The notes below the pieces were generated by a model, which was given only the letters and a program-made list of their open reading frames with translations, was not told where the DNA came from and made no database searches. A stretch of DNA of 64,000 nucleotides from Candidatus Levyibacteriota bacterium. GTDB taxonomy: Bacteria; Patescibacteriota; Microgenomatia; Levybacterales; UBA12049. How positions within the stretch are numbered: the first letter of the stretch is position 1; every line of letters begins with the position of its first letter. The translations under genes and the position numbers were made by a program. This document shows, piece after piece, positions 1 through 64,000 of this stretch. The stretch covers positions 268,104 through 332,103 of the forward strand of contig OY970292.1 of assembly GCA_963716145.1 (NCBI GenBank), written 5' to 3'.

Positions 1-1033
1 TCTTGATATTTGTCTGATATCAAACTTCTGAATATCTATCGGTTTTTTTCCTATAGATTCTAAAAAACTTGTGCATTTTTCATCGTATGTAATACCCAGA
101 AAATCAATTCTGTTGCGGTAAGAGAAGATAGCGGCGTGAAGACGCATAGAAATAAAAGAGTCCATAAGCTTAAATGAGGAGAAGAATTTAATAGGAAAAA
201 ATCCTGGGGGTACAATAATCATTGATCTTCTTATGTCTAAGTTTTTTCCAAGTGTTTTATAAATTTTTTGAGCAAATTGTTCATCATTAAAATAGCCATT
301 CTGATAGTCGCAAGCATAAAACCAAAAAGTCGTATCTTTATAATTTTTGTTTAACATTTTTTCTATTTCTGATAGAAGATACTTCTCTTCTTTAACACTG
401 TCAGGCTTAAGTAAAGCAAGTCCCATATTTTTCATTTTGGAATTATATTTTTTCTTAAAAAACTTATCTTTTAGTACTTCCGATTTTGCAGCAAGATTCA
501 TTAAGTAACTATTGTCTTTGTATAACCCTGCATGAAGTTTTTTGCTTTTCAGGTAGACAAACGAATGATAATCTCTGACTGTTACAATCTCAGCAAAACG
601 CAGCAAGTGTGTTGCAATGGATAGTATGATTGGATTTGAATTTTTATATATACCAAGACCCATTGCATATATTTTCTTTTTATAAATCCTAGGTATGATA
701 AAATATAAAAGCAGCATGTATAGCTGGTATATGAATCCAATAATTCCGCGGTCAGCCTTACATATGATTCCTCCACCACCTACAATTACAAAGTTTGACT
801 TTCTAACCTGTCTTATAATTGTCAATAACGAATATAATGAGATTGCTTTTACTTTATGAAGACTTTCTGTATTTTTTGGATTGCGGGAAACTACGCTTAC
901 TTTTAGATTTTTAATTTTACTCAGTTCATATATTTCTCCCGCCAGAATTGCTTCATCTCCTAAGTTCATAGCGCCAAAATTTCCAAAGATTACGCCACTT
1001 CTTTTTCCAGTTGGAAGGCTTTTTTTAATCATG
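1..1033 (-). CDS. polysaccharide pyruvyl transferase family protein (5' partial, runs off window)
   Basis: Hand translation of the minus strand from ATG at 1033 is open to position 1 (the stop lies outside the window, so it is absent from the ORF track). N-terminal GNFGAMNLGDEAILAGE and C-terminal MRLHAAIFS motifs are typical of the CsaB/WcaK pyruvyl transferase family. Confidence 0.55.
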
Positions 1034-1084
1034 TTTGCAAAATGAAATGTTTTTAAGTTTTTGTATTTATCATTTTTCATATAT

Positions 1085-1975
1085 TTATTTTTTCGTAGAA
1101 AGAGCTATGCTCCAGGTAGTCCCAATGTTGCTTTCTTTTCTAAACCTTGATAAAACATTTATAAAAAAATACGCTGAAAAGTTGATAGGGTTTGAAAAAA
1201 AACATTTTATAAAAGTAAAAAAATAAACTGATTTTGGAATATCATATTCCGGTTTTAAATCAAATTTAAAATATTTTTGCATTTCTAATTTAGAATTTTT
1301 AAACCGATTGGATTGTTTTAGGTGATCTGAAAAATTCCTGGGAGTTTTAAAATATATTGTCGCCTGGTCTATAAATTTAGGCTGAAGGCCCTTATCTCTT
1401 GCTGCAAAATAAAGATATGCATCGTTATTAACTATCTCATTTGGCACGTCTATTGATTTTGCAAAAGCTTGTGATAATCCTAAAAAACAACCTTTGAACA
1501 ACAAATAGTTGTTTCCTGTTCTCCATCTCTTACCAATCTCATAAGTTGCCAAAAGACCGGATTTCATAATTTTTCTAAATATACCTGATGACTTATGCGG
1601 CAATCCATTTATTCCAATAAGTCCGGACTTTTTAATACTAACTGAAGCTAAAATTTTTGATATTAATAGATTGTCGGTTATTATAATATCCGCGTCCGTC
1701 AAAAACAGAACTTCGCCTTTGAACATTTTAAATATCTGATCCAGCCTTGCTGATTTACCAATTCGTTCTTTACCAGTTACAAGTTTTATTTTTTTGCTGC
1801 TTATAGCCCCAACTTTATTAATTGTTGCATCAGTTGATCCATCTGAAATAACAATTATTTCAACAATTTTAAAATCATTCTCTGTTTGCGCGAGTATAGA
1901 CAGCAGCAGCTTTTTAATATTTGTTGATTCGTTATATGCTGGAATTCCAATTGAGACAGTAGTAATATTTTTCAT
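1085..1975 (-). CDS. family 2 glycosyltransferase
   Basis: 296 aa. N-terminal SIGIPAYNE...DGSTD motifs of GT-A/GT2. Co-oriented with neighbouring glycosylation genes. Confidence 0.8.
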   Translation of the reverse strand: MKNITTVSIGIPAYNESTNIKKLLLSILAQTENDFKIVEIIVISDGSTDATINKVGAISSKKIKLVTGKERIGKSARLDQIFKMFKGEVLFLTDADIIITDNLLISKILASVSIKKSGLIGINGLPHKSSGIFRKIMKSGLLATYEIGKRWRTGNNYLLFKGCFLGLSQAFAKSIDVPNEIVNNDAYLYFAARDKGLQPKFIDQATIYFKTPRNFSDHLKQSNRFKNSKLEMQKYFKFDLKPEYDIPKSVYFFTFIKCFFSNPINFSAYFFINVLSRFRKESNIGTTWSIALSTKK

Positions 1976-1984
1976 ATCAATAGA

Positions 1985-4957
1985 TTAGCTACCTGATACT
2001 AAAGACGCGTATGCTGGCTGAGTGATAGACACACTCTTAATGTTGTTGTCTATCAGCGCATGAAATTCCGATGCGCTTTTGTCCCAGTTGAAGTTTTTTG
2101 ACCACACTAGAGCATTTTTAGAAAGTAAATCTCTGTACTCATTATCTGTAATTAATTTCTTCATAGCTCTACTTAATTGTTCAATATTTTTTGGGTCAAC
2201 TAGTAAGCCTGTTTCTCCATCAATCACTGAGTCTATTAAACCGTTAACGCGGGATGCAATTACAGGCGTTCCATTTGCGTTGGCTTCTATGACTGTAATG
2301 CCCCATCCTTCAATTTGTGATGGCTGAACAACTACCCAGCTTTCCTTTAGCATAAGATTTTTTTGTTCTTCAGTAGCTTTGCCAACAAATGTGACGTTGT
2401 TCTCAAGCTTTAATTTAGACACCAATTTTTTAAGCTTAAGATAGCTTTCACCGGTCCCGATAATCGAAAGGGTGGCATTTTGATGGTCCGTAAGGACTCT
2501 TGCGAATGCTTTGATTGCAATATCTATGTTTTTATAATTTTTGAGTCTACCCAAATATAGAAAAGAAGGAGTGACTGTTTTTACGACTTGAGCATTGCTA
2601 TAACTATACACACCGTTAGAAACAATCTCTATATTTTCTGCAGCAGTAAATCCTATTTTAATTATCTCACGTTTGGATGATTCTGAAACTGTAATTATTT
2701 TTTTATTTTTGTAAACAATAGGCATAAGTTTTCCCTCTAAATATGCGGCTGTTTGAAGGAAGGGAAAGTGCAAAAACTCCCTAAATATTTCCTGATGCAC
2801 GTGATGAATTAAAAGTATCACAGGAATCCTTGAGTATAGAGGTGAGAAAAAGGGAATTCCATTTTCGCAATCTATAATCAGGTCAACTTTTTTCCTAAAA
2901 ATGAACATATAGTATAAAAAGGCAAAAAGATAAACCGTATATGTTCCGCCTCTTCTTATAATCTCAACCCCGTCCACCTTTTCATTTAATAGACTTTTGT
3001 TGTCATTTCCGCAAAAGACCGTTACCCGGCTTCCGGTTTTAACCCACCTTTTAGCAAGCTCATGTATATAAACCTCAGCACCTCCTGCGTAAATATGTCC
3101 CGTGTCACGCCAATTAAAAATTAAAATATGATTAAGTCTGTTCTGACTCTTTTCAGGGAAGTGCGTAGTAAGTAAATTGTAGATACTTAGAACGTTCATT
3201 TTCATACTTACAACTACTGAATTGAGACCGGTTACAATCAATTGAAGAACAGGATGAAACGTCATCGTTCCATCAAGTGCGTACTTTTTGTATTTGTTTG
3301 CTAAATGGAGGCCATGGGTAGTTTTTTCCCAATAATGAGGTTTTGCTATGAGCTGATATAAAGCAATTACTCCCGCCCAGCTCATCAATGCCCAGTAAAA
3401 GGGTATGAAAAAAACATATTTCATTAAGTCCCATTCTTTTTTTCTACCACAGGCGATCATATAGTAATAAACAAACAAAAAATTTCCAAAAATCCATGAG
3501 AATACAGCAATATAAGAAATAGGCGGGGTGTAAACTGTTTCAAGAAGCGGACCAGCGAAAGCATAGGAAGTAAAATAAAGTATGGTAATTATCCACATTA
3601 ACGGGTTTATCAGTACAAACAAAATTTTTCCACCTACAGTAAGCTGGAAAACTATATAGTGAAGTATGCCTTTTTCGTCAATAAAGTCCTTATAATTTCT
3701 TGTGTGTACCAAGTACGTCTGCATGTATCCTTTTAGCCATCTGGATCGCTGCCGTACCCAATTCTTTATTCCGCTCGTTGCTTCTTCTAACGTTGTTGAT
3801 TCAATAACAGCTGTTCGAAACCCTTTTTGAAAAAGTCTAACTCCTAAGTCAGCGTCTTCTGTAACGTTAAAAGGGTCCCATCCCTGAAGGGATTTTAGTC
3901 TTTCTGTTTTAAAATGATTACTAGTTCCACCGAGCGGGAGACTGGAGCTAAATGACTGTAATCCGGTAAGCATTATGTCAAACCACAGCGCGTACTCTAC
4001 TGTAAAAAAGCGTGTTAAGTAGTTTGCTCTCGAGTTATAATAATTAAGCTTTGCTTGAAGACACTGAACATCTTCAGGCACTGTCTGAAAACCAAGATAA
4101 GCCTTTTTAAGCTGCAAAGGGTCAGGAATATCTTCAGCATCATAAACCACTAAATATTCACCAACAGCCAAGTTTAATCCGTAATTACAGGCTTTTGGCT
4201 TGGTTTTGGGAAGAGAAGGAGGGACTATAATTTTCCTAATGTAGGAAGGTAGTATCAATTTATCAAGTATTTTAATTGTTTCTTTATCATCTTCCTCCAG
4301 AAGAAGCAGAACGTCCAATTTTTCTTTTGGGTAATCAAGATTGTTTATAGCTTCTAAGAATTGAGGAAAAATATGCGCTTCTTTATAAAGTGGGCATAAA
4401 ACCGAATAAATCGGGAGTTTTGATTCGTCAATCGATGCCAAATCAGAATTGCTAAATGCCAATTCTCTAGGGCGCTGCATGCTGCTGTATACAACAGCAA
4501 AATTGAAAATAACATCCGCAAAATAGAGAATGCTAACAATTGCGGCAACAAGCTTCAGCGTCAAAATTGGGGAGACTACTAGGCCCAAAACTATAGTAAT
4601 CGCGATCCCTCCAATTGCAGCTTTTTGGATTAGACTAAATGTTTTGGCAGCAGAAAGTGAAAATGGAAGCGTGGTATGGGTGATATATTGTTGCGTGTTG
4701 TAGACAATTCCAGCTCCTGTCATGGAGGAAGCAAATTCAGGAAGTATTGCAGTCACTTGTGGCTTTGAATCTAATTTACCAAGAATTATTGCTGCATAAT
4801 TGCCATACAACTCTCTTAACTTCTCAATTATTGTTAGAAAGTTTTCAGCAGTATTTGCTATCTCAGATCTTAGTGAAGAAATAACACTTCCTTCTGTTCG
4901 TGAGAAATCAACTATAACAACTGCGTTGTTTAGGTCAAAAGACCGTATTATGCTCAT
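1985..4957 (-). CDS. large membrane glycosyltransferase: processive GT2 (QxxRW) fused to C-terminal GT4 domain
   Basis: 990 aa. N-terminal TM segments followed by a GT2 core (DAEDIPDP, TEDADLG, QRSRW), more TM helices, then a GT4 domain (EGWGITVIEANANGTPVIASRVNGL...GETGLLV). Confidence 0.8.
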   Translation of the reverse strand: MSIIRSFDLNNAVVIVDFSRTEGSVISSLRSEIANTAENFLTIIEKLRELYGNYAAIILGKLDSKPQVTAILPEFASSMTGAGIVYNTQQYITHTTLPFSLSAAKTFSLIQKAAIGGIAITIVLGLVVSPILTLKLVAAIVSILYFADVIFNFAVVYSSMQRPRELAFSNSDLASIDESKLPIYSVLCPLYKEAHIFPQFLEAINNLDYPKEKLDVLLLLEEDDKETIKILDKLILPSYIRKIIVPPSLPKTKPKACNYGLNLAVGEYLVVYDAEDIPDPLQLKKAYLGFQTVPEDVQCLQAKLNYYNSRANYLTRFFTVEYALWFDIMLTGLQSFSSSLPLGGTSNHFKTERLKSLQGWDPFNVTEDADLGVRLFQKGFRTAVIESTTLEEATSGIKNWVRQRSRWLKGYMQTYLVHTRNYKDFIDEKGILHYIVFQLTVGGKILFVLINPLMWIITILYFTSYAFAGPLLETVYTPPISYIAVFSWIFGNFLFVYYYMIACGRKKEWDLMKYVFFIPFYWALMSWAGVIALYQLIAKPHYWEKTTHGLHLANKYKKYALDGTMTFHPVLQLIVTGLNSVVVSMKMNVLSIYNLLTTHFPEKSQNRLNHILIFNWRDTGHIYAGGAEVYIHELAKRWVKTGSRVTVFCGNDNKSLLNEKVDGVEIIRRGGTYTVYLFAFLYYMFIFRKKVDLIIDCENGIPFFSPLYSRIPVILLIHHVHQEIFREFLHFPFLQTAAYLEGKLMPIVYKNKKIITVSESSKREIIKIGFTAAENIEIVSNGVYSYSNAQVVKTVTPSFLYLGRLKNYKNIDIAIKAFARVLTDHQNATLSIIGTGESYLKLKKLVSKLKLENNVTFVGKATEEQKNLMLKESWVVVQPSQIEGWGITVIEANANGTPVIASRVNGLIDSVIDGETGLLVDPKNIEQLSRAMKKLITDNEYRDLLSKNALVWSKNFNWDKSASEFHALIDNNIKSVSITQPAYASLVSGS

Positions 4958-5072
4958 AATTAGACACTTTAGGCAGGGGATTTTAAAACTATTATATCTT
5001 ATAGTATCATTTTTGTCAATTAGGAGCGTTTGAAGACAAATCGGTGGTATTCAAACCTAAAATATAGCAATA

Positions 5073-7160
5073 TTAGAGTAGAATCATCTTCAGAGTTTTA
5101 AGCTTTACAGTTAAGCTGTTAGTGTTTGAAAATAAAAATGAAATTTTTTCTTTCTCTCTTGCGAATCTTAATGCAGTGTAAGCAGTCATAGTAGATAAAA
5201 GTATCCAAATATAGTTAAAATTTCCAGTAGTGCTTGATTTACTTGCTGAGTAGGGCAAGAGATAACTTGCCTTATAAGGATTTAGTTTAATGGTGCTTGC
5301 GCCGGCAATTAGTTGATTGTTTTCTACAAGCGTAGCAGTGACTCCTAATACATTAAAAATACTGTCAGAAACAGCCGATATGCTCTCACCGAGTGGCCCA
5401 ACGCTCCCCGTAGCCGTAGCTCTTGCTGTATATTTACCGTTAACTGTTTGTGACAAAACAAATCCTGTTGAGACATGAAGTGTTTTATTAGCTGGAATAT
5501 CCCCCAGGTTAAATTCCGCGCCGCCGGCATCTTTTCCATCTTGAATAAGACGAAGATTTAGCTTTGCTCCATAAATCTTACCACCTCCCGTATTTTTGAC
5601 ATCCACAAAAAATGTAACTGTGTCTCCTGGATTTACGTGATCAGCTACATTATTTTTTGAATCTATTGCCAATGCTCCGCCACTCTCCAGACTTGAATCG
5701 CTGTTATTTGCTGCATTTACTTTATTTTCAGGTTCAGACTGAGCTAGCTGATTATCTGAGGAGGAGTTTGCAATTTGTTTTTGCCCTCCTATATTTCCAT
5801 GCCAATTACCAAAAATGTTCAAAAATCCAAAAAAACCGGTAGAATTTATAAAATTACTGTTAATAAAGTTAATCAGTGAAACCGCGCTAAAAGCATTTCC
5901 GCTGGTTATTTTACCGGATCCTCCATTTATATTGTTTCCACCAGTATTGGCGTTTGAGACAATTTTATTGTTAACAATTGCAGTATTTAAGATTTCCGTG
6001 TCAGGACATAAATCGCAAGTACTACTGTTTTGGTTTTGATCTGAAAGAGCTAAGCTTTCTCCGCCTGGCTGAGCACCAAATTCATACCAACCCACAAAGC
6101 TGCCATCCCAATCTCCCAAAATATTTATAAATAAAGATTCTATGTTTGAATTAACAAAATTTTGATTAACCAAATTCAAAACATTAACAACACTTTTTGC
6201 GTCTCCTGTATTATTATCCGAGCTAGCTGATGCTGTATTTTCTCCGGAATTTGCGCTTGAGTCTACGGTATTGCCTACAACAGCACTGTTTTGAGAATCT
6301 ATGCCTGAGGGACAATCAATGCAATCTTGGTTTTCTGGATTTTCAGGCAGGATTATGTTTCCATTTAAGCTACCGAAAACATTAATTGTTACGATGTGTA
6401 TTGTTGAATTTATAATCGTGAAGTTTACCTTGTTGAGAAGTGAAACAGTAGAATAAGCATTTCCGGTAGATATACTTGAATTCCCTTCACCCGAATCTAC
6501 AATATTATTGCCTGTGTTGGCTGTTGACACAATTGTATTTGTGACATATGCAAAATTACTAACATTCACAACAGACATATTTATAATAGGATCATTTGGA
6601 TGATCCTGAATTGCCTGAGTTGCCAACTTATAAGGATCTGAGAGATTCAAATCACCATTTTGATCTACATAAATATTTATAGTCTGCATCACAACGCTTG
6701 AGTTAACAGAATTCGAGTTGACATCATTTTCAACGCTGGTTACCGAAACAGCATCTCCTGTCGTACTTGTTGATTCTGAGTTTTGAGAATTAGAATTATT
6801 ATTACTCGCGTTATCAGATTTTGGTGAAGACCCCGATGATACATTATTGCCTCCGGTATTTGAAGTCGTAGTCGCTTCAGTACTGACAACTGCCGTATTA
6901 TCATTTGTAGCAGGTGGCGCCTCTGTCGGCGTCACAGACTCATCAAATAATGCAGGGGTTGGCGTAGGGGATACCGAATCATCTGGAGTTGGACTTGGGG
7001 TGTCAGTTGGTGTATTAGTTGGAGTTACTGCAGGTGTTTCTGTAGGTGTGAGGTCAGAAGCTACTTCCTGAGCGTAGGAAATAACAGGATAGCCGGCAGA
7101 ATAAAACAGCATCAAAACCGTAAGACTAATTGCTAAGTATTTTTTAAATATTTTTTTCAT
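5073..7160 (-). CDS. secreted repeat-containing surface protein with putative C-terminal cell-wall sorting signal
   Basis: 695 aa. Signal peptide followed by a Thr/Pro-rich linker (TPTETPAVTPTNTPTDTPSPTP). Three ~70-aa N/S/T/G-rich repeats (NTGxNN...SGxG...SGNAxSxVSL.N..N). A DUF11/CARDB-like segment. C-terminus is LPYSASKS + hydrophobic stretch + RFAREKEK. Confidence 0.6.
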   Translation of the reverse strand: MKKIFKKYLAISLTVLMLFYSAGYPVISYAQEVASDLTPTETPAVTPTNTPTDTPSPTPDDSVSPTPTPALFDESVTPTEAPPATNDNTAVVSTEATTTSNTGGNNVSSGSSPKSDNASNNNSNSQNSESTSTTGDAVSVTSVENDVNSNSVNSSVVMQTINIYVDQNGDLNLSDPYKLATQAIQDHPNDPIINMSVVNVSNFAYVTNTIVSTANTGNNIVDSGEGNSSISTGNAYSTVSLLNKVNFTIINSTIHIVTINVFGSLNGNIILPENPENQDCIDCPSGIDSQNSAVVGNTVDSSANSGENTASASSDNNTGDAKSVVNVLNLVNQNFVNSNIESLFINILGDWDGSFVGWYEFGAQPGGESLALSDQNQNSSTCDLCPDTEILNTAIVNNKIVSNANTGGNNINGGSGKITSGNAFSAVSLINFINSNFINSTGFFGFLNIFGNWHGNIGGQKQIANSSSDNQLAQSEPENKVNAANNSDSSLESGGALAIDSKNNVADHVNPGDTVTFFVDVKNTGGGKIYGAKLNLRLIQDGKDAGGAEFNLGDIPANKTLHVSTGFVLSQTVNGKYTARATATGSVGPLGESISAVSDSIFNVLGVTATLVENNQLIAGASTIKLNPYKASYLLPYSASKSSTTGNFNYIWILLSTMTAYTALRFAREKEKISFLFSNTNSLTVKLKTLKMILL

Positions 7161-7216
7161 TTTTAAGTTTTAAGTTTTAAGTTTTAAGTTTTAAGTTTTA
7201 AGTTTTAAGTTTTAAG
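7161..7216. repeat. heptanucleotide tandem repeat (TTTTAAG)x8 immediately upstream of surface-protein start codon
   Basis: Eight perfect 7-nt units counted directly. They abut the minus-strand ATG at 7160 (read as CTTAAAA repeats ending at ATG). Confidence 0.9.
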
Positions 7217-7225
7217 TTTTTAAAT

Positions 7226-7277
7226 TCTTCTGTCCCGGGGAGAACGCCCAAAGGGCTTTGTCTCCCCGAAGACAGAA
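7226..7277. promoter_or_regulatory. compound stem-loop (nested 7-bp + 5-bp + 4-bp stems)
   Basis: TTCTGTC...GACAGAA outer arms, CCGGGG/CCCCGA inner arms, GCCC-aaa-GGGC tip. Located between the stop of the 136-aa repeat protein and the heptamer repeat. Likely a terminator or regulatory hairpin. Confidence 0.4.
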
Positions 7278-7300
7278 AACAAATATAACATTAGCTAATA

Positions 7301-7711
7301 TTAGTTAATGTTTGTATTAACTACTGTTGTTACACAAGCTGTAGAGCTTGCATTTCCTGTGCTTGATCTATTGCTGGAAAGTAACCCAGCTCCTCCTGTT
7401 GTTAAATTTAAACCAGTGTTTGAAGCAGTATTAACGTTGTTTCCTACTACTCCTACGTTTGTATTAAAACCAGATCCAGTGTTTGTATTTGCAACCGTTG
7501 TTACTGTTGCGTTTGAGCTTGCATTTCCAGTTCTAGATCTATTGCTGGAAAAAAATCCACCAGTTCCCATTGTTGCGTTTAAACCAGTGTTTGAGCTGGT
7601 GTTAACGTTATTTCCAACTAAGGCAAAGTTGAAATTTGCTGCAAATGATGGAACTGCAGATGCAGCTAGCATTACCGCTGCTGCTCCTGTTGCAATTAAT
7701 TTTTTGATCAT
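7301..7711 (-). CDS. small secreted protein with two ~52-aa N/S/T/G-rich repeats (paralogous to repeats of 5073..7160)
   Basis: 136 aa. Signal peptide (AAAVMLAASAVPSFA). Two internal repeats GNNVNTxSNTGLN..T.G.GG..SSNRSxTGNASS.A.VTTV.NTN. Strong SD (AAAGGAGGTGA) 7 nt upstream. Confidence 0.6.
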   Translation of the reverse strand: MIKKLIATGAAAVMLAASAVPSFAANFNFALVGNNVNTSSNTGLNATMGTGGFFSSNRSRTGNASSNATVTTVANTNTGSGFNTNVGVVGNNVNTASNTGLNLTTGGAGLLSSNRSSTGNASSTACVTTVVNTNIN

Positions 7712-7765
7712 TATATTTCACCTCCTTTCGTTTTGGGATAGTTTCGTTTAAACGAATCTAAACAC

Positions 7766-7801
7766 TAAAAAACCGCTGTCTGATTTCTCATACAACGGTC
7801 C
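7766..7801 (-). terminator. rho-independent terminator downstream of sortase gene
   Basis: Minus-strand hairpin ACCGTTGT...ACAGCGGT followed by TTTTTT, 170 nt after the sortase stop. Confidence 0.5.
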
Positions 7802-7969
7802 GCAAAAAATAATTGTGTTATTCTTTTCTTCATAACCTGCCTGAATTATTAGATTTTAATTAATAGATTTTAAAATGATCCGTTGGGGCAGAATTAGCGA
7901 GCAGCGTGTATATTTTTACACCTAAAACGATTTTCTGTCAATAGCCTATAAAGTTTTATTAATTTTCTC

Positions 7970-8578
7970 TTACAGATGCGGGGCAGCGGTTACAATTAAT
8001 CTTTTTTCGTCATTGTAACCTGTACATGTGTAAAGAGTAAGCGTTTCTTTTTTTGTGGGTTCAATAGCCTCCTTTTGATTAGGATATACTGCCGCTATTT
8101 TATTGACTTTGTAGGAATACCATTTATTTTTGGTAAATACATAAATACTATCTCCATTTTTTATATCTTTTAAATTGTAAAATAGTCCCGCTCGAGCATG
8201 AGCAAAAATTACAGTATTTGAATGTTGACCCGGTGTTCCACTTCCTTCACCATATGAAGCATAAGTTTCTGATGTTTCCCAATAACCGTCAACAATTTTT
8301 GCAGGGATAACTTTAAGGTCAATATCAGACTTAGGGATGATTACTCTGACCGGGATATTTTGACTACTTGCTGAGTTAAGCAATTCAGGACTAATAGTGA
8401 TGGGGTTTTTGCTGACACGCTTTGGTAAAAATGAAGGGATCAACAAAACAGTAAGAGCAAGTAACAACAAGATTACTCCAATTATTTTATTTGCAATCAG
8501 ATAAAAAACATTTCTTTTTGGAGGTAAGACCTTTTTCTGAGTATGTTGCTTGGAGTTTTTAGATTTACTCTTAGGCAT
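7970..8578 (-). CDS. sortase (transpeptidase)
   Basis: 202 aa. N-terminal TM anchor. Catalytic His (VIFAHAR), TLxTC motif (TLTLYTCTG) and downstream Arg (RLIVTA). Confidence 0.85.
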   Translation of the reverse strand: MPKSKSKNSKQHTQKKVLPPKRNVFYLIANKIIGVILLLLALTVLLIPSFLPKRVSKNPITISPELLNSASSQNIPVRVIIPKSDIDLKVIPAKIVDGYWETSETYASYGEGSGTPGQHSNTVIFAHARAGLFYNLKDIKNGDSIYVFTKNKWYSYKVNKIAAVYPNQKEAIEPTKKETLTLYTCTGYNDEKRLIVTAAPHL

Positions 8579-9002
8579 TCTTGATGAGGAACTTGCGAGC
8601 TGCCAAGCTTAATCCAAGCGCCGCAAACAATTGCGCAAATTCAATGTATCCGTTTTGCTTTGAGCTTGTATGAGAAAGCCCCTGGACTGCTTGAATAGCC
8701 GGCTGAGGAGAACTCGACCTTCCATCTGATCTACCATCGGACCTTCCATCTGATCTACCATCTCCCGGACCACCTGTATTATTGTTAGATGGAGGAGATG
8801 TTGGTGTTGGTGTGGGAGCTGAGGTTGGTTGAGCTAAAGTAGGAGTAACACAGTCGCAAGGAGGTATTGTAATCGGAAGTGATGGCAATATTATAGTTGG
8901 GACATTGCAATCATTACACTGTGCAGTAACCGTATTGGATGACAAAACTGGCGCAAGCCATAATGCAGCAAAAATTAAAATAAGAGCGAAAAGTTTTTTC
9001 AT
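8571..9002 (-). CDS. secreted Cys-rich protein with PT linker and (DGRS)4 repeat
   Basis: 143 aa. Signal peptide. Four Cys in CNDC...CDC. PT-rich linker. Four exact DGRS repeats. C-terminal LSHTSSK + hydrophobic stretch + ARKFLIK tail. Overlaps the sortase start by 8 nt (operon). Confidence 0.55.
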   Translation of the reverse strand: MKKLFALILIFAALWLAPVLSSNTVTAQCNDCNVPTIILPSLPITIPPCDCVTPTLAQPTSAPTPTPTSPPSNNNTGGPGDGRSDGRSDGRSDGRSSSPQPAIQAVQGLSHTSSKQNGYIEFAQLFAALGLSLAARKFLIKNA

Positions 9003-9124
9003 AACAAAAAAGTTAATGGGCAGAGTTTGGGGCAGTTAGTTTTTGGAGTATATTATAAAATTTCCTATTTGTCAACATCCAATTTAAGTTATATAATAAA
9101 AAGCATAATTGATTTTTACTCTGT

Positions 9125-9562
9125 ATGAAAAAACTTCTACAAAAATATAATCACAATATTCCATATGTCACACTTGTCTTAACAATTGTATCCACCCTGG
9201 CTAGCCTTTATTTTAGTGAGGTTTTGCACCTTATTCCGTGTGTTCTTTGCTGGTATCAAAGGATCGCGATGTATTCCATGGTTCCCGTTATAACAGTTGG
9301 AATCCTGTTAAAAGATAAAAATCTTCCCCTCTATATTTTACCCCTGAGCATAATTGGGTGGGGGATTGCGCTTTATCACAATCTATTGTATTACCATTTT
9401 CTGCCGGAAAGTATTGCACCATGTACTGCAGGTGTGTCCTGCACAAACCGATTTTTTCAAATCTTTGGATTTATTGATATTCCGCTAGGATCATTTATCG
9501 CCTTTACATTAATTAACATTTGTATGATAATATATCTTAAGAATTTAAAAATTAAAAAATAA
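9125..9562 (+). CDS. bdbC: disulfide bond formation protein B (DsbB/BdbC family)
   Basis: 145 aa with four TM segments. IPCVLCWYQR motif and a second Cys pair (CTAGVSC). Strong similarity to Bacillus BdbC. Confidence 0.7.
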   Translation: MKKLLQKYNHNIPYVTLVLTIVSTLASLYFSEVLHLIPCVLCWYQRIAMYSMVPVITVGILLKDKNLPLYILPLSIIGWGIALYHNLLYYHFLPESIAPCTAGVSCTNRFFQIFGFIDIPLGSFIAFTLINICMIIYLKNLKIKK

Positions 9563-9565
9563 ATT

Positions 9566-10219
9566 ATGAGTCAAGAAGCAAAAGTATTAACAGGTATAGG
9601 AATAGTTACGATTCTAATAATAGGATTTGGTGCTTTTTTCCTTGGGGGTAGTTCTACCCCTGAGAAACCTGCTCCTCCGGCAGATGCCAAAGTCTTAGTC
9701 CGCCCAGACAGCCATAAAGAGACATCGCCGTCCGCTAAAGTGATTCTTGTTGAATTTGGGGATTTCCAATGTCCTGCTTGTGGTGCTTCATATCCGATTG
9801 TAGAGCAGCTTCTTCAAGATTACAAAGGTAAAGTCAATTTTGTGTTCAGAAATTACCCTTTACCTATACATCCGAACGCTATGATTGCCGCCGAGGCCGC
9901 GGAAGCGGCAGGAGCTCAAGGAAAATACTTTGAGATGTACCAGGCGTTATTTTCTAACCAAAAAGAATGGGCGGAAAGCAAAAACCCACTGGAGATTTAT
10001 CTAAAGTATGCAAAAAATATCGGACTTGATACAGATAAATTTAAAAAGGAAGTTGAAGATAAAAAGTACGAATCAAGAATTAAAAAAGACCAGTCTGACG
10101 GCAACGCGCTTGGTGTAAATTCCACGCCCACATTTTTTATAAATGGAATAAAACAAACCGGCGGCCTGCCATATGATCAATTTAAAGTAAAAATAGATGA
10201 CGCACTTAAAAGTAAATAA
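9566..10219 (+). CDS. DsbA-family thiol:disulfide oxidoreductase (thioredoxin fold)
   Basis: 217 aa. N-terminal TM anchor. FGDFQCPACG active-site CxxC motif. Confidence 0.8.
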   Translation: MSQEAKVLTGIGIVTILIIGFGAFFLGGSSTPEKPAPPADAKVLVRPDSHKETSPSAKVILVEFGDFQCPACGASYPIVEQLLQDYKGKVNFVFRNYPLPIHPNAMIAAEAAEAAGAQGKYFEMYQALFSNQKEWAESKNPLEIYLKYAKNIGLDTDKFKKEVEDKKYESRIKKDQSDGNALGVNSTPTFFINGIKQTGGLPYDQFKVKIDDALKSK

Positions 10220-10228
10220 TTTAATAAA

Positions 10229-10747
10229 TTAAGGATTGAACTTGGAGTTTTTCTTAACCAGCTTTACAGTGCTTACAATCTCCATTATTTTTCCGTCTCT
10301 TGTCTCAATTTGAGTTGCGCCGGTTTTTTCCTTGTAATCCGCCACCAGATCTGAAAGAGTTTTATTTTTTTCGCTGATGTCTATTCTCAAATCCTTAACT
10401 TTCTGAGCCAAAAGAGCAACAGAGGGTTGTGAGCCGATTTGTTTTTTAACAGAAAGCTTTGCTTTTACAGCTTCTTTAGCTTTCTCCGAGTTCTCTCTGT
10501 AAATAGGATCATTTTCAAAAGAGTCTTCATACATTTCTCTTTGTGCTTTTAATTCTTCACGTAACTTTGCAATTGATTCAATATGGTTTTGGATCAGTTC
10601 ATCAAGACTAATCACAACAGCCGCTTCATCCGAACCGTTAACAGCAACGTTTGACGCAGCCGAGTTTGACTCGGACGTTGCATCTCCTACTTCATTATCA
10701 ATCGCGTCTGACGCGACTGCTTCGATAACCTTGTCGTCTTGATCCAT
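10229..10747 (-). CDS. hypothetical acidic coiled-coil protein
   Basis: 172 aa, D/E-rich with heptad-like segments. No recognisable catalytic motif. Confidence 0.4.
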   Translation of the reverse strand: MDQDDKVIEAVASDAIDNEVGDATSESNSAASNVAVNGSDEAAVVISLDELIQNHIESIAKLREELKAQREMYEDSFENDPIYRENSEKAKEAVKAKLSVKKQIGSQPSVALLAQKVKDLRIDISEKNKTLSDLVADYKEKTGATQIETRDGKIMEIVSTVKLVKKNSKFNP

Positions 10748-10816
10748 AGATCATTAACTATACTAGAGATTACGTAGCCAAGCAAGCGGCAAAATGTCAT
10801 CTGTTATAATGATTTT

Positions 10817-11446
10817 ATGAGCAAAGAGGAGAAGGTAAAAGAGATAATAAAAAGGTTGTTAAAAGTGTATCCAAATCCAAAAACTGCTTTACAGTTTTCA
10901 ACCCCACACGAATTACTTATCGCGACAATCCTTTCCGCTCAAGCCACTGATAAGCTTGTAAATCTTGTAACTCCAGAGTTATTTAAAAAATATAAATCTA
11001 TCAAGGATTTTGCGGATGCACCGGTTGAAGAAATTGACGCAATGGTTAAGCGTGTAAATTTTCACTTCAACAAATCAAAGTCCATAAAAGGGGCAGCTCA
11101 AATGATTATGCAAAAATTTGGAGGAAAAGTACCTGACAACATGGAAGATTTGGATTCTCTACCCGGAGTTGCTCGCAAAACTGCCAACGTTGTTTTGGGA
11201 AATGCTTTTCATATCGCCGCGGGGGTAGTTGTAGATACTCACGTTATGCGTTTGAGCCGCAAGCTGGGACTGACTGATCAAACTGATCCAGTAAAGATTG
11301 AACTCGATATTATGAAAATTGTCCCAAAAGATAAGTGGATCGATTTTTCTCATTTGTTGATCAACTTCGGCCGTGAATTTTGCCCAGCCCGGCCTCATAC
11401 ATGCGGCGACTGTCCTTTGGGTGATTTATGTCCGGATACGAATTAA
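10817..11446 (+). CDS. nth: endonuclease III
   Basis: 209 aa. HhH-GPD region (GVARKTANVVLGNAF) and C-terminal 4Fe-4S cluster CPARPHTCGDCPLGDLC. Confidence 0.9.
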   Translation: MSKEEKVKEIIKRLLKVYPNPKTALQFSTPHELLIATILSAQATDKLVNLVTPELFKKYKSIKDFADAPVEEIDAMVKRVNFHFNKSKSIKGAAQMIMQKFGGKVPDNMEDLDSLPGVARKTANVVLGNAFHIAAGVVVDTHVMRLSRKLGLTDQTDPVKIELDIMKIVPKDKWIDFSHLLINFGREFCPARPHTCGDCPLGDLCPDTN

Positions 11447-13313
11447 TTGGAGTTTGTTTGCGCCTTCATTCTTCTTGCCTCAACTTCATCTAAGATTGTT
11501 TTTCGCATTCTGACATTTTTTGGTGTAACTTCAACCAGTTCATCATCACTTATGTATTCCAGAGCGTCCTCAAGCGTCATCACACGCGGAGCGTCAAAAT
11601 GATCAGCTTTCCCATCTCCTTTTGAGCGCATATTTGATAATTGCTTGGTTTTACAGACATTGACACTCATATCTTCTGATCGGGAATTCTCACCAATTAC
11701 CTGTCCTTTATAGACTGGCACTGCTGAGCCGATAAATAATGTTCCTCTTTCCTGAGTATTTAGAAGCCCGTATAAATTACTCACGCCTGTTTCGTGTACC
11801 ACAAGAGAACCATGTTCGCGTTTCATTGGCTCACCTGAGTCTTCATCGTATTTATAAAAAGTTGTGTTGATTATTCCCAATCCTCTTGTATCTGTAATAA
11901 ATTCAGATCTATAACCAAAAAATGCGCTTGTTGGAATAATAAATTGAAGATAAACAATATTATTTACATCAGTTGTCATATCTTCCATTATTGCTTTACG
12001 AAGCCCCATTTTTTGCATGACAACCCCTGAATAATCTTGAGGCGTCTCAATAAAAATCCGCTCAAAAGGAGCCATCTTTTTGCCATCAACCACTTTTAGA
12101 ATAACTTGCGGACGTCCTACTTGAAATTCATATCCTTCACGCCTTAATCTTTCAATAAGTATTGCCAGATGCAGCTCTCCGCGGCCCGATACCATCCATG
12201 TTCCATCAGGCTGATCCTCAACTCTTAATGCTGTATCTGTCTCAAGTTCCTTATGCAGCCTTTCGTTGATTTGCCGTGAAGTTTTGAATTCCCCTTCTTT
12301 GCCTGCAAAAGGGGAGTCGTTTACTCTGAAAACCATTCTGACAGTTGGTTCTTCAATTGCCAATAATGGCAACGCGATCGGCTCTTCAACAGAAGCGATG
12401 GTCTCTCCAATAGTTATATCCGGAATTCCTGAAATTGCTATGATATCCCCGGCTGACACCTCTTTTGCGTCAACTCTTTCAAGTCCTTTAAAAGTCATAA
12501 GGGATGTTAAGCGGTATTTTTTCTGAACACCTTGTCTATTTATGTGAATTACATCCTGCCCGGACTTAACTGTTCCGTTATAAACCCTGCCTGTCGCGAT
12601 TCTGCCCTTATAGTCATCTCTTGAGAGAGTGGTAATAAGTATTTGTAGTGGTTTTTCAGCATCCCCGCTTGGTGGCGGCACATTCTTCAGAATTGAGTCA
12701 AAGATTGGGAAAATATCTGTCATTTTTGAAAGATCATCCTCAAGTCCTGCTTTTCCTTCTTTTGCTGAAGCATATACAATGGGAAAATCAGCAGTATCAT
12801 CATCTGCACCAAGTTCTATAAAAAGATCCAAAGTTTTATCGAGAACTTCGTGAATCCTGGCATCGGGCCTGTCAATTTTGTTGACAACTACGATTATTTT
12901 CAATTTTTTCAGCAACGCGTGCTTGAGAACGAACCTCGTCTGCGGCATAGGACCTTCTTTCGCGTCTATTAGAAGTAAGCATCCATCTGCCATGGTAAGA
13001 ACACGCTCAACTTCTCCACCAAAATCTGCATGCCCCGGGGTATCAATAATGTTTATTTTGTAGAATCTTGTCCTGAGCTTGCTGAAGGATTCCAGTCAAC
13101 AGAGGCATTTTTGGAAAAAATTGTAATTCCTCGCTCTTTTTCAAGCTCATTACTATCCATGATCAGATCAGTTCCTGAAACTTCTTTATTGAGATCTGTT
13201 TTTGATTGTCGCAAAAGTGCATCAACCAGAGTGGTCTTTCCGTGGTCAACGTGGGCTATAATTGCGACATTTCTGATATTCATAATAAATAACCTCGCAC
13301 TTCGCGAGGCCAC
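11443..13313 (-). CDS. typA: translational GTPase TypA/BipA, split by a 1-nt frameshift in this assembly
   Basis: N-terminal ORF 13053..13313 carries the G1 motif ([12 protein letters not shown]). C-terminal ORF 11443..12993 continues [15 protein letters not shown]...NKIDRP...C-terminal BipA domains. Adding one A to the A4 run at 13056-13059 restores a continuous BipA frame. Confidence 0.85.
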
Positions 13314-13351
13314 ATAATCTTACCATTTTAAACCCAAAATAGCAATAAAGT

Positions 13352-14377
13352 TTACTCCGGTAGAAAACTGTATTGGTATTTAAGAAAATCCTTTACGTTT
13401 TTTGCTTCAAGCTTATCTGTCTGTAAAAGTTCAGACATTTTTACAAAAGTGAAACCTTTTTTCTTCAATTCTGTGATTATATTCGGAAGCGCGTTGGCTG
13501 TCTCAGGCTCATTGGGAAATCCATTCATATGCAGAACAATTATTGAACCGTTTTTAACATTTTCAATCACATTATTTTCAATAAACTGACGGTCAGTATT
13601 AAAGCCGTCTTGTCCTTCTGCATCCCATTGTATGGGCAAAACTCCTGCTTTGGACGCAATATCAAGATCTTTCTGCGAGTAACAACCACCGGGAAAACGA
13701 AACGATTTATTTTCAACGCCTGTAATTTCTTTTAATAACTCTTGGGTTTTTTCTATTTCTAACTTATCTTGATCATCATTTGAAGGTAGTAGGCCGTAAC
13801 AGTCTCCATCAAAGGACGGATGAGAATATGAGTGATTAGCAAGCTCAAATAAAGAATTATTTGCCAAACTCTTGGATAACTCCCGATAGGCCTCAATCCA
13901 CATGCCTGCTAGGAAAAGAGTTGCCTTTGTATTCGTTTCAGTCAATATGTCGATTATTCGTCTATCATAGTAACTAGCGACAGCTCCTGACTCAAGGTTT
14001 TGTTTCATTTCAGGAGTCATATCCGCGTCAAATGTTAAAGCCAGTTGTTTCATGCCCCGATATCCATGGAAAATAATTCTATTTCTATTTGAAGAAAATA
14101 AAATTGGGCGGTCTTTTTTTACTTTCCCCAAAATCGGGCTCACCTTCTCAAGAAAAGGTGAAGTCTTTGTATAATATGAATTATCATAAAATAGCATTAC
14201 CAATCCTTTGCCAGCTCCAAAAACAACAAGAAAAGTTAAAAGCAAGAAAGCAATTTTTTTGATTAAGTTATATGGAAAAATTAATCTTGGTAATTTCTTT
14301 CTGGCAGGATATGAAAGGCTAATCTTGAGCGTAATTCCCAGGAAGTCAATTTTTTTACTTTTAGTTATTCGCTTCAC
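13352..14377 (-). CDS. polysaccharide deacetylase (NodB homology domain)
   Basis: 341 aa. TM anchor. TFDADM and NHSYSHP motifs of the CE4 family. Confidence 0.8.
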   Translation of the reverse strand: MKRITKSKKIDFLGITLKISLSYPARKKLPRLIFPYNLIKKIAFLLLTFLVVFGAGKGLVMLFYDNSYYTKTSPFLEKVSPILGKVKKDRPILFSSNRNRIIFHGYRGMKQLALTFDADMTPEMKQNLESGAVASYYDRRIIDILTETNTKATLFLAGMWIEAYRELSKSLANNSLFELANHSYSHPSFDGDCYGLLPSNDDQDKLEIEKTQELLKEITGVENKSFRFPGGCYSQKDLDIASKAGVLPIQWDAEGQDGFNTDRQFIENNVIENVKNGSIIVLHMNGFPNEPETANALPNIITELKKKGFTFVKMSELLQTDKLEAKNVKDFLKYQYSFLPE

Positions 14378-14410
14378 AGGAGTGAGTATAGGTTATGGCA
14401 GCAGTCTAAA

Positions 14411-15226
14411 TCAAGAGGCACTTCTCACAATTTCTGCACTCTCCAACAAACCTTTTAAATCTGTCTCTATCTCAAGCGTTAAAAGTCCCTGATAGTTTTC
14501 TTTTTTTAAAGTAGTTATAAATTCAGCAATGGGCAGCTGTCCTTTTCCCAAAGCCATATGCTTATAACGCATCGGGCGAAGCGAGTTATTAAGATAGTGG
14601 GGTTTATAATCGCTAAAATGAATGTTTATTATCCGATCGGCGTTTTCCTTAAAAAAGGAAACAATATTTCCTCCTGCTTGTCCCAAGTGACAAGTGTCTA
14701 GAGTTATATAAAAATCATTCTTTTTTAGAATCTCTGCAAATTTTTGCTCATGCCAAACGCTTGGTTTCATAATTGATCCTGCATGCTTTTCCATATTTTC
14801 AAATCCGATTTTGATGTCATATTTCTTTTGAAGTTCATGAATTTCTTCTATATACTTTTTGTTAAATATTTGTTTTTTTGCGGAATTCATATGCAACACA
14901 ATAACTTTTACAGAAAGATATTTAGCAACCTCAAATAATTTTCTTACTTCAGGCATGCGGGTTTTTGTAACAAAACGCAAATCTTGATGAATACTAAATA
15001 TTTCTATTTTGTTTACAGCTGTGATATTTCTTAAATCTTCAAGATCATGTTCATTTACGAAATTGGGGACTAGAACCTCAACTCCCTCAATCCCTGATTT
15101 TTTCATTTCTGAGAATACTTTTTCCGCTGATAAATTACCGAATATTTTATTTTTTACGACTTTATGGAATAATCTTCTTTTTTCAGGAAGTATGTCTGTT
15201 AAGAACAATAATACTGATGTTTTCAT
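14411..15226 (-). CDS. sugar phosphate isomerase/epimerase (xylose isomerase-like TIM barrel)
   Basis: 271 aa. IGFENM...LDTCHL...IHFSD pattern typical of AP-endonuclease-2 / xylose-isomerase-like TIM barrels. Confidence 0.6.
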   Translation of the reverse strand: MKTSVLLFLTDILPEKRRLFHKVVKNKIFGNLSAEKVFSEMKKSGIEGVEVLVPNFVNEHDLEDLRNITAVNKIEIFSIHQDLRFVTKTRMPEVRKLFEVAKYLSVKVIVLHMNSAKKQIFNKKYIEEIHELQKKYDIKIGFENMEKHAGSIMKPSVWHEQKFAEILKKNDFYITLDTCHLGQAGGNIVSFFKENADRIINIHFSDYKPHYLNNSLRPMRYKHMALGKGQLPIAEFITTLKKENYQGLLTLEIETDLKGLLESAEIVRSAS

Positions 15227-15267
15227 AGCTTAATTATAGCTGATTTTCTATGTCAATTTTTCGAATA

Positions 15268-16797
15268 CTAAGCTTCATATCCCGGGAAGAAGTCGGCTTT
15301 GTATTTTATCTTTCCTTTTCCTATTTCCTGAAGTAGGTCTTCATACGCCATAACCATTGGCTGTGGTCCTGAAATATAGAATAAATTGGATAAAAAGTCA
15401 GGAACGTATTTTTTAATTATATCCATATTCAGCCGTCCTGTTTCGCCTTTCCAGTCTTTAGGCGGATTGTCGCTGACAACATATATCGTCTTCACACCAA
15501 AGGCTTCCGCTTTTTTAAAAAGGTCTTTGTAGGCAAATTCCTTTGTATCTTTGGCAATATAAAATAAAGTAATCGGAAAAGTGAGATTTTTATCAACCAT
15601 ATACTTTATTATGCTTCTAAAAGGTGTAATTCCTATTCCTCCAGCTATGAATGCATATTCAGTCTTCGTGTCTTTATCCAGTATAAACTCTCCCTCAAGA
15701 TTTGTGGCGTAAATTTCACTTCCTTGTTTTAATTTAAGAAGAGCATTCTTAAAACTGCTTGGTTTTTCAGGGATTTTAACGGCAAGTTTTATTCTCTTCT
15801 CACTGGGACTTGAAGCAATTGTAAAGTATCTTCTGTTTCCACGGGAGTCAGTGTGAGAGTGGGGCAAGCTCCACTCCAAGTATTGTCCCGGAACAAAAGA
15901 AACCGGCCTTGTAGATTCAAAGATGAACTCCCAGATCGAGCTTGCTATCTCTTTTTTTTCCTGAAGAACCAGACTATATTTTTCACTAAAACTGACTATC
16001 CGGAAAATTAGATTCGCGCTCAGTAGGGAAAGCTCGAGAGTATAATAAACATTTAAGAATGTTGAGTAAAAAACATAAATAAATCCTGAAAAGATTCCAA
16101 AAAATATTCTCATTTTTCTATTTGCAGGACTGGTTATCGGCTCAGTCAGCATGACGAAGATGAAAAAAAGGAGTGGTGGAGACAAAAAAGCGCTTTGTAA
16201 TAAATCAGGTATCCCTGAAAATCCCGCAGACTTGAAACTAAATGCAGCCAGAAATAGCGCGTAGCTGAGGACAAAACTTGTAACCAGATGAAACCTCCGA
16301 AGTTTGCGAAGCATCAAAAATCCCCCAATAGCTATAAAAGGAAGCATTATCTTGTCCCCAATCCACCAGCTGGCACCTTGCCCAATTGCAATAGCGGTTA
16401 TAACAACTGCAAAAGCCGCGGGATTAAAAATGTGTTGCTTTTTGTAAGCAATAACATATTTTGAAGCCATAGCGATAAATGCAGCCAGTGAAAGGAATAG
16501 TGTGTTTGATAAAAGAGGCAAGGGACCCACAATTAGGGCCAAGATTAGGCCAGTTATTAACTGAGATTCATAGTTTGGTCTTGTCTTGTATATTCGCGAA
16601 AATAGCTGGTTTGTTAAGAAGCAAATCAAAACCAAATATAATCCTGAAGCAAGCAGATCAATGAAGTTATATGGAAGAAATTTGCCAAAACTCAAAACAA
16701 CTGTAAGCGAATATAAAACAGTGAGGTAATAAAGCATCAGGCGATACATCGTCACTTTATTTAGAAGATTATCAATCGGTTTTAGAAGACTTTGCAC
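15268..16797 (-). CDS. membrane-bound FNR-like oxidoreductase (polytopic N-domain + FAD/NAD(P)-binding C-domain)
   Basis: 509 aa. About eight TM helices, then RRYFTIASSP (RxYS FAD motif), IAGGIGITPFRS (NAD-binding GGxGxxP) and YISGPQPM (CGP-like). Confidence 0.6.
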   Translation of the reverse strand: MQSLLKPIDNLLNKVTMYRLMLYYLTVLYSLTVVLSFGKFLPYNFIDLLASGLYLVLICFLTNQLFSRIYKTRPNYESQLITGLILALIVGPLPLLSNTLFLSLAAFIAMASKYVIAYKKQHIFNPAAFAVVITAIAIGQGASWWIGDKIMLPFIAIGGFLMLRKLRRFHLVTSFVLSYALFLAAFSFKSAGFSGIPDLLQSAFLSPPLLFFIFVMLTEPITSPANRKMRIFFGIFSGFIYVFYSTFLNVYYTLELSLLSANLIFRIVSFSEKYSLVLQEKKEIASSIWEFIFESTRPVSFVPGQYLEWSLPHSHTDSRGNRRYFTIASSPSEKRIKLAVKIPEKPSSFKNALLKLKQGSEIYATNLEGEFILDKDTKTEYAFIAGGIGITPFRSIIKYMVDKNLTFPITLFYIAKDTKEFAYKDLFKKAEAFGVKTIYVVSDNPPKDWKGETGRLNMDIIKKYVPDFLSNLFYISGPQPMVMAYEDLLQEIGKGKIKYKADFFPGYEA

Positions 16798-16823
16798 AAA
16801 CTTATTGTAGCAAATAATAGAAG

Positions 16824-18041
16824 TTAATCAACAAATGTTACCGCGGAGCCAACTTTTCCGGCTCGTCCGGTTCTTCCGATTCTATGTACGTAATCTTCAT
16901 AAGTTGCCGGAACATCGTAATTAATAACGTGTGAGACATCATCAATATCCAACCCGCGGGATGCGACATCAGTTGCCAGAAGAACCTGAACTGCGCCTTG
17001 TTTGAAATCTGTTAATGCACGCTGTCTTTGGCCCTGAGACTTGTTGCCGTGAATTGCTGTTGCCCTAAATCCACGCTCAATTAACATTTTTGTCAGTTTT
17101 TCAATTCCGTATTTGGTTCTGCCAAAAATCATTACCTTATCATACCCTTCCATCGCCAAAAGATCGTGCAGCTGGTCAACTTTTTCCCCGGGTTTTACCT
17201 TTATAATGTCCTGATTTATATTTTCAGCTGTTTCAGCTGTTTTGACTGATACGGTAACCGGATCTTTGACAAAAGAGCCAAGTATTTCACGCGTTTGTCG
17301 GTCAACTGTTGCTGAGAAAAATAATGATTGCCTGGGGCTTGGGAGTAAGGCCACCATAAATTTAATATCTTTTATAAAACCAATATCCACCATTCTATCA
17401 ACCTCATCCAGCACCACGTTTCTAAAGTTATATAGATTCAAATTTTTTCGCTGGATAAGATCTTTTAATCTTCCCGGCGTACCGATAACGAATTGCGGAT
17501 TTTGGCGAAGCCTCTGAACTTGGCGGAACATTGAGGAACCACCGATTGAAAGAACACTGGAAATATTCATGCCGCGGGAAAAGGCAATTAGCTCTTCATT
17601 TATTTGAAAAGCTAATTCACGGGTGGGCGTAACTATTAGAAAATGCTCGTTTCTGTTCTGTATAGCTTTTTCGATAAGCGGAATCAGAAATGCTGCTGTT
17701 TTGCCTGTTCCGGTGTTGGCAATTCCGATTACATCACGACCCTCAAGAATAGGCAAGATTGTCTGATCTTGGATTTGAGTAGGAACAATGTAACCTTTAT
17801 CAATTATATTTTTCTTAAGTGATCCTGAAATTTTGAAGTCAACAAATGAATTTACAGCCTTATACGGCTCGACTGTTCCTATTTCAACCGCCTTACTGAC
17901 AAAGCGGTTTATGTCAATTTTTTCGCCGGGATTATTATTTCTACCTCGCGGACTAAACCTGTTTCTGAAACCAGAAGGGTTATTGTTTTGGAATTTTGAA
18001 CGCCCAGAAACGGATCGTGAATTATTATATTTTTTATACAT
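16824..18041 (-). CDS. DEAD-box ATP-dependent RNA helicase
   Basis: 405 aa. RG-rich N-terminus, Q motif, GTGKTAAF (motif I), DEVD box, SAT, HRIGRTGRAG (motif VI). Confidence 0.9.
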   Translation of the reverse strand: MYKKYNNSRSVSGRSKFQNNNPSGFRNRFSPRGRNNNPGEKIDINRFVSKAVEIGTVEPYKAVNSFVDFKISGSLKKNIIDKGYIVPTQIQDQTILPILEGRDVIGIANTGTGKTAAFLIPLIEKAIQNRNEHFLIVTPTRELAFQINEELIAFSRGMNISSVLSIGGSSMFRQVQRLRQNPQFVIGTPGRLKDLIQRKNLNLYNFRNVVLDEVDRMVDIGFIKDIKFMVALLPSPRQSLFFSATVDRQTREILGSFVKDPVTVSVKTAETAENINQDIIKVKPGEKVDQLHDLLAMEGYDKVMIFGRTKYGIEKLTKMLIERGFRATAIHGNKSQGQRQRALTDFKQGAVQVLLATDVASRGLDIDDVSHVINYDVPATYEDYVHRIGRTGRAGKVGSAVTFVD

Positions 18042-18205
18042 ATTTATAAGATGTGAAATGGAAATTATTTGGCAGAGAATGTTTAAGCTTTTCCGTCTCT
18101 TTTAGGAGCGATCAAAAATACTTAAACCTTTTGAGGTAAACGCAGCTGATGCTCTAATCTATTTCAACTTTGTATATTATACCAGATTAAACAAGAAATA
18201 GCAAT

Positions 18206-19348
18206 TTACTTGAGGGATTTTAGGATCTGTTTTGAGGCTCTTTTTACCTCTGCATTGCAGGCAATAACAGCCAGTAAAGTAACAATCGGAACGACAAGAA
18301 CAAGCCCCATTGACCCTGCTAGAGTCCTGACAATCTCATCACTTATATCCTCACTATTTACCATCACCCAGAAAGGTAGTTTTTGTGGATTGAGGATTAT
18401 AAATAGAAAAAGCGCCAGGGAACTACCGGCGTAAGCAAGAACAAGCGTATTCACCATTGAAACAACATGCTCCCGTCCTATTGAAAAACCTTTGGAAAAA
18501 AGTTTTTTAAATGTTAAAGTGGCATCTGTTTTTGCCAATTCAAAAACAGCAGCCGCTTGCGTGGTAGTAATATCATTAAGAGCTCCCAATGTTCCTATAA
18601 TAACCCCTCCAAGAAGAAGACCTTTAAGATTAATCATACTCGTTTGACCAAATTGCAGGGTTGATGATTCTTCATTAAATCCACTCAAATGAGCAAAGTT
18701 TACAAAAAGATAGGACAGAAAAGCAGTCAGCATTAGTGAAATAAATGTGGAAAATAGCGCAATAGTAGTTTGCTTGGAGACTCCGTGTGCCAGATAAGTG
18801 GTAAGTAGAAGTATAGCTAGTGAACCATAAATACTTGTCAAGAGGGGATCAGCTCCATGAAGAATTTGGGGGACAATGTAAAAAAATATTATGCTCAAAC
18901 TTATCGCAAGACCAACCAATGATCCAAGTCCTTTCCAGCCGGCAATTGCTACAACGACCACAAAAAATACCAGAAAAAGATAAAGCAGAGAATTTATGCG
19001 GTATGTGTCATAAACCTGGTAACTAAATTTTTTGTTTTGGTCCTGAACTTGAGTAACCACAATGGTCTGTCCTTCGCTCACAGTCTGCTGTGGCGTAAGA
19101 GTCGTTTGCAATCCGCTTTCAATTTTTATAATTTTACCTTTATCTTTTCCCTCCAAAACTTGCACTGATATTTTCTGATAACGGTTTTTTGCACCATTTG
19201 TTTCTTTTGTCCCCTGACTGTCGATTTTTAGCACTTTGGCTTTTGCAAATTCCTGCTGGGGGAGAGATTGCTTCGACTGAGCAAGAGCGGGGGAAACAAA
19301 TCCAATGGAAAATAAAATAACCAACAATAATGAAATAATTAACTTCAT
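18206..19348 (-). CDS. YibE/F-like integral membrane protein
   Basis: 380 aa. Signal peptide plus extracytoplasmic N-domain followed by about eight TM helices. Organisation matches the YibE/F family. Confidence 0.5.
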   Translation of the reverse strand: MKLIISLLLVILFSIGFVSPALAQSKQSLPQQEFAKAKVLKIDSQGTKETNGAKNRYQKISVQVLEGKDKGKIIKIESGLQTTLTPQQTVSEGQTIVVTQVQDQNKKFSYQVYDTYRINSLLYLFLVFFVVVVAIAGWKGLGSLVGLAISLSIIFFYIVPQILHGADPLLTSIYGSLAILLLTTYLAHGVSKQTTIALFSTFISLMLTAFLSYLFVNFAHLSGFNEESSTLQFGQTSMINLKGLLLGGVIIGTLGALNDITTTQAAAVFELAKTDATLTFKKLFSKGFSIGREHVVSMVNTLVLAYAGSSLALFLFIILNPQKLPFWVMVNSEDISDEIVRTLAGSMGLVLVVPIVTLLAVIACNAEVKRASKQILKSLK

Positions 19349-19395
19349 TTATGTATTTTATTATAACCTATTGAGACTGAGTTTCAAAATACTGC

Positions 19396-19436
19396 TTGAC
19401 AAATGCAAATCAGTTGCATATACTAAATGCAACTGA
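19396..19436 (+). promoter_or_regulatory. sigma70-type promoter (TTGACA-17-TATACT) overlapped by palindromic Fur-family operator
   Basis: TTGACA at 19396-19401 and TATACT at 19419-19424. The inverted repeat ATGCAAatcagTTGCAT lies in the spacer and a second AAATGCAACTGA copy overlaps +1. Directly upstream of the zur-like gene. Confidence 0.5.
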
Positions 19437-19867
19437 ATAACTTTATGAATATAGATCACGACTGTAAAGTTGAATTAAAAAATGCAAATTTGAAGATTAC
19501 TCCGGCCCGCTTGGGGGTACTGAAAGTATTAGAGAACGCGGAAACTCCCCTTGATATAGCAACAATTACCAGTTATCTAAAAAAACAAAAAATAAAAGCT
19601 GATAAGGTTACTGTTTTTAGAATAATTAATGCTTTCACGGAAAAAGGGATTGTTAAATCAATTCACTTTAACGAAGGGAGACTTCGATTTGAGCACGCGG
19701 GAGCCGCTGACCATCACCATTTCATTTGCGAAAAATGCGGTCATATTGAAGACATTTCAGATTGCCATATTGACCAGCTGGAAAAAGAGATAAATAATAA
19801 GAAAGGATTGCTTATCAAAAGACACTCACTTGAGTTTTTTGGAATTTGTAAATCATGTCAACTCTAA
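19427..19867 (+). CDS. zur: Fur-family metalloregulator (likely Zur)
   Basis: 146 aa. Winged helix, HHHF metal-site motif and two CxxC pairs. Forms an operon with a ZIP transporter. Confidence 0.85.
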   Translation: MQLNNFMNIDHDCKVELKNANLKITPARLGVLKVLENAETPLDIATITSYLKKQKIKADKVTVFRIINAFTEKGIVKSIHFNEGRLRFEHAGAADHHHFICEKCGHIEDISDCHIDQLEKEINNKKGLLIKRHSLEFFGICKSCQL

Positions 19868-20622
19868 CTAATATACTACTTTTTACATTTATCGGAAGCC
19901 TGGCAGCACTTGTGGGGGGGTTAATTTTACTAACCAGAGAAAAAATGGCATTAAAAATTTCTCATTTTCTTTCATCATTTGCTGCTGGAATTCTACTGGG
20001 AACCGCTTTTTTTGATTTATTGCCTGAGGCACTACACGAGGCAGAAGAGTTGGGAATAGACATATTTTTTTGGACCCTTTTTGGAATTATATTATTTTTT
20101 CTGATTGAACGAACAATTCACTGGTTTCATCATCACGATGACTATCATGAACACGAAAAAGAATCCAAAACAACTTTACCTCTTATTATTATTGGTGACA
20201 CTATGCATAATTTTATAGACGGAGTGGTGATTGCCGCGACCTTTATGGCAGATCCACGGCTAGGCGTAGTCACCTCGTTGGCAGTTTTTGCACACGAGCT
20301 CCCACAAGAAATAGGGGACTTTGGCTTAATGCTTCACAAGGGTATGAAACGGAAAAAAATAATCTGGGTCAATATCCTAAGCGCTGCGGCCGCATTCGCC
20401 GGTGCTATTATGACCTATCTTTTGGGAAATGTTCTGGAGGGATATATACCGATATTTATCGCAGTTACCGCCGGATTCTTTATATATATTGCGACATCAG
20501 ATATAATTCCTGAAATTCATTACGAAAAAAGATTCAGACACTCTATGTTTGAAAGCGCATTGCTTATCTTGGGAATTGTAGTAATGTGGGCTGCTGTCAC
20601 TTTTCTTGGTCACGGACATTAA
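19855..20622 (+). CDS. zupT: ZIP family zinc transporter
   Basis: 255 aa. HNFIDGVVIAATF and HELPQEIGDFGLM metal-binding TM motifs. Confidence 0.85.
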   Translation: MSTLTNILLFTFIGSLAALVGGLILLTREKMALKISHFLSSFAAGILLGTAFFDLLPEALHEAEELGIDIFFWTLFGIILFFLIERTIHWFHHHDDYHEHEKESKTTLPLIIIGDTMHNFIDGVVIAATFMADPRLGVVTSLAVFAHELPQEIGDFGLMLHKGMKRKKIIWVNILSAAAAFAGAIMTYLLGNVLEGYIPIFIAVTAGFFIYIATSDIIPEIHYEKRFRHSMFESALLILGIVVMWAAVTFLGHGH

Positions 20623-21587
20623 TTTGCTGCCAGAAACTTTTCTATTTCCTTCCTAAGGACTTTCAAGCTCTCATCATCCACAAATGAATAAGCTAAAACT
20701 TTTTTTTCCATTTTCTCAAAAATTTTAGTGTTTTTAGTTACTGCTTTTTGATCCACCAAATCAGTTTTTGTGAGAAGCACTATTTCCGGTTTCTCAAGCA
20801 ACAGGGGATTGAACTTTTCAAATTCCGCTCTGACTGTCTCATATCTTTTTTTCGCGTCTTCCTCAGAAAGTTCGATACAATGTATTATCAATTTTGTTTT
20901 TTCGATATGCTTTAAGAATTTAATTCCAAGCCCGCGTCCGGTTGACGCTCCTTCGATAAGACCGGGAATATCAGCAATGGGACGACTCCCCATCATCCCT
21001 ATGTTTGGTTCAAGCGTAGTGAAAGGATAATCAGCAATCTTAGGATGAGCGTGGGTGAGTACTGCCAGAAGACTGCTTTTTCCGGCATTTGGCAGACCAA
21101 TCAAGCCAATGTCCGCAATCAATTTTAATTCAAGAAAGAGAATCTTTTTCTGGCCTGGTGTACCGCTTTCTGCGTATGTTGGGGCTTGGTCAATAGAATT
21201 TTTAAACTCCACATTACCGCGTCCGCCTTTTCCGCCTTTTGCCAAAAGAATAGGTGTATTGATATCGGTAATTTCATAAGATTTGTCAGTATCAACATCT
21301 GTGATCTTGGTTCCGACAGGAACATAAATAGTCATGTCATCAGCGTTTTTCCCATACAATCTTTTTGATTTACCGGCGATTCCCGATTCGGCAGTCAATT
21401 TCTTTTTAAAACGGAAAAGACGCAAATCATTGATATTACTTGATCCCTGAAAATATATATTCCCACCGTTTCCGCCATTTCCGCCGTCCGGTCCGCCATG
21501 GGAAGTCTGGCCATTTCGCAGAAAAGTTGAAGCACCCGCTCCTCCATCCCCAGCTTTAATCGTGATTGTTACATTGTCAACAAACAT
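20619..21587 (-). CDS. obg: GTPase Obg/CgtA
   Basis: 322 aa. Gly-rich Obg fold (GGNGGNGG) followed by a G domain (GLIGLPNAGKSSLL, DIPG, TKTD). Confidence 0.9.
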   Translation of the reverse strand: MFVDNVTITIKAGDGGAGASTFLRNGQTSHGGPDGGNGGNGGNIYFQGSSNINDLRLFRFKKKLTAESGIAGKSKRLYGKNADDMTIYVPVGTKITDVDTDKSYEITDINTPILLAKGGKGGRGNVEFKNSIDQAPTYAESGTPGQKKILFLELKLIADIGLIGLPNAGKSSLLAVLTHAHPKIADYPFTTLEPNIGMMGSRPIADIPGLIEGASTGRGLGIKFLKHIEKTKLIIHCIELSEEDAKKRYETVRAEFEKFNPLLLEKPEIVLLTKTDLVDQKAVTKNTKIFEKMEKKVLAYSFVDDESLKVLRKEIEKFLAAN

Positions 21588-21621
21588 GCTTGCATTCTAG
21601 CAGGTTTCAGAGAAGAGGGTA

Positions 21622-23412
21622 CTATCTACCAACTTCCGCCGCCTCCGCCTGAGAAGCCGCCGCCTGAGTAACCCCGCCTGAAAAACCTCCGCTTGACGAG
21701 GGTGTTGAGGCAATTGCACTGGACATTGAATTTGAGAAGCTATTCATGCTTGATCCAAAATACGTTGCATTAAACGGATGTGTTCCTGTATACCATGTGG
21801 GTTGAGTGTTTTTAAGTCCCATTTCTTCCATTGCTTTTGCAAATTTACCGGTCAGCCCAAATACAATCGCGTAGGGGAGAACTTCGTTAAATAAGTTCTT
21901 TTTCTCAAAAAACTTTTGTCTGTATTTTTCAGACTTATCAATAAACAGACGGTACCCCTTAATTCTTCTGTAAAGCTCGCGTCCATAAGCAGTTCTTCGT
22001 GGCATGAAACGTGAAAATAATAAAAGAATCAATCCGCTAATCAAAATACCAAAACACAGGTCAGCAAAAAATATAACTCCGCTTGAGATAGAAAAACCGA
22101 TAAAAAATCCACTAAAAAATATCATAAGGATTGCAATGATCAGGTATTTTTGCCTGATTTTTTCCGGATTTGAAGGGAAAAGTCCTTTTGCCACAACATC
22201 TTCATATAGCGCTTCTTTTACTTTCCTTAAATCCTCATAAAAGGTATTTTTGAGGCTTGAAATTGTAACTGACGAACTGCTTCCAAATAACTTATTAAGT
22301 AGCATTTTTTCATAATCCAAAAGTTCATTATCTGTTTTTTCAATCCGCTTAAGACTGTAATCAACTTTCCCAAACAGCCATTTCTTCTCAACCTCTGTTA
22401 TTGTTAGAAAACCGCGGGACGCCAGATCTATAATTGTTGAAGTAACATCCAACGTATCCGCCCTTTCATCCATTAAAACACCAACTTCTGCAGGTCGTAG
22501 CTTTTCAGGTGATGTAAACTCTACGACAGTTGTTTCATGTGATCCGACTGGTTTGGCTGAGCCGCTGTCTTCTTTTTTGCCCGCTTCGCCGCGAGGCGAG
22601 CCAAAAGTTCCATCCCCAAACCAATAGTCCCGGCCATTTTTAAGCCATAAATAAACAACTGTTCCTATCCCAAAAAACAACATAATACCAAGCGTAGTTA
22701 GTGATGGCGCAGATATAAATTTCTCCCAAAAAGACTTTGGCCGCTCAACAGTAATAATGGGAACAAGACCCTTTTTATATGCTACTGCAATTGTCATTCC
22801 CTGTGATTCACCAAGCGCGCCGTCTGATTCAAATTGCGCCAAACTACCAGAGTCAAGTGATGGCTTACATTCTCTTTTTTCTCCTGCATAACCCTGAAAA
22901 CAAGCAAGCTCAATAATTCCACTCTGGGGCAACCTAACTGTTGATGAAGCTTTTGAAATAGTAACCGGCCAGCTATTACCGGTTGTGTTCCAGTACAGCT
23001 CGTCATGATCGGAAAAGCCGCGTAAAACTCCCCGGGCAATATATGAGATTTCATAGTTATTCTTACCGGTAATAGTTCTATCCGGATCCCCAATTTTAAG
23101 TCTGACATAACCGTCAGTACGCGTTGTACTGAACTTTGCCTTATTGCCATTCTGCCTGACAGATTCAACCTCAACTTCAGTATAAGTCTTTTTTCCATCA
23201 GCTTCGTAAACATAAGGAATATCACGGTAAATTCCGTGCTTTGATTGATAACCAAAATCAACATTAAGTGTTTCACTTACTTTAACTTCGCCAGATTTTT
23301 GGATCTCTATTTGGGAATCAAACTTTTCTATTACCCATCCTTCATCCGCAAAAACTGCATGGGGTATAAATAAAAATAATAGAGCTAATAAAAAAAGTAT
23401 CAAACGCCTCAT
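21622..23412 (-). CDS. DUF2207-like membrane protein
   Basis: 596 aa. Signal peptide, large extracytoplasmic domain, TM segments, and a cytoplasmic tail ending in a G/S-rich SSGGFSGG stretch. Confidence 0.55.
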   Translation of the reverse strand: MRRLILFLLALLFLFIPHAVFADEGWVIEKFDSQIEIQKSGEVKVSETLNVDFGYQSKHGIYRDIPYVYEADGKKTYTEVEVESVRQNGNKAKFSTTRTDGYVRLKIGDPDRTITGKNNYEISYIARGVLRGFSDHDELYWNTTGNSWPVTISKASSTVRLPQSGIIELACFQGYAGEKRECKPSLDSGSLAQFESDGALGESQGMTIAVAYKKGLVPIITVERPKSFWEKFISAPSLTTLGIMLFFGIGTVVYLWLKNGRDYWFGDGTFGSPRGEAGKKEDSGSAKPVGSHETTVVEFTSPEKLRPAEVGVLMDERADTLDVTSTIIDLASRGFLTITEVEKKWLFGKVDYSLKRIEKTDNELLDYEKMLLNKLFGSSSSVTISSLKNTFYEDLRKVKEALYEDVVAKGLFPSNPEKIRQKYLIIAILMIFFSGFFIGFSISSGVIFFADLCFGILISGLILLLFSRFMPRRTAYGRELYRRIKGYRLFIDKSEKYRQKFFEKKNLFNEVLPYAIVFGLTGKFAKAMEEMGLKNTQPTWYTGTHPFNATYFGSSMNSFSNSMSSAIASTPSSSGGFSGGVTQAAASQAEAAEVGR

Positions 23413-23431
23413 ATTTATTTTATTATAACCA

Positions 23432-24370
23432 ATGTTGTTATATAATCATAATATGAAAAAGCTCGGATTTCTAGTGGCAACACTTGCCGTATTAATGGCA
23501 GGATATGTCTTCAAATCCCCGATCAGTGCTTTTGCGGATAGTATTTTGTACCACTCGCCTTGTGACACTCCCAGAACCTATCATATCGGCTCAATTGACC
23601 CGAAATACAACTTAACCCAGGAAAAGTTTATCTTCAGCATCAACCAAGCTTCCGATATTTGGAGCAACGCTGAGAAAAAGGAGCTTTTTAGCTATGATCC
23701 CAAAGGCACAATTCAAATTAATCTTGTTTATGACCAGAGGTCATTATTGAATAGCCAAATTAATGACTTGAATTCAAAAGTAAAAGAGCAACAAAATGCA
23801 CTTGACCCGCAAATCGCTGATTATAAAAAACGCTCAGCGGAATTCAGAGCAAAAATCACTCAGCTGAATAACGATATTGAATATTGGAATGGGAAGGGAG
23901 GAGCACCACCGGATGAATATGAGAAATTGATTAACCGTCAAAAAAGCCTTCAAATCGAAGCAGACTCACTCAAAAATGAAGCAGTATCATTGAACCAATC
24001 AACAAACCTATACAACGAACAAGTGGGGCAACTTCATCAGACAGTTGATAGTTTTAATCAGGAATTGTCATTCAAGCCGGAAGAGGGCGAATACATTTAT
24101 GATAATGGGGAAGAAACTATTAATATTTATTTTGACAATTCCCAAAGTGAACTCGAACATACACTTGCGCATGAATTGGGACATGCGCTGGGAATAGGAC
24201 ACAATAACAACGTTTCATCAATCATGTATCCGCGTACTACTGAGGCTATTAGTCTTTCTGCTGATGACAAAGTAGGACTTGAAAAAGCTTGCCAAAAACA
24301 AAGCGTTGTTAAAACAGCAGGGACTAAGCTTGCTTTGATTATTAGAAGTTTGAGAATGAGGACTTTATGA
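23432..24370 (+). CDS. secreted metzincin (matrixin-like) zinc metalloprotease
   Basis: 312 aa. Signal peptide, coiled-coil middle, HELGHALGIGH zinc motif plus Met-turn (SIMYP). Confidence 0.7.
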   Translation: MLLYNHNMKKLGFLVATLAVLMAGYVFKSPISAFADSILYHSPCDTPRTYHIGSIDPKYNLTQEKFIFSINQASDIWSNAEKKELFSYDPKGTIQINLVYDQRSLLNSQINDLNSKVKEQQNALDPQIADYKKRSAEFRAKITQLNNDIEYWNGKGGAPPDEYEKLINRQKSLQIEADSLKNEAVSLNQSTNLYNEQVGQLHQTVDSFNQELSFKPEEGEYIYDNGEETINIYFDNSQSELEHTLAHELGHALGIGHNNNVSSIMYPRTTEAISLSADDKVGLEKACQKQSVVKTAGTKLALIIRSLRMRTL

Positions 24371-25660
24371 TTTCTTCTTTTTTACTTCGGAGACCAATAT
24401 TTTATCCACTCTATTCCCATCCATATCCACAACTTCTATCCTAAAATTCTCTACCACTAATTTATCGCCTGACTTCGGAATACGTCCTATTCTATCCATC
24501 ACAAAACCCCCAATTGTATGAAAATGTCCGGATTTTTCGGCAGGAAGCTTCTTGATATCAAAGTGCTCTTTGAATTCATCAATTGGAACGGTCCCATCAA
24601 CCAGATACGATCCGTCATCTCTTTTTATGATTTCCTTCTCCTCCAGCTGGTTAAGGGTAGGAATATCACCCACAATTGCTTCCAAAACATCGTTCAGCGA
24701 AACTAATCCCTGGACATGCCCGTACTCATCGATAATGAGAGCTACATGAATACCTGATTTCTTAAAAAGCTCAAGAGCCTTAAGGCCCGTTGTTCCCTCT
24801 GGAACAAAAAGCGGTTTGTGAAGATGTTTTCGTAAGTCAATTTCTCCCTCGATTAGGAAATTGGTGAGTATATCTTCAGTTCTTATAACTCCTTGTATAT
24901 TATCAAGGCTATCCTCAACAACCGGATAATAAGAATGGGGCTTTTTAGTTATTCTTTTTCTCAAAGCTGCAACCGTACTCTCAACATCCAGATAAGCAAT
25001 CTCAGCCCTGTGAGTCATAAGCGATTGCACTTTCTTGTCACTCATTCTAAATGTTCTTTCCACAATGTCTTTTTCTGCCATTTGAAATACACCGGCTCTT
25101 GTTCCCTCCCGGATCAGCATTCTCACCTCTTCTTCACTTACCGCAGGATCTTCCTTTGATTTTATCTGGAAAATTCTAAGTACAAAATCTGTTGATTTAC
25201 TAAGAATACCAACGATAGGTGAGGCTACAAATGATATAAAATTCATGGGACGTGCCAAAACCTTGGCATACCTTTCAGGATTATTAAGTGCCAGCCTTTT
25301 GGGAACCAACTCTCCTATGATTACGGAAAGATACGTAATAATAGTAACAACGATAATTAACGCGAGGGTATCGCCATATGGAGCAACAGCCGGGAAGGAC
25401 TTAAGATAACCCGCGACATCTGTTGTAATTGTTTTTTCTCCAAAAGCTCCCGCAAAAATCCCGATAAAAGTTATTCCGATCTGAACTGTTGAAAAAAATC
25501 TGTTTGGGGATTGAGCCAGGTCAAGCGCGGCTTGAGCATTTTTGTTGCCGTCATGAGCAAGCTGCTTGAGACGGGATTTCCGGGCTGAGATTATAGCAAT
25601 CTCGGCCATCGCGAATAAACCATTGAGAAGTATCAGGAAAAGAACAATAAGAATTTCCAC
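24365..25660 (-). CDS. HlyC/CorC (CNNM) family transporter, DUF21 + CBS pair + CorC_HlyC
   Basis: 431 aa. Four N-terminal TM helices, tandem CBS region, C-terminal transporter-associated domain. Confidence 0.85.
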   Translation of the reverse strand: MEILIVLFLILLNGLFAMAEIAIISARKSRLKQLAHDGNKNAQAALDLAQSPNRFFSTVQIGITFIGIFAGAFGEKTITTDVAGYLKSFPAVAPYGDTLALIIVVTIITYLSVIIGELVPKRLALNNPERYAKVLARPMNFISFVASPIVGILSKSTDFVLRIFQIKSKEDPAVSEEEVRMLIREGTRAGVFQMAEKDIVERTFRMSDKKVQSLMTHRAEIAYLDVESTVAALRKRITKKPHSYYPVVEDSLDNIQGVIRTEDILTNFLIEGEIDLRKHLHKPLFVPEGTTGLKALELFKKSGIHVALIIDEYGHVQGLVSLNDVLEAIVGDIPTLNQLEEKEIIKRDDGSYLVDGTVPIDEFKEHFDIKKLPAEKSGHFHTIGGFVMDRIGRIPKSGDKLVVENFRIEVVDMDGNRVDKILVSEVKKKKS

Positions 25661-25694
25661 TTAGTATATTATAGCAAAACTGTATAATATATTT

Positions 25695-26006
25695 GTGATT
25701 GAGCTGAAAGTTAATAAGCTGAGCGGAAAAGACAAAATAATAGGGTTATTAAACGCTAAGAAACCATATGCTATTTTTTTTAAAACACGCTTTGGAATTC
25801 ACACTTTTGGCCTTAAATTCGCAATAGACGCTCTGATTCTTGATAAAAATAATGTTGTGGTTAAAATCTCGGAAAACTTAAAACCCAATCGCATTTTCCT
25901 CTGGCACCCGAAGTTTGATAGAGTTATAGAACTACCTGCTGGGGAGATTGAAAAACGCTGTATCCGACATCAAAGCAAAATTGGCGTAAAATTTCATAGT
26001 CAATAG
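25695..26006 (+). CDS. DUF192 family protein
   Basis: 103 aa. IELPAGE C-terminal motif characteristic of DUF192/COG1430. Confidence 0.5.
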   Translation: MIELKVNKLSGKDKIIGLLNAKKPYAIFFKTRFGIHTFGLKFAIDALILDKNNVVVKISENLKPNRIFLWHPKFDRVIELPAGEIEKRCIRHQSKIGVKFHSQ

Positions 26007-26040
26007 CTTTTTAGCCCTAATTTTAGTAGAATTATCACAT

Positions 26041-26111
26041 TACCGAGTCGTCTAATGGTAGGACAACAGCCTTTGGAGCTGTTTATTCTGGTTCGAGTCC
26101 AGGCTCGGTAG
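26041..26111 (+). tRNA. tRNA-Gln(TTG)
   Basis: Manual cloverleaf. Acceptor TACCGAG/CTCGGTA (U1:A72), D-arm GTCT/GGAC, anticodon stem ACAGC/GCTGT, loop CTTTGGA (anticodon TTG), T-arm TCTGG-TTCGAGT-CCAGG. Confidence 0.7.
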
Positions 26112-26140
26112 CTCAGTGGCCTGACCCGTAAGAAAATAGC

Positions 26141-26560
26141 ATGAAAATTCAGCGTATTGATCATATCGGTCTAGTGGTAAATGACTTAGCGGCAGCCAAG
26201 GAATTCTTCCTGGATTTTGGCTTCACGGTTCAAGGTGAAGCCGAAGAACAGAGCGAGCTGCTGGACAAAGTAACGGGATTCAAAAACGCCAAGTCCCACA
26301 TAGTCTTCCTGCAGGCACCGAACGGCCAGATCACCCTAGAACTCAGCAAATTCCTTAATCCGGCGGATAAGTCGGGATTCCAAGAAAACTTTATCTACTC
26401 GCATGGCATGCAGCATCTGGCCTTCGTCGTTGAGGATATCGAGGACATTGTAGCTACGGTGAAGCAAAAGGGTTGGGACGTATTTGTAGATATATACAAT
26501 TATGAAAACGTTTATAAACTGTGCTACTTCCGGGGCCGGAAGGTATTATTCTTGAGCTAG
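26141..26560 (+). CDS. VOC (glyoxalase/bleomycin-resistance/dioxygenase) family protein
   Basis: 139 aa. IDHIGLVVNDLAAAKEFF motif. Confidence 0.75.
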   Translation: MKIQRIDHIGLVVNDLAAAKEFFLDFGFTVQGEAEEQSELLDKVTGFKNAKSHIVFLQAPNGQITLELSKFLNPADKSGFQENFIYSHGMQHLAFVVEDIEDIVATVKQKGWDVFVDIYNYENVYKLCYFRGRKVLFLS

Positions 26561-26583
26561 CAGAGAAGCTGTAACGTAAAACA

Positions 26584-26964
26584 TTATTTCTCTGGAATTT
26601 GGGGTTTTTGCTGAATTGTTAATTTATTACCATCAGGATCACTAAAGTAAATATGCCAAGCGCCCCACGGCATTTTTTCGACATCTGTCACTTTAACACC
26701 GTTTTCTACAAGCTTATCATGTGCTTTTTTGATATCCTCTACTACCAAAAGAATACTATCAATGGTTCCCGGTGGGGACTTGGTAATATTGTTGCCAATT
26801 ACGATGGAACATCCAGAACCAATTGGCGTCAATTGCATATAGCGTATCCCTCCATCCATTTTCCAATCGCCATCAATATGAAATCCAAGCTTGTCTGCAT
26901 AAAATTCCTTTGCACGATCGACATCAGAAACAGGGACTGTTACTACTTCTAATTTCATTTCCAT
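26584..26964 (-). CDS. VOC family protein
   Basis: 126 aa. VTVPVSDVDRAKEFYADKLGF glyoxalase-fold motif. Confidence 0.75.
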   Translation of the reverse strand: MEMKLEVVTVPVSDVDRAKEFYADKLGFHIDGDWKMDGGIRYMQLTPIGSGCSIVIGNNITKSPPGTIDSILLVVEDIKKAHDKLVENGVKVTDVEKMPWGAWHIYFSDPDGNKLTIQQKPQIPEK

Positions 26965-27082
26965 AATATGAGTATACTAAAGAACGTTTATAAATTCAAT
27001 TAATACCAAAAAAGATATTGAAAACGTATTTATTAAATTTTCATGCTTGCAATGAATTAAAAAAGTTGGTACATATGTATAT

Positions 27083-27676
27083 ATGAGAAAGATTCTTGTT
27101 CTCGAATTTATCACTCTTGATGGCGTCATGCAGGCACCAGGTGGATCTAAAGAAGATACAGCCGAAGGTTTTAAATACGGCGGATGGATGGGTCCGTACT
27201 TTGAAGATAAAGTTGGGGGCAAAGAGATGGGTAAGCAGATGAAAAAAACAGCTGCCCTTCTTCTTGGACGCAAAACGTATGACATCTGGACGGGATTTTG
27301 GCCAACACACCCAGAAACGTGGCCTCAAGTAAACAAAATTACAAAATATGTTGTCTCCAAAAACTTAAAAAACCCAACTTGGGAAAATACTGTTGTTGTA
27401 AACGATATCAAAGAATTAAAGGAGCTTAAGAACTCAGACGGTCCAGACCTACAGGTGTACGGAAGCGCTAATTTGGTTCAGACATTAATGCGGTATGATT
27501 TGGTAGATGAATTTTGGCTTAAAATATTTCCTATTACTTTAGGCCACGGAAAACGGTTATTTGAAAAAGGTACAATTCCTGCTGCTTTTAAACTCGTTTA
27601 TTCTAAAATTTCACCTACTGGTGTAATTTTTGCTTCATACAAACGCGCAGGAGAAGTCAAAACGAGTGAACTATAG
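27083..27676 (+). CDS. dihydrofolate reductase family protein (RibD C-terminal domain-like)
   Basis: 197 aa. MRKILVLEFITLDGVMQAPGG N-terminus typical of YwjB/RibD_C reductases. Confidence 0.8.
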   Translation: MRKILVLEFITLDGVMQAPGGSKEDTAEGFKYGGWMGPYFEDKVGGKEMGKQMKKTAALLLGRKTYDIWTGFWPTHPETWPQVNKITKYVVSKNLKNPTWENTVVVNDIKELKELKNSDGPDLQVYGSANLVQTLMRYDLVDEFWLKIFPITLGHGKRLFEKGTIPAAFKLVYSKISPTGVIFASYKRAGEVKTSEL

Positions 27677-27746
27677 TTAGCAAAATTATTTTTGATAAAA
27701 ATCCTCTAGAGTAAGCCACTGTCTGGATAAACATAAAGTAATACTA

Positions 27747-28205
27747 TCATCTTTCTTGCAATCCAATTAATCGACTATATTGCCAGTTACGTTCATTTTC
27801 TGCTTCTTCCAGTGAGTCCGTTGCTCTGAAAATTGCTTGTTGTGCATAAATTGCGGAACCATAAGCATGCCTCGGAACGTGCGCAGTTGCCACAGCTTGA
27901 CCGCAAGCGCGAGCTGCCGAGCGGGCGGGACTATCTTCACCCACTTCCCGAGCAGATGCATGAGCATCCAGTGAAGCTTTACGAATAACGTTCATCTTAA
28001 ATACACCAGTATCTATCCACGTTTTAAGTGTTTCCAGAGCTCTGCGCGGACGATGATCTTGCGAATATTTTTCCTCAAAGTAGGGAAGTATACGCTCGGC
28101 GCAATCAATTGCCCAAAGAGCTAAGGTTTTTTGATCAGTTTTCTCAACAAGCACGAGCATCTCTTCGTCTTCGTGTGCAATTGAAAACTTTTTAACAACA
28201 GGCAT
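27747..28205 (-). CDS. hypothetical protein (GC- and Arg/Ala-rich, atypical composition)
   Basis: 152 aa. Composition clearly differs from flanking Lys/Ile/Asn-rich host genes. Confidence 0.4.
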   Translation of the reverse strand: MPVVKKFSIAHEDEEMLVLVEKTDQKTLALWAIDCAERILPYFEEKYSQDHRPRRALETLKTWIDTGVFKMNVIRKASLDAHASAREVGEDSPARSAARACGQAVATAHVPRHAYGSAIYAQQAIFRATDSLEEAENERNWQYSRLIGLQER

Positions 28206-28658
28206 TTAGGATTTGGGCGTCATGTCCGGAGAGGGCTGGAGGAGGGTAAAGCGGTTTCCCTCTGTGTCTTCGCATTTGACATAAATTCCGATACCGGGAA
28301 TATCCATCTTTTCACCCAGCACTTTTCCATCAGGAGTTTTGTTATCATCAAAAACTTTACCTCCTGCCGCTTTCACATCAGCGATCGCTTTATCAACATC
28401 ATCAACGCCTATGACACACGAAAAGGCATTCAATTTTTTCTGTTCTTCCTGGTATATTCCGCCATTAATACCAATATCTTTCATGTCACCGGTATTCTCC
28501 CCGGTTTTCACGATAATGTATCCGCCGAAATCCTCGCCTTGCTCTTCCATCTTCCAACCAAAAGCACTGGCGTAGAAGTCTTTAGCGCGCTTTGCATCTT
28601 TTGCTTCTATTTCAAAATGAACAACCCTATTTGCCATACCTATTTTATACTCCTCCAA
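28206..28658 (-). CDS. VOC family protein
   Basis: 150 aa. VVHFEIEAKDAKRAKDFYASAFGW motif. Confidence 0.75.
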   Translation of the reverse strand: MEEYKIGMANRVVHFEIEAKDAKRAKDFYASAFGWKMEEQGEDFGGYIIVKTGENTGDMKDIGINGGIYQEEQKKLNAFSCVIGVDDVDKAIADVKAAGGKVFDDNKTPDGKVLGEKMDIPGIGIYVKCEDTEGNRFTLLQPSPDMTPKS

Positions 28659-28703
28659 TTTAGATTAGTCAATACATTTTTGTAAGAATGTTATAATAAT
28701 TTT

Positions 28704-29318
28704 ATGTCTACATACATTTGCCCCATGCATCCGGAGGTAAAAAGTGATAAAAAGGTGAGATGTCCCAAATGCGGGATGGAATTAGTATTATCCAAAAACG
28801 TAAACAAAACACAAACAGCCGAATCAGGTGATATTCAAAACAGTTACAGACCACTGGTTATAATAATCGGACTAATCATTCTGGTTTCTTTTGTTATCAC
28901 ACTACAACAAACTTCATTAGAAGCTTTTAGCTGGAAAAACTTTCTTTCCAACTTCATGGCTGGGTTTTTCATAGTATTCTCGGGATTTAAATTAATAGAT
29001 CTGAAAGGATTTGCAGAAGGTTACTCAACATACGATCTCCTTGCCAAAAAATGGTTTGCTTATGGCTATATTTATCCATTTATTGAATTGTTCTTTGGTC
29101 TTGCAATGATACTAAATTTTTACACTAAACCAATTCTCTGGGCGGAAGTACTCATCATGGCGTTCAGCGGGTGTGGAGTCGCGATCAAGCTCGCAAAAGG
29201 AGAAAAATTCCAATGTGCTTGTCTGGGAACTTTCCTCAAAGTACCGCTCACCAAAGTGACTTTGATTGAAGATTTTGGTATGAGCTTGCTAGCTCTAATC
29301 CTTCTTTTGAGCGGGTAA
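28704..29318 (+). CDS. membrane protein: N-terminal heavy-metal-binding CPxHPE/CPKCG motif + MauE/DoxX-like TM domain
   Basis: 204 aa. YICPMHPEV...CPKCGMEL metal-binding module followed by four TM helices. The stop overlaps the 3' end of tRNA-Gly on the opposite strand. Confidence 0.55.
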   Translation: MSTYICPMHPEVKSDKKVRCPKCGMELVLSKNVNKTQTAESGDIQNSYRPLVIIIGLIILVSFVITLQQTSLEAFSWKNFLSNFMAGFFIVFSGFKLIDLKGFAEGYSTYDLLAKKWFAYGYIYPFIELFFGLAMILNFYTKPILWAEVLIMAFSGCGVAIKLAKGEKFQCACLGTFLKVPLTKVTLIEDFGMSLLALILLLSG

Positions 29319-29379
29319 GGGGAATCGGACCCTGTAACCTGATTGGCAACCAGGTGTACTACCATTGTACTATACCCGC
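29310..29379 (-). tRNA. tRNA-Gly(GCC)
   Basis: Acceptor GCGGGTA/TACCCGC, D-arm GTAC-AATGGTA-GTAC, anticodon stem CCTGG/TCAGG with loop TTGCCAA. The T-stem is imperfect unless the G3 run is G4 (AGGGG/CCCCT), consistent with the homopolymer under-calling seen elsewhere. Confidence 0.8.
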
Positions 29380-29467
29380 AATTTATGCAGTATAGCAAAA
29401 TTTCGATCTATCCTCAAGGATATTTTTATTAGAGCCCATGGACAAAATGCTTATTGACAACATACTT

Positions 29468-29495
29468 TTGTGTAATATAATATCAAAATATAACA
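29468..29495 (+). promoter_or_regulatory. sigma70-like promoter TTGACA-16-TATAAT
   Basis: TTGACA at 29468-29473, TATAAT at 29490-29495, 33 nt upstream of ORF 29528. Confidence 0.4.
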
Positions 29496-29527
29496 TTGTA
29501 ATAATCCAGTAATAATTAGGTAAAGTT

Positions 29528-30262
29528 ATGAGCGTAAGTATAGAAGCGCCAAGACAAACAGAACCACAAAGAACTGCGCCCCGTCGCGTAAGACATACGA
29601 CCCTGCCTGCAGGCCATGAATCTCTTAAGCCTTTCGTACAAGCTGCATGGAAAGGGGCTGTAGCCAGAAGCGAAGAACCACTCAACGATCATTTGCAAAG
29701 TACTATACCTGACCCAAGCTTAGATACAATGATTGTTGTTGATCGCCTAACCCGAACGCTGCCAACTCGTGGATTAGTAATGCAGTTTCCCAATGATCCT
29801 CTTGCAAGGAGACAGGAATTAATCAGGGTGGCTGAAAACATAGCTGCAAAAATGTCACCCGAAGCAAAAAGAAGAATGGTTAAAAAATTAGGTGTGGCAG
29901 GTGGATTAGAGGGATTGATAGCAGACAATAAAACCACTAGACCAGAACCGGCTGCTCCTTCTGATGAACCGGTATTAACTCCCGCTGAGCAGAATAGGCT
30001 AAACATTAAGAAACTGAAAGCTAGAGTAGGCGTAAACGACGCTGAACGAGAAAAACAAGATGAAATAAGGCGAAGATTGAGTAGTACAGGCAAAATAGAT
30101 GTCAACACTCCGTTTGTTGATAGATTTGCTGCCCAAGTTGCTATCGTTGCTGCATTGACCCCTCCTGGACGATTGCCAAGGCTAAATTGGACTGGAGAAG
30201 GACCATTTCCGGCACCTGGTCCTCGGATTGTGAGCAGACCAAATGTGGAACCCAGGAAGTAG
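29528..30262 (+). CDS. hypothetical protein, compositional outlier (GC/Arg/Pro-rich)
   Basis: 244 aa ORF with its own promoter. No recognisable family. Coding status uncertain. Confidence 0.35.
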   Translation: MSVSIEAPRQTEPQRTAPRRVRHTTLPAGHESLKPFVQAAWKGAVARSEEPLNDHLQSTIPDPSLDTMIVVDRLTRTLPTRGLVMQFPNDPLARRQELIRVAENIAAKMSPEAKRRMVKKLGVAGGLEGLIADNKTTRPEPAAPSDEPVLTPAEQNRLNIKKLKARVGVNDAEREKQDEIRRRLSSTGKIDVNTPFVDRFAAQVAIVAALTPPGRLPRLNWTGEGPFPAPGPRIVSRPNVEPRK

Positions 30263-30444
30263 TGTTTAAGCGCAGAGATGCTAAAGCAGCAGGTAGATTT
30301 CCTGGGTTAGAAGAAAAAGTTGAGACAATATTGCTGGAGAAAGAAAGAGGAGATGCTAAACCTGAGGCAGCAGTAGTTGTTAGATTTCCTGGGTTAGAAG
30401 AAAAAAGAAAACTGCTTGAACTACGAAGAGCAGGCTAATAATCT

Positions 30445-31706
30445 CTATCCCTCACAGCAAGCTTTGCAAACACCCATGAATTTCTTCGCCACAGACTCCC
30501 AGCTTAGATCCTGGACGTTTTCATAGACTTCGCGACTCACCTTTTTATATTCCTTCTCATCCGACAACAACTTATGAATTTTCTGAGAAAGCATCAGAGG
30601 ATTGTTGGAGGAAGTCACCAGATGCTTGTGTTTTTTGTCAATCAGCCCAGAGACACCGGCCGCGTCTGTCGCGATAACCGGCGTGCCGCAGGCCATAGCT
30701 TCAAGCGCCGTCATCCCGAAAGATTCATAATGAGAGGGCATAACTACCATTTCCGCCGCCGCATAATAGCGTTGAAGATCTTTTTGCTCTTTCCTACCGA
30801 CAAATATTACAGAGGTTGAAATATTCAGCAGTTTTCTTAAAGTTTCCAAATTCTGAAGCTCATGAGACCACATCTTTTGCGCGTGAGACACATCTCCGCC
30901 AACAATCCAAAGACAAAGCGACGGATCCGGTATCTCTCAATTAAGATTTTTAACGCGTAAAGCAGTACATCAACACCTTTGAGAGGTTCAATTCTTCCAA
31001 CAAAGAGAATAATTTTGTGCCCCAGATCAGCTCCGATTTTCCTTTTCGCGCTATTTTTGTCCATAGGATGAAAAATCTCTAAATTTATTCCGGGAATCAG
31101 AACTTGAATTTTTTCTCTCGGGCAATCATAAAGAGTTGCAAGATATTCAGCATCATTTTCACTTGTCGCGATTATTCTTTCTGCTTTCCCAACCAAATCC
31201 AGCTCTGTCTCAATTCTCTGAATAGTTTCTTTTTCCTCACTTCCACGGGCAACCAAATTTTTCATGAGGGCTAGAGTATGAAAAGTCATAAGCATTGGGA
31301 GGCTGAATTTTTTTTTAATATCAAGACCGACAATTCCTGATAAGTAATAATGACAGCTCAGTAAGTCGTATTCCCTGTTTTCTTTCTCAACAAATTTATA
31401 AAAGTTTTTTAAGAATTCCGGAATATGATTTAAGAGCATTTTTGGTGGGATATACTTTTGCGGACCTGAAGGCAAATGAATCACTCTCAAATTTTTCATA
31501 ACCTGAACAATTTTGGGACTTTTTTCGCTTTGGGAGCGTGTAAAAATGTCAATTACATAACCATTTCGCGCCAGTTCTTTGGAAAGCTCAAGAACATACA
31601 CGTTCATGCCGCCGACTTCAGAGCCCTCATCAGAAAGGGGACAAGTATGATAGGAGACTACAGCCAATCGCTTATTTTGTTTATCCTGAACTTGCTGAAT
31701 GGACAT
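30445..31706 (-). CDS. GT4 glycosyltransferase (MshA-like), split by frameshift in this assembly
   Basis: N-terminal ORF 30837..31706 has GGMNVYV and GRIEPLKGVDVL. C-terminal ORF 30445..30891 has ESFGMTALEAMACGTPVIAT. Adding 1 nt at about 30928-30936 (minus-strand TACCGG/GAGAGA) gives continuous ...ILIERYPDPSLCLWIVGGDVSHAQ... Confidence 0.8.
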
Positions 31707-32340
31707 AGCGCCATTATACTATATAATTAATTTTAGATTTATGACTACCAATATTTATTTGGTCCGCCACGGCGAAGTCCACAATCCAAAACAAGTTTTG
31801 TATGGACGTTTGCCAAGATTTAGATTAACGGAAAAAGGCAAACAGCAGATTGAGCAAACAGCGAATTTTCTTAATGATAAAAATATCAATGCTATTTATT
31901 CAAGCCCGCTACTGCGCGGCCGGCAAACAGCTGAAATAATTCGAAAAAAATTGAACTTACCCAAGATTTTTTTATTAAACGGACTGCACGAAATAAAAAC
32001 GTCGGCAGAGGGACAACCTGGCAAAAAACTTGATCTGATAAACCATGACTACTATTCTCCGCCAATCTGGAAAATAAACGATGATACAATGGAGCGAATT
32101 GCAAACAGAATGAATAAATCTATTAAACAAATCCTGAAAAAATACCAGAGCAAGTCTGTGGTCGCGGTCTCCCACGGCGATCCTATTTTGATCTTAAAAT
32201 TATTTCTAAACAATTTACCTCTGCATATATCATCAATCAGAAAGGAGAAGTTTGACATAGCTCAAGGAGGAGTAGTAAGACTGCAACAAATAAACGACCA
32301 ACCAATAACTGTTAAAAGCGTTTTTACTCCAAAAATATGA
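31699..32340 (+). CDS. histidine phosphatase family protein (phosphoglycerate mutase-like)
   Basis: 213 aa. LVRHGE catalytic motif and AVSHGD. Confidence 0.8.
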   Translation: MDIAPLYYIINFRFMTTNIYLVRHGEVHNPKQVLYGRLPRFRLTEKGKQQIEQTANFLNDKNINAIYSSPLLRGRQTAEIIRKKLNLPKIFLLNGLHEIKTSAEGQPGKKLDLINHDYYSPPIWKINDDTMERIANRMNKSIKQILKKYQSKSVVAVSHGDPILILKLFLNNLPLHISSIRKEKFDIAQGGVVRLQQINDQPITVKSVFTPKI

Positions 32341-33527
32341 AACTATATAATTCGCTTAGCAAGAAAGCAGAAACTTTTATTCCGCTTGAAGAAAAGCAGG
32401 TTAAAATGTACGTTTGTGGTATAACCCCATACGACACCACTCACCTCGGCCATGCTTTCACCTATATATCTTTTGATGTATTGGTCAGGTATTTAAAATA
32501 CAAAGGCTTTGATGTAGTTTACACGCAAAATGTTACTGATATTAATGACCGGGACAATGATATCTTAAAGCGGGCCCAAGATCAAGGAATATCATGGCAA
32601 AACCTTGCTAAATTCTGGACAGATAAATTCCTTAAAGACATGCAGGATCTGAATTGGATTAAGCCCGATAACTATTTGTGGGCAAGTACGCAAATTCCCG
32701 CCATGACTGAGCTTATTGAACGTTTGATTGGTAGCAAGGCTGCTTACAAAATAAACGGGGGAGTGTACCTTGATATTCAAAAAGTGGATAATTTCGGGAA
32801 GCTTTCAGGACTTGATAAAAATAAAATGCTGACTGTTGCCAAAGAATTTGATGAGGATTTGGACAATCCTGATAAAAGAGACCCGCTTGATATAACTCTG
32901 TGGAGGCCAACTACTGAAAATCAAGCGCAACATATTCCATCCTTTGACAGCCCCTTTGGGCCCGGACGGCCCGGCTGGCATCTAGAATGCTCCGCCATGG
33001 CTATTTCATCACTTGGTGAGCAAATAGATATCCACGGGGGAGGCAGAGATCTTTTATACCCACATCATGAGAGTGAAATAGCCCAATCTGAAGGCGGGAC
33101 AGGGAAAATACCTTTTGCCAAATACTGGCTCCACACGGAAATTGTCAGCTTTGAGGGAAAGAAAATATCCAAGTCTATTGGGAACTTGGTAATGATTTCC
33201 GATCTTTTGAAAAAATATTCTTCCAACGCGATCCGCTATCTATTGCTTTCCCACCACTATAGAAAGCCATGGGAATTTAAGGAGTCTGAACTAATTGAAG
33301 CGGAAGAAAAAGTAAATAAACTAAAGCAGAAACTTAACTCTTCTCCGAGCGGACAAAGCATGCCGGACAGCAATTCAGCAATTCAGCAATTCAGCAATTT
33401 TTTAGACGATGATTTGAATACGCCTAAAGCACTTGAAATTTTGTTAAAATCAGTAGAGGCGGGATTTGTAAAAGAGGTTAAAGAAATGGCAACAATTCTG
33501 GGTTTTGCTATTAGCAATAAGCCATAG
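32337..33527 (+). CDS. cysS: cysteinyl-tRNA synthetase
   Basis: 396 aa. Class I HLGH and KISKS motifs, Cys-binding CGITPYDTTH, C-terminal DALR region (FLDDDLNTPKAL). Contains an 8-mer x4 tandem repeat at 33368-33399. Confidence 0.9.
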   Translation: MKLYNSLSKKAETFIPLEEKQVKMYVCGITPYDTTHLGHAFTYISFDVLVRYLKYKGFDVVYTQNVTDINDRDNDILKRAQDQGISWQNLAKFWTDKFLKDMQDLNWIKPDNYLWASTQIPAMTELIERLIGSKAAYKINGGVYLDIQKVDNFGKLSGLDKNKMLTVAKEFDEDLDNPDKRDPLDITLWRPTTENQAQHIPSFDSPFGPGRPGWHLECSAMAISSLGEQIDIHGGGRDLLYPHHESEIAQSEGGTGKIPFAKYWLHTEIVSFEGKKISKSIGNLVMISDLLKKYSSNAIRYLLLSHHYRKPWEFKESELIEAEEKVNKLKQKLNSSPSGQSMPDSNSAIQQFSNFLDDDLNTPKALEILLKSVEAGFVKEVKEMATILGFAISNKP

Positions 33528-33541
33528 GCTATTTGCCGACT

Positions 33542-34297
33542 TTAGATCACTCCATTGCTTCGCATTTTTTGCGCGCAGCCTGGGAATTGGGTATAGATGC
33601 TGGACCTGGCAACGAGTCTTTGGACTGCTGCTTTCTGAACATCAATTGGCGCAAGATCAGCGCGTTCATAGCCTGTCCCCATGCTATTCCACGTTCCAGC
33701 CGAGAATTGAAATGCACCGTAATATCCGTTTCCTGTATTTTTGGCAGGGTCCATTCCGGCTTCACAACTACCCAAGGCAGTTATTTGCGCGTCAGTTAGC
33801 GACTGGGGGGCACTGGATGCGACAGCTTGGGGAGCAACCGGCTGTTGTACCTGAGTTGGAGCAACATCTGTAGATCCAATTATTGAAACTGACTGCACCA
33901 AACTAGCTCCAGAATTTACATCATAGACATAAGTATCCTCTGCTGCTTCAGGATCTTGAGCCTGCCTTGAAATCAATTCCGGATTTAGAATTTCAGGCAT
34001 TGCAGTTTTATTTTCTCTAACCTTCAAAACCACGCCCTTCTCTAATTGCCAAGCGTCTTTCACTTCAGGATTGTCATTCCAGATATTGGTCCAGTAATCT
34101 TCACTACCATAGTAAGCCTCAGCTATCTTTGAAAGGTAATCACCTTCCTGAACGACATAATTGGAATACTCTGCCTGACTCTGAGTAGGGATAATAGATT
34201 GATAAGCGACTACGTTGGGAGTCGCAGGGAGAGACGATGTTATTAATGATGACGCGAAAACTCCGGCTAATAATGTAATTATCATATTTAAAAACAA
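33542..34297 (-). CDS. LysM domain + Rpf-like transglycosylase domain secreted protein
   Basis: 251 aa. Signal peptide, LysM (YVVQEGDYLSKIAEAYYG), C-terminal CEAG..NTGNGYYGAFQFSAGTW matching the resuscitation-promoting-factor transglycosylase-like domain. Confidence 0.7.
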   Translation of the reverse strand: MFLNMIITLLAGVFASSLITSSLPATPNVVAYQSIIPTQSQAEYSNYVVQEGDYLSKIAEAYYGSEDYWTNIWNDNPEVKDAWQLEKGVVLKVRENKTAMPEILNPELISRQAQDPEAAEDTYVYDVNSGASLVQSVSIIGSTDVAPTQVQQPVAPQAVASSAPQSLTDAQITALGSCEAGMDPAKNTGNGYYGAFQFSAGTWNSMGTGYERADLAPIDVQKAAVQRLVARSSIYTQFPGCAQKMRSNGVI

Positions 34298-34475
34298 AAA
34301 CCAATTCGCTCATAATGAGCAGAAGGTTTAGTTAAGCGGTAATTATATACTATTTTGATCCATTTGTCAAGTAGTATAGTTGTGGAAGTTGAGGCTAATG
34401 AGGAGTTATCTTAATATCCTATAACATTTTAATCTTTTAATCACATTAATTTATAAGAAACCACTAATTATTGGG

Positions 34476-34548
34476 TGCTGAGGGTCAGAGTCGAACTGAC
34501 ATAGCCTGTTCTTCAGACAGGTGCCTTGACCACCTTGGCTACCTCAGC
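34476..34548 (-). tRNA. tRNA-Phe(GAA) (atypical D-arm)
   Basis: Acceptor GCTGAGG/CCTCAGC, anticodon stem CCTGT/ACAGG with loop CTGAAGA, T-arm GTCAG-TTCGACT-CTGAC. D-arm is a 3-bp stem with an 11-nt loop, unusual for Phe. Confidence 0.55.
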
Positions 34549-34576
34549 GCTATATGGTTGAGTCTTATTATACAAT

Positions 34577-35795
34577 TTAAGAACGCTGTAGGCAAGAATC
34601 TGCTTCCTCAATCATTCTCTCTGCAATATTTTCCGCTCCTTTTAGTCCTTCACCTCCATCAAACACTACGTGAGCACGCTCATAATGCGCTCGCGCACTA
34701 TCTTCTCCACCACCAAAGAGAGATCGCAAAGTAAGGCCAAAGTCTTCAATTCCTGAGCTCGGCCCTGAAATCCTATGAAGCTTTGACCAATCCGTATTGT
34801 CCTCCATTTTTCTATTACCCTTAACTGGGTGAAGGGGGATTACCGGCATGGTTCCCGCTCCAGCCAACCCGCTCGCCCAAAGGCGTAACTATCAAATCTG
34901 CGGCATTAGCCATCGCAATAGATGTACTTACTGCTTCGTCAGGATCAGAGTTATAAAAAATTTGTACTCCAGTCGTTAAGTCAGGTCGATATTTTGTGAC
35001 TATTGTGGGATCATAGCCCAAAGCTTTAGCGTGTCTATATACCTCCCCTGACTGCTTCTTTCCATTCCACATATAAATATCGAGCTTCAGTCTACCCTCA
35101 GATATCCATTGTCTGACAATTGGGTCTTCCAAAACATTTCTATGCAATGGCTCCATGTGGGCAATTTGTCCTGTCATCAAGTATGCAATCCTCAAAGGGT
35201 TTTCGGGGTCCGGCCCTGCTTCTGAAAACTTATCCAGCCGTTCCCTTCGACGCTCGGGGTCCAAAAGTGTGTTCGGTACAATAAAACCGGCAACCACAAT
35301 CTCTCCTGTGTCACCCATTTCCGAAAGTGTGCTCTTTGTCTCCTCAAGCGGAACAAAAGCTATGGTCTTCGGATCAGCCGCAAGCACTTCCGGCCAGACA
35401 TCCCCTTCGGCGTAAAAACGGTCTGCTCCTTTTCCCCAAAGCCCATGCAAAGTGAGAAAAGGTTTATCAGAAGGTAAAACCCTTACCAACTCTCTATTGG
35501 CCAAACTGGTCAGCATTTGTCCTCCGCTACCTTTGGTGCCACTTACTCTCTTTCTTCCATACCAGTCTTGGAACCTTCCTTCTCTCCCCGCGTGTTTATA
35601 AATGGAGCCTATTCCTGTCCAAACTCCGCGGGTTAATAAGCCTCCGTCTTCCTGCCCGATAACCTGAACTGCTACTCCGTTGGGATTTGTCTCGGAATTT
35701 GCTAAATGCGGCTCAATACTGTGCCAAAATGTTCTTTTTCCTTGTCCTGCATTGGTCAGCCCAACAACAACTCCAGCTTCAGGATGAATTCTCAT
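34577..35795 (-). CDS. hypothetical protein (GC-rich), split by frameshift near 34821-34867
   Basis: ORFs 34821..35795 (324 aa) and 34577..34867 (96 aa) overlap in adjacent frames (…GWSGNHAG / AGAGTMPVIPL…). No family recognised. Composition atypical for the host. Confidence 0.4.
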
Positions 35796-35851
35796 GAAGG
35801 AATATTATACATCAGGGGAGTAACAAAGAAAACGCTAAGGCAAAATCAGTG

Positions 35852-35924
35852 TGGACGATGCAGGGATCGAACCCGCGACATCTTCAGTGTAAATGAAGCG
35901 CTCTACCAGCTGAGCTAATCGTCC
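35852..35924 (-). tRNA. tRNA-Val(TAC)
   Basis: GGACGAT-TA-GCTC-AGCTGGTA-GAGC-G-CTTCA-TTTACAC-TGAAG-ATGTC-GCGGG-TTCGATC-CCTGC-ATCGTCC-A. Clean 73-nt cloverleaf. Confidence 0.85.
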
Positions 35925-36006
35925 GCCTAAGCTTAATTATAGATGAATTTACCATTTCTATCAAGGTATCTTGTTTTATACTTTCAGCTATTTTAATGAG
36001 TGCGGT

Positions 36007-36561
36007 TTATTGTCTACGTTGTGCTTCTTTTAATTTGGCCAAAGCTTCACTTGTACTGACTGGCGGACGACGATTCAATGATGCAACAATTGGGTGGGTA
36101 GACTCCAGGGTAAATGTAAGTGATCCGTCACGCTCTGCACTTTCTTCAAAACCTACCATGTACCGCTCTCCTATGTATACTGCACCTAGTCCCGGGGTAA
36201 GATGTACAGGTATACTTCTAAATATTCCTTGTTTTCCTTGGAGCTCCCCAGCGGAAAGAGGCTTAGGGAGGACAGTTCCCGCTTGCGCTCTACTTTCCCA
36301 TACTACGGGAACAGTTAACTCCCGGGCAATATCTAAAAAGCCGCTAGCCCCTGGTCGATCATAAGCCAGAATTATATCTCCATCAATTATTACCACCTTA
36401 TCCGGAGGTAGATCAAAACTTTCTAGGTAAGGTCTTGGAATCTCAGCTAAGGGCTTGGACGCTGGGATTTCGCTCGCGAGGGAATCTACTTGATCTGGAT
36501 TATCATCTTCTGGTCGCGGCATAATACCCGCTATAATAACACAACTTTTCTCACAAATCAA
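36007..36561 (-). CDS. hypothetical protein (GC-rich compositional outlier)
   Basis: 184 aa with no recognised motifs. Lies between tRNA-Val and tRNA-Leu. Confidence 0.4.
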   Translation of the reverse strand: MICEKSCVIIAGIMPRPEDDNPDQVDSLASEIPASKPLAEIPRPYLESFDLPPDKVVIIDGDIILAYDRPGASGFLDIARELTVPVVWESRAQAGTVLPKPLSAGELQGKQGIFRSIPVHLTPGLGAVYIGERYMVGFEESAERDGSLTFTLESTHPIVASLNRRPPVSTSEALAKLKEAQRRQ

Positions 36562-36588
36562 CTATAGGATGCATCGTGTGAACATTTG

Positions 36589-36671
36589 TGCGGATGAGAG
36601 GAGTTGAACCTCCACGCCCTTGCGAGCACTACCACCTCAAGGTAGCGTGTATACCATTTCACCACATCCGC
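36589..36671 (-). tRNA. tRNA-Leu(GAG)
   Basis: Type II tRNA. Acceptor GCGGATG/CATCCGC, anticodon stem CTACC/GGTAG with loop TTGAGGT, long variable arm. Confidence 0.8.
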
Positions 36672-36711
36672 GTTTTGCGAAGCAAAACAACTTAAAACTC
36701 TGAACTTAGAA

Positions 36712-37111
36712 CTAAGAATGCGTTAGACTTTTGGAAAAGCCAATTAATTGCTTACCCACCTCTTCTGCCATAACTAATGCCTGATTCATTTCTTTCTGAT
36801 TAATACAACCATCATCCAATGCTAAATCAAGGCCTGCTATCACTTCTTCAAGCGATGTTAACGCCTGATTAAGAAAATGTGCTTTCTTTGTCTGTTGCCC
36901 TATTTGACCCTTCAGCAATATTTAAACACACTGACAATGCTGCTCGATTAATTTGATCAATTAGAACAAATCGTTCTGTCGCTGGTAACTTCTTTAATAA
37001 ATTCTTAACGAGCTTTCTAAATTCCTTTGACTTTTTATATACTGGAAAATCTCTAAATCTAAATAGCATATATTTTGCTGCGCAAAATAACTTTGAACAA
37101 AAAACATTCAA
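36712..37111 (-). CDS. four-helix-bundle protein (23S rRNA intervening-sequence protein family), frameshifted
   Basis: 36869..37111 has FPVYKKSKEFRKLVKNLLKKLPATERFVLIDQINRAALSVCLNIAEGSNR. 36712..36918 continues with FLNQALTSLEEVIAG... Removing one A at about 36893-36900 gives a continuous protein. Confidence 0.6.
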
Positions 37112-37185
37112 CTTAGAACTCCAAGGAATAATTGTTCTCTGTTCCTGGTTCTTAGCTCTGTGTAGTTCAGCTTCGCTGAACTATG

Positions 37186-37269
37186 TGCCGAAGAGGGGAC
37201 TTGAACCCCTACCTCTTTAACAAGACACGAACCTGAATCGTGCGCGTCTACCAATTCCGCCACTTCGGC
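37186..37269 (-). tRNA. tRNA-Leu(CAG)
   Basis: Acceptor GCCGAAG/CTTCGGC, anticodon stem CACGA/TCGTG with loop TTCAGGT, long variable arm. Confidence 0.8.
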
Positions 37270-37384
37270 GATTCGCTAATGCGAAACTAAAAACAATGGA
37301 CTTAAAACTTAGAATCATAAACTATCTAGTTCTTAGTTCCGCGTTCTTAGTTCATTGGTTGTATTTTGATTCTATCAAAAGACA

Positions 37385-37996
37385 GTGGACTTGACAATCT
37401 CAACAAATTTTGCAAATATAAATAGGCCCATGAGAAAGTTTTTTCTAACTGCTGCTTTCTTAGCCTCAACTCCTCTTATCTTAATTTTTGGACTTATTAT
37501 TATGCTTATTATTTATACTCAAAACACACATTCCGTGGCTTCTTCACCAACAGCTGTGTATGCAGCTCTTCCCACTACCCAGAATGTGCTTGCGGCTACT
37601 ATCATGGAAAGCGATGGGGGAAATGCCGAGAAAATTAGGCAATTTCTGGCCAGCTACAATTCACCCCTTGAGCCATATGCAGTTGACATAGTGGACGCTG
37701 CTGATGAGTATGGGCTCGATCACAGGCTAATCGTGGCTATTGCAATGCAAGAATCAGGCCTTTGCAAAACAATTCCTCAAGATTCATATAATTGCTGGGG
37801 ATTTGGAATTTACACAGGGCATGTGACAAGATTTGCGGATTACAAAGAAGGTATATACACCGTAACAAAAGCACTTGCTACAAAATATAAAAATAAAGGG
37901 TTGGTAACGCCAGAGCAAATTATGACCATGTACACTCCCAACAGCAATGGTAGTTGGGCTTTTAGCGTTAACCATTACATGGACAAGCTTCAATAA
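37385..37996 (+). CDS. membrane-anchored peptidoglycan hydrolase, SLT-like lytic transglycosylase motif (AIAMQESG)
   Basis: 203 aa. TM anchor. LIVAIAMQESGLC...YNCWGFGIY resembles the SLT consensus AIAxQES...GAxGLMQ. Paralogous to 38203..38757. Confidence 0.5.
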   Translation: MDLTISTNFANINRPMRKFFLTAAFLASTPLILIFGLIIMLIIYTQNTHSVASSPTAVYAALPTTQNVLAATIMESDGGNAEKIRQFLASYNSPLEPYAVDIVDAADEYGLDHRLIVAIAMQESGLCKTIPQDSYNCWGFGIYTGHVTRFADYKEGIYTVTKALATKYKNKGLVTPEQIMTMYTPNSNGSWAFSVNHYMDKLQ

Positions 37997-38202
37997 TTCT
38001 GCAAGGCAGAATTCTGTGCTATATATACTTCTCTTTGCCAGGAATTAAACCCAAATACTGTTATTTTAATCCTGCTTTACAACACTTGACAAACCTATAG
38101 TTATATGATATAATCCCCAACAGATCCTAAGGCATGTGCCCAAAACACATGCGTTAGGATTTTTCTTTGTCCGCCGAAGCTTTAGCGTAGGCGGATACTA
38201 AA

Positions 38203-38757
38203 ATGAAACTAAAACTGCTCAAAGTTTTTATTATTGTTTTCTTTGGATTCTTGCTGTCTGCTCATAAAGCATCAGCAAGCACTGCAGGAGCTTCCGCAAT
38301 GCTCGCCTCGATTGATATTTCATACCAAGAAACAGACAATCGGGCAGAAGTTTTACGAAGTTTCTTAGAGAAATACGATTCTCCTCTAGCGCTTTATTCC
38401 AGCAACTTCATTGAGGAGGCAGATAAAAATAATATTGACTGGAAGCTTGTTGCCGCTATTGCCGGGAATGAATCGTATTTTGGACAAATGATTCCTCCGT
38501 TTTCCTACAATGGATGGGGTTATGGTGTTTATGGAGATAATGTGCGCAGATTTTCTTCATGGGAAGAGGGTATCGCGGTAGTTTCAAGCGCAATCAGAAC
38601 GGATTATATTGATAAATGGGGAGCAACAAATGTCTATGAAATTGGATCCATCTATGCTGAGGACCCTATGTGGGCAAATAAAGTTACTAACTATATGAGC
38701 AAGATTGAAGATTTTAACAATCAAACATCCAACTCATCTCTTCCCATTTCACTCTAA
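38203..38757 (+). CDS. secreted peptidoglycan hydrolase, paralog of 37385..37996 (SLT-like)
   Basis: 184 aa. Signal peptide. LVAAIAGNESYFGQ...YNGWGYGVY. Same domain order as its paralog. Confidence 0.5.
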   Translation: MKLKLLKVFIIVFFGFLLSAHKASASTAGASAMLASIDISYQETDNRAEVLRSFLEKYDSPLALYSSNFIEEADKNNIDWKLVAAIAGNESYFGQMIPPFSYNGWGYGVYGDNVRRFSSWEEGIAVVSSAIRTDYIDKWGATNVYEIGSIYAEDPMWANKVTNYMSKIEDFNNQTSNSSLPISL

Positions 38758-38794
38758 ATAATTTATAATTGAAAATAACTAACTTGGGCGATGA

Positions 38795-38876
38795 GCGGAC
38801 GTGGTGAAATGGTAGACACGCAAGTTTTAGGAACTTGTGCTCAAAAGGCTTGGAGGTTCAAGTCCTCTCGTCCGCA
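38795..38876 (+). tRNA. tRNA-Leu(TAG)
   Basis: Acceptor GCGGACG/CGTCCGC, anticodon stem CAAGT/ACTTG with loop TTTAGGA, long variable arm, T-loop GTTCAAG. Confidence 0.8.
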
Positions 38877-38891
38877 CTCAACAATAAAACT

Positions 38892-39722
38892 ATGACAAAA
38901 TCATTAATCGAAAAACAGCCAGACGGAACAATCAAATTGACAATTTCAATTCCTAAAGAGCTTATATCCAAGGCTCGTGAGAAAGCTATAATTGATGTGA
39001 GTAAGCACACCAACGTTCCTGGTTTTAGGAAGGGAAAAGCTCCTGAAAAACTGGTTGAGGAAAAATTAAATAAAGAACAAATAGATGAAGACGCTCTTAA
39101 GGAACTTCTTCCTATGCAGTATCAGCAAGCAGTTGTGGAACATCAATTGAGGCCAGTTATGAACCCCAAGATACATATCAACAAGATGGAAGAAGGTAAA
39201 GATTGGACATTTGAAGCGCTAACCTGCGAAGCCCCAGCAGTTGAGGCCGGAGATTACAAAAAAAGTGTTCAAAAAGTAACAGCAAAAAGTAAAATAATCA
39301 TACCTGGAAAAGAACCGCAGAAGCCTTCATTTGAAGATATCGCCAAAGCCCTACTTGAAACTTCAACTGTAAAAGTTCCGACAATTCTACTTGAGCAGGA
39401 AACAGATAGACTTTTGGCACAGCTTCTCAATGATATTAAAAAACTTGGGCTCAACCTTGAACAATATCTGGCGTCAACCAAACGAACACCGGACGATCTG
39501 CGTGCCGAATATTCCAAAAGAGCGGAAGATGATATGAAGCTGGAATTTGTCTTGCAAAAAATTGCAGAACTTGAGAAAATAACAGTTGAGGAGAAAGAGA
39601 TAGAAGAGGCGATTCAAAAAGCAAAATCTGAGGAAGAAAAAAAGCATTTACAGGGCAATAAATACCTTCTCGCGGCGATACTAAGACAACAGAAAACACT
39701 TGATTTTTTGATGAGTTTGTGA
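38892..39722 (+). CDS. tig: trigger factor (short form lacking PPIase domain)
   Basis: Start set at ATG 38892, because the ORF-track start 38835 overlaps the tRNA. Ribosome-binding signature GFRKGKAP. About 277 aa with N- and C-domains only. Confidence 0.75.
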   Translation: MTKSLIEKQPDGTIKLTISIPKELISKAREKAIIDVSKHTNVPGFRKGKAPEKLVEEKLNKEQIDEDALKELLPMQYQQAVVEHQLRPVMNPKIHINKMEEGKDWTFEALTCEAPAVEAGDYKKSVQKVTAKSKIIIPGKEPQKPSFEDIAKALLETSTVKVPTILLEQETDRLLAQLLNDIKKLGLNLEQYLASTKRTPDDLRAEYSKRAEDDMKLEFVLQKIAELEKITVEEKEIEEAIQKAKSEEEKKHLQGNKYLLAAILRQQKTLDFLMSL

Positions 39723-39737
39723 TAGGATTACGCTGCT

Positions 39738-40421
39738 ATGGCAAGCAAAGTTTCAAAAAAGCGAATAATTAGAAATCACCTTGAAGCAGTTACCAATATT
39801 GGTGACTCAACCGGTATTGCAAAAGGTGTGGGAAAGTCTTTAATAGATGACTTGGCGTTGGATGGTGGAAAAGACTTCCTCAGCTTCCTCGGGATGGATA
39901 CCGGATCTGACAAAAAAAATTCTGCACACGAAGCTTCTTCTGAAGATCAAAAACATGACGCAGACGGATCAATTGATATAGTCAATTTCAAAACCAAATC
40001 CTTTGAGAAAAAAGCCAGACATATAGAACAGCGTGTTGAGGCTGCTATTGATTATCACCGTGACATTGTCAGATCTTCCGAAAGAGCATCAAGCCAGGAA
40101 TTGCAAGTAAGACAAAGTCAGATTCAGCAACTTAGAATGGAGATACAATCCCTTGTAAGCTCAACCAAAATGCTGCAAATGGAATTTGCACAGATTACAA
40201 CTGAGCAATCAGTCGCAAGCGTAGGAGCATATCATGAGCACTTCTTTGAATGGATAATAAAACAGGTTAAGGCGGCACGCGAAAACGTAGAAAATTCAAG
40301 TTCGTGCATGAACATACAGAAAAATAAAGCCGGCAAAAAAGGCTATTGGGGAATGTTCAAAAAACACGGCACAAGCTTCGCCATGTCAAACGAGCGCGGT
40401 GTAGCAACCCAGGTCGGATAA
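39738..40421 (+). CDS. hypothetical protein
   Basis: 227 aa, no recognisable family. Confidence 0.4.
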   Translation: MASKVSKKRIIRNHLEAVTNIGDSTGIAKGVGKSLIDDLALDGGKDFLSFLGMDTGSDKKNSAHEASSEDQKHDADGSIDIVNFKTKSFEKKARHIEQRVEAAIDYHRDIVRSSERASSQELQVRQSQIQQLRMEIQSLVSSTKMLQMEFAQITTEQSVASVGAYHEHFFEWIIKQVKAARENVENSSSCMNIQKNKAGKKGYWGMFKKHGTSFAMSNERGVATQVG

Positions 40422-40460
40422 ACGCTTGACTCGTCAACAAAAGTTTGATATTATCAATTT

Positions 40461-40508
40461 ATGAAATCACAAATTGCATTCACATTGGCACTTCTCCTTA
40501 CCCGATAG
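40461..40508 (+). CDS. putative Leu-rich leader peptide MKSQIAFTLALLLTR
   Basis: 15 codons. Four Leu codons within LALLL (TTG GCA CTT CTC CTT). The stop lies inside hairpin 1:2 of the downstream attenuator. Confidence 0.5.
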   Translation: MKSQIAFTLALLLTR

Positions 40509-40559
40509 GGCGGGAGAAGTCGTTGTGTTGAAAATCCCGCCAACTGAGCGGGTTTTTTT
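40490..40559 (+). promoter_or_regulatory. transcription attenuator (alternative 1:2 / 2:3 / 3:4 hairpins + U7 terminator)
   Basis: Segment 1 ACTTCTCC (40490-97) pairs with GGAGAAGT (40513-20). Segment 2 GGCGGGA (40509-15) pairs with TCCCGCC (40535-41). Terminator CCCGC-caactga-GCGGG + TTTTTTT (40536-40559). The three structures are mutually exclusive. Confidence 0.6.
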
Positions 40560-40597
40560 GTGGTTTTAGGATTAAAAATCAAAAGGAGGTAAAAATT

Positions 40598-41377
40598 ATG
40601 GGAGTTAGACAAGAAACAAACGAAAGAGGAGAAAGATTTAGAATCAAGGAAGGAGACCATACATGGCGCAGATTTGCTGCAAAAGCCATAAATGATTTGA
40701 GTCCTGATTCAGTCACTGTTAAGCGAGGAGAAAAAGGACAGCTTAGAATTGCGCACGCAGACAATAATCCTTTTGGAGCCTTTGTGCGTACAGCATATTA
40801 CCTTGATATTTCGTTGGAGGGTATTTATCCGGGTACTGGCGAGGAAGGAAGGGGATTTAACCGTGAGAGAGAGGCAGTAGTTAAAAAAATATTAGCACCA
40901 ATTTTCCGTGAGCATAGGACAAATGCAAATGAGCCTGGTAATCAAAGGGTAACGTGGCCTGATCCACAACACAATACATGGGAAAGTTTTGCAGCAACCG
41001 TAGTGAATGAAAAATATCCAAGATCAGTAACATTAACAGGGGAAAGACAATTTGGTCAATTGGGAGTCTTTGCCGCGCCAGATAGCCCATACAGGCTATT
41101 TGAAAGGACAGCGAGGTATACAGCTTCCTCGCTGGAAGATGTTATTCCAGATGCAGATAAACGTGTTGCCACAACGCAAGCCATATTAAGACCCATTTTT
41201 TCAACTCATATGGAGAAGCAAGAGGCTGAAAAAACAACGGAAATTGGCGGCGTAGTATATAGGAGAGTTACGGTCAGACCAGCAAGAGGCGCGGATTCGA
41301 TTAGGAGGGAATTGAGAATTAAACCAAAAGTGGGTAGAACAAGAGTAGAATATGTAGGAAACGGAAGAATAAGATAA
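40598..41377 (+). CDS. hypothetical Arg/Glu-rich protein with internal ~90-aa duplication
   Basis: 259 aa. Strong SD AAAGGAGGT 8 nt upstream. Repeat units end ILAPIFREH / ILRPIFSTH. GC-rich and compositionally atypical. Confidence 0.5.
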   Translation: MGVRQETNERGERFRIKEGDHTWRRFAAKAINDLSPDSVTVKRGEKGQLRIAHADNNPFGAFVRTAYYLDISLEGIYPGTGEEGRGFNREREAVVKKILAPIFREHRTNANEPGNQRVTWPDPQHNTWESFAATVVNEKYPRSVTLTGERQFGQLGVFAAPDSPYRLFERTARYTASSLEDVIPDADKRVATTQAILRPIFSTHMEKQEAEKTTEIGGVVYRRVTVRPARGADSIRRELRIKPKVGRTRVEYVGNGRIR

Positions 41378-41387
41378 ATCAATTAAT

Positions 41388-41435
41388 ATGAAAAAAGTAA
41401 TTTACAGTTTGGTAGTACTCCTCATAGCCCCTTAA
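41388..41435 (+). CDS. putative branched-chain (Val/Leu/Ile)-rich leader peptide MKKVIYSLVVLLIAP
   Basis: 15 codons, 8 of them Val/Ile/Leu. Followed by nested hairpin TGGATT..CACCC-gccaacag-GGGTG..AATCCA + T6 (41455-41498). Confidence 0.5.
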   Translation: MKKVIYSLVVLLIAP

Positions 41436-41540
41436 CGGCGGGGGTACGACGTAGTGGATTGAATCACCCGCCAACAGGGTGGGAAGAATCCATTTTTTGC
41501 AAATTGACATTCCCTAGGCCGATTTGCTATCATTCAATTA

Positions 41541-41585
41541 ATGGTAGCGCAAAAATTTATTATTGAGATTATTATTGCTCCTTAG
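41541..41585 (+). CDS. putative Ile-rich leader peptide MVAQKFIIEIIIAP
   Basis: 14 codons, five ATT Ile codons in IIEIII. The stop TAG sits in the CTCC-ttag-GGAG hairpin. Promoter-like TTGACA-18-TATCAT at 41504-41533 upstream. Confidence 0.55.
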   Translation: MVAQKFIIEIIIAP

Positions 41586-41610
41586 GGAGGGTTTCTAGGC
41601 ACGCGCTTTG

Positions 41611-41634
41611 AACCTCCCCAACGGGAGTTTTTTT
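41611..41634 (+). terminator. attenuator terminator CCTCCC-caac-GGGAG + T7
   Basis: The 5' arm is complementary to GGGAGGG (41586-41592) immediately after the leader stop, giving an antiterminator alternative. Confidence 0.6.
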
Positions 41635-41747
41635 GTATACAAAAATTATTTATAAATAGTATACAATCCGCCAAGAGTGCTCCTTGAGCCGTGTTCGAAT
41701 AGAACTGAAAAGGCGAAAGGTAAACGACGGCGGATGTGAATTTAAAT

Positions 41748-43015
41748 ATGGACAAAGTAACAGTCAAAACAATAGACGAGGCGGAAAAAGTGCTTGAAAA
41801 TGTGATACGCAAAACGCCGCTTCAGTATAACAAACGGCTTTCCGATTTATATGGGCCAAAATATACTTTAAACGCGAAGATCTGCAAGATGTCCGCTCAT
41901 ACAAAATAAGAGGCGCGTACAACCTGATGAATAGCCTAACGGCAAAAGAAAAATCAAAAGGCGTTGTGACAGCCAGCGCGGGAAACCATGCGCAGGGAGT
42001 AGCGATGAGTGCATATATTCTCAAGATAAAAGCTACAATTTTTATGCCTGTAATCACACCTCTTCAAAAAATTAATAAAGTAAAACATTTTGGAAAAGAA
42101 TGGATAACAGTAAAACTTGTGGGGCAGGTGTATGATGATGCCTCTAATGCTGCGCATCAGTATTGCGAAGAAAACAAACAAACATATGTTCACCCTTTCA
42201 ATGATCCGCGCACCATATCAGGGCAAGGGACAGTCGGAAAAGAGATTTTGGAACAACTGGAAGAAAAAAGCCTGCCAACCAAAGGAAAAGTTGATTTTGT
42301 TTTTTGCCCGATTGGCGGAGGCGGACTCATATCAGGAGCTGGCACTTACATCAAAACAAAATTCCCAGATGCAAAAATCATTGGAGTTGAGCCAAAAGGT
42401 GCTCCCGCAATGCTTGAGGCCTTCAAACAGAAAAAAGTAGTGACCCTCAAAAAGATAGACACTTTTGTCGACGGTGCAGCAATAACGACTGTTGGAGAAT
42501 TGAGCTTCAAGATTGCCTCAAAAGTCACTGACAAAATCGTGGTGAGCGATGAAGGGAAAGTCTGTGTAACTATGGTTGATCTTTACCAAAACGAGGGAAT
42601 AATCGCAGAACCCGCCGGAGCATTATCGATTTCAGCACTGGACGAATTTGCTAAAGAAATTAAAGGAAAAACTATAGTTTGTGTCTTGAGTGGGGGAAAT
42701 AATGATATTCTGCGTTATCCTGAGATAATGGAAAAGAGTCTGGTTTATAAAGGCTTGAAGCACTATTTTCTGATTGAGTTCGCTCAAAAACCCGGACAAT
42801 TAAGACAATTCCTCAATCACGCCCTGGGTCCGAGAGATGATATAGTTTTATTTGAATACATAAAAAGAAACTCCAGAGAAAAAGGACCGGCACTTATCGG
42901 GGTTGAGCTGAGTAAAAAAGAAGATCTTTCTCTTCTTCTTGACAACATGGACAAATTGCAGATACGCTATACAAAGATCACAGCAGACGACCCTCTTTAC
43001 GGGTTTGTGCTCTAA
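41748..43015 (+). CDS. ilvA: threonine dehydratase (threonine ammonia-lyase) with C-terminal regulatory domain, split by a frameshift in this assembly
   Basis: PLP motif SYKIRGAY, ASAGNHAQGVA, GGGGL. The N-terminal 53 codons are in another frame. Adding one A to the A4 run at 41858-41861 gives ...LSDLYGPKIYFKREDLQDVRSYKIRGAY... Confidence 0.85.
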
Positions 43016-43027
43016 TATTACTTCTAT

Positions 43028-43405
43028 ATGAAAATTATAAAAACAGATAATGCCCCAGCAGCAGTTGGCCCATATTCACAAGCAATTATAAGCAATGGTT
43101 TTGTTTTTTGCTCAGGTCAAATAGGACTAGATCCCAAAACAGGAGAGTTAAAGGGAGCGGATATAATTTCTCAGACAACTCAAATAATTTTTAATCTAAA
43201 ATCAGTGCTTGAGCAAGCAGGAAGTTCGCTGCAAAACGTTGTTAAAACTACTTGCTATCTAACTGATATTTCAGATTTCCAGAAATTCAATGATATTTAC
43301 GCAAAGCACTTCATATCCTCTCCTGCGCGGGCAACAGTTGAGGTATCTCATCTCCCAAAAGATGCTATAGTTGAGATCGAAGCGATCGCCGAAATCAATT
43401 CATGA
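43028..43405 (+). CDS. ridA: RidA/YjgF family enamine/imine deaminase
   Basis: 125 aa. DNAPAAVGPYSQAI...VKTTCYL...PARATVEV signature. The classic ilvA-ridA pairing. Confidence 0.9.
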   Translation: MKIIKTDNAPAAVGPYSQAIISNGFVFCSGQIGLDPKTGELKGADIISQTTQIIFNLKSVLEQAGSSLQNVVKTTCYLTDISDFQKFNDIYAKHFISSPARATVEVSHLPKDAIVEIEAIAEINS

Positions 43406-44484
43406 TCAATCAAGATAGACTGGTACAAACCTTCCTCGATCTGGTAAAGATAGACAGCCCCTCAGGTGATGAAAAAGAAATATCAAAATTTGTTGCGAAA
43501 AAATTAAAAAATTTAGGCGGAAAAGTTGTATTTGATAATTATGGAAACCTAATTGCGAAATTTGGAGGAATAGGCGAGTCCTTTATGCTCAACAGTCACT
43601 TGGATACCGTTGAGCCGGGACGCGGAATAAAACCAAAAATTCTAGGAGACAAAATAGTCTCATATGGAACGACAATACTTGGCGGGGACGCGAAAGCTGG
43701 CGTCGCGGTTATACTTGAAACGCTTGAATCGCTAAAAGAAGATCGTAGAAAGCCTGTCCCCATTGAAGTTGTACTTACGCTGGAGGAGGAGATAGGCTTG
43801 AAGGGGGCAGTAAATCTTGATTACTCCAAAATCCATTCAAAAATAGGAGTAACATTTGACGGAGATAAATCAGGCGTTGAAAATATTACTGTCTCAGCTC
43901 CGGGATATAACACAGTTGATGTTGAAATTATCGGTTGGGCTGCGCACGCCGGTTCTGAACCGGAGAAAGGAATTTCCGCAATTAAAATCGCCGCCGAAAT
44001 CATAACCCATCTTGAAGTTGGAAGGATTGATCAAGAAACTACTGCCAATGTCGGGTTGATTGAAGGAGGTAGCGCGCGAAACACAGTCCCTGAGAATGTG
44101 CATTTTAAAGCTGAGATAAGAAGCCGCAGTCTTACAAAACTTGAAAAGCATTCCATACATTTTGAACAGGTTTTCAAAATGGTTTCAGCAAAATATCCTG
44201 CAGCTAAAATTAAGTTGAATATTCAACGGGAATTTGATCCATACTTTTTTGTGGAAACTCAAGACGTGATACAGCAAATTAGCAAAGCGCTTAAAAAGAT
44301 TGGGCTGAAACCAAAACTGGGATCAGCAGGCGGGTCATCTGATGTTAATATCTTTTACGCACACGGAATAGAAGCAGTATGCGTGGGTGGCATGTATTAC
44401 AATCCGCACACAACAAGGGAATATGTTAAAATTTCAGATTTGGTAAATGGAGCCCGATTTTGCGAAGAATTGGTCCTAAATTAG
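43402..44484 (+). CDS. M20 family peptidase (peptidase T-like)
   Basis: 360 aa. HLDTV, GGDAKAG and EEEIGLKGA metal-binding motifs of M20B/PepT. Confidence 0.8.
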   Translation: MINQDRLVQTFLDLVKIDSPSGDEKEISKFVAKKLKNLGGKVVFDNYGNLIAKFGGIGESFMLNSHLDTVEPGRGIKPKILGDKIVSYGTTILGGDAKAGVAVILETLESLKEDRRKPVPIEVVLTLEEEIGLKGAVNLDYSKIHSKIGVTFDGDKSGVENITVSAPGYNTVDVEIIGWAAHAGSEPEKGISAIKIAAEIITHLEVGRIDQETTANVGLIEGGSARNTVPENVHFKAEIRSRSLTKLEKHSIHFEQVFKMVSAKYPAAKIKLNIQREFDPYFFVETQDVIQQISKALKKIGLKPKLGSAGGSSDVNIFYAHGIEAVCVGGMYYNPHTTREYVKISDLVNGARFCEELVLN

Positions 44485-44592
44485 ATTCTGTGGGCCCACG
44501 AGGAGTCGAACCTCGGTCCACCCCTGTCTCGCTTCGCTCGCAGGCGAACTCGACCTAAAGGTCTGCGTTCCTTTGCAATGTCAATGTAATTG

Positions 44593-44666
44593 TGGATCTA
44601 AGTGGATTCGAACCGCTGACCTCTTCAATGTCAATGAAGCGCTCTAACCAACTGAGCTATAGATCC
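44593..44666 (-). tRNA. tRNA-Val(GAC)
   Basis: GGATCTA-TA-GCTC-AGTTGGTTA-GAGC-G-CTTCA-TTGACAT-TGAAG-AGGTC-AGCGG-TTCGAAT-CCACT-TAGATCC-A, with one C:A mismatch in the T-stem. Confidence 0.85.
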
Positions 44667-44861
44667 AATTGCAACAAATAATTAACCAGCTGCCTGCCCC
44701 GTTATTCGCTCTTGCGATGCGAGGATGAAAACCTCGAGAGCAAGTAAGAATTTACGGGGAGCTATGAACCCTCTAATCCTCTCATTCTAACAAAATTTTG
44801 CCTTGAAAACAATCAACTCAGCACGCTTGACAGGCCTTTCTTCACCTCTTATACTATTTCT

Positions 44862-45092
44862 GTGGAGCAGCCTTACGAAAGATCAAGTCTCAAACTGTCC
44901 AAAAAACAAATTATCGTAAATAATTTTATTGGCGGGCTTTTTTGGGCGCTCGGAGCAACTGTGGGACTTGCGTTTATATTTACCCTCCTCAGCCTAATAA
45001 CAAAAAATATAAATCTCGTTCCCTATGTCGGATCATTTGTCTCTCAAATAATTGATTTCGTAATTTCACATAACCCCAATCTTCAAAAGTAA
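44862..45092 (+). CDS. small membrane protein
   Basis: 76 aa with one or two TM helices. Confidence 0.4.
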   Translation: MEQPYERSSLKLSKKQIIVNNFIGGLFWALGATVGLAFIFTLLSLITKNINLVPYVGSFVSQIIDFVISHNPNLQK

Positions 45093-45136
45093 CTCCTATC
45101 TTTATATAAAACAATAATTCGGTTATAATCCAAAGT

Positions 45137-46355
45137 ATGGATAAAAATCAAATTAAAAGCCACCAGCAAATTAGCCAGGAGCAGGATCTGTATGTTATGT
45201 CTGAGCTTGTTGGCTCAGGCCTGCCACTATTGACACCCAAAGGGACTGTCCTTAGAAGAACTCTTCAAGCATACATAGATAATTTGTTGGAAAAACAGGG
45301 ATACCAATTTGTAACGATTCCGCACATCGCGCGAAAAACACTTTACGAAAAATCCGGACATTTAGAAAAATTTTCCGAGGATATGTTTCCGGTTATGAAG
45401 ACAAAGGACCGCGAATATATGCTCAAACCGGCAAACTGCCCCCATCATATAGAAATTTTCGCCAGAAAACCACATTCTTACCGCGAGATGCCTCAGCGTT
45501 ACGCTGAAAGCACCACGCAATACCGATCCGAGCAGTCAGGAGAACTTGAGGGGCTCGCAAGAGTCCTGGCTTTAACACTTGATGATTCCCATGTTTTTGC
45601 CACACTTGATCAAATAAAAGATGAATTTAGAAGAGCGTTGAATATCAATAAGCAAATGCTTGAGGATTTTAAATTGAATTACTGGATTAGACTATCAGCA
45701 TGGGATCCAAAAAAGAAGACAAGGTACCTGGGTGATGAGAAGGTATGGGAGGAGATGCAGAATTTAATGGAACAGATTCTCAAGGATTCTAAAATTAATT
45801 ATAAAAAGGTTGAGGGCGAAGCCGCTTTTTACGACCAAAATGGATCTTATTACAACAGACTCAAACGGAAAAGAATGGCAGGTGTCAACAATTCAGGTGG
45901 ACTTCAATTTACCTGAAAGATTTAACATATCGTATATTGACGCAGACGGAAAAGAAAAAAGGCCTATCATGCTTCACAGGGCAACTTTTGGATCATATGA
46001 GCGTTTCCTGGCAATGATTATTGAACATTTTCAAGGTGCATTTCCCACTTGGCTTGCGCCTGTTCAGATGACGCTTCTACCAATTGCCGATAGACATATT
46101 GAATTTGCTGAGCAAGTGAATAAACAACTACTAGATGCGGGGTTCCGCTCAGAGGTTGATACGCGCTCTGAACGGCTTCAGGCCAAAATCCGAGATGCTG
46201 CTTTACAAAAAGTACCATTTATGGGTATAATAGGGGATAAAGAAATTGATACCAAAGAGGTATCTGTTAGAATGCGCGGGGGAGAAGACTTAGGTTCCCT
46301 TACAAACGAATCCCTAATTAATAAGTTACAAGAAAACATTGATAAGAAAATATAA
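45137..46355 (+). CDS. thrS: threonyl-tRNA synthetase (catalytic core + anticodon-binding domain; no N-terminal TGS/editing domains), split by a frameshift in this assembly
   Basis: Class II motifs (YMLKPANCPHH, FRRALN). The second ORF continues ...QVDFNLPERF...HRATFGSYERF...PTWLAPVQ. Frames join at the T5 run 45826-45830. Confidence 0.85.
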
Positions 46356-46905
46356 GCCAACTCAAAAGAAAATATATAGACTTAATCAGCGTATTTTCGC
46401 GTCGCCCTTGAGAGTACTGGACGCGGAAGGAAAATTGATTGGGGTACTAACAAAGTTTGAAGCACTGAAGCTTGCCCAGGAGCAGGAATTGGATTTGGTC
46501 GAAATTGCGCCAAAGGCACAGCCCCCGGTTGCAAAAATAGTAGATTTTAACAAATTTCTTTACCAACAGGAAAAAAAGAAAAAAGAGGAAAAGAAAAAAG
46601 CAAAAGTGAGTGAGACCAAGGAGCTAAGACTTGGTCCTTTTATGTCTGAGCATGATTTGCAAGTGGTAATTAGAAGAGGACGCGAATTCCTGGAAGAAGG
46701 ACACAAATTAAGATTGGTCTTAAAATTCAGAGGAAGACAAATCGTTCATCCTGAATTTGGACACAAGACAATTGGAAAACTGGTTGAATCATTAAAAGAT
46801 ATATCAAAAATAGATAGGGAGGCACATTTTGAAGGAAAACAATTAGTAGCACTTCTCTCAGCTGAGAAGGGAAAGAAAAAAGATGAAAACAAAACAGAAA
46901 GTTAG
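46339..46905 (+). CDS. infC: translation initiation factor IF-3
   Basis: 188 aa. INQRI...VRVID N-domain and C-domain. Lys-rich linker. Canonical position after thrS. Confidence 0.9.
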   Translation: MIRKYKPTQKKIYRLNQRIFASPLRVLDAEGKLIGVLTKFEALKLAQEQELDLVEIAPKAQPPVAKIVDFNKFLYQQEKKKKEEKKKAKVSETKELRLGPFMSEHDLQVVIRRGREFLEEGHKLRLVLKFRGRQIVHPEFGHKTIGKLVESLKDISKIDREAHFEGKQLVALLSAEKGKKKDENKTES

Positions 46906-47083
46906 AGGATCTGTCAGTAAAAGATTTAAAGTGACCAAAACAGGCAAAGTAAAATTTGCCCATCAATTTGGCAGCCACAAAAAGCTGCATAAGTCCAAGT
47001 CCAGAATTAGGCGTCAAAAAGAACCGGGAACGCTAACAGGCGCATTTGCAAAGAAGGTAAAACAGATGTTGGCAGTAGCCTAG
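46883..47083 (+). CDS. rpmI: 50S ribosomal protein L35
   Basis: 66 aa, basic. [10 protein letters not shown] motif. Confidence 0.9.
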
Positions 47084-47093
47084 AAAGGAAATT

Positions 47094-47444
47094 ATGGCAA
47101 GAATTAAAAGAGGAGTTGTATCAAAAAGAAAACATAATAAATTACTGGATCTGACCAAAGGCTTCAGGGGTACAAAAAGCACCCTGATCCGGGAAGCAAA
47201 AGCAGCCAGTCTTCACGCGGGTCAATACGCGTACAATGGGCGCAAGGAGAGAAAAAGCGACTTCCGCTCCCTTTGGATCATAAGGATAGGCGAGGCTGTC
47301 AAACAATACGGGCTTTCTTACAGTGTTTTTATCAATAAATTGAAAAAAGCCAATATTGAACTTGATAGAAAAATTTTAAGCAGCTTGGTGGTTGAGGATC
47401 CGGAAGCATTCAAACACGTCGTTAACTTAGCCAAAAAAATATAA
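47094..47444 (+). CDS. rplT: 50S ribosomal protein L20
   Basis: 116 aa. [17 protein letters not shown]-terminus. Confidence 0.95.
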
Positions 47445-47445
47445 T

Positions 47446-47541
47446 ATGATTAACTCAGTGAAAAACTTACAATTAAATTGGTATTACTTTTACTTTACTT
47501 CTCGCAAAAGCGGGAGGTTGAGTTATGGTTTAAATAACTAA
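47446..47541 (+). CDS. putative aromatic (Trp/Tyr/Phe)-rich leader peptide MINSVKNLQLNWYYFYFTSRKSGRLSYGLNN
   Basis: 31 codons. TGG TAT TAC TTT TAC TTT run at 47479-47496. Begins 2 nt after the rplT stop. Confidence 0.5.
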   Translation: MINSVKNLQLNWYYFYFTSRKSGRLSYGLNN

Positions 47542-47588
47542 AAAGAAATAAACCAAAACCCAATACCTCCCAAACGGGAGGTTTTTTT
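47501..47588 (+). promoter_or_regulatory. attenuator: hairpin CTCGC-aaaa-GCGGG, antiterminator GGGAGGT/ACCTCCC, terminator ACCTCCC-aaac-GGGAGGT + T7
   Basis: GGGAGG occurs at 47512-17 and 47576-82, and CCTCCC at 47566-71. Terminator U-run at 47582-47588. Confidence 0.55.
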
Positions 47589-47604
47589 ATGGGAAAAATA
47601 AAAT

Positions 47605-47976
47605 ATGAGAACACAAGAACTACAGCGCGACAGAATAGAAATATGGGAAAGAAGAAAATCTGCAAAACCCAGTGGCAAGGATGTTGTTACGGCTATGATA
47701 TTCCCGCTGCCATGGGGCGCTGGTGTTCATCAGTTTGAATCCCCTGCCGGGACAATAACCGTTGATATGAGCTTTGGAAGAATAAATCCGGCAAATGAAA
47801 CTCAACAAGTCGTCGTAAAAGGACCTCGGAGTGGCGGGACGATTGTAATGGATCTTATAAATGGAAAGGGAAGAGCAATGCCTAGCCCTGGTGTTGAAGT
47901 GGTTTTTGACGCGTCCCGGCTTACAAGCGCGTTGGATGCGGACAATATGCGCTCAAAATCTAGGCGAGGCTGGTAG
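47605..47976 (+). CDS. hypothetical 123-aa protein under aromatic-leader control
   Basis: No family recognised (…TITVDMSFGRINPANETQQVVVKGPRSGGTIVMDLINGKGR…). Moderately GC-rich. Confidence 0.45.
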   Translation: MRTQELQRDRIEIWERRKSAKPSGKDVVTAMIFPLPWGAGVHQFESPAGTITVDMSFGRINPANETQQVVVKGPRSGGTIVMDLINGKGRAMPSPGVEVVFDASRLTSALDADNMRSKSRRGW

Positions 47977-47991
47977 TCAAATATATTTTTG

Positions 47992-48020
47992 TTGACTAGC
48001 ATAAAAAAGTCTGATATACT
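47992..48020 (+). promoter_or_regulatory. sigma70 promoter TTGACT-17-TATACT
   Basis: TTGACT at 47992-47997 and TATACT at 48015-48020. The leader ATG is 8 nt downstream. Confidence 0.6.
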
Positions 48021-48027
48021 ATATCCA

Positions 48028-48084
48028 GATGAAGAATCTTATTAAAACAAACGCATTTTACTTTACCTTCGCTAAGCGGGGGTA
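48028..48084 (+). CDS. putative Phe/Tyr-rich leader peptide MKNLIKTNAFYFTFAKRG
   Basis: 18 codons. TTT TAC TTT ACC TTC at 48055-48069. The stop TAG (48082-84) lies inside segment 2 of the attenuator. Confidence 0.6.
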
Positions 48085-48133
48085 GGTTTTTGCGTAAAAA
48101 CAAAAATGCACCTCCGGAAACGGAGGTTTTTTT
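48058..48133 (+). promoter_or_regulatory. Phe attenuator (1:2 TACCTTCG/CGGGGGTA; 2:3 CGGGGGT/ACCTCCG; 3:4 terminator ACCTCCG-gaaa-CGGAGGT + T7)
   Basis: Mutually exclusive pairings verified by hand. U-run at 48127-48133 immediately before ATGGAAAAAATATG. Confidence 0.6.
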
Positions 48134-48144
48134 ATGGAAAAAAT

Positions 48145-49422
48145 ATGGTAAGAATAGATACATTGAGAGGAAAAGACAACCTAAGAGATCCGGAAGTACA
48201 ACCAGTGTCAACAATTGCGTACCTTAGTCCAAATGGGAATTTCACGCACGTTGCTGCTTTGGAACTACAGCGGAAACAAAGCGCATATGAAGGAGCGCTG
48301 CTCATGGGCATACCATCAATAGATGGTATGTTTGAAGCGGTTGTGTCGGGCGGAGCATCATATGCACTAGTTCCAGTTGAAAATTCAACAGATGGAGCTG
48401 TGCCTAAAACGCATAAAAATTTATATGAACGGGAGGGATTACAAATCGTTGGAGAATTCGTATTGCCAATATCGCAAACCCTTTATTATCAAAATATCGA
48501 TATGGTTAGAATTGTAGCATCCAAAGATTCGGCTCTTGGGCAGTGCAGGAAAAACATCAAACGCTTGAACGATGAAATAAATAAAAAAAGAGTAAAAGAA
48601 GGAAAAGAAAAAATTATTCTACGGCTAGAAACCATGGAAAGCACGGGCGCTGCAGTTGCTGAAGCCGCGATAAAACCCTGGATTGCAGCATTGGGAAGTT
48701 CCATTTCCGCTGAGGCACAAAAAATTACAAATCTTCATAAAGAAGATGATTTTAACGATAGGGAATCTAACGCAACTACATTTGCGCTGGTTCAGCTTGC
48801 GAGAGAGCTGCCTCCTCCGACTGGAAATGACAAAACCACATTTACAATGACAATTCCTGACACGCAAGGATCGCTTGTGCATGCTCTTGATGTCCTTGCG
48901 AGAAACAACGTTGATCTGAACAAAATCAAATCAATCGGTAAGGAGAGTGGGACTGTTACATTCTTAATGTCTGCCGACGGCCATTTACAAGATGGTATCA
49001 TGCAGGAAGCACTTATCGCATTGGAAACAGATCCTGAAAGAGACATTAAGGTAAAAAGACTAGGTTCATATGCCAAAGATGATTATACTCCGGAGGAGAG
49101 TGAAGAAACATATGATTTTGAGGCAGCCATTGAAAGAATTGATAAAGAAGCAGGGAATGGTGAAGCAATGGATGAAAATAAAATGATTGCAATCTTCACG
49201 CTAAAAGACCACCCCGGAGCACTAAGAGATGCTTTAAGACCATTTGCTAACGCAGGGGTGAATCTTACGAAAATTGACTCACAGCCAAGCGGCATACATA
49301 ATGAGCACATCTTTTATGTAGCTTTTGATAAAACTACTAAAAACCAAGAAGCTCTATTGGATGAATTAAAGAGACAATCTCATTTTCATAAGGTAATTCC
49401 CGGCGGGGGAAAGAAAAAATAA
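48145..49422 (+). CDS. pheA: prephenate dehydratase with tandem ACT-like regulatory region
   Basis: PDT domain (TIAYLSPNGNFTHVAALE, ESTGAA, NATTFALV) and ACT (PGALRDALRPFANAGVNLTKIDSQPS). Start set at 48145, because the ORF-track start 48106 would translate the terminator hairpin. Confidence 0.8.
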   Translation: MVRIDTLRGKDNLRDPEVQPVSTIAYLSPNGNFTHVAALELQRKQSAYEGALLMGIPSIDGMFEAVVSGGASYALVPVENSTDGAVPKTHKNLYEREGLQIVGEFVLPISQTLYYQNIDMVRIVASKDSALGQCRKNIKRLNDEINKKRVKEGKEKIILRLETMESTGAAVAEAAIKPWIAALGSSISAEAQKITNLHKEDDFNDRESNATTFALVQLARELPPPTGNDKTTFTMTIPDTQGSLVHALDVLARNNVDLNKIKSIGKESGTVTFLMSADGHLQDGIMQEALIALETDPERDIKVKRLGSYAKDDYTPEESEETYDFEAAIERIDKEAGNGEAMDENKMIAIFTLKDHPGALRDALRPFANAGVNLTKIDSQPSGIHNEHIFYVAFDKTTKNQEALLDELKRQSHFHKVIPGGGKKK

Positions 49423-49442
49423 ATATATGCTACAATTTAATT

Positions 49443-50471
49443 ATGGAACATGAATTACTGACAATTAAAAATAACGCGCTTTCTCTCATCTTTGACGCGA
49501 AAGAGAAAAAAGAGCTTGAGGAAATAAAACTGCAATTTCTCGGACGATCTGGAGAACTTACACGAGTTCTTAAAGGGCTTCCCAAATTATCAGAAGATGA
49601 AAAACCAACTATCGGCAAAGTGGCCAATGAGGTAAAAACGATTATTGAAAACGCTATCAAGCAGAAAGAATCGGAACTTGGCAAGAAAAAAGACACAAAC
49701 TTTATACTTGATGTCACGGAACCTGGTATTAAACCGCCTCTGGGACATCTGCATTTAGTTACACAGGCTATCCGTGAAATAACACGGATTTTTGAGAGCA
49801 TAGGATTTACCAGAGTCAGTTATCCTGAAATTGAATGGGATTGGTACGCGTTTGAAGCGCTAAATTTCCCAAAGCACCATCCGGCAAGAGATGATTGGGA
49901 GACATTTTTCATCGACCAAAAACCAGATAGCAAAAAAGGGCCTGTTGTTCTAACTCCTCACACTTCATCCGGTCAAATCCGGGAATATGAAAAAGGTGAG
50001 CTTCCTATTAAGTGCTTAAATATTGCCAAATGCTATCGGAGGCAATCTGATGTCTCACATACTCCGGTGTTTCATCAATTTGAAACAATGGTTGTCGGAG
50101 AAAATATATCAATAGCAGATCTTAAGGGGGTTCTTGATTATTTTGTAAAGTCATACTTTGGACCTGATAGAAAATCAAGAATACGACCATATCATTTTCA
50201 ATTTACTGAGCCCTCATTTGAAACAGATATTTCTTGTGGCGTATGTAATGGAAAAGGCTGCAAGCTTTGCAAGGAGGGCTGGCTTGAGTTGGGAGGAGCA
50301 GGTATGGTTCATCCGAATGTATTAAAAAACACGGGTCTTGATCCGAAAAAATATTCAGGGTTTGCATCGGGCTGGGGCGTGGAGCGCGTTCTCATGATGA
50401 AAGACGGAATTCAAATAGATGATTTAAGGACGCTCTACGCAAATGATCTGGATTTTCTGCAACAATTTTAA
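49443..50471 (+). CDS. pheS: phenylalanyl-tRNA synthetase alpha subunit
   Basis: 342 aa. Class II motifs. FETMVVGE, GLDPKKYSGFASGWGVERVLM. Confidence 0.95.
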   Translation: MEHELLTIKNNALSLIFDAKEKKELEEIKLQFLGRSGELTRVLKGLPKLSEDEKPTIGKVANEVKTIIENAIKQKESELGKKKDTNFILDVTEPGIKPPLGHLHLVTQAIREITRIFESIGFTRVSYPEIEWDWYAFEALNFPKHHPARDDWETFFIDQKPDSKKGPVVLTPHTSSGQIREYEKGELPIKCLNIAKCYRRQSDVSHTPVFHQFETMVVGENISIADLKGVLDYFVKSYFGPDRKSRIRPYHFQFTEPSFETDISCGVCNGKGCKLCKEGWLELGGAGMVHPNVLKNTGLDPKKYSGFASGWGVERVLMMKDGIQIDDLRTLYANDLDFLQQF

Positions 50472-50473
50472 TT

Positions 50474-52425
50474 ATGAATATACAAATTCTGGACAGTTGG
50501 TTAAGAGAAAATTTAAAGACAAAAGCGTCTCCTAAACAAATTGCGGAGAAACTTTCTTTATCAAGTGTTTCTGTTGAGAAACTTGAGAAAAAGGGCGAGG
50601 ACTACCTTTACGATATTGAAGTAACCACCAATCGACCGGATCTTATGTCTGTTGTGGGTTTGGCACGCGAAGCAGCAACTGTCCTATCTCACAATGGCAT
50701 AGCTGCAGAATTCCAAAAACTTACCTTCCCAACTGTAACCACAAAACTAATTAAAGAAGAATTCACTATCGAAAATGATCCAAAACTTGTAAATAGAGTT
50801 TGTGCTGTCGTGATAGAAGTAACAGCAAAACCATCTCCCAAAAAAATAAAAGAAAGGCTTGAAGCAAGTAACATACGAAGTCTTAATAATATTATTGACG
50901 TTACAAATTATGTCATGCGGGCAATCGGTAATCCTATGCACGCGTTTGATTATGACTTGCTTGCGACCAAAAAATTTGTTATCCGCGAGTCCAGACCAGG
51001 CGAGAAATATACAACTCTTGATAATAAAGAATATATACTTCCTGGAGGCGATATTGTTGCAGATTACGGCACAGGAAAGATTGCCGATCTTCTGGGCGTA
51101 ATGGGTCCTAAGCAAAGCGCAGTTAGCGATGCAACGAAAAGAATTTTATTCTTTGTTGACAACAATGAACCGCATCGTATCCGCAAAACCTCAATGTCAC
51201 TTGGTCTTCGGACAGAGGCAGCTATTCTTAATGAAAAAGGAATTGATCCTGAACTCTCTATGGATGCGCTTTTGTATGGAGTAAAACTTTATGAGGAATT
51301 TGCTGATGGAAAAGTGATTTCTGAAATCATTGACATATATCCAAATAAAGTAAAACGCAACGAGATAATAGTGAATGAGGATAAAATAAACTCCGTAATT
51401 GGTATCGCAGTTCCGCTTAAGACTTCATCATCGATTTTGAAGAGTCTTGGATTTGAAGTTGAAATTAAAGATAGATCCCTTTTAGTTAAACCGCCATCTT
51501 TCAGAACCCGTGACGTAGAAATCACGGAAGATGTAATTGAGGAAATTGCAAGAATCTATGGATATGAAAACATTCCCAACCGGATACCTGAACTTACCAA
51601 TCAAAAACCATTTAATTTTTCAAAAAATCAATTCTTTTTTGAAGATAGAACAAAAGACGCCCTTAAGTATTGGGGCTTTACTGAAAGCTATACCTACCCG
51701 ATGGTTTCAGAAGATCTATATGAGGGCCACCAGACTCTTCAGTAAAAATAAAAAATCCCTTGAATGAAGAATTTGTCTATATGAGGATGAGTCTCGTGCC
51801 AAGCCTGTTAAAGGTAGTAAAGGATAATAAAACTCACCCGATTATAAAAATCTTTGAAATTGCAAATGTTTATGAAAAAAACGGCGATGGTCTGCCAAAG
51901 CAAATTCAAAAAATTGCGGGAATCGTTAAAAAACCAGGAGCATCTTTTTATGAGGTAAAAGGAGTAATTGAGCAGCTTTTTTTGGATCTTGGAATAAAAA
52001 ATGCGATCTTTAAACAAACGATGGCCGGTACCGGGGCAACAATTTCTATAGGTAAAGAAGAATTGGGAGATATTGAAGTCTTAGCCCGGGACACAATTGA
52101 TTTTGAGCTGAATTTTGAACAAATCCTCAAACACGCAACTGTCAAAAAAGTATATAAAACAATCAGCAAGTTCCCGCAATTCGTTGAAGATCTGGCAATT
52201 ATCGCGCCGGAGAAAATTCAAACAGGAGAGATAATTGAAACAATCAAAGCTCAAAATGAGCTTGTCATCGACGTATCGCTTCTGGATAAATATGAGGAGA
52301 CAAGAACGTTTCATATTGCTTATCAGAGTGATAGTAGAAATCTTACGGGAAAAGAGGTGGGAGAAATTAGAGAAAAGATTCTAAAAGCTCTAAAAGAAAA
52401 ACATAACGCACTGCTTAAAGAATAA
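50474..52425 (+). CDS. pheT: phenylalanyl-tRNA synthetase beta subunit (short form without N-terminal tRNA-binding domain), split by a frameshift in this assembly
   Basis: B3/B4 (TNRPDLMSVVGLAREAA), B5, and core (NPLNEEFVYMRMSLVPSLL) domains. Making the G3 run at 51724-51726 a G4 run joins ...EDLYEGPPDSSVKIKNPLNEE... Confidence 0.85.
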
Positions 52426-52427
52426 GT

Positions 52428-53150
52428 ATGAAAACTACACAAATTTATCTAGACGATTCTTATCAAACAGAAATGGACGCAAAGATATTAGAAATCCAAC
52501 CGGAAGCTGACGGTAAATGGAGAATAATACTTGACCAAACGGTTTTTTACCCTATGGGTGGAGGGCAGCCTACAGATCAAGGGAAATTATCTTCTGATTC
52601 ATGGAGTGGGGATGTGTATCAAGTGATGATGAAGGATGGGGAGATCTGGCACTACGTAAATGCACAAAATTCTCCGACAGCCGGAGACACCGTACATGGA
52701 ACAATTGACTGGGATAGAAGATACAAAAACATGAGAGTGCATACAGGGGGACATATAGTGGATTTTGCGATGTATCTTCTCGGATATTCACCAAAGCAGC
52801 TTTCACCTCTAAAAGCAGATCACGGAAAAAAAGCTTATATCGTTTATCAAGGGACTGTGCGGGATGAAATAAAACAAAAGCTCGAAGAAAAAGCAAATGA
52901 GTTGGTAGAAAAAGATTTAAAGTTTTCTTGGGATTTCCAACCTTTGGAAGCTTTGCAAAAAGAAGCGATTTATCTTCAACCAAATCTGCCGACAAATAAA
53001 CCTCTCCGAACATTCCGGCTTGAAGGAGTAGGCGCGGTGGCAGATGGGGGAACTCAACTTCACTCGACAAAAGAAGCAGGAAAAATCCTGATTGACGAAA
53101 TAACATCTGACGAAGAGAATACAATAGTGAAATATTCACTCGGTAATTGA
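52428..53150 (+). CDS. AlaX-type alanyl-tRNA editing protein (Ala-tRNA synthetase second additional domain)
   Basis: 240 aa. FYPMGGGQPTDQG, HTGGHIV (HxxxH) and DGGTQLH (CGGTH-like) zinc motifs. Confidence 0.75.
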   Translation: MKTTQIYLDDSYQTEMDAKILEIQPEADGKWRIILDQTVFYPMGGGQPTDQGKLSSDSWSGDVYQVMMKDGEIWHYVNAQNSPTAGDTVHGTIDWDRRYKNMRVHTGGHIVDFAMYLLGYSPKQLSPLKADHGKKAYIVYQGTVRDEIKQKLEEKANELVEKDLKFSWDFQPLEALQKEAIYLQPNLPTNKPLRTFRLEGVGAVADGGTQLHSTKEAGKILIDEITSDEENTIVKYSLGN

Positions 53151-53154
53151 AAAT

Positions 53155-53424
53155 ATGTCAGAAATTGCAGAGTTAAGAAACGAAATTAAAAAATTAAAAG
53201 AGCGAAATAAAAAAGTGGAAACAAATAAAGCTTGGGAATTAAGTTGGACACGAAGATTAATATTAGCTATTCTTACTTATGTAATAGCAGCCATTACTTT
53301 GCAGACATTAAGCAACTCGTCTCCCTGGACGAACGCCGTAATTCCGGCAATCGGCTTTTTCCTATCAACTCTTACTCTTACCCTTGTCAAAAACTTCTGG
53401 AAAACATATATATACGGCAGATAA
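53155..53424 (+). CDS. small membrane protein
   Basis: 89 aa. Coiled N-terminus plus two TM helices. Confidence 0.4.
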   Translation: MSEIAELRNEIKKLKERNKKVETNKAWELSWTRRLILAILTYVIAAITLQTLSNSSPWTNAVIPAIGFFLSTLTLTLVKNFWKTYIYGR

Positions 53425-55792
53425 TTAAGGAGTTGGCGACAGCGTTGGTGTGATTGCGGCTCCGCTGACTGCTGGAACAGGTGTTGGAGTAGGTTCGTCT
53501 TTTTTGTCCTCATGCTTTGGATTTTTTACATCATCCGGCGCATGATACATCTTGTCATCTTTATGGTTTTGCTCAATCCATGCATCAATTCCTTCCTGCC
53601 ATCTATTTTTGCCGTCAGTCGAAACAGGATCATCTTCGTGAAATATCAGATAGTTTTGCCCATCTTTGCTTTTATAGATAGGCGATTCGCTTGTGGGCTC
53701 TGTCCCTTTGACAAAATATTCTGACCTTGTTGGCTGCCCTCCGTGAGGCAAACCTCCGGCCAAAGTATCAATCTGAAGCGCTACCACGCTATCAGGCTTT
53801 TGCGGCTGCTCATCCGCTTTATCCTTAAGTACAAAAGTCATTATCTTATTCCAGATAGGCGAAGCTCCCGTTACACCACTGGCAATAACAGGATTCATTG
53901 GCGCATTGTTATTGTTGCCGACCCATACCCCAACCACATATGATGGAGTATATCCTACCGTCCAGTTATCTCTTTTGTCATCAGTCGTACCTGTTTTGAC
54001 AGATACGGTTTTACCGGGGATATTGAGAGCGGAGCTTGGTCCAAACGCCGCGGATCTTGCATTATTATCCAAAAGCATATGAGAAATTACGAATGCTACT
54101 CCCTCCGACAGTACTTTTTTTCCTTCCGTTTTTTTCTTCTCGTATAACACCTTTCCTTTTGGATCTGTCACTTTAAGTATTGTGACCGATTCTTGCTTCA
54201 CCCCTTTATTTGCAAAAACACTGTAAGCCGTAACTTCATCAAGCAAAGATGCTTCACGTCCTCCCAAAACCAGAGACAATCCAACGCTCGCGCGGTTTTT
54301 TGCTGTGGCTCCCAATTTTGAATCCCCATTTCATAAGCTTTTCGCATCACAGGCTCTATGCCCACCATTGCGAGCATTTTCACAGCGGGGATGTTAAATG
54401 AGTTACCTAAAGCAAACCTGGCCTGCACCGGCCCCTAAATTTTCCATCGTAGTTTGGTGGTGTATAAATAGGGGGTACACCGCTCACTGGAAAATCAGTT
54501 TTGGTATCCATTATCAAGGTAGCAGCTGTATATCCCTTTTCCAAGGCCACAGCGTATATAACAGGCTTCATTGATGATCCTGGTTGTCTGGTATTTTTGA
54601 TTGCGACATTTGGGTCAGGATCAAATACGCAGTCTGCTCCGGAGGTACAACCCTCAGGCGCCGACTTGCCAAAATAATCCTTACTTCCAACCATTGCCAG
54701 AATTTCACCACTTTTAGGATCAGCAACTACTGCTGCTCCATTACCCACCTTGTATGTTTTCAATTTATCTACCTCATCCTGCACGATTTGTTCGGCTTTT
54801 TCTTGAATTTTGTAATCAAGAGAAGTTGTGACCTGAAGACCTCCTGTAGCAACAGCCTGTTCACCAAACTGTTTTGCCAAAATTTCCCTTACATACATTA
54901 CAAAATGGGGAGCTTTGATTGCTTCATCGCGTTCCGAAAATTTATAATTTTTTATCTCATTGAATGCATCGTTTGATTCACTTTGCGAGATATAATTATT
55001 TGCAACCATTTGGCGAAGAACTGCCTGTGTGCGCTCAATATAATATTTTTGACCACTAAAAGGCGCGTAACGCGACGGGCTTTGGGGAAGACCGGCCAGA
55101 AAAGCAGATTCGGCAAGATCCATATCTTTTGATTTTTTTCCAAAATATTGCTGAGAGGCAGCTTCAACTCCTATTGCGGTTCCGCCATAAGGAATGTTAT
55201 TCAAATACATTTCCAATATTTCGTCTTTTTTATACTTTTGATTAACTTGGATGGCCAAAATCAGTTCTTTAATTTTTCTTGGCAAACTCCGCTCGTTGGA
55301 AAGAAGCACGTTCTTTACTAATTGCTGAGTAATTGTCGATCCTCCGGTCAATCCATGACCAAGGAGTGCATCTCTCGCAACTCTAACATAGGCGAGAGGG
55401 GAAAAACCATTATTTTTGTAAAAATCCTTATCCTCAATTGAAATAGTCGCTTCCTGAAGCTTTTTGGGGATTTGATCCAACTTTACATAAGTTCTGTTCT
55501 CATCCTGATAAACTGAGTAAAGAAGATCTCCTTTTCTATCGTAAATCCGTGTTGCGTCTTTGTATTTTGAAGTCACCAGTTTTCCAGGTGTAGGCAGATC
55601 ACGAGAGAACCATAAGAACATTAAGGGGATAGCTACAATTACCCCAATTAATGCATACAATGCGTATTTGAATATCTTGTCATTGGTCAATATTCCGGAA
55701 AGGTCGAATTTAGTCTTTTGCCTATTTAGTCTGCTGCGCCGCCGCCTGGGTCTGTAATCCATAGAACTATCTATATTATAGCAAAAATTCAA
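53425..55792 (-). CDS. class A penicillin-binding protein (GT51 transglycosylase + transpeptidase), split into three ORFs by two frameshifts in this assembly
   Basis: 54407..55792 has GT51 EDKDFYKNNGFSP and the SxxK active-site motif SSMKP. 54198..54428 has ALGNSFNIPAVKML. 53425..54315 has KTGTT and a PT-rich tail. Junctions at about 54407-54428 and about 54198-54315. Confidence 0.85.
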
Positions 55793-55816
55793 AATAAATA
55801 TGTTATACTTTTAGAA

Positions 55817-57022
55817 ATGGAGAAGATTGAAGAATTATTGACAAGAGGAGTTGACAAAATTTACCCAACCAAAGAAGTATTAGAAAAAGTTCTAAGATCC
55901 GGAAAGAAACTTAGGCTTTATCAGGGTTTTGACCCCACAGGAACACAGCTCCACATCGGCCACATGGTGGGCTTTCGCAAACTTAGACAATGGCAAGATT
56001 TAGGACATCACGTTATTTTCTTGATAGGGGACGGCACTGGACAAGCAGGAGATCCGTCTGGCAAGACGAAAGCGAGGGACAAGTTTATGACACAGGAAGA
56101 GCTTCGTAAAAATGCAAATGATTACGTCCTGCAAGCCAAAAACATAGTTAATTTTGAGGGAGAAAATCCTGTTGAAATTCTTTACAATGGAGATTGGCTT
56201 AACAAACTGAGGTTAGTGGACATCTTGGATATTGCCGGTAATTTTTCGCTCCAACAGTTAGCAGAACGGGATCTTTTTCAAGAAAGGATGAAAAAAGGCG
56301 AAACTGTGAATCTTCGCGAATTTCTTTACCCGATTCTACAAGGATATGATTCAGTCGCTATGAAAGTAGATCTTGAAATTGGCGGATCCGACCAAACCTT
56401 CAACATGCTTGCCGGCAGATCTCTTGTCAAAACAATGCAAAACAGAGATAAATTTGTTATGACGACTCCGCTCCTTACGGATTCTGAGGGTCGGAAAATT
56501 GGAAAAACCGAAGGAAACATCATAGGCTTAACAGATCACCCAAATGAACTGTTTGCAAAAATAATGGGCCTATCCGACGATGTAATCGTAAAAGCATTTG
56601 AATATTTGACTGGCATTCCAATGGATTCAATAAGCGAAATTGAAAATAGAATTAAAAAGGGAGATAATCCAATTAAATATAAAAAACAGCTTGCGTATGA
56701 AATCACAAAACAGTTAAACTCCGGAGAAGAAGCTGAAAAGGCTCAAAGACATTTTGAAAAGACCGTTCAGGATAGAGAAATCCCAACCGACATCCCAGTG
56801 GTTGCTGTTAAAACGGGCAGAAATATACTAGATGTTCTTGTTGAAATAGGTCTTGTCCTTAGTAAATCTGATGCGAAAAGATTGATAGAGCAAGGTGGGG
56901 TGGAAATTGACAATGAAAGAATTATGGATGGCAATTTGCCTTTTGAAACTTTAGCAAAAAATGAAGAGACTGTTATTCAAGTTGGCAAAAGAAAATTTGT
57001 TAAGGTAAAAATAGAAAAATAA
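55817..57022 (+). CDS. tyrS: tyrosyl-tRNA synthetase
   Basis: 401 aa. HIGH motif (TQLHIGHMVG), KIGKT (KMSKS-like), C-terminal S4 domain. Confidence 0.9.
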   Translation: MEKIEELLTRGVDKIYPTKEVLEKVLRSGKKLRLYQGFDPTGTQLHIGHMVGFRKLRQWQDLGHHVIFLIGDGTGQAGDPSGKTKARDKFMTQEELRKNANDYVLQAKNIVNFEGENPVEILYNGDWLNKLRLVDILDIAGNFSLQQLAERDLFQERMKKGETVNLREFLYPILQGYDSVAMKVDLEIGGSDQTFNMLAGRSLVKTMQNRDKFVMTTPLLTDSEGRKIGKTEGNIIGLTDHPNELFAKIMGLSDDVIVKAFEYLTGIPMDSISEIENRIKKGDNPIKYKKQLAYEITKQLNSGEEAEKAQRHFEKTVQDREIPTDIPVVAVKTGRNILDVLVEIGLVLSKSDAKRLIEQGGVEIDNERIMDGNLPFETLAKNEETVIQVGKRKFVKVKIEK

Positions 57023-57158
57023 TTTGTTATAATATACCTTATGGAAACTTTTGGAAAACACAAAACTATTTGGAAAGTAATTATGATAGTAGCAAGCCTT
57101 GCCCTAATCGCGGCAACATTCCTCCCGTACATTACACTATTAAATCAATAATAACTTT

Positions 57159-59255
57159 ATGAGTTTGCAATCTCCTATTACCCAGGGAAGCAGGTCTCTT
57201 AAAATGTTTGCCGGAAGACTGGAAAAACTCGGAATTTTCACATACGAAGACTTTCTTTTTCATCTTCCAACTCGTTATGAAGATTACTCAATAATCTCCA
57301 AAATAGGCCAAGTCCAAGCAGGAGAAACAGTGACTATCCAAGGGAAGGTAATAGATATTAAAAATCAATACCTAAAAGGTAGGCGGATTAAAACTATTCA
57401 AAAGGCAATAGTTGCCGATGAGACCGGCAAAATCGAGCTAGTATGGTTTAACCAGCCTTTTCTTATAAAATCCTTGATTGAAGGAAGCGCCGTTTCAGTC
57501 TCCGGCAAAATCGAATCATCCAAAAAAGGATTATCTATCTCTTCACCAATTTATGAAATAATTTATGAGAATCAACCAAATCCTATACACACTGGGCGCT
57601 TAATTCCTGTTTACCCTGAAACAAAAGGAGTATCCTCCAAATGGTTAAGGCGGCAAATTCATAATACAATTGATCAATACGAGGGCGAACTCGATGAATA
57701 CCTGCCTTTAGATTTAATTGAGCAGAATAATTTTTTGGATTTAAAAACTGCGATAAAAGAAATTCACTTCCCCGTATCCTTTGATAAGGCGGAAAAAGCA
57801 CGTATCAGACTTTCATTTGATGAATTACTTCTTGTCCAACTCGCAGCTGACAAAAGAAGATATGCGTGGAAAGAAAAAAATACAATAAAACCATTTAGTG
57901 TTGGGGAATATAAAAAAGAGCTTGATGAGCTCATTGCTTCTTTGCCGTTTCAACTTACCAATTCTCAAACCAAAGCAATAGGGGAAATCCTAAGAGATCT
58001 TGCAAAAAATAAACCCATGAACAGACTTTTGCAGGGTGATGTAGGGTCGGGTAAAACAGTTGTAGCTGCAATCGCGATATATTTATCTTTTTTGAACGGC
58101 TATCAGTCAGTATTCATGGCGCCAACCGAGATACTCGCCAATCAACATTTTGAAACAATTTCCAAACTTTTATCTCCCTTGGGAATTAAGGTTGAGTTAG
58201 CAACTGGTAGCAACAAAAGTATAAAGGATAAAGTATTAAGTATAAAGCAAAATAAAAACGTCGAAAAAAAGCTTAATACTTTATACTTTCCCCTTGATAC
58301 TGACATATTGGTCGGGACACATGCTGTGCTCTCGGAAAAAGTTAAATTTAAAAAGCTCGGCTTTGTTGTAATTGATGAGCAGCAGCGCTTTGGAGTAGCG
58401 CAAAGAGGAGTAATAAGAGGCAAAGGAAAAAATCCACATCTCTTGACCATGACCGCTACTCCGATTCCGCGGACAGTCGCCCTGACAATGTATGGCGACT
58501 TGGATCTTTCCTATTTACATGATATGCCAATGGGGCGAAAAATTATCAAAACATGGCTTGTGCCGCCTGAAAAAAGAGATCCCGGATATGAGTGGATAAA
58601 AAGGCAAATTAAAGAAACCAGCTCGCAGGTATTTATTATCTGTCCTTTCATTGAAGAATCTGAAAGCATGCAGACCATTAAAGCAGCAAAGGGGGAGTTT
58701 GAAAGACTGCAAAATGAGGTTTTTCAAAACTTCAAACTTGGACTACTTCATGGAAGACTAAAATCCAAAGAAAAAGAAGAAGTGCTCAGCAAGTTCAGAA
58801 AAGGTGAATTTGATATTTTAGTGGCAACACCTGTAGTAGAAGTCGGAATTGATATTCCTAACGCGACAATAATCATGATTGAGGCCGCTGAACGGTTTGG
58901 TCTTGCCCAGCTCCACCAATTAAGAGGCCGTGTTGGAAGGGGAGAGAAGCAATCTTATTGTCTTTTGTTTACAGACAGCAAGCAAGCTCAAAATTCACAA
59001 CGACTTAAAGGGATGGAAACTCTCTATTCGGGAGCGGAGCTGGCTGAGCTGGATTTAAAACTCCGTGGACCGGGTAATATGTATGGAACTGCTCAGCATG
59101 GGATCCCCAAATTAAAAGCTGCCTCATTTTCTGATACAGATTTAATTAAAAGAGCCAAGCGCGTTGCTGACCGGATATTTTCTGACTTGGCAAAATATCC
59201 AAAGTTACAAGAAAAAGTAGATATCATAACTGAGCAATTAGTCTCACCTGATTGA
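57159..59255 (+). CDS. recG: ATP-dependent DNA helicase RecG
   Basis: 698 aa. Wedge domain. GDVGSGKT, DEQQRFG, MTATPIPRT, QLRGRVGRG. Confidence 0.9.
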   Translation: MSLQSPITQGSRSLKMFAGRLEKLGIFTYEDFLFHLPTRYEDYSIISKIGQVQAGETVTIQGKVIDIKNQYLKGRRIKTIQKAIVADETGKIELVWFNQPFLIKSLIEGSAVSVSGKIESSKKGLSISSPIYEIIYENQPNPIHTGRLIPVYPETKGVSSKWLRRQIHNTIDQYEGELDEYLPLDLIEQNNFLDLKTAIKEIHFPVSFDKAEKARIRLSFDELLLVQLAADKRRYAWKEKNTIKPFSVGEYKKELDELIASLPFQLTNSQTKAIGEILRDLAKNKPMNRLLQGDVGSGKTVVAAIAIYLSFLNGYQSVFMAPTEILANQHFETISKLLSPLGIKVELATGSNKSIKDKVLSIKQNKNVEKKLNTLYFPLDTDILVGTHAVLSEKVKFKKLGFVVIDEQQRFGVAQRGVIRGKGKNPHLLTMTATPIPRTVALTMYGDLDLSYLHDMPMGRKIIKTWLVPPEKRDPGYEWIKRQIKETSSQVFIICPFIEESESMQTIKAAKGEFERLQNEVFQNFKLGLLHGRLKSKEKEEVLSKFRKGEFDILVATPVVEVGIDIPNATIIMIEAAERFGLAQLHQLRGRVGRGEKQSYCLLFTDSKQAQNSQRLKGMETLYSGAELAELDLKLRGPGNMYGTAQHGIPKLKAASFSDTDLIKRAKRVADRIFSDLAKYPKLQEKVDIITEQLVSPD

Positions 59256-59305
59256 TTCAGGCAAATACTTGACAAATTACCTATAGATCAATTAGGCTTA
59301 AATAG

Positions 59306-60016
59306 ATGAATAAAAAAATATTACTTTTATCCGCACTGCTTTTTGTCTTTTTTACGCCTGTCACCTCAGCTCACGATGAACCTACAAGCTCCTCAGCAAA
59401 ACCTCACGACATAAAACAACCTGTTATGCGGGTAATGGAGCAGAAAGAAAATTTTAAGATAAAAAAAGAAGAATCCAAAGAAAAATATCAAGAGAAAATA
59501 GACGCAATGCGGCTTGAATTTAAGGCAAAACGTGAAGAATTCAAAGCAAAACTGGCAGAATTGAAAGATACTCGCAAAAAAAATATTGTTGAGCACGTTG
59601 ATTTGAAACTTTCCAACATAAATAAGAACAGCACGGCTAGGATGAGTCAATCACTCTCCAAACTCGACACTCTTCTTGAAAAATTTTCATCCCGTGCCGC
59701 CATTCTCAAAACCGAAGGCAAAGACACAACAGAAGTAGACGCAGCAATAGTTACCGCAAAAGCTGCAATAAAAACCGCTACAGAAGCAGTCGCGATACAA
59801 GCAGCCAGAGAATATGCAGCTGAGATCAAAGACGAGCAAACTCTAAAGAATACTGTTGGTGAGGCAGTTAAATCTTTGCGACAAGATCTGAAAGCAACAC
59901 AGGATCAAGTTAAAATTGCCAAAGAAAAAGTAATGGATGTCGCAAGAGCTCTTGCAAAATTGCATTCACCAAAAACCACATCAACACCCAGCGCAGCAGT
60001 TGAGTCGGGTATATAA
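59306..60016 (+). CDS. secreted coiled-coil protein
   Basis: 236 aa. Signal peptide, K/E-rich heptad repeats. Confidence 0.4.
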   Translation: MNKKILLLSALLFVFFTPVTSAHDEPTSSSAKPHDIKQPVMRVMEQKENFKIKKEESKEKYQEKIDAMRLEFKAKREEFKAKLAELKDTRKKNIVEHVDLKLSNINKNSTARMSQSLSKLDTLLEKFSSRAAILKTEGKDTTEVDAAIVTAKAAIKTATEAVAIQAAREYAAEIKDEQTLKNTVGEAVKSLRQDLKATQDQVKIAKEKVMDVARALAKLHSPKTTSTPSAAVESGI

Positions 60017-60021
60017 TAATT

Positions 60022-60348
60022 ATGGAAGAATCACAAATTCAACCAACACCACCTGTAACCTCACAGCAACAGCCTTCAGCTGTACAACAATCCAAAAACA
60101 ATAAAAATCTCTACGTTGTATTTATTGTCGTATTAATTCTGGCAGCTGGAATGGTTTTTTATATAATAACAAATAACCGAAATCCAGTAAGCAATCAGGC
60201 ACAAAACAGCTCTATACCTACTCAACCACCAGTAGTTTCTCCAATTTCAACCGGTTCTGCTGAAGAAAAAGAAGTCGAGCAAGTTGATGTGATTGATACA
60301 GCACCCACAGATTTTCCCGAAGTTGAAAAAGACGTTCAGGGATTATAA
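60022..60348 (+). CDS. hypothetical single-pass membrane protein (Q/P-rich)
   Basis: 108 aa with a central TM helix. Confidence 0.35.
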   Translation: MEESQIQPTPPVTSQQQPSAVQQSKNNKNLYVVFIVVLILAAGMVFYIITNNRNPVSNQAQNSSIPTQPPVVSPISTGSAEEKEVEQVDVIDTAPTDFPEVEKDVQGL

Positions 60349-60417
60349 GTTTTTATCACCCAAACTATCAGCCAGTTCCCCTTGCAACTAAAGCCAAAAT
60401 AAAGTAAAATAGAGTTA

Positions 60418-60621
60418 ATGTCACAAGAACCAAAAAGACGTCATTCAATTGCCCGCAAAGGCAAAAGACGCGCAAGTATCAAACTTACTGTTACCAAATC
60501 AGTTGTTTGCAAAAACTGCCAAAGCCTATATCTTTCCCATACCGTATGCGCAAATTGCGGTTTCTATAACGGAAAACAGGTAGTTGCCACCAAAACAGTC
60601 AAAGCTCAGCCAGCCGAATGA
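60418..60621 (+). CDS. rpmF: 50S ribosomal protein L32
   Basis: 67 aa. KRRHSIARKGKRR and a Cys cluster CKNC...CANCGFYNGKQV. Confidence 0.75.
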   Translation: MSQEPKRRHSIARKGKRRASIKLTVTKSVVCKNCQSLYLSHTVCANCGFYNGKQVVATKTVKAQPAE

Positions 60622-60977
60622 AAACATCGCATGACCCCAGGCATAAAAAAAGACAAAGCATCGTTCAGCAACTATTTGGAGTTGAATTTCACATCCAGTC
60701 AGTAAGCGCTGAAACGGAAAAAGTAATGAAGTATAAAGATACTATTGATAAAAATATAAGGGACGCGGCTCCTGATTTTCCGGTTGAGAAGATTAATAAA
60801 ATTGATTTGGCTGTGCTTAGACTTGCTACGTATGAATTATTGATTGATAAAAAAGAACCGCAAAACGTAGTAATTGATGAAGCGGTTGAGTTGGCTAAAG
60901 AATTTGGAGGGGAGACTAGTCCTGCTTTCGTAAATGGGGTATTAGGCCACATACTTTCCTATGAACACACTACCTAA
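60618..60977 (+). CDS. nusB: transcription antitermination factor NusB
   Basis: 119 aa. IDLAVLRLATYELL...AVELAKEFGGETSPAFVNGVLG. Confidence 0.8.
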   Translation: MKTSHDPRHKKRQSIVQQLFGVEFHIQSVSAETEKVMKYKDTIDKNIRDAAPDFPVEKINKIDLAVLRLATYELLIDKKEPQNVVIDEAVELAKEFGGETSPAFVNGVLGHILSYEHTT

Positions 60978-61626
60978 ATTCAAAAATCCCAAACTACATC
61001 GATTGGCTTTTATTCACCGTTCATATTTAAATGAGTCAAAGTCCGAAACCGAATCCAACGAAAGACTCGAGTTTTTGGGAGATAGTATAATTTCTTTTGT
61101 CATATCCGAGCATTTATACAAAACATATCCAGGTTTTGATGAAGGTATTCTAACCAATCTTCGTTCTTTGGTAGTAAACACAAAAAGTCTTGCAAAAATG
61201 AGCAAGAATCTAAATTTCGGCGACCAGCTACTCCTCTCAAAAGGTGAGGAAGACTCGGGAGGGAGAAATAATCAGTCTCTTCTGGCAAATACATTTGAAG
61301 CATTTACAGGCGCACTGTACATAGATCAGGGGATAGATGCTGTATCTAAATTTTTAAGCGATGTACTCGTTCCAACAATCGCGGAGCATGTTCAGAAAAA
61401 AGTATTCAAAGACCCAAAGAGCCTACTCCAGGAACAAATTCAGGCTAAAAAGCAAAATTCTCCATTATATAAAGTGCTTGAAGAAGTTGGGCCTGCACAT
61501 GCAAAAAGATTTACTATTGGAGTATTTGTTGCAAATGAACTCCTAGGACAGGGGAGTGGCAAATCCAAACAGGAAGCTGAGGAAATAGCAGCAGGAGCAG
61601 CTCTTGAGAAGATAGGTAAACTCTGA
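60961..61626 (+). CDS. rnc: ribonuclease III
   Basis: 221 aa. ERLEFLGDS signature plus C-terminal dsRBD. Confidence 0.9.
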   Translation: MNTLPKFKNPKLHRLAFIHRSYLNESKSETESNERLEFLGDSIISFVISEHLYKTYPGFDEGILTNLRSLVVNTKSLAKMSKNLNFGDQLLLSKGEEDSGGRNNQSLLANTFEAFTGALYIDQGIDAVSKFLSDVLVPTIAEHVQKKVFKDPKSLLQEQIQAKKQNSPLYKVLEEVGPAHAKRFTIGVFVANELLGQGSGKSKQEAEEIAAGAALEKIGKL

Positions 61627-61707
61627 TACAATATAGATCTGCTAATAGCAAATGGCGTATGGCAAATAGTTACCATAAGCTATAAGCACTTAGCCATAAG
61701 CAAAACT

Positions 61708-61935
61708 ATGTCACTCGTAATAAGACTTACAAGAACAGGAAAAAAAGGAGAACGTAAATTCCGCGTAGTTGTCAAAGAAAAGCGTAGTAAGCGTGATGGC
61801 GGCTATATTGATCTCTTGGGCTGGTATAACAAAACAAAAGATATGAAAAATAAGAAAATTGATATGGAAAAATACAATCGCTGGATAGCTCAAGGCGCGC
61901 AGCCTAGCGCGACTGTTCAGGAAATTGTTAAGTAA
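61708..61935 (+). CDS. rpsP: 30S ribosomal protein S16
   Basis: 75 aa. MSLVIRLTRTGKKGERKFRVVV. Confidence 0.9.
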   Translation: MSLVIRLTRTGKKGERKFRVVVKEKRSKRDGGYIDLLGWYNKTKDMKNKKIDMEKYNRWIAQGAQPSATVQEIVK

Positions 61936-61959
61936 TAACTATCCGTTAAAACCAAATTT

Positions 61960-62202
61960 ATGAAAGATACTCTTCAATACATTATTTCCGCAATTGTTGA
62001 TGACCCCGATGCTGTAAAAATTGAAGAGAAAGAAGAAGATGGAATGCTCAACCTTGTTGTAACGGTAGCCAAAGATGATATGGGGAAAATAATCGGAAAA
62101 GAAGGAAAAGTTATAAGAAGCATTCGCAATATCATGAAAATCAAAGCGATGAAGCATGACGTGCGGATCAATATCACCCTCGCCGAAATCCCCCAGGAAT
62201 AA
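61960..62202 (+). CDS. KH domain RNA-binding protein (YlqC/UPF0109)
   Basis: 80 aa. GKIIGKEGKVIRSIR KH motif. Conserved position after rpsP. Confidence 0.8.
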   Translation: MKDTLQYIISAIVDDPDAVKIEEKEEDGMLNLVVTVAKDDMGKIIGKEGKVIRSIRNIMKIKAMKHDVRINITLAEIPQE

Positions 62203-62223
62203 GCCATCTGGTACAATCAAAAT

Positions 62224-62745
62224 GTGTTAACTAATCTTCTTGAACTAAGTATCGTCTTTGTTGTTCTTGCTTTAATACTTTTTCCGCTTGCTTTATCTTT
62301 ATCTTTTTTCTTCGGCGCACCTTTTGTCGCAACGCCTAAAAAAATTATTAAGGAGATGATTACACTTTCTGAAATGAAATCAACCGACACCGTTTTTGAT
62401 CTGGGCTCAGGAGATGGACGGGTACTAATGGAATGTGCAAAAGTTTGTAAAAAAGCAATTGGATATGAAATTAATCTATTTTTAGTTGCCTGGACAATGA
62501 TTAAAATAATGATAGGTCAACAATCAAAAGTAGATGTGAAGTGGCAAGATTATAATAAAGCCAAGTTCAATGATGCTACAATTATTTTTTTGTACAGCAT
62601 TCGCGGATTTATCCCAAAGCTTCAGGAAAAACTCAAAAAAGAATTAAGGCCCGGAACAAAAATCATTTCCTACAAATTTCCTTTATCCGGCCTCAAGCTT
62701 ATTAAAAAAACTAAAACTGATATTTATCTTTATTTGGTTAAATAA
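62224..62745 (+). CDS. class I SAM-dependent methyltransferase (small, N-terminal TM)
   Basis: 173 aa. VFDLGSGDGRVL motif I. Confidence 0.55.
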   Translation: MLTNLLELSIVFVVLALILFPLALSLSFFFGAPFVATPKKIIKEMITLSEMKSTDTVFDLGSGDGRVLMECAKVCKKAIGYEINLFLVAWTMIKIMIGQQSKVDVKWQDYNKAKFNDATIIFLYSIRGFIPKLQEKLKKELRPGTKIISYKFPLSGLKLIKKTKTDIYLYLVK

Positions 62746-62815
62746 TCTTCGAATCTGCTACAATACAGGTATGATTCTTCGACTTTGCTCAGAATCATAT
62801 TGAGTTTATCGAAAT

Positions 62816-63523
62816 ATGAAAATAACGATTTTGACACTTTTTCCCGAAATGTTTGCAGGTCCGTTTGATCATTCAATCATCAAAAATGCCAAGCAAAAAG
62901 GACTTGTGGAGATAGACTTTGTAAATATCCGTGATTTTGGAGTTGGGAGACATAGAATGGTTGATGATACTGAGTACGGCGGGGGAGTGGGAATGGTAAT
63001 GAAAGTTGACGTACTTGATGCCGCAATTAAAGCATCAAAGATCAAAGATCAAAGATCAAAGATCAAAGAAAAGATTGTATTGCTTAGCGCGACGGGCCAA
63101 ACATACAATCAAAAAACAGCAAAAGAATTTTCAAATCTTGACCATCTGATACTAATCTGCGGACATTATGAGGGAGTTGACGAACGAATAAAAAGCTATA
63201 TTGATGATGAAATTTCAATCGGGGACTTTATTCTTACGGGTGGAGAGATTCCTGCGATGCTTATAATAGATAGTGTCGCGAGGTTGATAAGCGGAGTCTT
63301 GCCACCTGGCGCGGTAGAGGACGAATCTTTTTCCAAGATAGACGATCAAACTCTACTTGAATATCCGCACTATACTAAGCCTCAAATATATGAAAACGCT
63401 GAGGTACCTGAAGTCTTGCTTTCCGGAAATCATCCAAAAATAAAAGAGTGGAGGAATAAAAAAGCCCAAGAGTTGACGAAAAAACTCCGCCCCGATCTTC
63501 TAAAAAAGCGGCACAGCGGATGA
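62816..63523 (+). CDS. trmD: tRNA (guanine37-N1)-methyltransferase
   Basis: 235 aa. MKITILTLFPEMF, GGGVGMVMK, LICGHYEGVDERI. Contains a 7-mer x5 tandem repeat at 63033-63067. Confidence 0.9.
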   Translation: MKITILTLFPEMFAGPFDHSIIKNAKQKGLVEIDFVNIRDFGVGRHRMVDDTEYGGGVGMVMKVDVLDAAIKASKIKDQRSKIKEKIVLLSATGQTYNQKTAKEFSNLDHLILICGHYEGVDERIKSYIDDEISIGDFILTGGEIPAMLIIDSVARLISGVLPPGAVEDESFSKIDDQTLLEYPHYTKPQIYENAEVPEVLLSGNHPKIKEWRNKKAQELTKKLRPDLLKKRHSG

Positions 63524-64000
63524 AGTCCCCGCTTGGGAAGTATTTTCTTGAACGATTGAAGTTTCCTGCCAGGCAGACAATTGCCGGATCAGAGCCTGCT
63601 TTGAATCGGAGACAGAAGTAATTAGCTCATCTTCTTTAAAAGCAATTTTGGGTAAAGTTTTGTAATAAAAATGCATATCAATAATTAGAGAATTAGAATC
63701 TCCCTTAACATTTGTGATTTCAACCACAGGAATTTTTTCAGCAATTTCAGCTAGAAATTTTTTCCCTCCATCTGTACTACCTTTAATATCTACAGTAATA
63801 TCTATGGCCACAAGGTCGCTTTTGTGATCACTTTTGACTTGGCCGTTAGTCTGCGCTGGCTTATCAAGCTGAAAACTAAAGTCAGAAACAGAAACACCTG
63901 ACCTAACTGAAGCTTGAGAAATTACATTTAAAATGCCCTCAAAATCTTTGTCTGCCGGAAGAGAACGGGTTACGACCTGCAGCTGAGAGTCAACTACTGA
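63500..64000 (-). CDS. hypothetical protein, possibly PilO-like pilus assembly component (3' part; gene continues beyond window)
   Basis: Minus-strand frame is open from 64000 down to the stop at 63500. C-terminal pattern ...DITVDIKGSTDGGKKFLAEIAEKIPVVEITNV...MHFYYK weakly resembles PilO. Confidence 0.35.
   Translation of the reverse strand, partial: SVVDSQLQVVTRSLPADKDFEGILNVISQASVRSGVSVSDFSFQLDKPAQTNGQVKSDHKSDLVAIDITVDIKGSTDGGKKFLAEIAEKIPVVEITNVKGDSNSLIIDMHFYYKTLPKIAFKEDELITSVSDSKQALIRQLSAWQETSIVQENTSQAGTSSAVPLF

Follow-up and report, generated by a model that had tools for sequence, protein, structure and literature searches.

A pair of secreted repeat proteins among cell-envelope genes of Microgenomates bacteria

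The chaplins of Streptomyces (PF03777) occur as short secreted and long cell-tethered forms (PMC5618241), represented by ChpD-H and by the sortase-anchored ChpA-C, respectively. A comparable combination was found in the window, a 64-kb stretch of DNA from a CPR bacterium of the Microgenomates type, in which a short secreted protein made up of the presumed assembly domain only (rep136) is encoded next to a longer tethered protein with several copies of it (big695). Further points of likeness are a LAxTG-type sortase in the neighborhood and, in sister clusters, an LPxTG-anchored multi-module version. Unlike the hydrophobic chaplin domain of about 40 aa, the module found here measures about 55-100 aa and is rich in Asn, Thr and Gly; there is no sequence relation (PF03777 matches none of 86 small-family and 53 big-family members), and big695 is held by a transmembrane (TM) helix, not by sortase.

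Curli (CsgA/CsgB) and Fap fibers also combine a major subunit with a cell-associated partner, the nucleator, and their Asn/Gly/Ser/Thr-rich repeats have a counterpart here in repeats predicted to form long β-strands. FapC fibrils were the only near-matches of the rep136 model in the PDB, and these were not significant (E 0.49-0.72, probability ≤0.07). In contrast to both systems, the rep136 and big695 families yielded no Curlin_rpt or Fap Pfam matches, and their lineage is monoderm-like CPR, lacking an outer membrane and a CsgG- or FapF-type secretion channel.

All genes named in the original prediction are present as open reading frames at the positions and on the strands given there, and every gene of the region has an exported, membrane or envelope-building function according to profile matches and TM prediction. 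We read the region as a patch of cell-envelope genes in four separately organized units, not as one machine, and hold this account with slightly better than even confidence. The units are rep136 and big695 with the hairpin between them (A), the Cys-rich protein cys143 with a sortase (B), a glycosyltransferase (GT) cluster (C) and a DsbB/DsbA pair (D).

The rep136-big695 pair and its intergenic hairpin

The most notable unit of the region is the pair rep136 and big695; both proteins are secreted, contain repeats, were previously undescribed and are present across the Microgenomates. Rep136 (7301..7711, minus strand; 136 aa) was characterized from its open reading frame, family comparison and AF2 modeling as a secreted two-module protein with a signal peptide (cleavage site SFA|A) and neither a C-terminal anchor nor a hydrophobic segment. 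Its gene is preceded by a strong Shine-Dalgarno sequence, AAAGGAGGTG, and by a promoter-like site with a TG element (TTGACA-18-AAAAAT; 7912..7941, minus strand) that matches the consensus at 10 of 12 positions in what is a consensus scan only. The rep136 family comprises 197 representative clusters, and no Pfam family was matched by the 86 members examined in one scan. The AF2 model (pLDDT 81.5) shows strands of 23 residues, the five models being only moderately consistent (pLDDT 81.5, 70, 69, 67 and 44).

Big695 (5073..7160, minus strand) is, judging from its open reading frame, AF2 model and family comparison, a predicted type-I membrane-anchored surface protein. It is composed of a signal peptide, a Thr/Pro-rich tail, four all-β repeat modules, a CARDB-like Ig domain, a disordered spacer, a TM helix (approximately residues 646-668) and a conserved cytoplasmic tail with helices after the TM segment; it contains two CxxC pairs (C280/C283 and C382/C385). 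The AF2 model has a mean pLDDT of 73, with cores at 85-95, and its structural matches are confined to CARDB (3idu, E about 1e-3). At least 192 proteins belong to the family, of which 53 were included in one Pfam scan that gave no match; the Thr/Pro-rich tails are conserved across the family, as is a tail of about 30 residues following the TM helix. The all-β module is common to rep136 and big695 and has no match in Pfam or the PDB. In 44 of 45 loci or lineages the big gene is directly preceded by a co-directional gene for a small repeat protein.

Between the two genes, directly 3' of the rep136 stop codon, lies a GC-rich stem-loop (7226..7279, minus strand) with the core GGGGAGAC...GTTCTCCCC, flanked by TTTTCTGTC and GACAGAAGA. 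Its minimum free energy is -36 kcal/mol (z -4.9); it forms the most stable 60-nt segment on the minus strand of the entire window (-35.0, the next being -27.3) and is the only hairpin of its type there, with no match in Rfam. Strong hairpins occupy 40 of 42 intergenic gaps of the rep136-big695 type (median z -5.8), and of 36 related loci, 30 have the counterpart as their most stable structure. Having no U-tract, the hairpin is not a canonical terminator; sister clusters keep both the hairpin and the A-rich leader that follows it, and use ordinary U-tract terminators elsewhere. The hairpin may act as an attenuator, a 3' stabilizer or a processing site. The leader consists of 8.6 perfect tandem copies of the heptamer AAAACTT (mRNA sense; 7161..7220, minus strand; TRF score 120, 100% matches), which extend to the big695 start codon and leave no Shine-Dalgarno sequence. 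The independent assembly L001 breaks within this array. A-rich leaders after the hairpin occur in other loci as well. Of 44 loci, 40 have the 5-mer Shine-Dalgarno core ahead of the small gene and 11 have it ahead of the big gene.

Because of the hairpin between the genes and the asymmetry in Shine-Dalgarno signals, an abundant subunit (rep136) and a scarcer anchor (big695) are suggested, by analogy with the chaplins; the stem-loop and the A-rich leader would set a high-subunit, low-anchor ratio. Rep136 would be exported by Sec, keep no anchor and probably be produced in large amounts, and big695 would remain in the membrane through its C-terminal TM helix and conserved cytoplasmic tail. Free rep136 subunits could then attach to the corresponding modules of anchored big695 and grow outward from them, giving a fiber or coat tethered to the cell by a logic like that of the short and long chaplins or of CsgA with CsgB. 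The pair is a candidate for the surface layer or fibers of ultra-small CPR bacteria. A VLG box located 16 residues ahead of the TM helix, common to the big family and to the sortase partners described below, hints that big695 could be processed by sortase or another protease instead of being permanently anchored in the membrane.

Sortase cassette, glycosyltransferase cluster and Dsb pair

The sortase (7970..8578, minus strand; 202 aa; PF04203, 81.7 bits; TIGR01076, 54.7 bits, cutoff 39.35) has an N-terminal TM helix (residues 32-50) and, by motif position, the catalytic residues His127, Cys185 (in TLTLYTC) and Arg193. Of the sortases in the sister clusters, the second is its ortholog (E 1e-25 to 1e-30; 34-41% identity). 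Overlapping its gene by 8 nt is that of its dedicated partner cys143 (8571..9002, minus strand; 143 aa), which consists of a signal peptide, a CxxC and a CxC motif (C29/C32 and C49/C51), a PT linker, (GRSD)x4, a VQG box, LSHTS (residue 109), a hydrophobic helix and the basic tail RKFLIKNA. As the only open reading frame with a credible sorting signal in the 64-kb window, a degenerate LAxTG type, cys143 is likely the substrate of the sortase. Homologous partners upstream of sortases at the approximately 20 loci listed mostly end with VLG...L[AS]xT[GS], TM helix and basic tail in this order, and in sister clusters a repeat-module protein with LPSTG or LPVTG ahead of the same two C-terminal elements is encoded directly upstream of a sortase. 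Cys143 and the sortase would form a dedicated substrate-enzyme cassette in which cys143 serves as a short stalk protein, cleaved at LSHTS and presumably linked to the cell wall.

The housekeeping-type class E (SrtE/LAxTG) systems of Actinobacteria share with this cassette a membrane-anchored sortase with a His-Cys-Arg triad and a substrate gene directly upstream, and relatives of cys143 carry LADTG, LAGTG, LAATG or LASTG before the TM helix and basic tail. The cassette differs in its degenerate LSHTS motif, in the additional conserved VLG box ahead of the motif, which is sometimes duplicated, and in the fusion of partner and sortase in one lineage (L005). The window sortase also stays below the cutoffs of all class-specific models (C, D, E, F and GN), with 47 bits against 160 for class E. 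Around the rep136-big695 pair, 23 sortase genes were counted within 938 kb, most of them at a distance of no more than 2.5 kb and 21 co-directional with it.

The GT cluster begins with a 990-aa fusion (1985..4957, minus strand) of a membrane GT2 synthase-like part (PF13632/PF13641, residues 184-490) with about five TM-like segments in the protein and a GT4 part (PF13439/PF00534, residues 625-949). It belongs to a very large family labeled 'XagB' by JGI and shows partial matches to CelA and PgaC/IcaA models, all below cutoffs. It is followed by a GT2 (1085..1975, minus strand; 296 aa; PF00535, E 2e-19), with orthologs of 46-59% identity in sister clusters, and by a polysaccharide pyruvyl transferase (1..1080, minus strand; PF04230, E 7e-24) whose last three or so codons lie past the left edge of the window. 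The latter is identical to a 362-aa gene product in L001 and has orthologs (51-64% identity) at the equivalent position in L069 and L074-76. Past the window's left edge the cluster continues with a polysaccharide deacetylase, a 1070-aa polytopic protein weakly matching a putative membrane GT family, and a membrane-tethered protein of at least 322 aa (about 325 aa). Upstream of the fusion lies a promoter-like element (4972..5019, minus strand), in which TTGACA-17-TATAAT (5019..4991), a 12/12 match to the sigma-70 consensus, falls within the conserved string ACTATAAGATATAAT and is accompanied by a CCTGCC box (4977..4972). The arrangement T(T/A)GACA-N9-ACTATAAGATATAAT with CCTGCC recurs nearly base for base in L074, L075 and L076, and L069, L049 and L068 contain GTACTATAAG and CTGCC motifs related to it. 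This suggests separate transcription of the GT cluster from its own conserved element, at variance with the idea that GTs and surface proteins form one unit.

Exopolysaccharide synthase loci (PNAG pgaCB/icaAB; Xanthomonas xagB-type) likewise combine a PF13632-type membrane GT2 with TM helices and a polysaccharide deacetylase, and relatives of the fusion are labeled XagB or cellulose/PNAG-synthase-like by JGI. Differences are the PgaC/IcaA scores of 45-47 bits against an equivalog cutoff of 422, and the additional fused GT4, pyruvyl transferase, polytopic putative GT and tethered protein of the present cluster. The original prediction took the GTs for a protein O-glycosylation set; the membrane GT2 synthase-GT4 fusion, the deacetylase and the polytopic putative GT make the set look more like polysaccharide synthesis, the product most likely being a partly de-N-acetylated, pyruvylated surface polysaccharide.

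Divergently from the cys143 gene are transcribed a DsbB/BdbC-type disulfide oxidoreductase (9125..9562, plus strand; 145 aa; PF02600, E 2e-13; NF002849, E 6e-31, below cutoff) with CVLC at residue 39 and C100 and C106, and a membrane-tethered DsbA-like thioredoxin-fold oxidase (9566..10219, plus strand; 217 aa; PF13462, E 8e-32; PF01323, E 7e-16) with CPAC at residue 69. A divergent promoter-like pair (9047..9097, both strands; 11/12 matches on each) separates cys143 from DsbB. The DsbB ortholog in L074 is 83% identical, and DsbA orthologs in L074-76, in the same divergent position, are 62-71% identical. The two form a general oxidative-folding pair, whose substrates would be Cys pairs in exported proteins, cys143 and big695 among them. 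The BdbC/BdbD and MdbA/VKOR systems of monoderm bacteria resemble it in their adjoining membrane DsbB-like and tethered DsbA-like proteins with the expected CxxC motifs. CPR genomes are enriched in DsbA/MdbA-like proteins, and a CPR oxidoreductase has been linked to type IV pilins and VKOR (PMC6744442); here the partner is DsbB, the neighbors are sortase-related and repeat-module proteins, and the adjacency is limited to one clade.

Conservation of the arrangement and alternative readings

A block of DsbA with or without DsbB, repeat-module surface proteins, sortase, GT fusion, GT2, pyruvyl transferase and deacetylase is conserved in order in contigs of four related genomes (L069, L074, L075 and L076), and because of this recurrence the arrangement exceeds chance for this lineage. 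The original prediction had suggested that the region is one functional module building a glycosylated, possibly pyruvylated, disulfide-stabilized and sortase-anchored S-layer or pilus, with the GTs O-glycosylating the Thr/Pro linker of big695, and would have been contradicted if homologous clusters never co-occurred; they do. The block persists despite differing flanks, with a divergent DsbA in L074-76 and no visible Dsb genes in L069. Repeat-protein genes are directly followed by that of the GT fusion or an ortholog in the window, L049, L050 and L069, an LPxTG-bearing repeat-module protein adjoins a sortase in sister clusters, the Thr/Pro-rich tails are a family-wide trait, and an enzyme such as the 1070-aa protein could act outside the membrane.

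The co-occurrence stands, but the single-module reading does not extend beyond these genomes: DsbA, DsbB and pyruvyl transferase are absent from all of 59 wider Microgenomates loci with the big695 family, and only five of these have a GT directly downstream, so that the four units lie side by side only in one small clade. A conserved promoter-like element of its own precedes the GT cluster, which in L068 and L077 is found with no repeat proteins. Sortase anchoring of the window's repeat proteins is not supported: a sorting signal is absent from both, L[PA]xT[GSA] being found in neither big695 nor any of 119 relatives, and the adjoining, overlapping partner of the sortase is cys143. An S-layer held through a pyruvylated secondary cell wall polymer would call for an SLH domain, which is absent. 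A Cys pair is missing from 13 of 44 proteins in the small family and from 15 of 49 in the big one, so disulfides are not intrinsic to assembly. The one-module explanation is for these reasons judged unlikely, yet a functional link between glycan and repeat proteins may exist, given that of the five GT-fusion orthologs that had an upstream flank in the first test, four adjoined the repeat cassette.

A host-attachment adhesin is expected for an episymbiotic CPR bacterium, and big695 could mainly play this part, with rep136 as a soluble accessory or decoy and no fiber or coat. The layout of big695, which runs from the membrane anchor through an Ig-like CARDB stalk and the repeat modules to a disordered tail at the distal end, is in keeping with this. 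Relative to the sisters, enzymes of the window are 46-85% identical and surface proteins 25-27% or without a BLAST-level ortholog; a surface cassette that diverges or is replaced so much faster than its flanks is as expected under host or phage selection. CPR cells do attach to hosts by surface appendages (PMC7906910). However, the strict pairing with a small protein of the same module and the signals of asymmetric expression are typical of a subunit plus anchor and not of lone adhesins, which makes the adhesin-only explanation a rather doubtful one; the two roles are not mutually exclusive.

That the genes are unrelated neighbors, conserved through recent common ancestry only, is very improbable. 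The sister genomes are indeed fairly close relatives (nth 85% and DsbB 83% identical), and L075 retains nth and cc172 beside DsbA as in the window; but the block of about 19 kb is intact in L074, L075 and L076 while left and right flanks differ, all genes serve the envelope, and sortases are enriched around the pair across many lineages. A Gram-positive-type pilus of rep136 or big695 subunits covalently joined by sortase can hardly be credited, for even though a sortase belongs to the cluster in 22 of 59 loci and the best class-specific NCBIfam model is that of the pilus-polymerizing class C (55.3 bits, far under its 160-bit cutoff), rep136 has neither sorting signal nor C-terminal TM helix, the big family lacks LPxTG-like motifs (0/119), no sortase lies within 6 kb in 17 of the 29 loci whose flanks are complete, and neither pilin nor Gram_pos_anchor Pfam matches were obtained.

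Under the favored four-unit reading, units A-D would have been kept adjacent in the window's clade as an envelope island, within which turnover of the surface-protein genes far outpaces that of the surrounding enzymes.

Gene content and conservation of the block

The open reading frame map of the region agrees gene for gene with the original prediction, and the enzymes were verified with Pfam and NCBIfam. The minus strand carries a polysaccharide pyruvyl transferase (1-1080, extending past the left window edge), a GT2 glycosyltransferase (1085-1975), a 990-aa membrane fusion of a GT2 synthase-like and a GT4 part (1985-4957; the GT fusion), and the genes of the surface proteins big695 (695 aa, 5073-7160) and rep136 (136 aa, 7301-7711), followed by a sortase (7970-8578) and the surface protein cys143 (143 aa, 8571-9002). 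DsbB (9125-9562) and DsbA (9566-10219) lie divergently on the plus strand. L001, an independently assembled copy of this sequence, shows further genes of the GT cluster outside the window, for a polysaccharide deacetylase, a protein of 1070 aa with approximately 16-18 TM-like segments and a membrane-tethered protein of approximately 325 aa. The GC content of the window is approximately 36%. Its homologs belong to Levybacteria, Beckwithbacteria, Woesebacteria and other Microgenomates, which identifies the source, a 1.14-Mb contig, as CPR bacterial. Rfam detected no known RNA families in window positions 1-12000.

The distribution of these genes was surveyed around relatives of big695, at first in 4 neighborhoods and then in 59 loci of species-representative genomes. 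The family of big695 (the big family) has at least 192 members, every one unannotated. Regarding the 45 loci with enough upstream sequence, 44 have a small repeat protein related to rep136 (the small family) encoded directly upstream of the big gene and co-directional with it, as determined with an iterated HMM; a word-indexed search for relatives of rep136 yielded only 2 matches, and an exhaustive HMMER search was required. A sortase was found in 22 of the 59 big-family loci, and in 12 of the 29 with complete 6-kb flanks. The 938 kb surveyed contain 23 sortase genes, most of them within 2.5 kb of the small/big pair and 21 co-directional. A glycosyltransferase directly downstream of the big gene is present in only 5/59 loci.

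Subtilisin-like S8 proteases (443-487 aa, identified by motifs) recur upstream of the pair, as do a secreted protein of approximately 110-134 aa and a DUF2292 protein of approximately 55-75 aa (L003 7427-9244, L005 7675-9345, L004 8942-9121, L007 8525-9201, L074 3720-3914, L075 3802-3993). The title 'uncultured Gammaproteobacteria bacterium' is borne by many TPA_asm contigs with this Microgenomates-specific pair (L009, L014, L031, L033, L034 and others), and Bathyarchaeia, Bacteroidetes or Bacteroidales by individual contigs; such non-Microgenomates titles look like placeholders or binning errors.

The GT fusion belongs to a very large family (at least 7,986 proteins at E < 1e-50), and a metagenome scan with it yielded only 6 loci, 2 of them orthologous. 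Four sister clusters (L069, L074, L075 and L076) encode fusions 63-72% identical to that of the window, in the order divergent DsbA (in L074 also DsbB), several secreted proteins, sortase, GT fusion, GT2, pyruvyl transferase, deacetylase, two unknown proteins (~1065 and ~327 aa), a ~180-aa protein and a second sortase. A block of approximately 19 kb is constant in L074, L075 and L076, and the neighboring genes outside it differ. The more distant fusion orthologs L068 and L077 have the GT cluster without the repeat proteins and without Dsb genes.

The outcome for the proposed co-occurrence of surface, glycosylation and disulfide genes depends on the gene from which it is approached. From the GT fusion, the block recurs in the four sister clusters; from big695, homologs of DsbA, DsbB and the pyruvyl transferase occur in 0/59 loci. 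The module of the original prediction is thus a real conserved island, confined to one clade. Its component parts differ greatly in evolutionary range. The further idea of one integrated mechanism is partly supported, and the region is best described as four neighboring envelope units. For annotation, the lesson is that one conserved-looking island can join a deeply conserved core with clade-specific neighbors.

Sequence identity between the window and the sister clusters declines from nth (85%) and DsbB (83%) through DsbA (62-71%) and the GT-cluster proteins (46-72%) to the sortase (34-41%) and big695 (25-27%); for cys143 and rep136 no BLAST-level match was found there. This low or missing identity relative to the flanks indicates that the surface cassette was replaced or diverged far faster, a pattern that fits exposed proteins under selection.

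The repeat-protein pair and the hairpin between its genes

Both proteins of the pair are built from one module (consensus N.A.V.N.V.T.ANTG.N...G....I.TG.A.....V.N.VNT), present in two copies in rep136 and four in big695. AlphaFold2 models computed from family alignments predict all-beta modules, each opening with an unusually long strand. In the model of big695 (mean pLDDT 73, module cores 85-95) the modules give way to an Ig-like domain (residues 497-604) and a disordered spacer, after which come a TM helix (646-668) and cytoplasmic helices. The five models of rep136 range in pLDDT from 81.5 to 44, with long strands of approximately 23 residues. This protein has a signal peptide and ends in ...VVNTNIN, with neither a hydrophobic segment nor an anchor.

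No Pfam or NCBIfam model matched big695, rep136 or cys143, SLH domains included. Member-by-member Pfam searches at E values up to 1 (86 small-family and 53 big-family members) gave no consistent family, and the sole match of the big-family profile in a sequence search of the PDB was a low-complexity PT stretch. The module is a new one without a Pfam or PDB match, and a lead in its own right.

The original prediction suggested a sortase-anchored surface structure. For the repeat proteins of the window this was not borne out: rep136 lacks both a sorting signal and a hydrophobic segment, and L[PA]xT[GSA] before the TM helix occurs in 0/119 big-family proteins. Approximately 30 conserved residues, ending ...EK...LRMFLL, follow the TM helix in the big family. 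The missing motif together with this conserved tail argues that big695 is held by a permanent membrane anchor rather than attached by sortase. Among the relatives (P0002-P0120 and L009-L067), 82 of the 119 big-family proteins have a conserved [VI]LG[ASTV] box at a distance of 16 residues (IQR 15-17) from the C-terminal TM helix, on its N-terminal side; the box has equal spacing in the sortase partners, where it is often duplicated. Its counterparts in the window are LIAGAS in big695 (residues 617-622) and AVQG in cys143 (residues 105-108).

The stop codon of rep136 is directly followed by a long, GC-rich stem-loop (7226-7279; MFE -36 kcal/mol) without a U-tract and without a match in Rfam. It is the stablest 60-nt structure of its strand across the 64 kb (-35.0, runner-up -27.3). 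A similar hairpin was found in 40 of 42 related small/big gaps (median z -5.8), and in 30 of 36 loci it is the stablest 60-nt structure of the whole 13-22 kb. A generic terminator is an explanation that can be dismissed, since this hairpin type is present once in the 64-kb window and canonical terminators, with short stems and U-tracts, precede the sortase genes of the sister clusters, where the long hairpin again trails the first repeat-protein gene. The long hairpin is thus a distinct element, conserved and unlike ordinary terminators. Stable 3' hairpins are found after the major-subunit genes of fimbrial operons. Strong Shine-Dalgarno cores stand before the small gene in 40/44 loci and before the big gene in 11/44. 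From these signals, the hairpin included, we infer that the small protein would be produced in surplus and its anchored partner in small amounts.

Downstream of the hairpin, the heptamer AAAACTT (mRNA sense) is repeated in 8.6 perfect copies up to the big695 ATG (7161-7220), and the array may be a slipped-strand or phase-variable leader. The L001 assembly breaks within this array, and A-rich, repeat-like leaders trail the hairpin in several other loci.

In the chaplin system, short secreted proteins and long tethered proteins bearing the same domain assemble together (PMC5618241). The rep136/big695 pair resembles it in the combination of a short secreted and a long tethered protein, the single shared module, the adjacency of the genes and the restriction of the anchor to the long partner. 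It differs in that the chaplin domain (PF03777) is absent from the window proteins and was found in 0/86 small-family and 0/53 big-family members at E values up to 1; membership in the chaplin family is thereby excluded, and the chaplins appear to be the closest functional analogue. The pair differs likewise from curli, Fap and TasA, as the Curlin_rpt, Fap and TasA Pfam domains are absent from both families; Foldseek matches to FapC (E 0.49-0.72) were not significant.

Much of bacterial diversity belongs to the CPR/Patescibacteria, the majority of which rely on contact with other cells. Cryo-TEM of CPR cells has revealed a periodic surface layer and pili-like appendages, the component proteins of which were not named in that study (PMC7906910). 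CPR-wide surveys stress type IV pili, sortase and a DsbA-like oxidoreductase and do not mention the present repeat-protein families (PMC6744442). Nor were these families met with in literature searches covering CPR sortase motifs, CPR S-layer proteins and metaproteomic evidence; the repeat-protein pair with its dedicated stem-loop, extending across Microgenomates, is undescribed. Being present in nearly all sampled Microgenomates lineages, with signals that predict very high expression of one partner, it is a concrete, testable candidate for this CPR envelope structure and, together with the stem-loop, of greater interest than the integrated module originally proposed. We tentatively propose, as a possibility that we consider rather doubtful when taken as a whole, that the pair and its Microgenomates relatives build the periodic surface layer or fiber-like appendages of ultra-small CPR cells by self-assembly of the module, possibly as a functional amyloid, that the stem-loop is a dedicated RNA element setting the stoichiometry of subunit to anchor, and that the VLG box, the 16-residue spacing and the TM helix, a layout shared with the sortase partners, together form a new C-terminal processing or sorting signal of CPR bacteria.

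Sortase, Dsb and glycosyltransferase genes

The sortase matches PF04203 (81.7 bits, cutoff 26.6) and TIGR01076 (54.7, cutoff 39.35), with catalytic residues His127 (FAHA), Cys185 (TLTLYTC) and Arg193 (KRLIV) and an N-terminal TM-like segment (residues 32-50). It scores below the cutoff of every class model: class C 55.3/160, SrtD 51.2/140, class E 47.0/160, class D 46.9/165, class GN 32.0/158 and class F 30.8/166. A sortase-polymerized pilus was rejected, the class C model falling below its cutoff and the repeat proteins being without sorting signals.

The sortase gene overlaps that of cys143 by 8 nt. The C-terminus of cys143 consists of the pentapeptide LSHTS, a hydrophobic helix and an RK tail; no TIGR01167 or PF00746-type signal was matched in it by Pfam or NCBIfam. 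In approximately 20 sortase loci the protein encoded directly upstream has a similar C-terminus, in which ...VLG[ALV](S/T)... and then L[AS]xT[GS] come before a hydrophobic helix with a basic tail. Depending on lineage, the motif is LADTG, LAGTG or LAATG in Woese-, Gottesman- and Beckwithbacteria, LASTG in the second sortase pair of the sister clusters, LSSTS or LSTTSG in Levybacteria-like genomes and LSHTS in the window, and this putative variant sortase signal is a further lead. The window sortase is the ortholog of the second sortase of the sister clusters (E 1e-25 to 1e-30). Since cys143 is the sole credible sorting-signal ORF in the 64-kb window, it, rather than the repeat proteins, is the likely substrate. 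In the sister clusters another sortase follows a repeat-module protein ending in LPSTG or LPVTG, so that the clade does have module proteins anchored by sortase.

The stalk of cys143 contains a 12-nt tandem repeat (8716-8763) encoding (GRSD)x4 (residues ~80-96), and relatives have GDGRSDG-like stretches. In L005 (12349-13290) a 313-aa protein joins a repeat module, a PT linker and the signal VLGLSATSG in frame to the sortase catalytic domain, so that enzyme and substrate-like partner are one polypeptide.

The Dsb pair was confirmed by family criteria: DsbB by PF02600, with the Cys pairs C39/C42 and C100/C106, and DsbA by PF13462 and PF01323, with a thioredoxin fold and CPAC at residue 69. Disulfide stabilization of the surface structure was part of the original prediction. 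Cys pairs (CxC or CxxC) come after many modules and are missing from 13/44 small-family and 15/49 big-family proteins, and the rep136 of the window has one Cys only. The Dsb pair may thus plausibly serve cys143 and big695, but is not intrinsic to the assembly.

The 115-nt gap preceding the GT fusion contains a sigma-70-type 12/12 match. A non-coding string of the form T(T/A)GACA-N9-ACTATAAGATATAAT, followed by CCTGCC, is near-identical upstream of the fusion in the window (4972-5019), L074 (~9940-9990), L075 (~9940-9985) and L076 (~9940-9995), genomes whose proteins share just 63-72% identity. This string may represent a promoter with a possible 5'-UTR operator. The match and the conservation of the string suggest that the GT cluster is a separate transcription unit.

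Equivalog scores of the GT-cluster proteins are all far short of the cutoffs. PgaC_IcaA scored 45-47 bits (cutoff 422), and the 1070-aa polytopic protein has a weak match to the LA_3751/LA_3752 putative glycosyltransferases (52.7 bits, cutoff 200, E 3e-14) and no match in a sequence search of the PDB. None of the PglL, PMT and SdgA/GtfA-type families was found at cutoff, the SdgA model meeting the GT4 part with 70.6 bits (cutoff 800). The original prediction regarded the Thr/Pro linker of big695 as a plausible O-glycosylation target of the neighboring glycosyltransferases. Judged by its genes, namely the GT2 (PF13632 type)-GT4 fusion, GT2, pyruvyl transferase, deacetylase (PF01522, just beyond the window) and polytopic protein, the cluster resembles synthase-dependent polysaccharide loci more closely than protein O-glycosylation. 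Of the components of pyruvylated S-layer anchoring, a CsaB-like pyruvyl transferase is present (PF04230, E 7e-24). Anchoring through a pyruvylated SCWP (CsaB) was rejected because SLH domains are absent from the surface proteins and from both families.

The 1070-aa protein is encoded by a single gene in the source genome (L001 8073-11285), L075 and L076, and by two genes of approximately 540 aa each in L069 (14442-17709), L074 (15843-19050) and L077 (19633-22826). Pyruvyl transferase and deacetylase are fused in L075 (13874-15769) and L076 (13903-15825). A short GT4-like ORF elsewhere in the window (30445-30891, minus strand) is similar to the fusion protein (phmmer E 6e-13) and could represent either a small GT or a fragment of one. 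Beyond the Dsb genes, the translational GTPase TypA/BipA (ORFs 13053-13313 and 11443-12993, minus strand) is broken by one frameshift at ~13050-13090, after ...FSKNASV, which may reflect a sequencing error, pseudogenization or programmed frameshifting.

What the first reader, a model, noticed from the sequence alone, without database searches (positions are those of the whole stretch)
7161..7216. Perfect (TTTTAAG)x8 heptanucleotide repeat abutting the start codon of the large surface protein — candidate phase-variation switch
Eight exact copies end 1 nt before the minus-strand ATG at 7160. There is no room for a conventional SD, so the repeat itself forms the 5' UTR/promoter-proximal region. 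Copy-number slippage would change promoter-to-start spacing or UTR length. This is a classic simple-sequence-repeat contingency mechanism for surface antigens.
Basis: partly seen in the sequence, partly recalled or inferred. Interest (0 to 1): 0.55.

Follow-up and report, generated by a model that had tools for sequence, protein, structure and literature searches.

The report
Heptamer-repeat leader of a surface-protein gene
A perfect eight-copy 7-base repeat sits directly in front of a cell-surface protein gene in a tiny uncultured (Microgenomates/CPR) bacterium; it most likely serves as an A-rich, structure-free ribosome landing stretch, and it could not be shown to be an on/off phase-variation switch.

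Summary
(CTTAAAA)x8 plus a 4-nt partial copy (7161..7220, minus-strand sense) directly abuts the ATG of a 695-aa secreted, membrane-anchored protein.

The "classic contingency switch" reading is only partly supported:
- The genome is SD-poor (4 of 53 ORFs) and largely leaderless, so a missing SD is normal here.
- No sigma-70-like promoter lies in or next to the array, so slippage cannot change promoter spacing.
- Predicted RNA accessibility of the AUG is the same for 0 to 16 copies.
- The array has no complementary partner, unlike hmw.
- Perfect 7- and 8-nt repeats also sit inside the essential genes cysS and trmD.
- Copy-number variation could not be tested.

New findings:
- In 18 orthologous Microgenomates loci the architecture is conserved: small secreted-protein gene, a locus-specific GC-rich hairpin, an A-rich and mostly SD-less spacer, then the large gene.
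- Seven of the 18 spacers carry period-7 arrays (0.38 expected, P about 2e-7). Five units share a TTAA core.

Best reading: a transcribed intercistronic leader built by heptamer slippage. It resembles the heptamer direct repeats that abut start codons in other SD-poor bacteria. It is probably length-polymorphic, and at most a rheostat.

The parts
7161..7220 (-). Heptamer array: eight perfect CTTAAAA units (7161..7216) plus a 4-nt partial unit (7217..7220). Each unit holds a TAA, so all three frames are closed on both strands.
   Evidence: TRF period 7, 8.6 copies, 100% identity, score 120; sequence read directly.
5073..7160 (-). Large gene (695 aa) whose ATG (7160..7158) directly abuts the array. 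It encodes a secreted, C-terminally membrane-anchored beta-rich protein of an uncharacterised Microgenomates family.
   Evidence: ORF and translation. 192 homologues, best non-self 47% identity, named Levybacteria/Microgenomates where named. N-terminus conserved in 28 homologues. No Pfam, NCBIfam or PDB sequence match. AF2 model mean pLDDT 65.7 with beta modules, a CARDB-like domain at 497-604 (3idu, TMt 0.62-0.66) and C-terminal helices.
7226..7279 (-). Conserved GC-rich hairpin between the small and the large gene (covariance-model match 7222..7283). Only UUU follows it, so it is not a canonical intrinsic terminator. Candidate partial terminator, mRNA-stabilising element or processing element.
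   Evidence: Fold: centroid keeps only this hairpin; the 211-nt fold has z = -4.3 against shuffles. Conserved with compensatory changes in orthologues (7 of 11 pairs; 5 of 18 pairs, consensus -21 kcal/mol). Model R1 finds it once per locus at this junction and nowhere else in 192 kb. Not reported by the terminator scan. No Rfam family.
7301..7711 (-). Upstream small gene (136 aa): signal peptide plus the same N-x-x-S-x-(A)NTG-x-N type repeats as the large protein. It carries one of only four SD-like sites among the 53 ORFs checked (GGAGG at 7725..7721, 9 nt before the ATG).
   Evidence: Translation; upstream sequence; SD census. A small gene ending ..VVNTN[IV]VGG immediately upstream is conserved in orthologous loci.
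7912..7941 (-). Best promoter-like site for the small-large gene pair: TTGACA, 18 nt, AAAAAT with TG before the second hexamer, about 200 nt before the small gene.
   Evidence: Consensus scan, 10 of 12 matches; sequence. Consensus match only; function is inferred.
7970..8578 (-). Sortase-family gene immediately upstream of the pair (context: cell-surface assembly cluster).
   Evidence: Pfam PF04203 Sortase, E = 4.8e-23; NCBIfam TIGR01076 sortase_fam, 54.7 bits, above its cut-off of 39.35.
1085..4957 (-). Two glycosyltransferase genes directly downstream of the large gene (990 aa with GT2 and GT4/GT1 domains; 296 aa GT2). Context only.
   Evidence: Pfam hits. The same 990-aa gene follows the large gene on the Logan contig.

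Best explanation
The array is the transcribed, SD-less leader of the second cistron of a two-gene surface-protein unit. Transcription probably starts upstream of the small gene. It passes, or is processed at, the conserved hairpin 7226..7279, which lacks a proper U-tract. The mRNA then carries about 70 nt of A-rich, G-free, unstructured RNA: AAUUUAAAAA followed by (CUUAAAA)8, ending at the AUG.

This stretch keeps the start codon single-stranded and clear of the very stable hairpin. It also offers an A-rich landing site for SD-independent initiation, which is the normal mode in this SD-poor organism. The heptamer periodicity is the footprint of replication slippage, which repeatedly builds and erodes 7-nt arrays in this spacer across the lineage. 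The window's array is a young or actively slipping, and so perfect, version.

Copy number is probably polymorphic. I predict it tunes expression weakly or not at all, so it is not an ON/OFF switch.

Shown: the anatomy, the conservation of the architecture, the enrichment of period-7 arrays, the absence of SD, promoter and pairing partner, and the invariance of the predicted structure. Inferred: co-transcription, the role in translation, and polymorphism.
For: 1. Conserved architecture in 18 orthologous loci: small gene, hairpin, spacer, large gene. The hairpin covaries and is specific to this junction.
2. Most spacers lack both an SD-like tetramer and a TATAAT-like box at leaderless distance from the ATG; SD-like in 3 loci, a 5-of-6 box in one (L130) and a weaker 4-of-6 TAnnnT match in L124. 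A is the commonest or joint-commonest base in the last 25 nt in 14 of 18; the window has 16 A and 0 G.
3. The genome is SD-poor and leaderless-rich: 4 of 53 ORFs are SD-like, and 18 of 53 have a -10 box 5-10 nt before the start against 3% at random positions. The large gene lacks such a box, so it needs an upstream transcript.
4. Folding with 0 to 16 copies: MFE stays at -46.9 kcal/mol, the repeat is about 70% unpaired, and AUG-region accessibility is 0.63-0.75. No complementary sequence lies nearby.
5. Period-7 arrays occupy this spacer in 7 of 18 loci: 7 arrays in 1,432 nt against 4 in 14,989 nt of other intergenic DNA, Poisson P = 1.7e-7. Rotated units share a TTAA core: ACTTAAA, GATTAAA, GATTAAG, GATTTAA, AATTTAA.
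6. In 132 (CTTAAAA)>=3 arrays from many phyla, an ORF starts within 30 nt downstream 27 times in the sense orientation against 7 in the antisense orientation. None lies inside an ORF.
7. Published parallel: TAACTGA heptamer direct repeats lie immediately upstream of start codons, overlap the RBS position and mostly lack an SD, in Beggiatoaceae, Cyanobacteria and Bacteroidetes (PMC4679880).
Against: - There are no transcript data. Co-transcription through the hairpin and the 5' end of the large-gene mRNA are inferred only from missing promoter and terminator consensus.
- A leader role does not need perfect identity of eight units. Perfection is equally what a selected hypermutable tract would show.
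- The enrichment of heptamer arrays in this spacer could be mutational (a hairpin-associated slippage hot spot) rather than functional.
- The 18 loci are not phylogenetically independent, so the P value is optimistic.
- Orthologues with spacers of 12-13 nt (L131, L126) show that a long spacer is not required.
- Secondary-structure prediction cannot see protein binding or effects on mRNA decay, which could depend on copy number.
Confidence: 0.45

Rival explanations
1. Genuine contingency locus of the rheostat type. Slipped-strand mispairing changes the number of CTTAAAA units at high frequency, and the length of the 5' leader heritably sets how much of the large surface protein is made, for example through mRNA stability, a length-dependent RNA-binding protein, or distance from the hairpin. 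This gives population heterogeneity in a surface structure, as for hmw1A/2A (ATCTTTC)n and uspA2 (AGAT)n.
For: - Perfect 8.6-copy array, the longest and only perfect array of more than 6 copies in 64 kb.
- It lies in the leader of an extracytoplasmic, anchored protein next to sortase and glycosyltransferase genes.
- Heptamer SSRs transcribed in a 5'-UTR are a proven rheostat in H. influenzae (PMC12721329). AGAT repeats in the uspA2 5'-UTR modulate expression (as cited in PMC4679880).
- Arrays in relatives are degenerate while this one is perfect, which fits ongoing slippage here.
Against: - No copy-number variant was seen. The only second assembly breaks inside the array.
- No promoter elements flank the array, so the classical spacing mechanism fails.
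- There is no hmw-like pairing partner, and predicted structure does not depend on copy number.
- Orthologues function with spacers from about 12 to more than 200 nt.
- Perfect non-triplet SSRs also lie inside cysS and trmD, where switching would be lethal. SSRs in this genome are therefore not confined to contingency genes.
Confidence: 0.25
2. Functionally neutral slippage product. The lineage is prone to expanding 7-8-nt units, and the non-coding spacer after a very stable hairpin is a tolerant, or hairpin-provoked, site where such arrays arise and decay. The array does nothing that any AT-rich spacer would not do.
For: - Period 7 is the commonest non-triplet period in the window (7 arrays) and in related loci (12), against 1-6 for periods 4, 5 and 8.
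- Arrays occur even inside essential genes.
- A published survey, as summarised in PMC4679880, found heptanucleotide repeats the most abundant long-SSR class in most genomes and proposed a polymerase-related slippage bias.
- Spacer length and sequence are unconstrained among orthologues.
- Arrays in relatives are eroded (66-90% matches, apart from a short perfect 3.3-copy core in L140), as expected without selection.
Against: - There is an 18-fold excess of period-7 arrays in this spacer over other intergenic DNA of the same loci, P = 1.7e-7.
- Five of the seven units share a TTAA core.
- Across phyla, CTTAAAA arrays show a sense-orientation bias towards downstream start codons, 27 against 7. 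A strand-blind mutational process would not produce that.
- Other heptamer arrays in relatives also end 3-14 nt before start codons (L127, L134).
Confidence: 0.2
3. Array of binding sites for a sequence-specific factor, either on DNA (repressor, activator or nucleoid protein, or a non-canonical promoter for a leaderless transcript starting at the ATG) or on RNA (an S1-, Csp- or KH-type protein reading one heptamer per domain). Copy number would set occupancy.
For: - Related units with a common TTAA(A) core recur at the same position in diverged orthologues.
- TAAAAC lies exactly 6 nt before the ATG, the spacing used by this genome's TATAAT-N6-ATG leaderless promoters.
- The best promoter-like site of the unit itself uses an A-rich -10 (TG-n-AAAAAT).
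- S1, Csp and CsrA-like proteins were proposed as readers of TAACTGA heptamers (PMC4679880).
Against: - TAAAAC lacks the -7 T, and no hexamer in the array fits TAnnnT.
- A 7-bp period puts successive sites on different faces of B-DNA (general knowledge), which argues against cooperative DNA binding.
- No candidate regulator gene is adjacent.
- Units differ between loci at 2-3 of 7 positions.
- No direct evidence for any binder.
Confidence: 0.1

Closest known systems
hmw1A/hmw2A (ATCTTTC)n heptamer SSR of Haemophilus influenzae (PMC12721329)
   Same: A heptanucleotide unit in a perfect tandem array, located upstream of and transcribed with a large surface-adhesin gene. A glycosyltransferase gene is in the same cluster. 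It acts as a graded rheostat rather than a frameshift switch.
   Different: - In hmw, about 10 repeats pair with a G-rich arm to form a long 5'-UTR hairpin cut by RNase III.
- Here the repeat has no complementary partner and is predicted to be unpaired at any copy number. The hairpin is a separate, non-repetitive element upstream.
- The array abuts the ATG with no SD.
- Copy-number variation and an expression effect are unproven here.
TAACTGA heptamer direct repeats upstream of start codons in marine Beggiatoaceae, Cyanobacteria and Bacteroidetes (MacGregor 2015, PMC4679880)
   Same: Heptamer direct repeats in forward orientation within a few nt of the start codon, overlapping the RBS position. 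The SD is mostly absent and the genome is SD-poor. A role in translation was proposed but is unproven.
   Different: - The unit sequence differs (CTTAAAA) and so does the phylum (CPR/Microgenomates).
- There are 8.6 copies here, against usually 2-6.
- In the 64 kb seen, this unit forms one array, not a genome-wide set of 169.
- Here the array sits in a conserved operon junction downstream of a conserved hairpin, and orthologues carry related heptamer arrays at the same place.
uspA2 (AGAT)n 5'-UTR repeat of Moraxella catarrhalis (Attia and Hansen 2006, as summarised in PMC4679880)
   Same: A heteropolymeric SSR inside the 5'-UTR of a surface-protein mRNA. Copy number differs between strains and expression peaks at a particular number.
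   Different: The unit is a tetranucleotide, the repeat does not abut the start codon, and a normal RBS follows it. Variation is documented there and not here.
Long simple sequence repeats with 5-11-nt units, dominated by heptanucleotides, in SSR-rich prokaryotic genomes (survey summarised in PMC4679880; cyanobacterial heptamer STRR repeats from my own knowledge)
   Same: The 7-nt period predominates among non-triplet repeats, the location is intergenic, and slippage is the presumed origin.
   Different: Those are genome-wide compositional phenomena with no fixed position. Here the arrays recur at one orthologous spacer.

Membership tests
SSR contingency locus, intergenic / 5'-UTR rheostat type (hmw, uspA2) | Perfect tandem simple-sequence tract long enough to slip | tested here: met
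   8.6 perfect copies of a 7-nt unit, 60 nt.
SSR contingency locus, intergenic / 5'-UTR rheostat type (hmw, uspA2) | Tract lies upstream of, or in the 5'-UTR of, a surface or host-interaction gene | tested here: met
   It abuts the ATG of a signal-peptide-bearing, TM-anchored protein with a CARDB-like domain. That it is transcribed is inferred, not shown.
SSR contingency locus, intergenic / 5'-UTR rheostat type (hmw, uspA2) | Copy number differs among cells, samples or strains | not testable with these tools
   The only second assembly (Logan, ERR11593400) starts with 30 nt of repeat, which I read as a k-1 break of a k=31 graph (my own knowledge of Logan), and gives no count. The nearest relatives are at most 47% identical.
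SSR contingency locus, intergenic / 5'-UTR rheostat type (hmw, uspA2) | Expression depends on copy number | tested here: inconclusive
   Only in silico: MFE and AUG accessibility are unchanged for 0-16 copies, and orthologues have spacers of 12 to more than 200 nt. This argues against dependence but is not an expression measurement.
SSR contingency locus, promoter-spacing type (repeat between -35 and -10, or between regulator site and promoter) | Repeat lies between two fixed promoter or operator elements, so a unit change alters their spacing | tested here: not met
   No promoter-like site lies in or adjoining the array. There is no TAnnnT hexamer 4-11 nt before the ATG. All 60 nt before the ATG are repeat, so the sequence from -1 to about -50 does not change with copy number.
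hmw-type 5'-UTR hairpin / RNase III mechanism | Repeats form one arm of a long hairpin with a complementary arm in the same UTR | tested here: not met
   No complementary match lies near the array. The repeat is predicted about 70% unpaired and contributes nothing to the MFE.
Heptamer direct-repeat leaders abutting start codons (MacGregor 2015) | Direct tandem heptamers, forward orientation, ending within a few nt of the start codon, overlapping the RBS position | tested here: met
   The array ends 0 nt before the ATG on the sense strand.
Heptamer direct-repeat leaders abutting start codons (MacGregor 2015) | No canonical SD in the repeat-containing leader; SD-poor genome | tested here: met
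   0 G in the last 25 nt; 4 of 53 ORFs have an SD-like tetramer.
Heptamer direct-repeat leaders abutting start codons (MacGregor 2015) | The same heptamer recurs as many sets across the genome (a network) | tested here: inconclusive
   In 64 kb there is one CTTAAAA array plus degenerate ACTTAAA/ACTTAGA arrays beside two tRNA-Leu genes. The other roughly 1.08 Mb of the genome was not available.
Heptamer direct-repeat leaders abutting start codons (MacGregor 2015) | Unit TAACTGA | tested here: not met
   The unit is CTTAAAA. The resemblance is in kind, not in sequence.
Rho-independent terminator (for the hairpin 7226..7279) | GC-rich stem followed directly by a U-tract | tested here: not met
   The stem is present, but only UUU follows, 6 nt after the GC-rich part. 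The terminator scan does not report it. Some orthologues have U4-U5, so partial termination remains possible.
Leaderless gene with TATAAT-N6-7-ATG promoter (the common type in this genome) | TAnnnT hexamer with at least 5 of 6 matches to TATAAT, ending 5-10 nt before the start | tested here: not met
   18 of 53 ORFs have one. This gene has TAAAAC, lacking the -7 T.

The most novel reading that the evidence does not exclude
Heptamer arrays with a TTAA(A) core may be a selected, conserved cis-element of this Microgenomates surface-protein operon, and may represent a wider, unexplained class of heptamer leaders in SD-poor bacteria. On this reading the arrays are an RNA landing pad read one heptamer at a time by a single-strand-binding protein (S1-, Csp- or KH-like). 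That protein recruits ribosomes to an SD-less internal cistron downstream of a conserved hairpin. The perfect array in this genome would then be the hypermutable state that lets the population tune the ratio of anchor protein to small subunit.
Probability: 0.15. Interest if true: 0.7.

Novelty: new member of a known kind. Interest (0 to 1): 0.42.

Why it matters
How ribosomes find start codons without a Shine-Dalgarno sequence on internal cistrons is poorly understood, especially in CPR/Patescibacteria. Nothing is known about gene regulation in those uncultured organisms.

Heptamer direct repeats abutting start codons have been described but never explained. This locus offers a compact test case in a lineage that is otherwise experimentally inaccessible. 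It combines a perfect array, a conserved junction-specific hairpin, and seven orthologous loci with related arrays.

If the copy number turns out to vary in reads, it would be the first candidate SSR rheostat in a CPR bacterium, acting on a likely cell-surface structure relevant to episymbiotic attachment. If it does not vary, the finding is an ordinary slippage-built AT-rich leader.

Tried and rejected
- **Copy-number comparison.** The exact-protein look-up found only the source contig and one Logan contig, which starts 30 nt into the array. Look-ups of the small gene and the sortase, meant to find the contig on the other side, found nothing on record. No variant could be examined. In relatives, the same protein from 3, 4 and 7 different samples had identical upstream regions, but those arrays are degenerate or absent.
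- **Promoter inside the repeat.** Rejected. No site passes the scan, TAAAAC lacks the -7 T, and the best -35/-10 combination I could align by eye is 8 of 12.
- **hmw-like RNA hairpin.** Rejected.
- **Known RNA family for the hairpin or leader.** None at gathering or at E <= 10 above noise.
- **Known protein family for the large or small protein.** None in Pfam, NCBIfam or PDB sequences. The fold search gave only generic Ig-like/CARDB matches.
- **Canonical terminator for the hairpin.** Not met.
- **Curved-DNA idea.** A4 tracts every 7 bp are out of phase with the helix (three units span two turns, so the bends cancel). Rejected by reasoning, not computed.
- **Literature on leaderless or SD-less translation in Patescibacteria.** No directly relevant paper found.

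Full report
**Observation**

The window holds a perfect heptanucleotide array at 7161..7220. TRF reports period 7, 8.6 copies, 100% matches and score 120, the highest-scoring array in 64 kb. On the minus strand it reads AAAA(CTTAAAA)x8 and is followed with no intervening base by ATG (7160..7158). That ATG opens a 695-codon ORF, 5073..7160. The ORF's N-terminus matches the conserved N-terminus of 28 homologues, so the start is sound. The last 25 nt before the ATG have 16 A, 6 T, 3 C and no G. A second, independent assembly (a Logan contig of run ERR11593400) begins with 30 nt of the same repeat followed by the same gene. My hand estimate is about 1e-24 expected occurrences.

**Organism and gene**

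The protein has 192 detectable homologues. The best non-self match is 47% identical. Where a source names them, they come from Candidatus Levybacteria, Microgenomates or Patescibacteria. The source contig is 1.14 Mb.

The protein has no Pfam, NCBIfam or PDB-sequence match. Its sequence and a medium-confidence AlphaFold model (mean pLDDT 65.7) show:
- a signal-peptide-like helix;
- a disordered Pro/Thr-rich linker;
- four beta modules;
- a CARDB-like Ig domain (residues about 497-604; 3idu, TMt 0.62-0.66);
- C-terminal helices.

The neighbours are a sortase and a small secreted protein upstream, and two glycosyltransferases downstream. "Large surface protein" is a fair description.

**Genomic background changes the meaning of "no SD"**

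Among 53 ORFs in the window, only 4 have an SD-like tetramer 4-20 nt before the start. Random positions give 10%. In contrast, 18 have a TATAAT-like hexamer (at least 5 of 6 matches) ending 5-10 nt before the start, against 3% at random. The organism therefore mostly uses leaderless mRNAs, or SD-less initiation on internal cistrons. The large gene has neither signal. The hexamer at the leaderless position is TAAAAC, which lacks the critical last T, and the promoter scan finds nothing in or next to the array.

**What lies upstream**

Going upstream on the minus strand from the array:
- 9 unique bases after the partial unit;
- a very stable GC-rich hairpin at 7226..7279;
- the stop codon of a 136-aa secreted protein gene, 7301..7711.

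That small gene carries one of only four SD-like sites among the 53 ORFs checked (GGAGG, 9 nt before its ATG). A TTGACA-N18-(TG)AAAAAT promoter-like site lies about 200 nt further up. Only UUU follows the hairpin, and the terminator scan does not call it.

**Comparison with relatives**

I recovered 18 distinct orthologous loci that include the upstream region. All show the same order: a small secreted-protein gene ending ..VVNTN[IV]VGG, a GC-rich hairpin, a spacer, then the large gene.

The hairpin is conserved in sequence in its lower stem (GTCC.../...GGGAC.GAAGAA). It shows compensatory changes in the upper stem (7 of 11 pairs; 5 of 18 pairs, consensus -21 kcal/mol). A covariance model built from ten copies finds it exactly once per locus, at this junction, and nowhere else in 192 kb including the whole window. 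It is therefore a junction-specific element and not the lineage's generic terminator. It matches no Rfam family.

The spacers from hairpin to ATG range from about 12 nt (L131, L126) to more than 200 nt (L141, L156). Most lack both signals: three have an SD-like tetramer, and one (L130) has a 5-of-6 TATAAT-like box at leaderless distance, plus a weaker 4-of-6 match in L124. A is the commonest or joint-commonest base in the last 25 nt in 14 of the 18.

**Recurrent heptamer arrays**

Seven of the 18 spacers contain a period-7 tandem array:

| Locus | Unit | Copies |
|---|---|---|
| window | CTTAAAA | 8.6, perfect |
| L145 | GATTAAA | 5 |
| L130 | TAAGGAT | 4 |
| L140 | AATTTAA | 3.3-5.4 |
| L141 | GATTTAA | 3.1 |
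| L132 | AAGCAAT | 3.3 |
| L124 | TAGCTTT | 3.1 |

Against other intergenic DNA of the same loci (4 arrays in 14,989 nt), finding 7 arrays in 1,432 nt of spacer has Poisson P = 1.7e-7. The loci are not phylogenetically independent, so this P value is optimistic. Rotated into register, five units share a TTAA core: ACTTAAA, GATTAAA, GATTAAG, GATTTAA, AATTTAA.

Period 7 is also the commonest non-triplet period overall. Other heptamer arrays in relatives end 3-14 nt before other start codons (L127, L134). Only the window's array is both long and perfect.

**The same unit elsewhere**

None of the 132 arrays lies inside an ORF. An ORF of at least 100 aa starts within 30 nt downstream 27 times in the CTTAAAA-sense orientation against 7 times in the antisense orientation (12 against 3 within 10 nt). 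This strand bias points to an RNA-level or translation-related constraint, or at least to tolerance of A-rich sense-strand leaders.

**Tests of the phase-variation mechanism**

1. **Promoter spacing.** This is excluded, because everything from -1 to about -50 is repeat and no promoter element flanks it.
2. **hmw-type mechanism.** In H. influenzae the ATCTTTC repeats pair with a G-rich arm to form an RNase III-cleaved hairpin (PMC12721329). Here no complementary sequence lies nearby. Folding the transcript with 0, 1, 2 ... 16 units gives the same MFE (-46.9 kcal/mol), about 70% unpaired repeat, and AUG-region accessibility of 0.63-0.75.
3. **Spacer length.** It is not constrained among orthologues.
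4. **SSRs in essential genes.** Perfect non-triplet SSRs also lie in frame inside cysS ((CAGCAATT)x4) and trmD ((ATCAAAG)x5). Gain or loss of a unit there would shift the reading frame of an essential gene. In this genome an SSR is therefore not by itself a mark of a contingency gene.
5. **Actual copy-number variation.** This could not be examined.

**Interpretation**

The best-supported reading (confidence 0.45) is that the array is the transcribed, SD-less, A-rich and unstructured leader of the second cistron of a small-subunit/large-anchor gene pair. Slippage with a 7-nt bias repeatedly builds such arrays in this spacer. The hairpin upstream probably sets the ratio of the two products by partial termination, processing or 3'-end stabilisation of the small-gene mRNA. 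That role for the hairpin is inferred. Copy number is likely polymorphic but is predicted to matter little.

The closest descriptive precedent is the TAACTGA heptamer direct repeats that abut SD-less start codons in Beggiatoaceae, Cyanobacteria and Bacteroidetes (PMC4679880). The same paper summarises a survey in which heptanucleotides were the most abundant long-SSR class.

The rivals are:
- a true rheostat-type contingency locus (0.25);
- a neutral slippage product, possibly provoked by the hairpin (0.20);
- a binding-site array or non-canonical promoter (0.10).

**Verdict**

The most interesting outcome is the conserved junction-specific hairpin together with the recurrent heptamer arrays at the orthologous spacer. 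These make this a tractable example of the unexplained heptamer-leader phenomenon, in a CPR lineage.

Noticed in passing
window 33368..33399 (in ORF 32337..33527, +): A perfect (CAGCAATT)x4 octamer repeat lies in frame inside the cysteinyl-tRNA synthetase gene (Pfam tRNA-synt_1e, E = 8e-103) and encodes ..DSNSAIQQFSNF... Gain or loss of one unit would frameshift an essential gene.
   Followed up: partly
window 63029..63069 (in ORF 62816..63523, +): An (ATCAAAG)x5 heptamer repeat (TRF 5.7 copies, 97%) lies in frame inside trmD (Pfam tRNA_m1G_MT, E = 1.5e-54) and encodes ..KASKIKDQRSKIKEK... It is a second non-triplet SSR in an essential gene, which suggests a genome prone to 7-8-nt expansions.
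   Followed up: partly
whole window (53 ORFs): The genome is SD-poor and leaderless-rich. Only 4 of 53 ORFs have an SD-like tetramer. 18 of 53 have a TATAAT-like box, often with an extended TGn, ending 5-10 nt (typically 6-7 nt) before the start codon, against 3% at random positions.
   Followed up: yes
window 7222..7283 (-); L122, L123, L130, L141, L145, L155-L158 at the same junction: A conserved, covarying GC-rich hairpin (lower stem GTCC/GGGAC, flanked by UUCUUUU and GAAGAA) lies between the small and large surface-protein genes. A covariance model finds it once per locus and nowhere else in 192 kb. It has no Rfam family and is a candidate new cis-regulatory RNA motif of Microgenomates.
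   Followed up: partly
window 36689..36718 and 37301..37353: Degenerate heptamer arrays of the same type (ACTTAAA, ACTTAGA, and TTCTTAG on the other strand) flank the two tRNA-Leu genes (36588..36671 and 37185..37269, both minus strand).
   Followed up: no
window 9537..9563: An A/T-rich tandem repeat ((TTAAAAAT)x3, or period 7 x2.7) runs up to 2 nt before the ATG of the DsbA-like gene 9566..10219, the second gene after dsbB. It is another SD-less, repeat-built leader in the same window.
   Followed up: no
window 58216..58289 (in recG ORF 57159..59255, +): An (AAAGTAT)x4.6 imperfect heptamer array has an 18-nt, 94%-complementary inverted partner 31 nt downstream, inside the RecG helicase coding sequence. 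It may be a small palindromic insertion.
   Followed up: no
L002-L121 (genome-contig hits): (CTTAAAA)>=3 arrays occur in more than 120 loci across Bacteroidota, Cyanobacteria, Desulfobacterota, Gammaproteobacteria and others, and the scan was truncated. They are often mixed with variant heptamers (CTCAAAA, CCTAAAA, CTTAGAA, TAACTGA). None is inside an ORF, and they show a sense-strand bias towards a downstream start codon (27 against 7 within 30 nt).
   Followed up: partly
L127 79..104 and 507..583; L134 1535..1558 and 1924..1954: Other Microgenomates genes also have period-7 arrays just before their start codons. Examples are (AAAATTA)x10.9 ending 3 nt before an ATG at L127:587, and (GATAAAG)x3.4 ending 8 nt before an ATG at L134:1567.
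   Followed up: no
window 7287..7312: A 16-nt, 94%-complementary palindrome (AACATTAGCTAATATT / AATATTAGTTAATGTT) overlaps the stop codon of the small gene, just upstream of the conserved hairpin.
   Followed up: no
window 7301..7711 and 5073..7160: The small (136 aa) and large (695 aa) proteins share the same short repeat motif (N-x-V/I-x-x-x-S-x-(A)NTG-x-N). This suggests a secreted subunit and a membrane-anchored relative that may assemble into one surface structure. Neither belongs to any curated family.
   Followed up: partly

What the first reader, a model, noticed from the sequence alone, without database searches (positions are those of the whole stretch)
40461..41377. Leu-rich leader attenuator driving an unknown internally duplicated 259-aa Arg/Glu-rich protein with a strong SD
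A 15-codon ORF MKSQIAFTLALLLTR with three consecutive Leu codons inside segment 1 (ACTTCTCC). Segment 1 pairs with GGAGAAGT. GGCGGGA (overlapping that arm) pairs with TCCCGCC, which is also the 5' arm of terminator CCCGC-caactga-GCGGG + U7. The downstream gene has a near-perfect SD (AAAGGAGGT) and atypical GC/Arg-rich composition. It consists of two ~90-aa repeats (…ILAPIFREH / …ILRPIFSTH) and has no recognisable enzyme motif. A Leu-sensing attenuator controlling a non-biosynthetic-looking protein is unusual and could represent a novel amino-acid-responsive function (regulator, binding protein, or acquired gene).
Basis: partly seen in the sequence, partly recalled or inferred. Interest (0 to 1): 0.7.

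Follow-up and report, generated by a model that had tools for sequence, protein, structure and literature searches.

The report
Leucine-sensing attenuator driving an orphan protein
In a small-genome Levybacteria-like (CPR) bacterium, a classic leucine-sensing leader-peptide switch, apparently started without any 5' untranslated region, controls a leucine-poor, arginine-rich protein found in only a handful of related genomes. It sits immediately upstream of a second, isoleucine-sensing switch for the threonine dehydratase gene ilvA.

Summary
Window 40461-40559 has the full anatomy of a ribosome-mediated transcription attenuator. A strong promoter ends 6 nt before the ATG of a 15-codon ORF (MKSQIAFTLALLLTR). 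Three alternative pairing segments and a U7 terminator follow.

Orthologous Leu-rich leaders occur in six other related loci. In one of them the leader precedes a LeuA-family gene. The same RNA design, with matching amino-acid runs, precedes ilvB, leuA, ilvA, pheST, serS and aromatic genes in low-GC metagenome contigs.

ORF259 (40598-41377) is a genuine gene with native codon usage. It fuses two copies of a ~100-aa domain to a basic tail. In relatives these are separate small genes at the same locus, usually directly behind the Leu leader. Only six proteins among 5.8 billion carry the domain. It has no Pfam, PDB or fold match.

The family is strongly Leu-depleted (3.3% against 9.5%), which fits expression under Leu limitation.

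Two more attenuator units follow. One is Val/Leu/Ile-type and partly degenerate. The other is Ile-type, has its own promoter, and controls ilvA-ridA-M20.

The regulatory mechanism is a known kind. The lineage, the inferred leaderless start and the cargo are new. The protein's function remains unknown.

The parts
38795..38877 (+). tRNA-Leu(UAG). It is one of three tRNA-Leu genes clustered just upstream (context only).
   Evidence: ARAGORN; Rfam tRNA
38835..39722 (+). Short trigger factor gene. This is a conserved backbone gene. The true start is probably at an internal ATG.
   Evidence: Pfam Trigger_N and Trigger_C; the same gene is present in all related loci
39738..40421 (+). DUF5660 gene. 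This is a conserved backbone gene, and the variable region begins right after it.
   Evidence: Pfam DUF5660, E = 1e-28; its relatives were used to find the orthologous loci
40426..40454 (+). Promoter P1: TTGACT, 17-nt spacer, TATTAT with an upstream TG. The -10 hexamer ends 6 nt before the leader ATG, so the leader mRNA is probably leaderless.
   Evidence: Promoter scan, 10 of 12 matches. The -10-to-ATG distance of 6-7 nt recurs in orthologous and paralogous units.
40461..40508 (+). Leader ORF 1, MKSQIAFTLALLLTR plus stop. The regulatory Leu codons CUU-CUC-CUU lie at 40491-40499.
   Evidence: Sequence. Orthologs are MKSQISITLALLLTR, MKSQIAYTLSLLLNP, MKSQKSITLVLLLNP and MKSQNLITSVLLLNP.
40481..40498 (+). 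Segment 1 (CACAUUGGCACUUCUCC). It pairs with segment 2 and lies inside the leader ORF over the Leu codons.
   Evidence: MFE folds; pair counts
40508..40526 (+). Segment 2 (GGGCGGGAGAAGUCGUUGUG). Its 3' part pairs with segment 1. Its 5' part, GGCGGGA, pairs with segment 3 to form the antiterminator. It starts at the last base of the stop codon.
   Evidence: Constrained folds; 2:3 duplex at -15.6 kcal/mol
40535..40541 (+). Segment 3 (UCCCGCC). It is shared between the antiterminator (2:3) and the terminator (3:4).
40536..40559 (+). Intrinsic terminator: CCCGC, loop caacuga, GCGGG, then U7 (segments 3:4).
   Evidence: Terminator scan; fold at -7.8 kcal/mol
40582..40590 (+). Shine-Dalgarno sequence AAAGGAGGT for ORF259.
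   Evidence: Sequence. Equally strong SDs precede the family's genes in L084, L085, L215 and L217.
40598..41377 (+). ORF259: 259 aa, pI 10.0, Arg 12.7%, Leu 4.2%. It is a fusion of repeat A, repeat B and a basic tail.
   Evidence: An independent assembly gives an identical ORF.
40598..40927 (+). Repeat-domain copy A (residues 1-110).
   Evidence: An HMM built from non-window members hits ORF259 at E = 1.9e-17. The AF2 model has pLDDT 75 and the order beta-alpha-beta-beta-alpha-alpha.
40928..41215 (+). Repeat-domain copy B (residues 111-206).
   Evidence: BLASTP of A against B, E = 1e-14; two HMM domains
41216..41374 (+). Basic 'tail' domain (residues 207-259; the 55 residues 205-259 have pI 11.2). 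In relatives it is a separate 54-69-aa gene.
   Evidence: By-eye alignment, with a profile trained on five members (L085 ORF69, L096 ORF64, L089 ORF54, the L084 fragment and this tail). No held-out test was run.
41388..41498 (+). Unit 2: leader ORF MKKVIYSLVVLLIAP (41388-41435), then GGCGGGGG, CACCCGCC, and a long terminator hairpin with U6. It has no promoter or SD of its own. The antiterminator is weak here, so it is probably mainly the ORF259 terminator.
   Evidence: The ortholog in L084 (MKKVFNSLVVLLISP) precedes the single-repeat gene. CM hit at 74 bits.
41504..41533 (+). Promoter P3: TTGACA, 18-nt spacer, TATCAT. The -10 hexamer ends 7 nt before the leader 3 ATG.
   Evidence: Promoter scan, 11 of 12 matches
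41541..41634 (+). Unit 3: Ile-type leader MVAQKFIIEIIIAP (41541-41585) and an attenuator with GGGAGGG, CCUCCCC, GGGAG and U7. It controls ilvA.
   Evidence: Orthologs are in L019, L082, L084, L085, L096, L215 and L093.
41748..43015 (+). ilvA (threonine dehydratase with a C-terminal regulatory domain). In the window it is broken by a 1-nt deletion in a G run at 41856. It is intact (422 aa) in the Logan assembly.
   Evidence: Pfam PALP and Thr_dehydrat_C
43028..43405 (+). ridA (RidA/L-PSP family), in the same operon as ilvA.
   Evidence: Pfam Ribonuc_L-PSP, E = 2e-41
43402..44484 (+). M20-family peptidase, the last gene of the operon. M20 genes recur in attenuator-controlled operons of relatives.
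   Evidence: Pfam; synteny

Best explanation
Window 40426-40559 is a leucine-responsive, ribosome-mediated transcription attenuator of the classical leader-peptide type. It is built on what is probably a leaderless transcript.

Proposed sequence of events:
1. RNA polymerase starts at or next to the A of the leader ATG (40461). A ribosome translates the 15-codon leader.
2. When Leu-tRNA is plentiful, the ribosome runs to the UAG. The UAG overlaps the first base of segment 2, so segment 2 cannot pair with segment 3. The 3:4 hairpin plus U7 terminates transcription.
3. When Leu-tRNA is scarce, the ribosome stalls on CUU-CUC-CUU. The stalled ribosome covers segment 1 but leaves GGCGGGA free. GGCGGGA pairs with UCCCGCC (-15.6 kcal/mol, against -7.8 for the terminator). 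The terminator cannot form and the polymerase reads into ORF259, which is then translated from a very strong SD.
4. Without any translation, 1:2 plus 3:4 form and transcription terminates.

ORF259 is a native, lineage-restricted gene. It was made by duplicating a ~100-aa domain and fusing it to a small basic protein. In related genomes these are separate genes at the same locus, and in four relatives they lie directly behind the orthologous Leu leader. In L084 the repeat gene follows the unit-2 leader. The leader DNA of the P0103 contig could not be read.

Downstream, unit 2 (Val/Leu/Ile type, with a weakened antiterminator) mainly terminates the ORF259 transcript. A separate promoter with an Ile-type attenuator controls ilvA-ridA-M20.

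Shown here: anatomy, conservation, co-variation, correspondence between leader codons and gene function across the attenuator class, and the reality and Leu-poverty of the protein family.

Inferred: the transcription start site, leaderless initiation, the actual Leu response, and any protein function. My best guess for function is a basic, possibly nucleic-acid- or ribosome-binding or IlvA-modulating, starvation protein. Confidence in that guess is low.
For: Anatomy.

Constrained folding: with the A site on L12 or L13 the MFE is the 2:3 antiterminator. With the ribosome at T14, R15 or the stop, and in free RNA, the terminator forms.

Energies: 2:3 is -15.6 and 3:4 is -7.8 kcal/mol. The 2:3 duplex is the stronger in 26 of the 30 related units tabulated.

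Conservation: orthologous Leu leaders occur in L084, L085/86, L096, L217, L215 and L089/90. Synonymous changes are seen (UCA/UCG, AUU/AUA, GCA/GCU, and a CUU-CUC-CUU / CUC-CUU-CUU permutation). The stop codon abuts GGCGGG in every case.

Leaderless start: the -10 hexamer lies 6-7 nt before the ATG in 9 of the 13 units tabulated, and again in the L217 and L215 units.

Specificity logic within the same RNA design:
- Leu run before a LeuA-family gene (L084, L118, L211).
- Ile run before ilvA (window, L019, L082, L084, L085, L096, L215).
- Ile/Val/Leu before ilvB (L019, L103, L111, L010).
- Phe/Tyr before pheST and DAHP synthase / pheA.
- Ser before serS.

Three-way co-variation of segments 2, 3 and 4 between classes: GGCGGG/CCCGCC/GCGGG, GGAGG/CCUCC/GGGAG, and GGCGGUUGA/UCAACCGCC/GGCGG.

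Pair counts: 89% of cells are paired, against 52-65% with slid partners. Six pairs have changes on both sides. None of 500 shuffles reach the observed values.

Protein:
- In-frame codon score is 0.20, against -0.07 to -0.58 in the other five frames.
- An independent assembly gives the same sequence.
- Family homology by leave-out HMMs, E = 1.6e-9 to 1.9e-17.
- Only six members among 5.8e9 proteins, all between the DUF5660 gene and ilvA wherever the context could be read.
- Leu is 4.2% in ORF259 and 3.3% pooled, against a 9.5% background, binomial P = 4e-15.
Against: - There are no expression data of any kind. The transcription start, leaderless initiation and the Leu response are all inferred.
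- For two orthologs (L085, L096), the thermodynamic MFE with the ribosome on the Leu codons still shows the terminator plus a small local hairpin. Antitermination there would depend on co-transcriptional kinetics.
- Three consecutive Leu codons are fewer than in the E. coli leu leader (recalled from memory). The Leu codons used are not all rare: CUU is the commonest Leu codon at 32%, and CUC is 9%.
- The stems GGCGGG/CCCGCC are nearly invariant among the Leu-type units. Co-variation within this class is therefore limited, and part of the wider set was ascertained with a pattern containing those stems.
- RNAalifold on the seven closest units found almost no covariation term.
- Leu depletion could partly reflect the Arg/Gly-rich, possibly disordered composition rather than selection for synthesis under Leu limitation.
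- The 'tail' family rests on a by-eye alignment and a profile that hit only its own training members.
Confidence: 0.78

Rival explanations
1. The three units form a serial, multivalent control of ilvA, and ORF259 is essentially a passenger. Transcripts from P1 must pass a Leu gate, a Val/Leu/Ile gate and an Ile gate to add to ilvA expression. This would mimic with three separate leaders what E. coli does with the single ilvGMEDA leader (recalled from memory). It is not mutually exclusive with the best explanation.
For: All three units lie on one strand in series upstream of ilvA. Unit 2 has no promoter of its own and is conserved in L084. The repeat family sits immediately upstream of the ilvA leader in the five genomes where the whole context could be read.
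Against: - The ilvA leader has its own strong promoter, P3 (11 of 12 matches). The closest relatives (L082, L019) manage with that unit alone.
- The window's unit 2 has a strong terminator (-15.9 kcal/mol) and a weak antiterminator, so little read-through is expected.
- L089/90 keeps the Leu leader plus the tail gene with no ilvA at the locus.
- ORF259 has its own very strong SD and is conserved as a coding frame.
Confidence: 0.2
2. Unit 1 no longer senses leucine. It would be a decayed duplicate of the ilvA leader that now acts only as a constitutive partial terminator or insulator. Alternatively, its ~100-nt terminated RNA or its hydrophobic 15-aa peptide would be the functional product, acting as a small RNA or micropeptide.
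For: - The units are clearly paralogous, and one of them (window unit 2) does look partly degenerate.
- Abstracts listed by the literature search describe trans-acting attenuator RNAs and leader peptides in Sinorhizobium (rnTrpL and peTrpL; PMC6614838, PMC7298713).
- All the leader peptides are hydrophobic.
Against: - The Leu run, the ORF length, the stop position relative to segment 2, and all three pairing segments are kept in seven related loci, despite 26-49% amino-acid divergence of the neighbouring DUF5660 gene in those loci where both were compared.
- Synonymous permutation of the Leu codons keeps LLL.
- The amino-acid identity of the run tracks the downstream gene across the class. That is not expected for a peptide or small RNA acting on its own.
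- The 2:3 duplex is stronger than 3:4.
Confidence: 0.1
3. ORF259 is not a functional protein gene. It would be a mis-framed gene, a pseudogene, or a recent de novo or fused ORF without function.
For: - The exact 259-aa architecture is unique to this genome.
- The window assembly carries at least one frameshift, in ilvA.
- The L084 copy of the tail gene has an in-frame stop.
- The single-sequence AF2 model is poor, pLDDT 43.
- The locus is highly variable between relatives.
Against: - There is no stop in 259 codons of a 41%-GC region.
- The in-frame codon score is 0.20, against -0.07 to -0.58 in the other frames.
- An independent assembly gives the identical ORF.
- Both repeats and the non-window members detect each other with HMMs.
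- The two repeats are only 39% identical yet keep the same motifs, which argues for long-term constraint.
- With a 7-sequence MSA, AF2 gives pLDDT 75 and pTM 0.66 for the domain.
- Strong SDs are conserved in front of every family member.
Confidence: 0.06

Closest known systems
Enterobacterial leu operon attenuator (leuL leader peptide; Rfam Leu_leader RF00512)
   Same: A short leader ORF carries a run of consecutive Leu codons. Four RNA segments form mutually exclusive 1:2, 2:3 and 3:4 pairings. A Rho-independent terminator ends in a U run. Read-through occurs when the ribosome stalls for lack of Leu-tRNA. In the relative L084 the orthologous leader precedes a LeuA-family gene, as in E. coli.
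   Different: - The organism is a CPR/Levybacteria-like bacterium.
- The leader has 15 codons with 3 consecutive Leu plus 1 more, instead of 28 codons with 4 consecutive (E. coli figures recalled from memory).
- The start is probably leaderless rather than SD-led.
- There is no sequence-level membership: 19.7 bits against the gathering score of 50.
- In the window the controlled gene is an orphan, non-enzymatic-looking protein, not leuABCD.
Corynebacterium glutamicum ilvBNC (and, from memory, leuA and trp) leader-peptide attenuators on leaderless transcripts
   Same: Ribosome-mediated attenuation in which the leader peptide is translated from a leaderless mRNA. PMC11857589 discusses leaderless initiation of the ilvBNC leader. 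It responds to branched-chain amino acids.
   Different: The phylum is different (Actinobacteria). That system has a three-hairpin model with a hairpin that blocks initiation. Its cargo is biosynthetic genes only. Here the leaderless start is inferred only from promoter-to-ATG spacing.
E. coli ilvGMEDA multivalent attenuator (ilvL)
   Same: Branched-chain amino-acid leader control of the threonine dehydratase gene ilvA. Window units 2 (Val/Leu/Ile) and 3 (Ile) upstream of ilvA serve the analogous purpose.
   Different: In E. coli one leader mixes Leu, Val and Ile codons (from memory). Here the specificities are split over separate tandem units, ilvA has its own promoter and Ile-only leader, and an unrelated protein gene sits between the units.
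E. coli pheST attenuator and other attenuators in front of non-biosynthetic genes
   Same: It is precedent that leader-peptide attenuators can control genes other than biosynthetic operons. The same RNA design precedes pheST and serS in related contigs.
   Different: Those cargos have an obvious link to the sensed amino acid. The ORF259 family has none beyond its Leu depletion.

Membership tests
Ribosome-mediated (leader-peptide) transcription attenuators | A short ORF with a run of codons for the sensed amino acid, placed over or just before segment 1 | tested here: met
   MKSQIAFTLALLLTR, with the LLL codons at 40491-40499 inside segment 1. The LLL run is kept in five orthologs; L089 has a dispersed Leu/Val/Ile run.
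Ribosome-mediated (leader-peptide) transcription attenuators | Mutually exclusive 1:2, 2:3 and 3:4 pairings, with 3:4 being an intrinsic terminator followed by a U tract | tested here: met
   Folds and constrained folds; terminator scan. The 2:3 duplex is -15.6 and the 3:4 hairpin is -7.8 kcal/mol.
Ribosome-mediated (leader-peptide) transcription attenuators | The stop codon is positioned so that a terminating ribosome masks segment 2 | tested here: met
   The UAG at 40506-40508 overlaps the first G of GGGCGGGA. The same abutment is seen in 20 or more related units.
Ribosome-mediated (leader-peptide) transcription attenuators | Evolutionary support: conserved structure with compensatory change, and leader codons that match downstream gene function | tested here: met
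   Three-way co-variation of segments 2, 3 and 4 between classes. Pair counts are 89% against 52-65% with slid partners. Leader specificity matches ilvA, ilvB, leuA, pheST, serS and aromatic genes. Caveat: covariation within the Leu class is weak.
Ribosome-mediated (leader-peptide) transcription attenuators | Read-through that responds to the charging level of the cognate tRNA | not testable with these tools
   This needs in vivo or coupled in vitro transcription-translation assays.
Rfam Leu_leader (RF00512) and Trp_leader (RF00513) | A score at or above the family's gathering threshold | tested here: not met
   Leu_leader scores 19.7 bits (gathering score 50). Trp_leader scores 22.9 bits (gathering score 41). 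Both hits lie on 40480-40561. There was no hit in gathering mode.
Leaderless mRNAs | A transcription start at, or within a few nucleotides of, the start codon, with no SD | tested here: inconclusive
   The -10 hexamer ends 6 nt before the ATG. This spacing of 6-7 nt is kept in 9 of the 13 units tabulated, and again in the L217 and L215 units. No 5'-end data exist. L096 and L089 have 14-16 nt instead.
T-box or other riboswitch leaders | A match to a curated RNA family, a long structured leader, and a specifier or T-box sequence | tested here: not met
   Rfam found nothing but sub-threshold leader-peptide families. The whole leader is only ~100 nt.
Any known protein family, for ORF259 | A significant sequence or fold match | tested here: not met

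The most novel reading that the evidence does not exclude
The repeat and tail proteins may form a CPR-specific effector module for leucine starvation. They would be small, highly basic, Leu-poor proteins made only when Leu-tRNA runs low. Two targets seem possible. One is threonine dehydratase or branched-chain flux: for example, restraining IlvA so that acetolactate synthase serves the Val/Leu branch. The other is the ribosome or RNA, acting as a hibernation-like factor. The attenuator-driven slot between the DUF5660 gene and ilvA would then act as a nursery. In it such genes arise, duplicate, fuse and turn over quickly.
Probability: 0.2. Interest if true: 0.8.

Novelty: new variant of a known kind. 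Interest (0 to 1): 0.62.

Why it matters
CPR/Patescibacteria are usually described as metabolically minimal symbionts with few recognisable regulators. I found no paper that links them to leader-peptide attenuation.

This locus and its relatives suggest that at least Levybacteria-like lineages use a whole set of classical attenuators. These appear to be built on leaderless transcripts and are tuned to Leu, Ile, Ile/Val/Leu, Phe/Tyr and Ser.

This gives a sequence-only handle on which amino acids these uncultured organisms monitor, and on which genes they treat as starvation responses.

The Leu-controlled cargo is a nearly orphan, fast-evolving, Leu-depleted protein family. A precise physiological label ('made when leucine is short') can therefore be attached to proteins of completely unknown function. 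That makes them directly testable.

The locus also records gene duplication and fusion, and attenuator duplication, at a rearrangement hot spot.

Tried and rejected
- Atypical GC or recent horizontal acquisition: rejected. The GC profile and native codon usage argue against it, and tblastn finds nothing in phages or plasmids.
- Mis-framed gene: rejected. The other five frames score far lower, and no long overlapping ORFs exist.
- Defence-system protein: no PADLOC hit.
- T-box or riboswitch: no Rfam family reaches threshold.
- Structure-based function:
  - The single-sequence AF2 model was useless, pLDDT 43.
  - The afdb50 library was not available.
- Profile search against PDB sequences: only noise.
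- RNAalifold on the closest units gave almost no covariation term, because the sequences are too similar. Support had to come from cross-class comparison and from the wider alignment.
- Search of the 64-kb window for ilvB, leuA, leuCD and aminotransferase genes, using relatives' sequences as queries: none found. The ilvN and L084 LeuA-like queries in that run were mis-framed and are not informative.
- The more distant CPR ilvA loci (L002, L003, L010) have ilvA inside larger ilv operons, so they are not informative about ORF259.
Full report
**1. What is in the window**

- A sigma-70-type promoter lies at 40426-40454: TTGACT, 17-nt spacer, TATTAT, with an upstream TG. It matches 10 of 12 positions.
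- The promoter ends 6 nt before an ATG at 40461. This opens a 15-codon ORF, MKSQIAFTLALLLTR, with its stop at 40506-40508.
- The three consecutive Leu codons CUU-CUC-CUU (40491-40499) lie inside segment 1.
- Segment 2 (GGGCGGGAGAAGUCGUUGUG, 40508-40526) begins at the last base of the stop codon.
- Segment 3 is UCCCGCC (40535-40541).
- The terminator is CCCGC-caacuga-GCGGG plus U7 (40536-40559).
- The leader folds much better than shuffles: -37.2 kcal/mol, z = -3.6, 0 of 200 shuffles as good.
- AAAGGAGGT lies at 40582-40590, with GGAGG 8 nt before the ATG of a 259-aa ORF (40598-41377).

The one part of the observation that fails is 'atypical GC'. GC across the ORF is 0.40-0.43, like its surroundings. 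Its codon usage is native: in-frame score 0.20, against 0.25 +/- 0.06 for the window's genes and -0.07 to -0.58 for the other five frames.

Arg enrichment is real (12.7% against 3.9%). So is the internal duplication (39% identity over 88 aa, E = 1e-14).

**2.

Two more leader/attenuator units follow on the same strand.

- Unit 2 (41388-41498) starts 11 nt after the ORF259 stop. It encodes MKKVIYSLVVLLIAP and is followed by GGCGGGGG, CACCCGCC and a long hairpin with U6.
- Unit 3 (41541-41634) has its own strong promoter: TTGACA, 18-nt spacer, TATCAT at 41504-41533, 11 of 12 matches. That promoter ends 7 nt before the ATG of MVAQKFIIEIIIAP. The pairing segments are GGGAGGG, CCUCCCC and GGGAG plus U7.
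- Unit 3 precedes ilvA (threonine dehydratase with its regulatory domain), ridA and an M20 peptidase.

In the window, ilvA is split by a 1-nt deletion in a G run at 41856. An independent Logan assembly of the same locus (L001, one gap and no mismatches over 5846 nt) has GGGG there and an intact 422-aa ilvA. Its ORF259 is identical.

**3. Folding logic**

I ran constrained folding with a ribosome footprint. For unit 1:

- Free RNA forms 1:2 plus 3:4, which is termination.
- With the A site on L12 or L13, the GGCGGGA:UCCCGCC antiterminator forms.
- With the ribosome on T14, R15 or the stop codon, the terminator forms.

The 2:3 duplex is worth -15.6 kcal/mol and the terminator -7.8.

Unit 3 behaves the same way with its Ile run. 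Its untranslated state is a long 1:4/2:3 hairpin that also ends at the U tract.

The window's unit 2 is the exception. Its terminator is strong (-15.9 kcal/mol) and the antiterminator overlaps it only partly. I read it mainly as the ORF259 terminator, possibly a decaying attenuator.

**4. Orthologous loci**

The organism is a Levybacteria-like CPR bacterium. The best ilvA relative is a Candidatus Levyibacteriota MAG at 67% identity, followed by Roizmanbacteria and other Patescibacteria. The contig is 1.14 Mb.

I found relatives through the neighbouring DUF5660 protein and looked up their contigs. The conserved backbone is tig, DUF5660, a variable slot, then optionally ilvA-ridA, then M20, DUF5665, thrS, infC, rpmI, rplT and pheST. 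The slot after DUF5660 varies widely:

| Locus | Content of the slot, in order |
|---|---|
| L082/83, L019 | One Ile-type leader (MKRQGSIISIIINS; MTIKNISIKIITS), then ilvA |
| L084 | P + MKSQISITLALLLTR attenuator; a LeuA-family gene (HMGL-like + HCS_D2 + LeuA_dimer); a tail-like ORF; unit 2 (MKKVFNSLVVLLISP); SD + a 168-aa single-repeat protein; P + Ile leader; ilvA |
| L085/86 | P + MKSQIAYTLSLLLNP; SD + a 110-aa repeat protein; SD + a 69-aa tail protein; P + Ile leader; ilvA |
| L217 | P + MKSQNLITSVLLLNP; SD + a 106-aa repeat protein; SD + a tail protein |
| L215 | P + MTTKHAIILSLLLNLA; SD + a 116-aa repeat protein; a 99-aa ORF; Ile leader; ilvA |
| L096 | MKSQKSITLVLLLNP; SD + a 64-aa tail protein; Ile leader; ilvA |
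| L089/90 (no ilvA) | MKNRTSTLLVILNLA; SD + a 54-aa tail protein |
| P0103 contig | DUF5660, a 106-aa repeat protein, a 135-aa ORF, ilvA (no DNA was available) |

The Leu-type leader is therefore conserved in seven related loci. Synonymous substitutions keep the peptide, including a permutation of the Leu codons.

The cargo is the repeat and/or tail genes. In L084 the first gene behind the leader is instead a LeuA-family gene. The window's ORF259 is repeat + repeat + tail fused into one frame.

**5. The attenuator class**

I scanned metagenome contigs for GGCGGG-N15-28-CCCGCC-N4-9-GCGGGTTTTTT. I also built a covariance model from seven units.

Both recover many low-GC contigs in which a 13-21-codon ORF ends exactly at segment 2. 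The amino-acid run in that ORF matches the downstream genes:

- ..QLIVVLITH, ..QIIVVLITH and MKKILITVVLLVAH precede ilvB(N).
- MKSVNKNLIIVNILINLP and MKTNNIIIVNILINQP precede an aminotransferase plus ilvB.
- ..LLNLILLARFKAGR precedes leuA, leuCD and leuB.
- ..NAFFFTS and ..NWFYFYFTS precede pheST.
- ..KFYSYFYPE and ..GYFFYFFYHFIS precede DAHP synthase and prephenate genes.
- ..SPSSMSS precedes serS.

Across these classes, segments 2, 3 and 4 change together: GGCGGG/CCCGCC/GCGGG; GGAGG/CCUCC/GGGAG; GGCGGUUGA/UCAACCGCC/GGCGG. The 2:3 duplex is the stronger in 26 of the 30 units tabulated.

On the 27-sequence alignment, 89% of cells are paired, against 52-65% with slid partners. Six pairs show double changes, and 0 of 500 shuffles reach the observed values. 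Two caveats apply. That alignment is fitted to the model, and part of the set was ascertained by a pattern that contains the stems.

In 9 of the 13 units tabulated, the -10 hexamer ends 6-7 nt before the ATG. The L217 and L215 units show the same spacing. This argues for leaderless leader ORFs, as discussed for the C. glutamicum ilvBNC leader (PMC11857589).

Rfam gives only sub-threshold hits, and they are to leader-peptide families: Trp_leader at 22.9 bits (gathering score 41) and Leu_leader at 19.7 bits (gathering score 50). Full-text searches found no paper joining CPR/Patescibacteria with leader-peptide attenuation.

**6. The protein**

- ORF259 has no hit in Pfam, NCBIfam, PHROGs or PADLOC.
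- phmmer against 1.84 billion cluster representatives finds only itself.
- Homology to the small syntenic proteins is nonetheless firm. An HMM of the three non-window members hits ORF259 at E = 1.9e-17 among 26,329 ORFs. An HMM of the two smallest members hits it at 1.6e-9.
- A profile of five repeats against 5.8 billion proteins returns just six proteins.
- The 'tail' family rests on weaker evidence. I aligned its five members by eye, and a profile built from them hit only those members among 26,329 ORFs. No held-out test was run.
- AF2 on repeat A with a 7-row alignment gives pLDDT 75 and pTM 0.66, with the order beta-alpha-beta-beta-alpha-alpha.
- There is no tblastn hit in phages or plasmids.
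- The proteins are basic: pI 10.0 for ORF259 and 10.7-11.3 for the tails. The 168-aa member is an exception at pI 4.9.
- They are markedly Leu-poor. ORF259 has 4.2% Leu, the second lowest of 49 window ORFs of at least 150 aa. The family pooled has 3.3%, against a 9.5% background, binomial P = 4e-15. This is what one expects of proteins that must be synthesised when Leu-tRNA is limiting, although composition bias is an alternative cause.

**7. Interpretation**

The regulatory element is, with good confidence, a Leu-responsive leader-peptide attenuator of the classical kind. It probably starts as a leaderless mRNA.

It is paralogous to the Ile-type ilvA leader. Positionally it matches the single leader found right after the DUF5660 gene in the closest relatives.

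Its cargo is a native, fast-evolving, lineage-restricted module. In this genome the module has been duplicated and fused.

What the protein does is not shown by any result. Its strict adjacency to ilvA, its opposite regulatory signal (Leu against Ile), its basic charge and the translation-centred neighbourhood lead me to two low-confidence guesses:

- a modulator of IlvA or branched-chain flux;
- a ribosome- or RNA-binding starvation factor.

Both are marked as inference.

**8. Verdict**

Its interpretation is supported and extended.

In mechanism this is a known kind of regulator. The new elements are the phylum, the inferred leaderless architecture, the tandem arrangement of three specificities, and a Leu-controlled orphan protein family.

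Noticed in passing
window 41856 (within ilvA, 41748-43015): The window has GGG where an independent Logan assembly of the same locus (L001) has GGGG. The 1-nt difference splits ilvA into two ORFs (41736-41909 and 41927-43015). It is either a homopolymer assembly error or a real inactivating variant.
   Followed up: partly
window 36588-36671 (-), 37185-37269 (-), 38795-38877 (+): Three tRNA-Leu genes (anticodons GAG, CAG, UAG) cluster within 4 kb upstream of the Leu-sensing leader. By standard wobble rules, tRNA-Leu(GAG) is the isoacceptor expected to read the leader's CUU and CUC codons. tRNA-Val genes lie at 35851 and 44592.
   Followed up: no
L103, L111, L116, L118, L125, L169, L170, L172/173, L200, L211, L010, L002, L003; L019 893-989(-); L091 13454-13549; L089 8967-9092: The same attenuator design occurs widely in low-GC (CPR-like) contigs. 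The leader ORF ends at a G-rich segment 2, followed by a C-rich segment 3, a terminator and a U tract. The leader codon runs match the downstream genes: ilvB, leuA, an aminotransferase plus ilvB, pheST, DAHP synthase and pheA, and serS.
   Followed up: partly
L087 7765-9432, L091 7702-9361, L094 5724-8375, L216 (both attenuators, minus strand), L101 1100-1200(-), L097/L208: Leu/Ile/Phe-type leaders of this class also precede large proteins of 364 to 686 aa that have no significant Pfam match where tested (L101, L091 and L097/L208 were not scanned). Some look like amino-acid ligases by eye. They are usually followed by an M20-family peptidase, which is also the last gene of the window's ilvA operon. 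This may be a second set of unknown starvation-controlled genes.
   Followed up: partly
window 41635-41747; L084 9737-9800: About 55 nt between the unit-3 terminator and the ilvA start are almost identical in the window and L084 (gtatacaaaaattatttataaatag[t/c]atacaatccgccaagagtgctccttgag). The neighbouring DUF5660 proteins of these two loci are only 66% identical. L096 has a different sequence there. The function is unknown. It could be an extra promoter or an RNA element.
   Followed up: no
L084 8450-8677 and 8706-8872: In L084 the LeuA-family gene behind the Leu leader appears frameshifted near its LeuA_dimer domain. The tail-like ORF after it carries an in-frame TAG. These are either long-read assembly errors or decaying genes.
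   Followed up: no
slot after the DUF5660 gene in L084, L085, L087, L089, L091, L094, L096; window 40422-41747: The slot between the DUF5660 gene and ilvA, M20 or thrS holds a different set of lineage-specific ORFs in almost every relative (ORF184, ORF61, ORF99, a 135-aa ORF, and proteins of 515-543 aa). Large serine recombinase genes lie a few kb upstream in several relatives. The slot looks like a rearrangement or gene-birth hot spot.
   Followed up: partly
window 36869-37111 (-): An 80-aa ORF sits between the two upstream tRNA-Leu genes. By eye its sequence (…LIDQINRAALSVCLNIAEGSNR…) resembles the 23S rRNA intervening-sequence / four-helix-bundle protein family. A gene with that Pfam (23S_rRNA_IVP) lies at a similar position in L096.
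   Followed up: no
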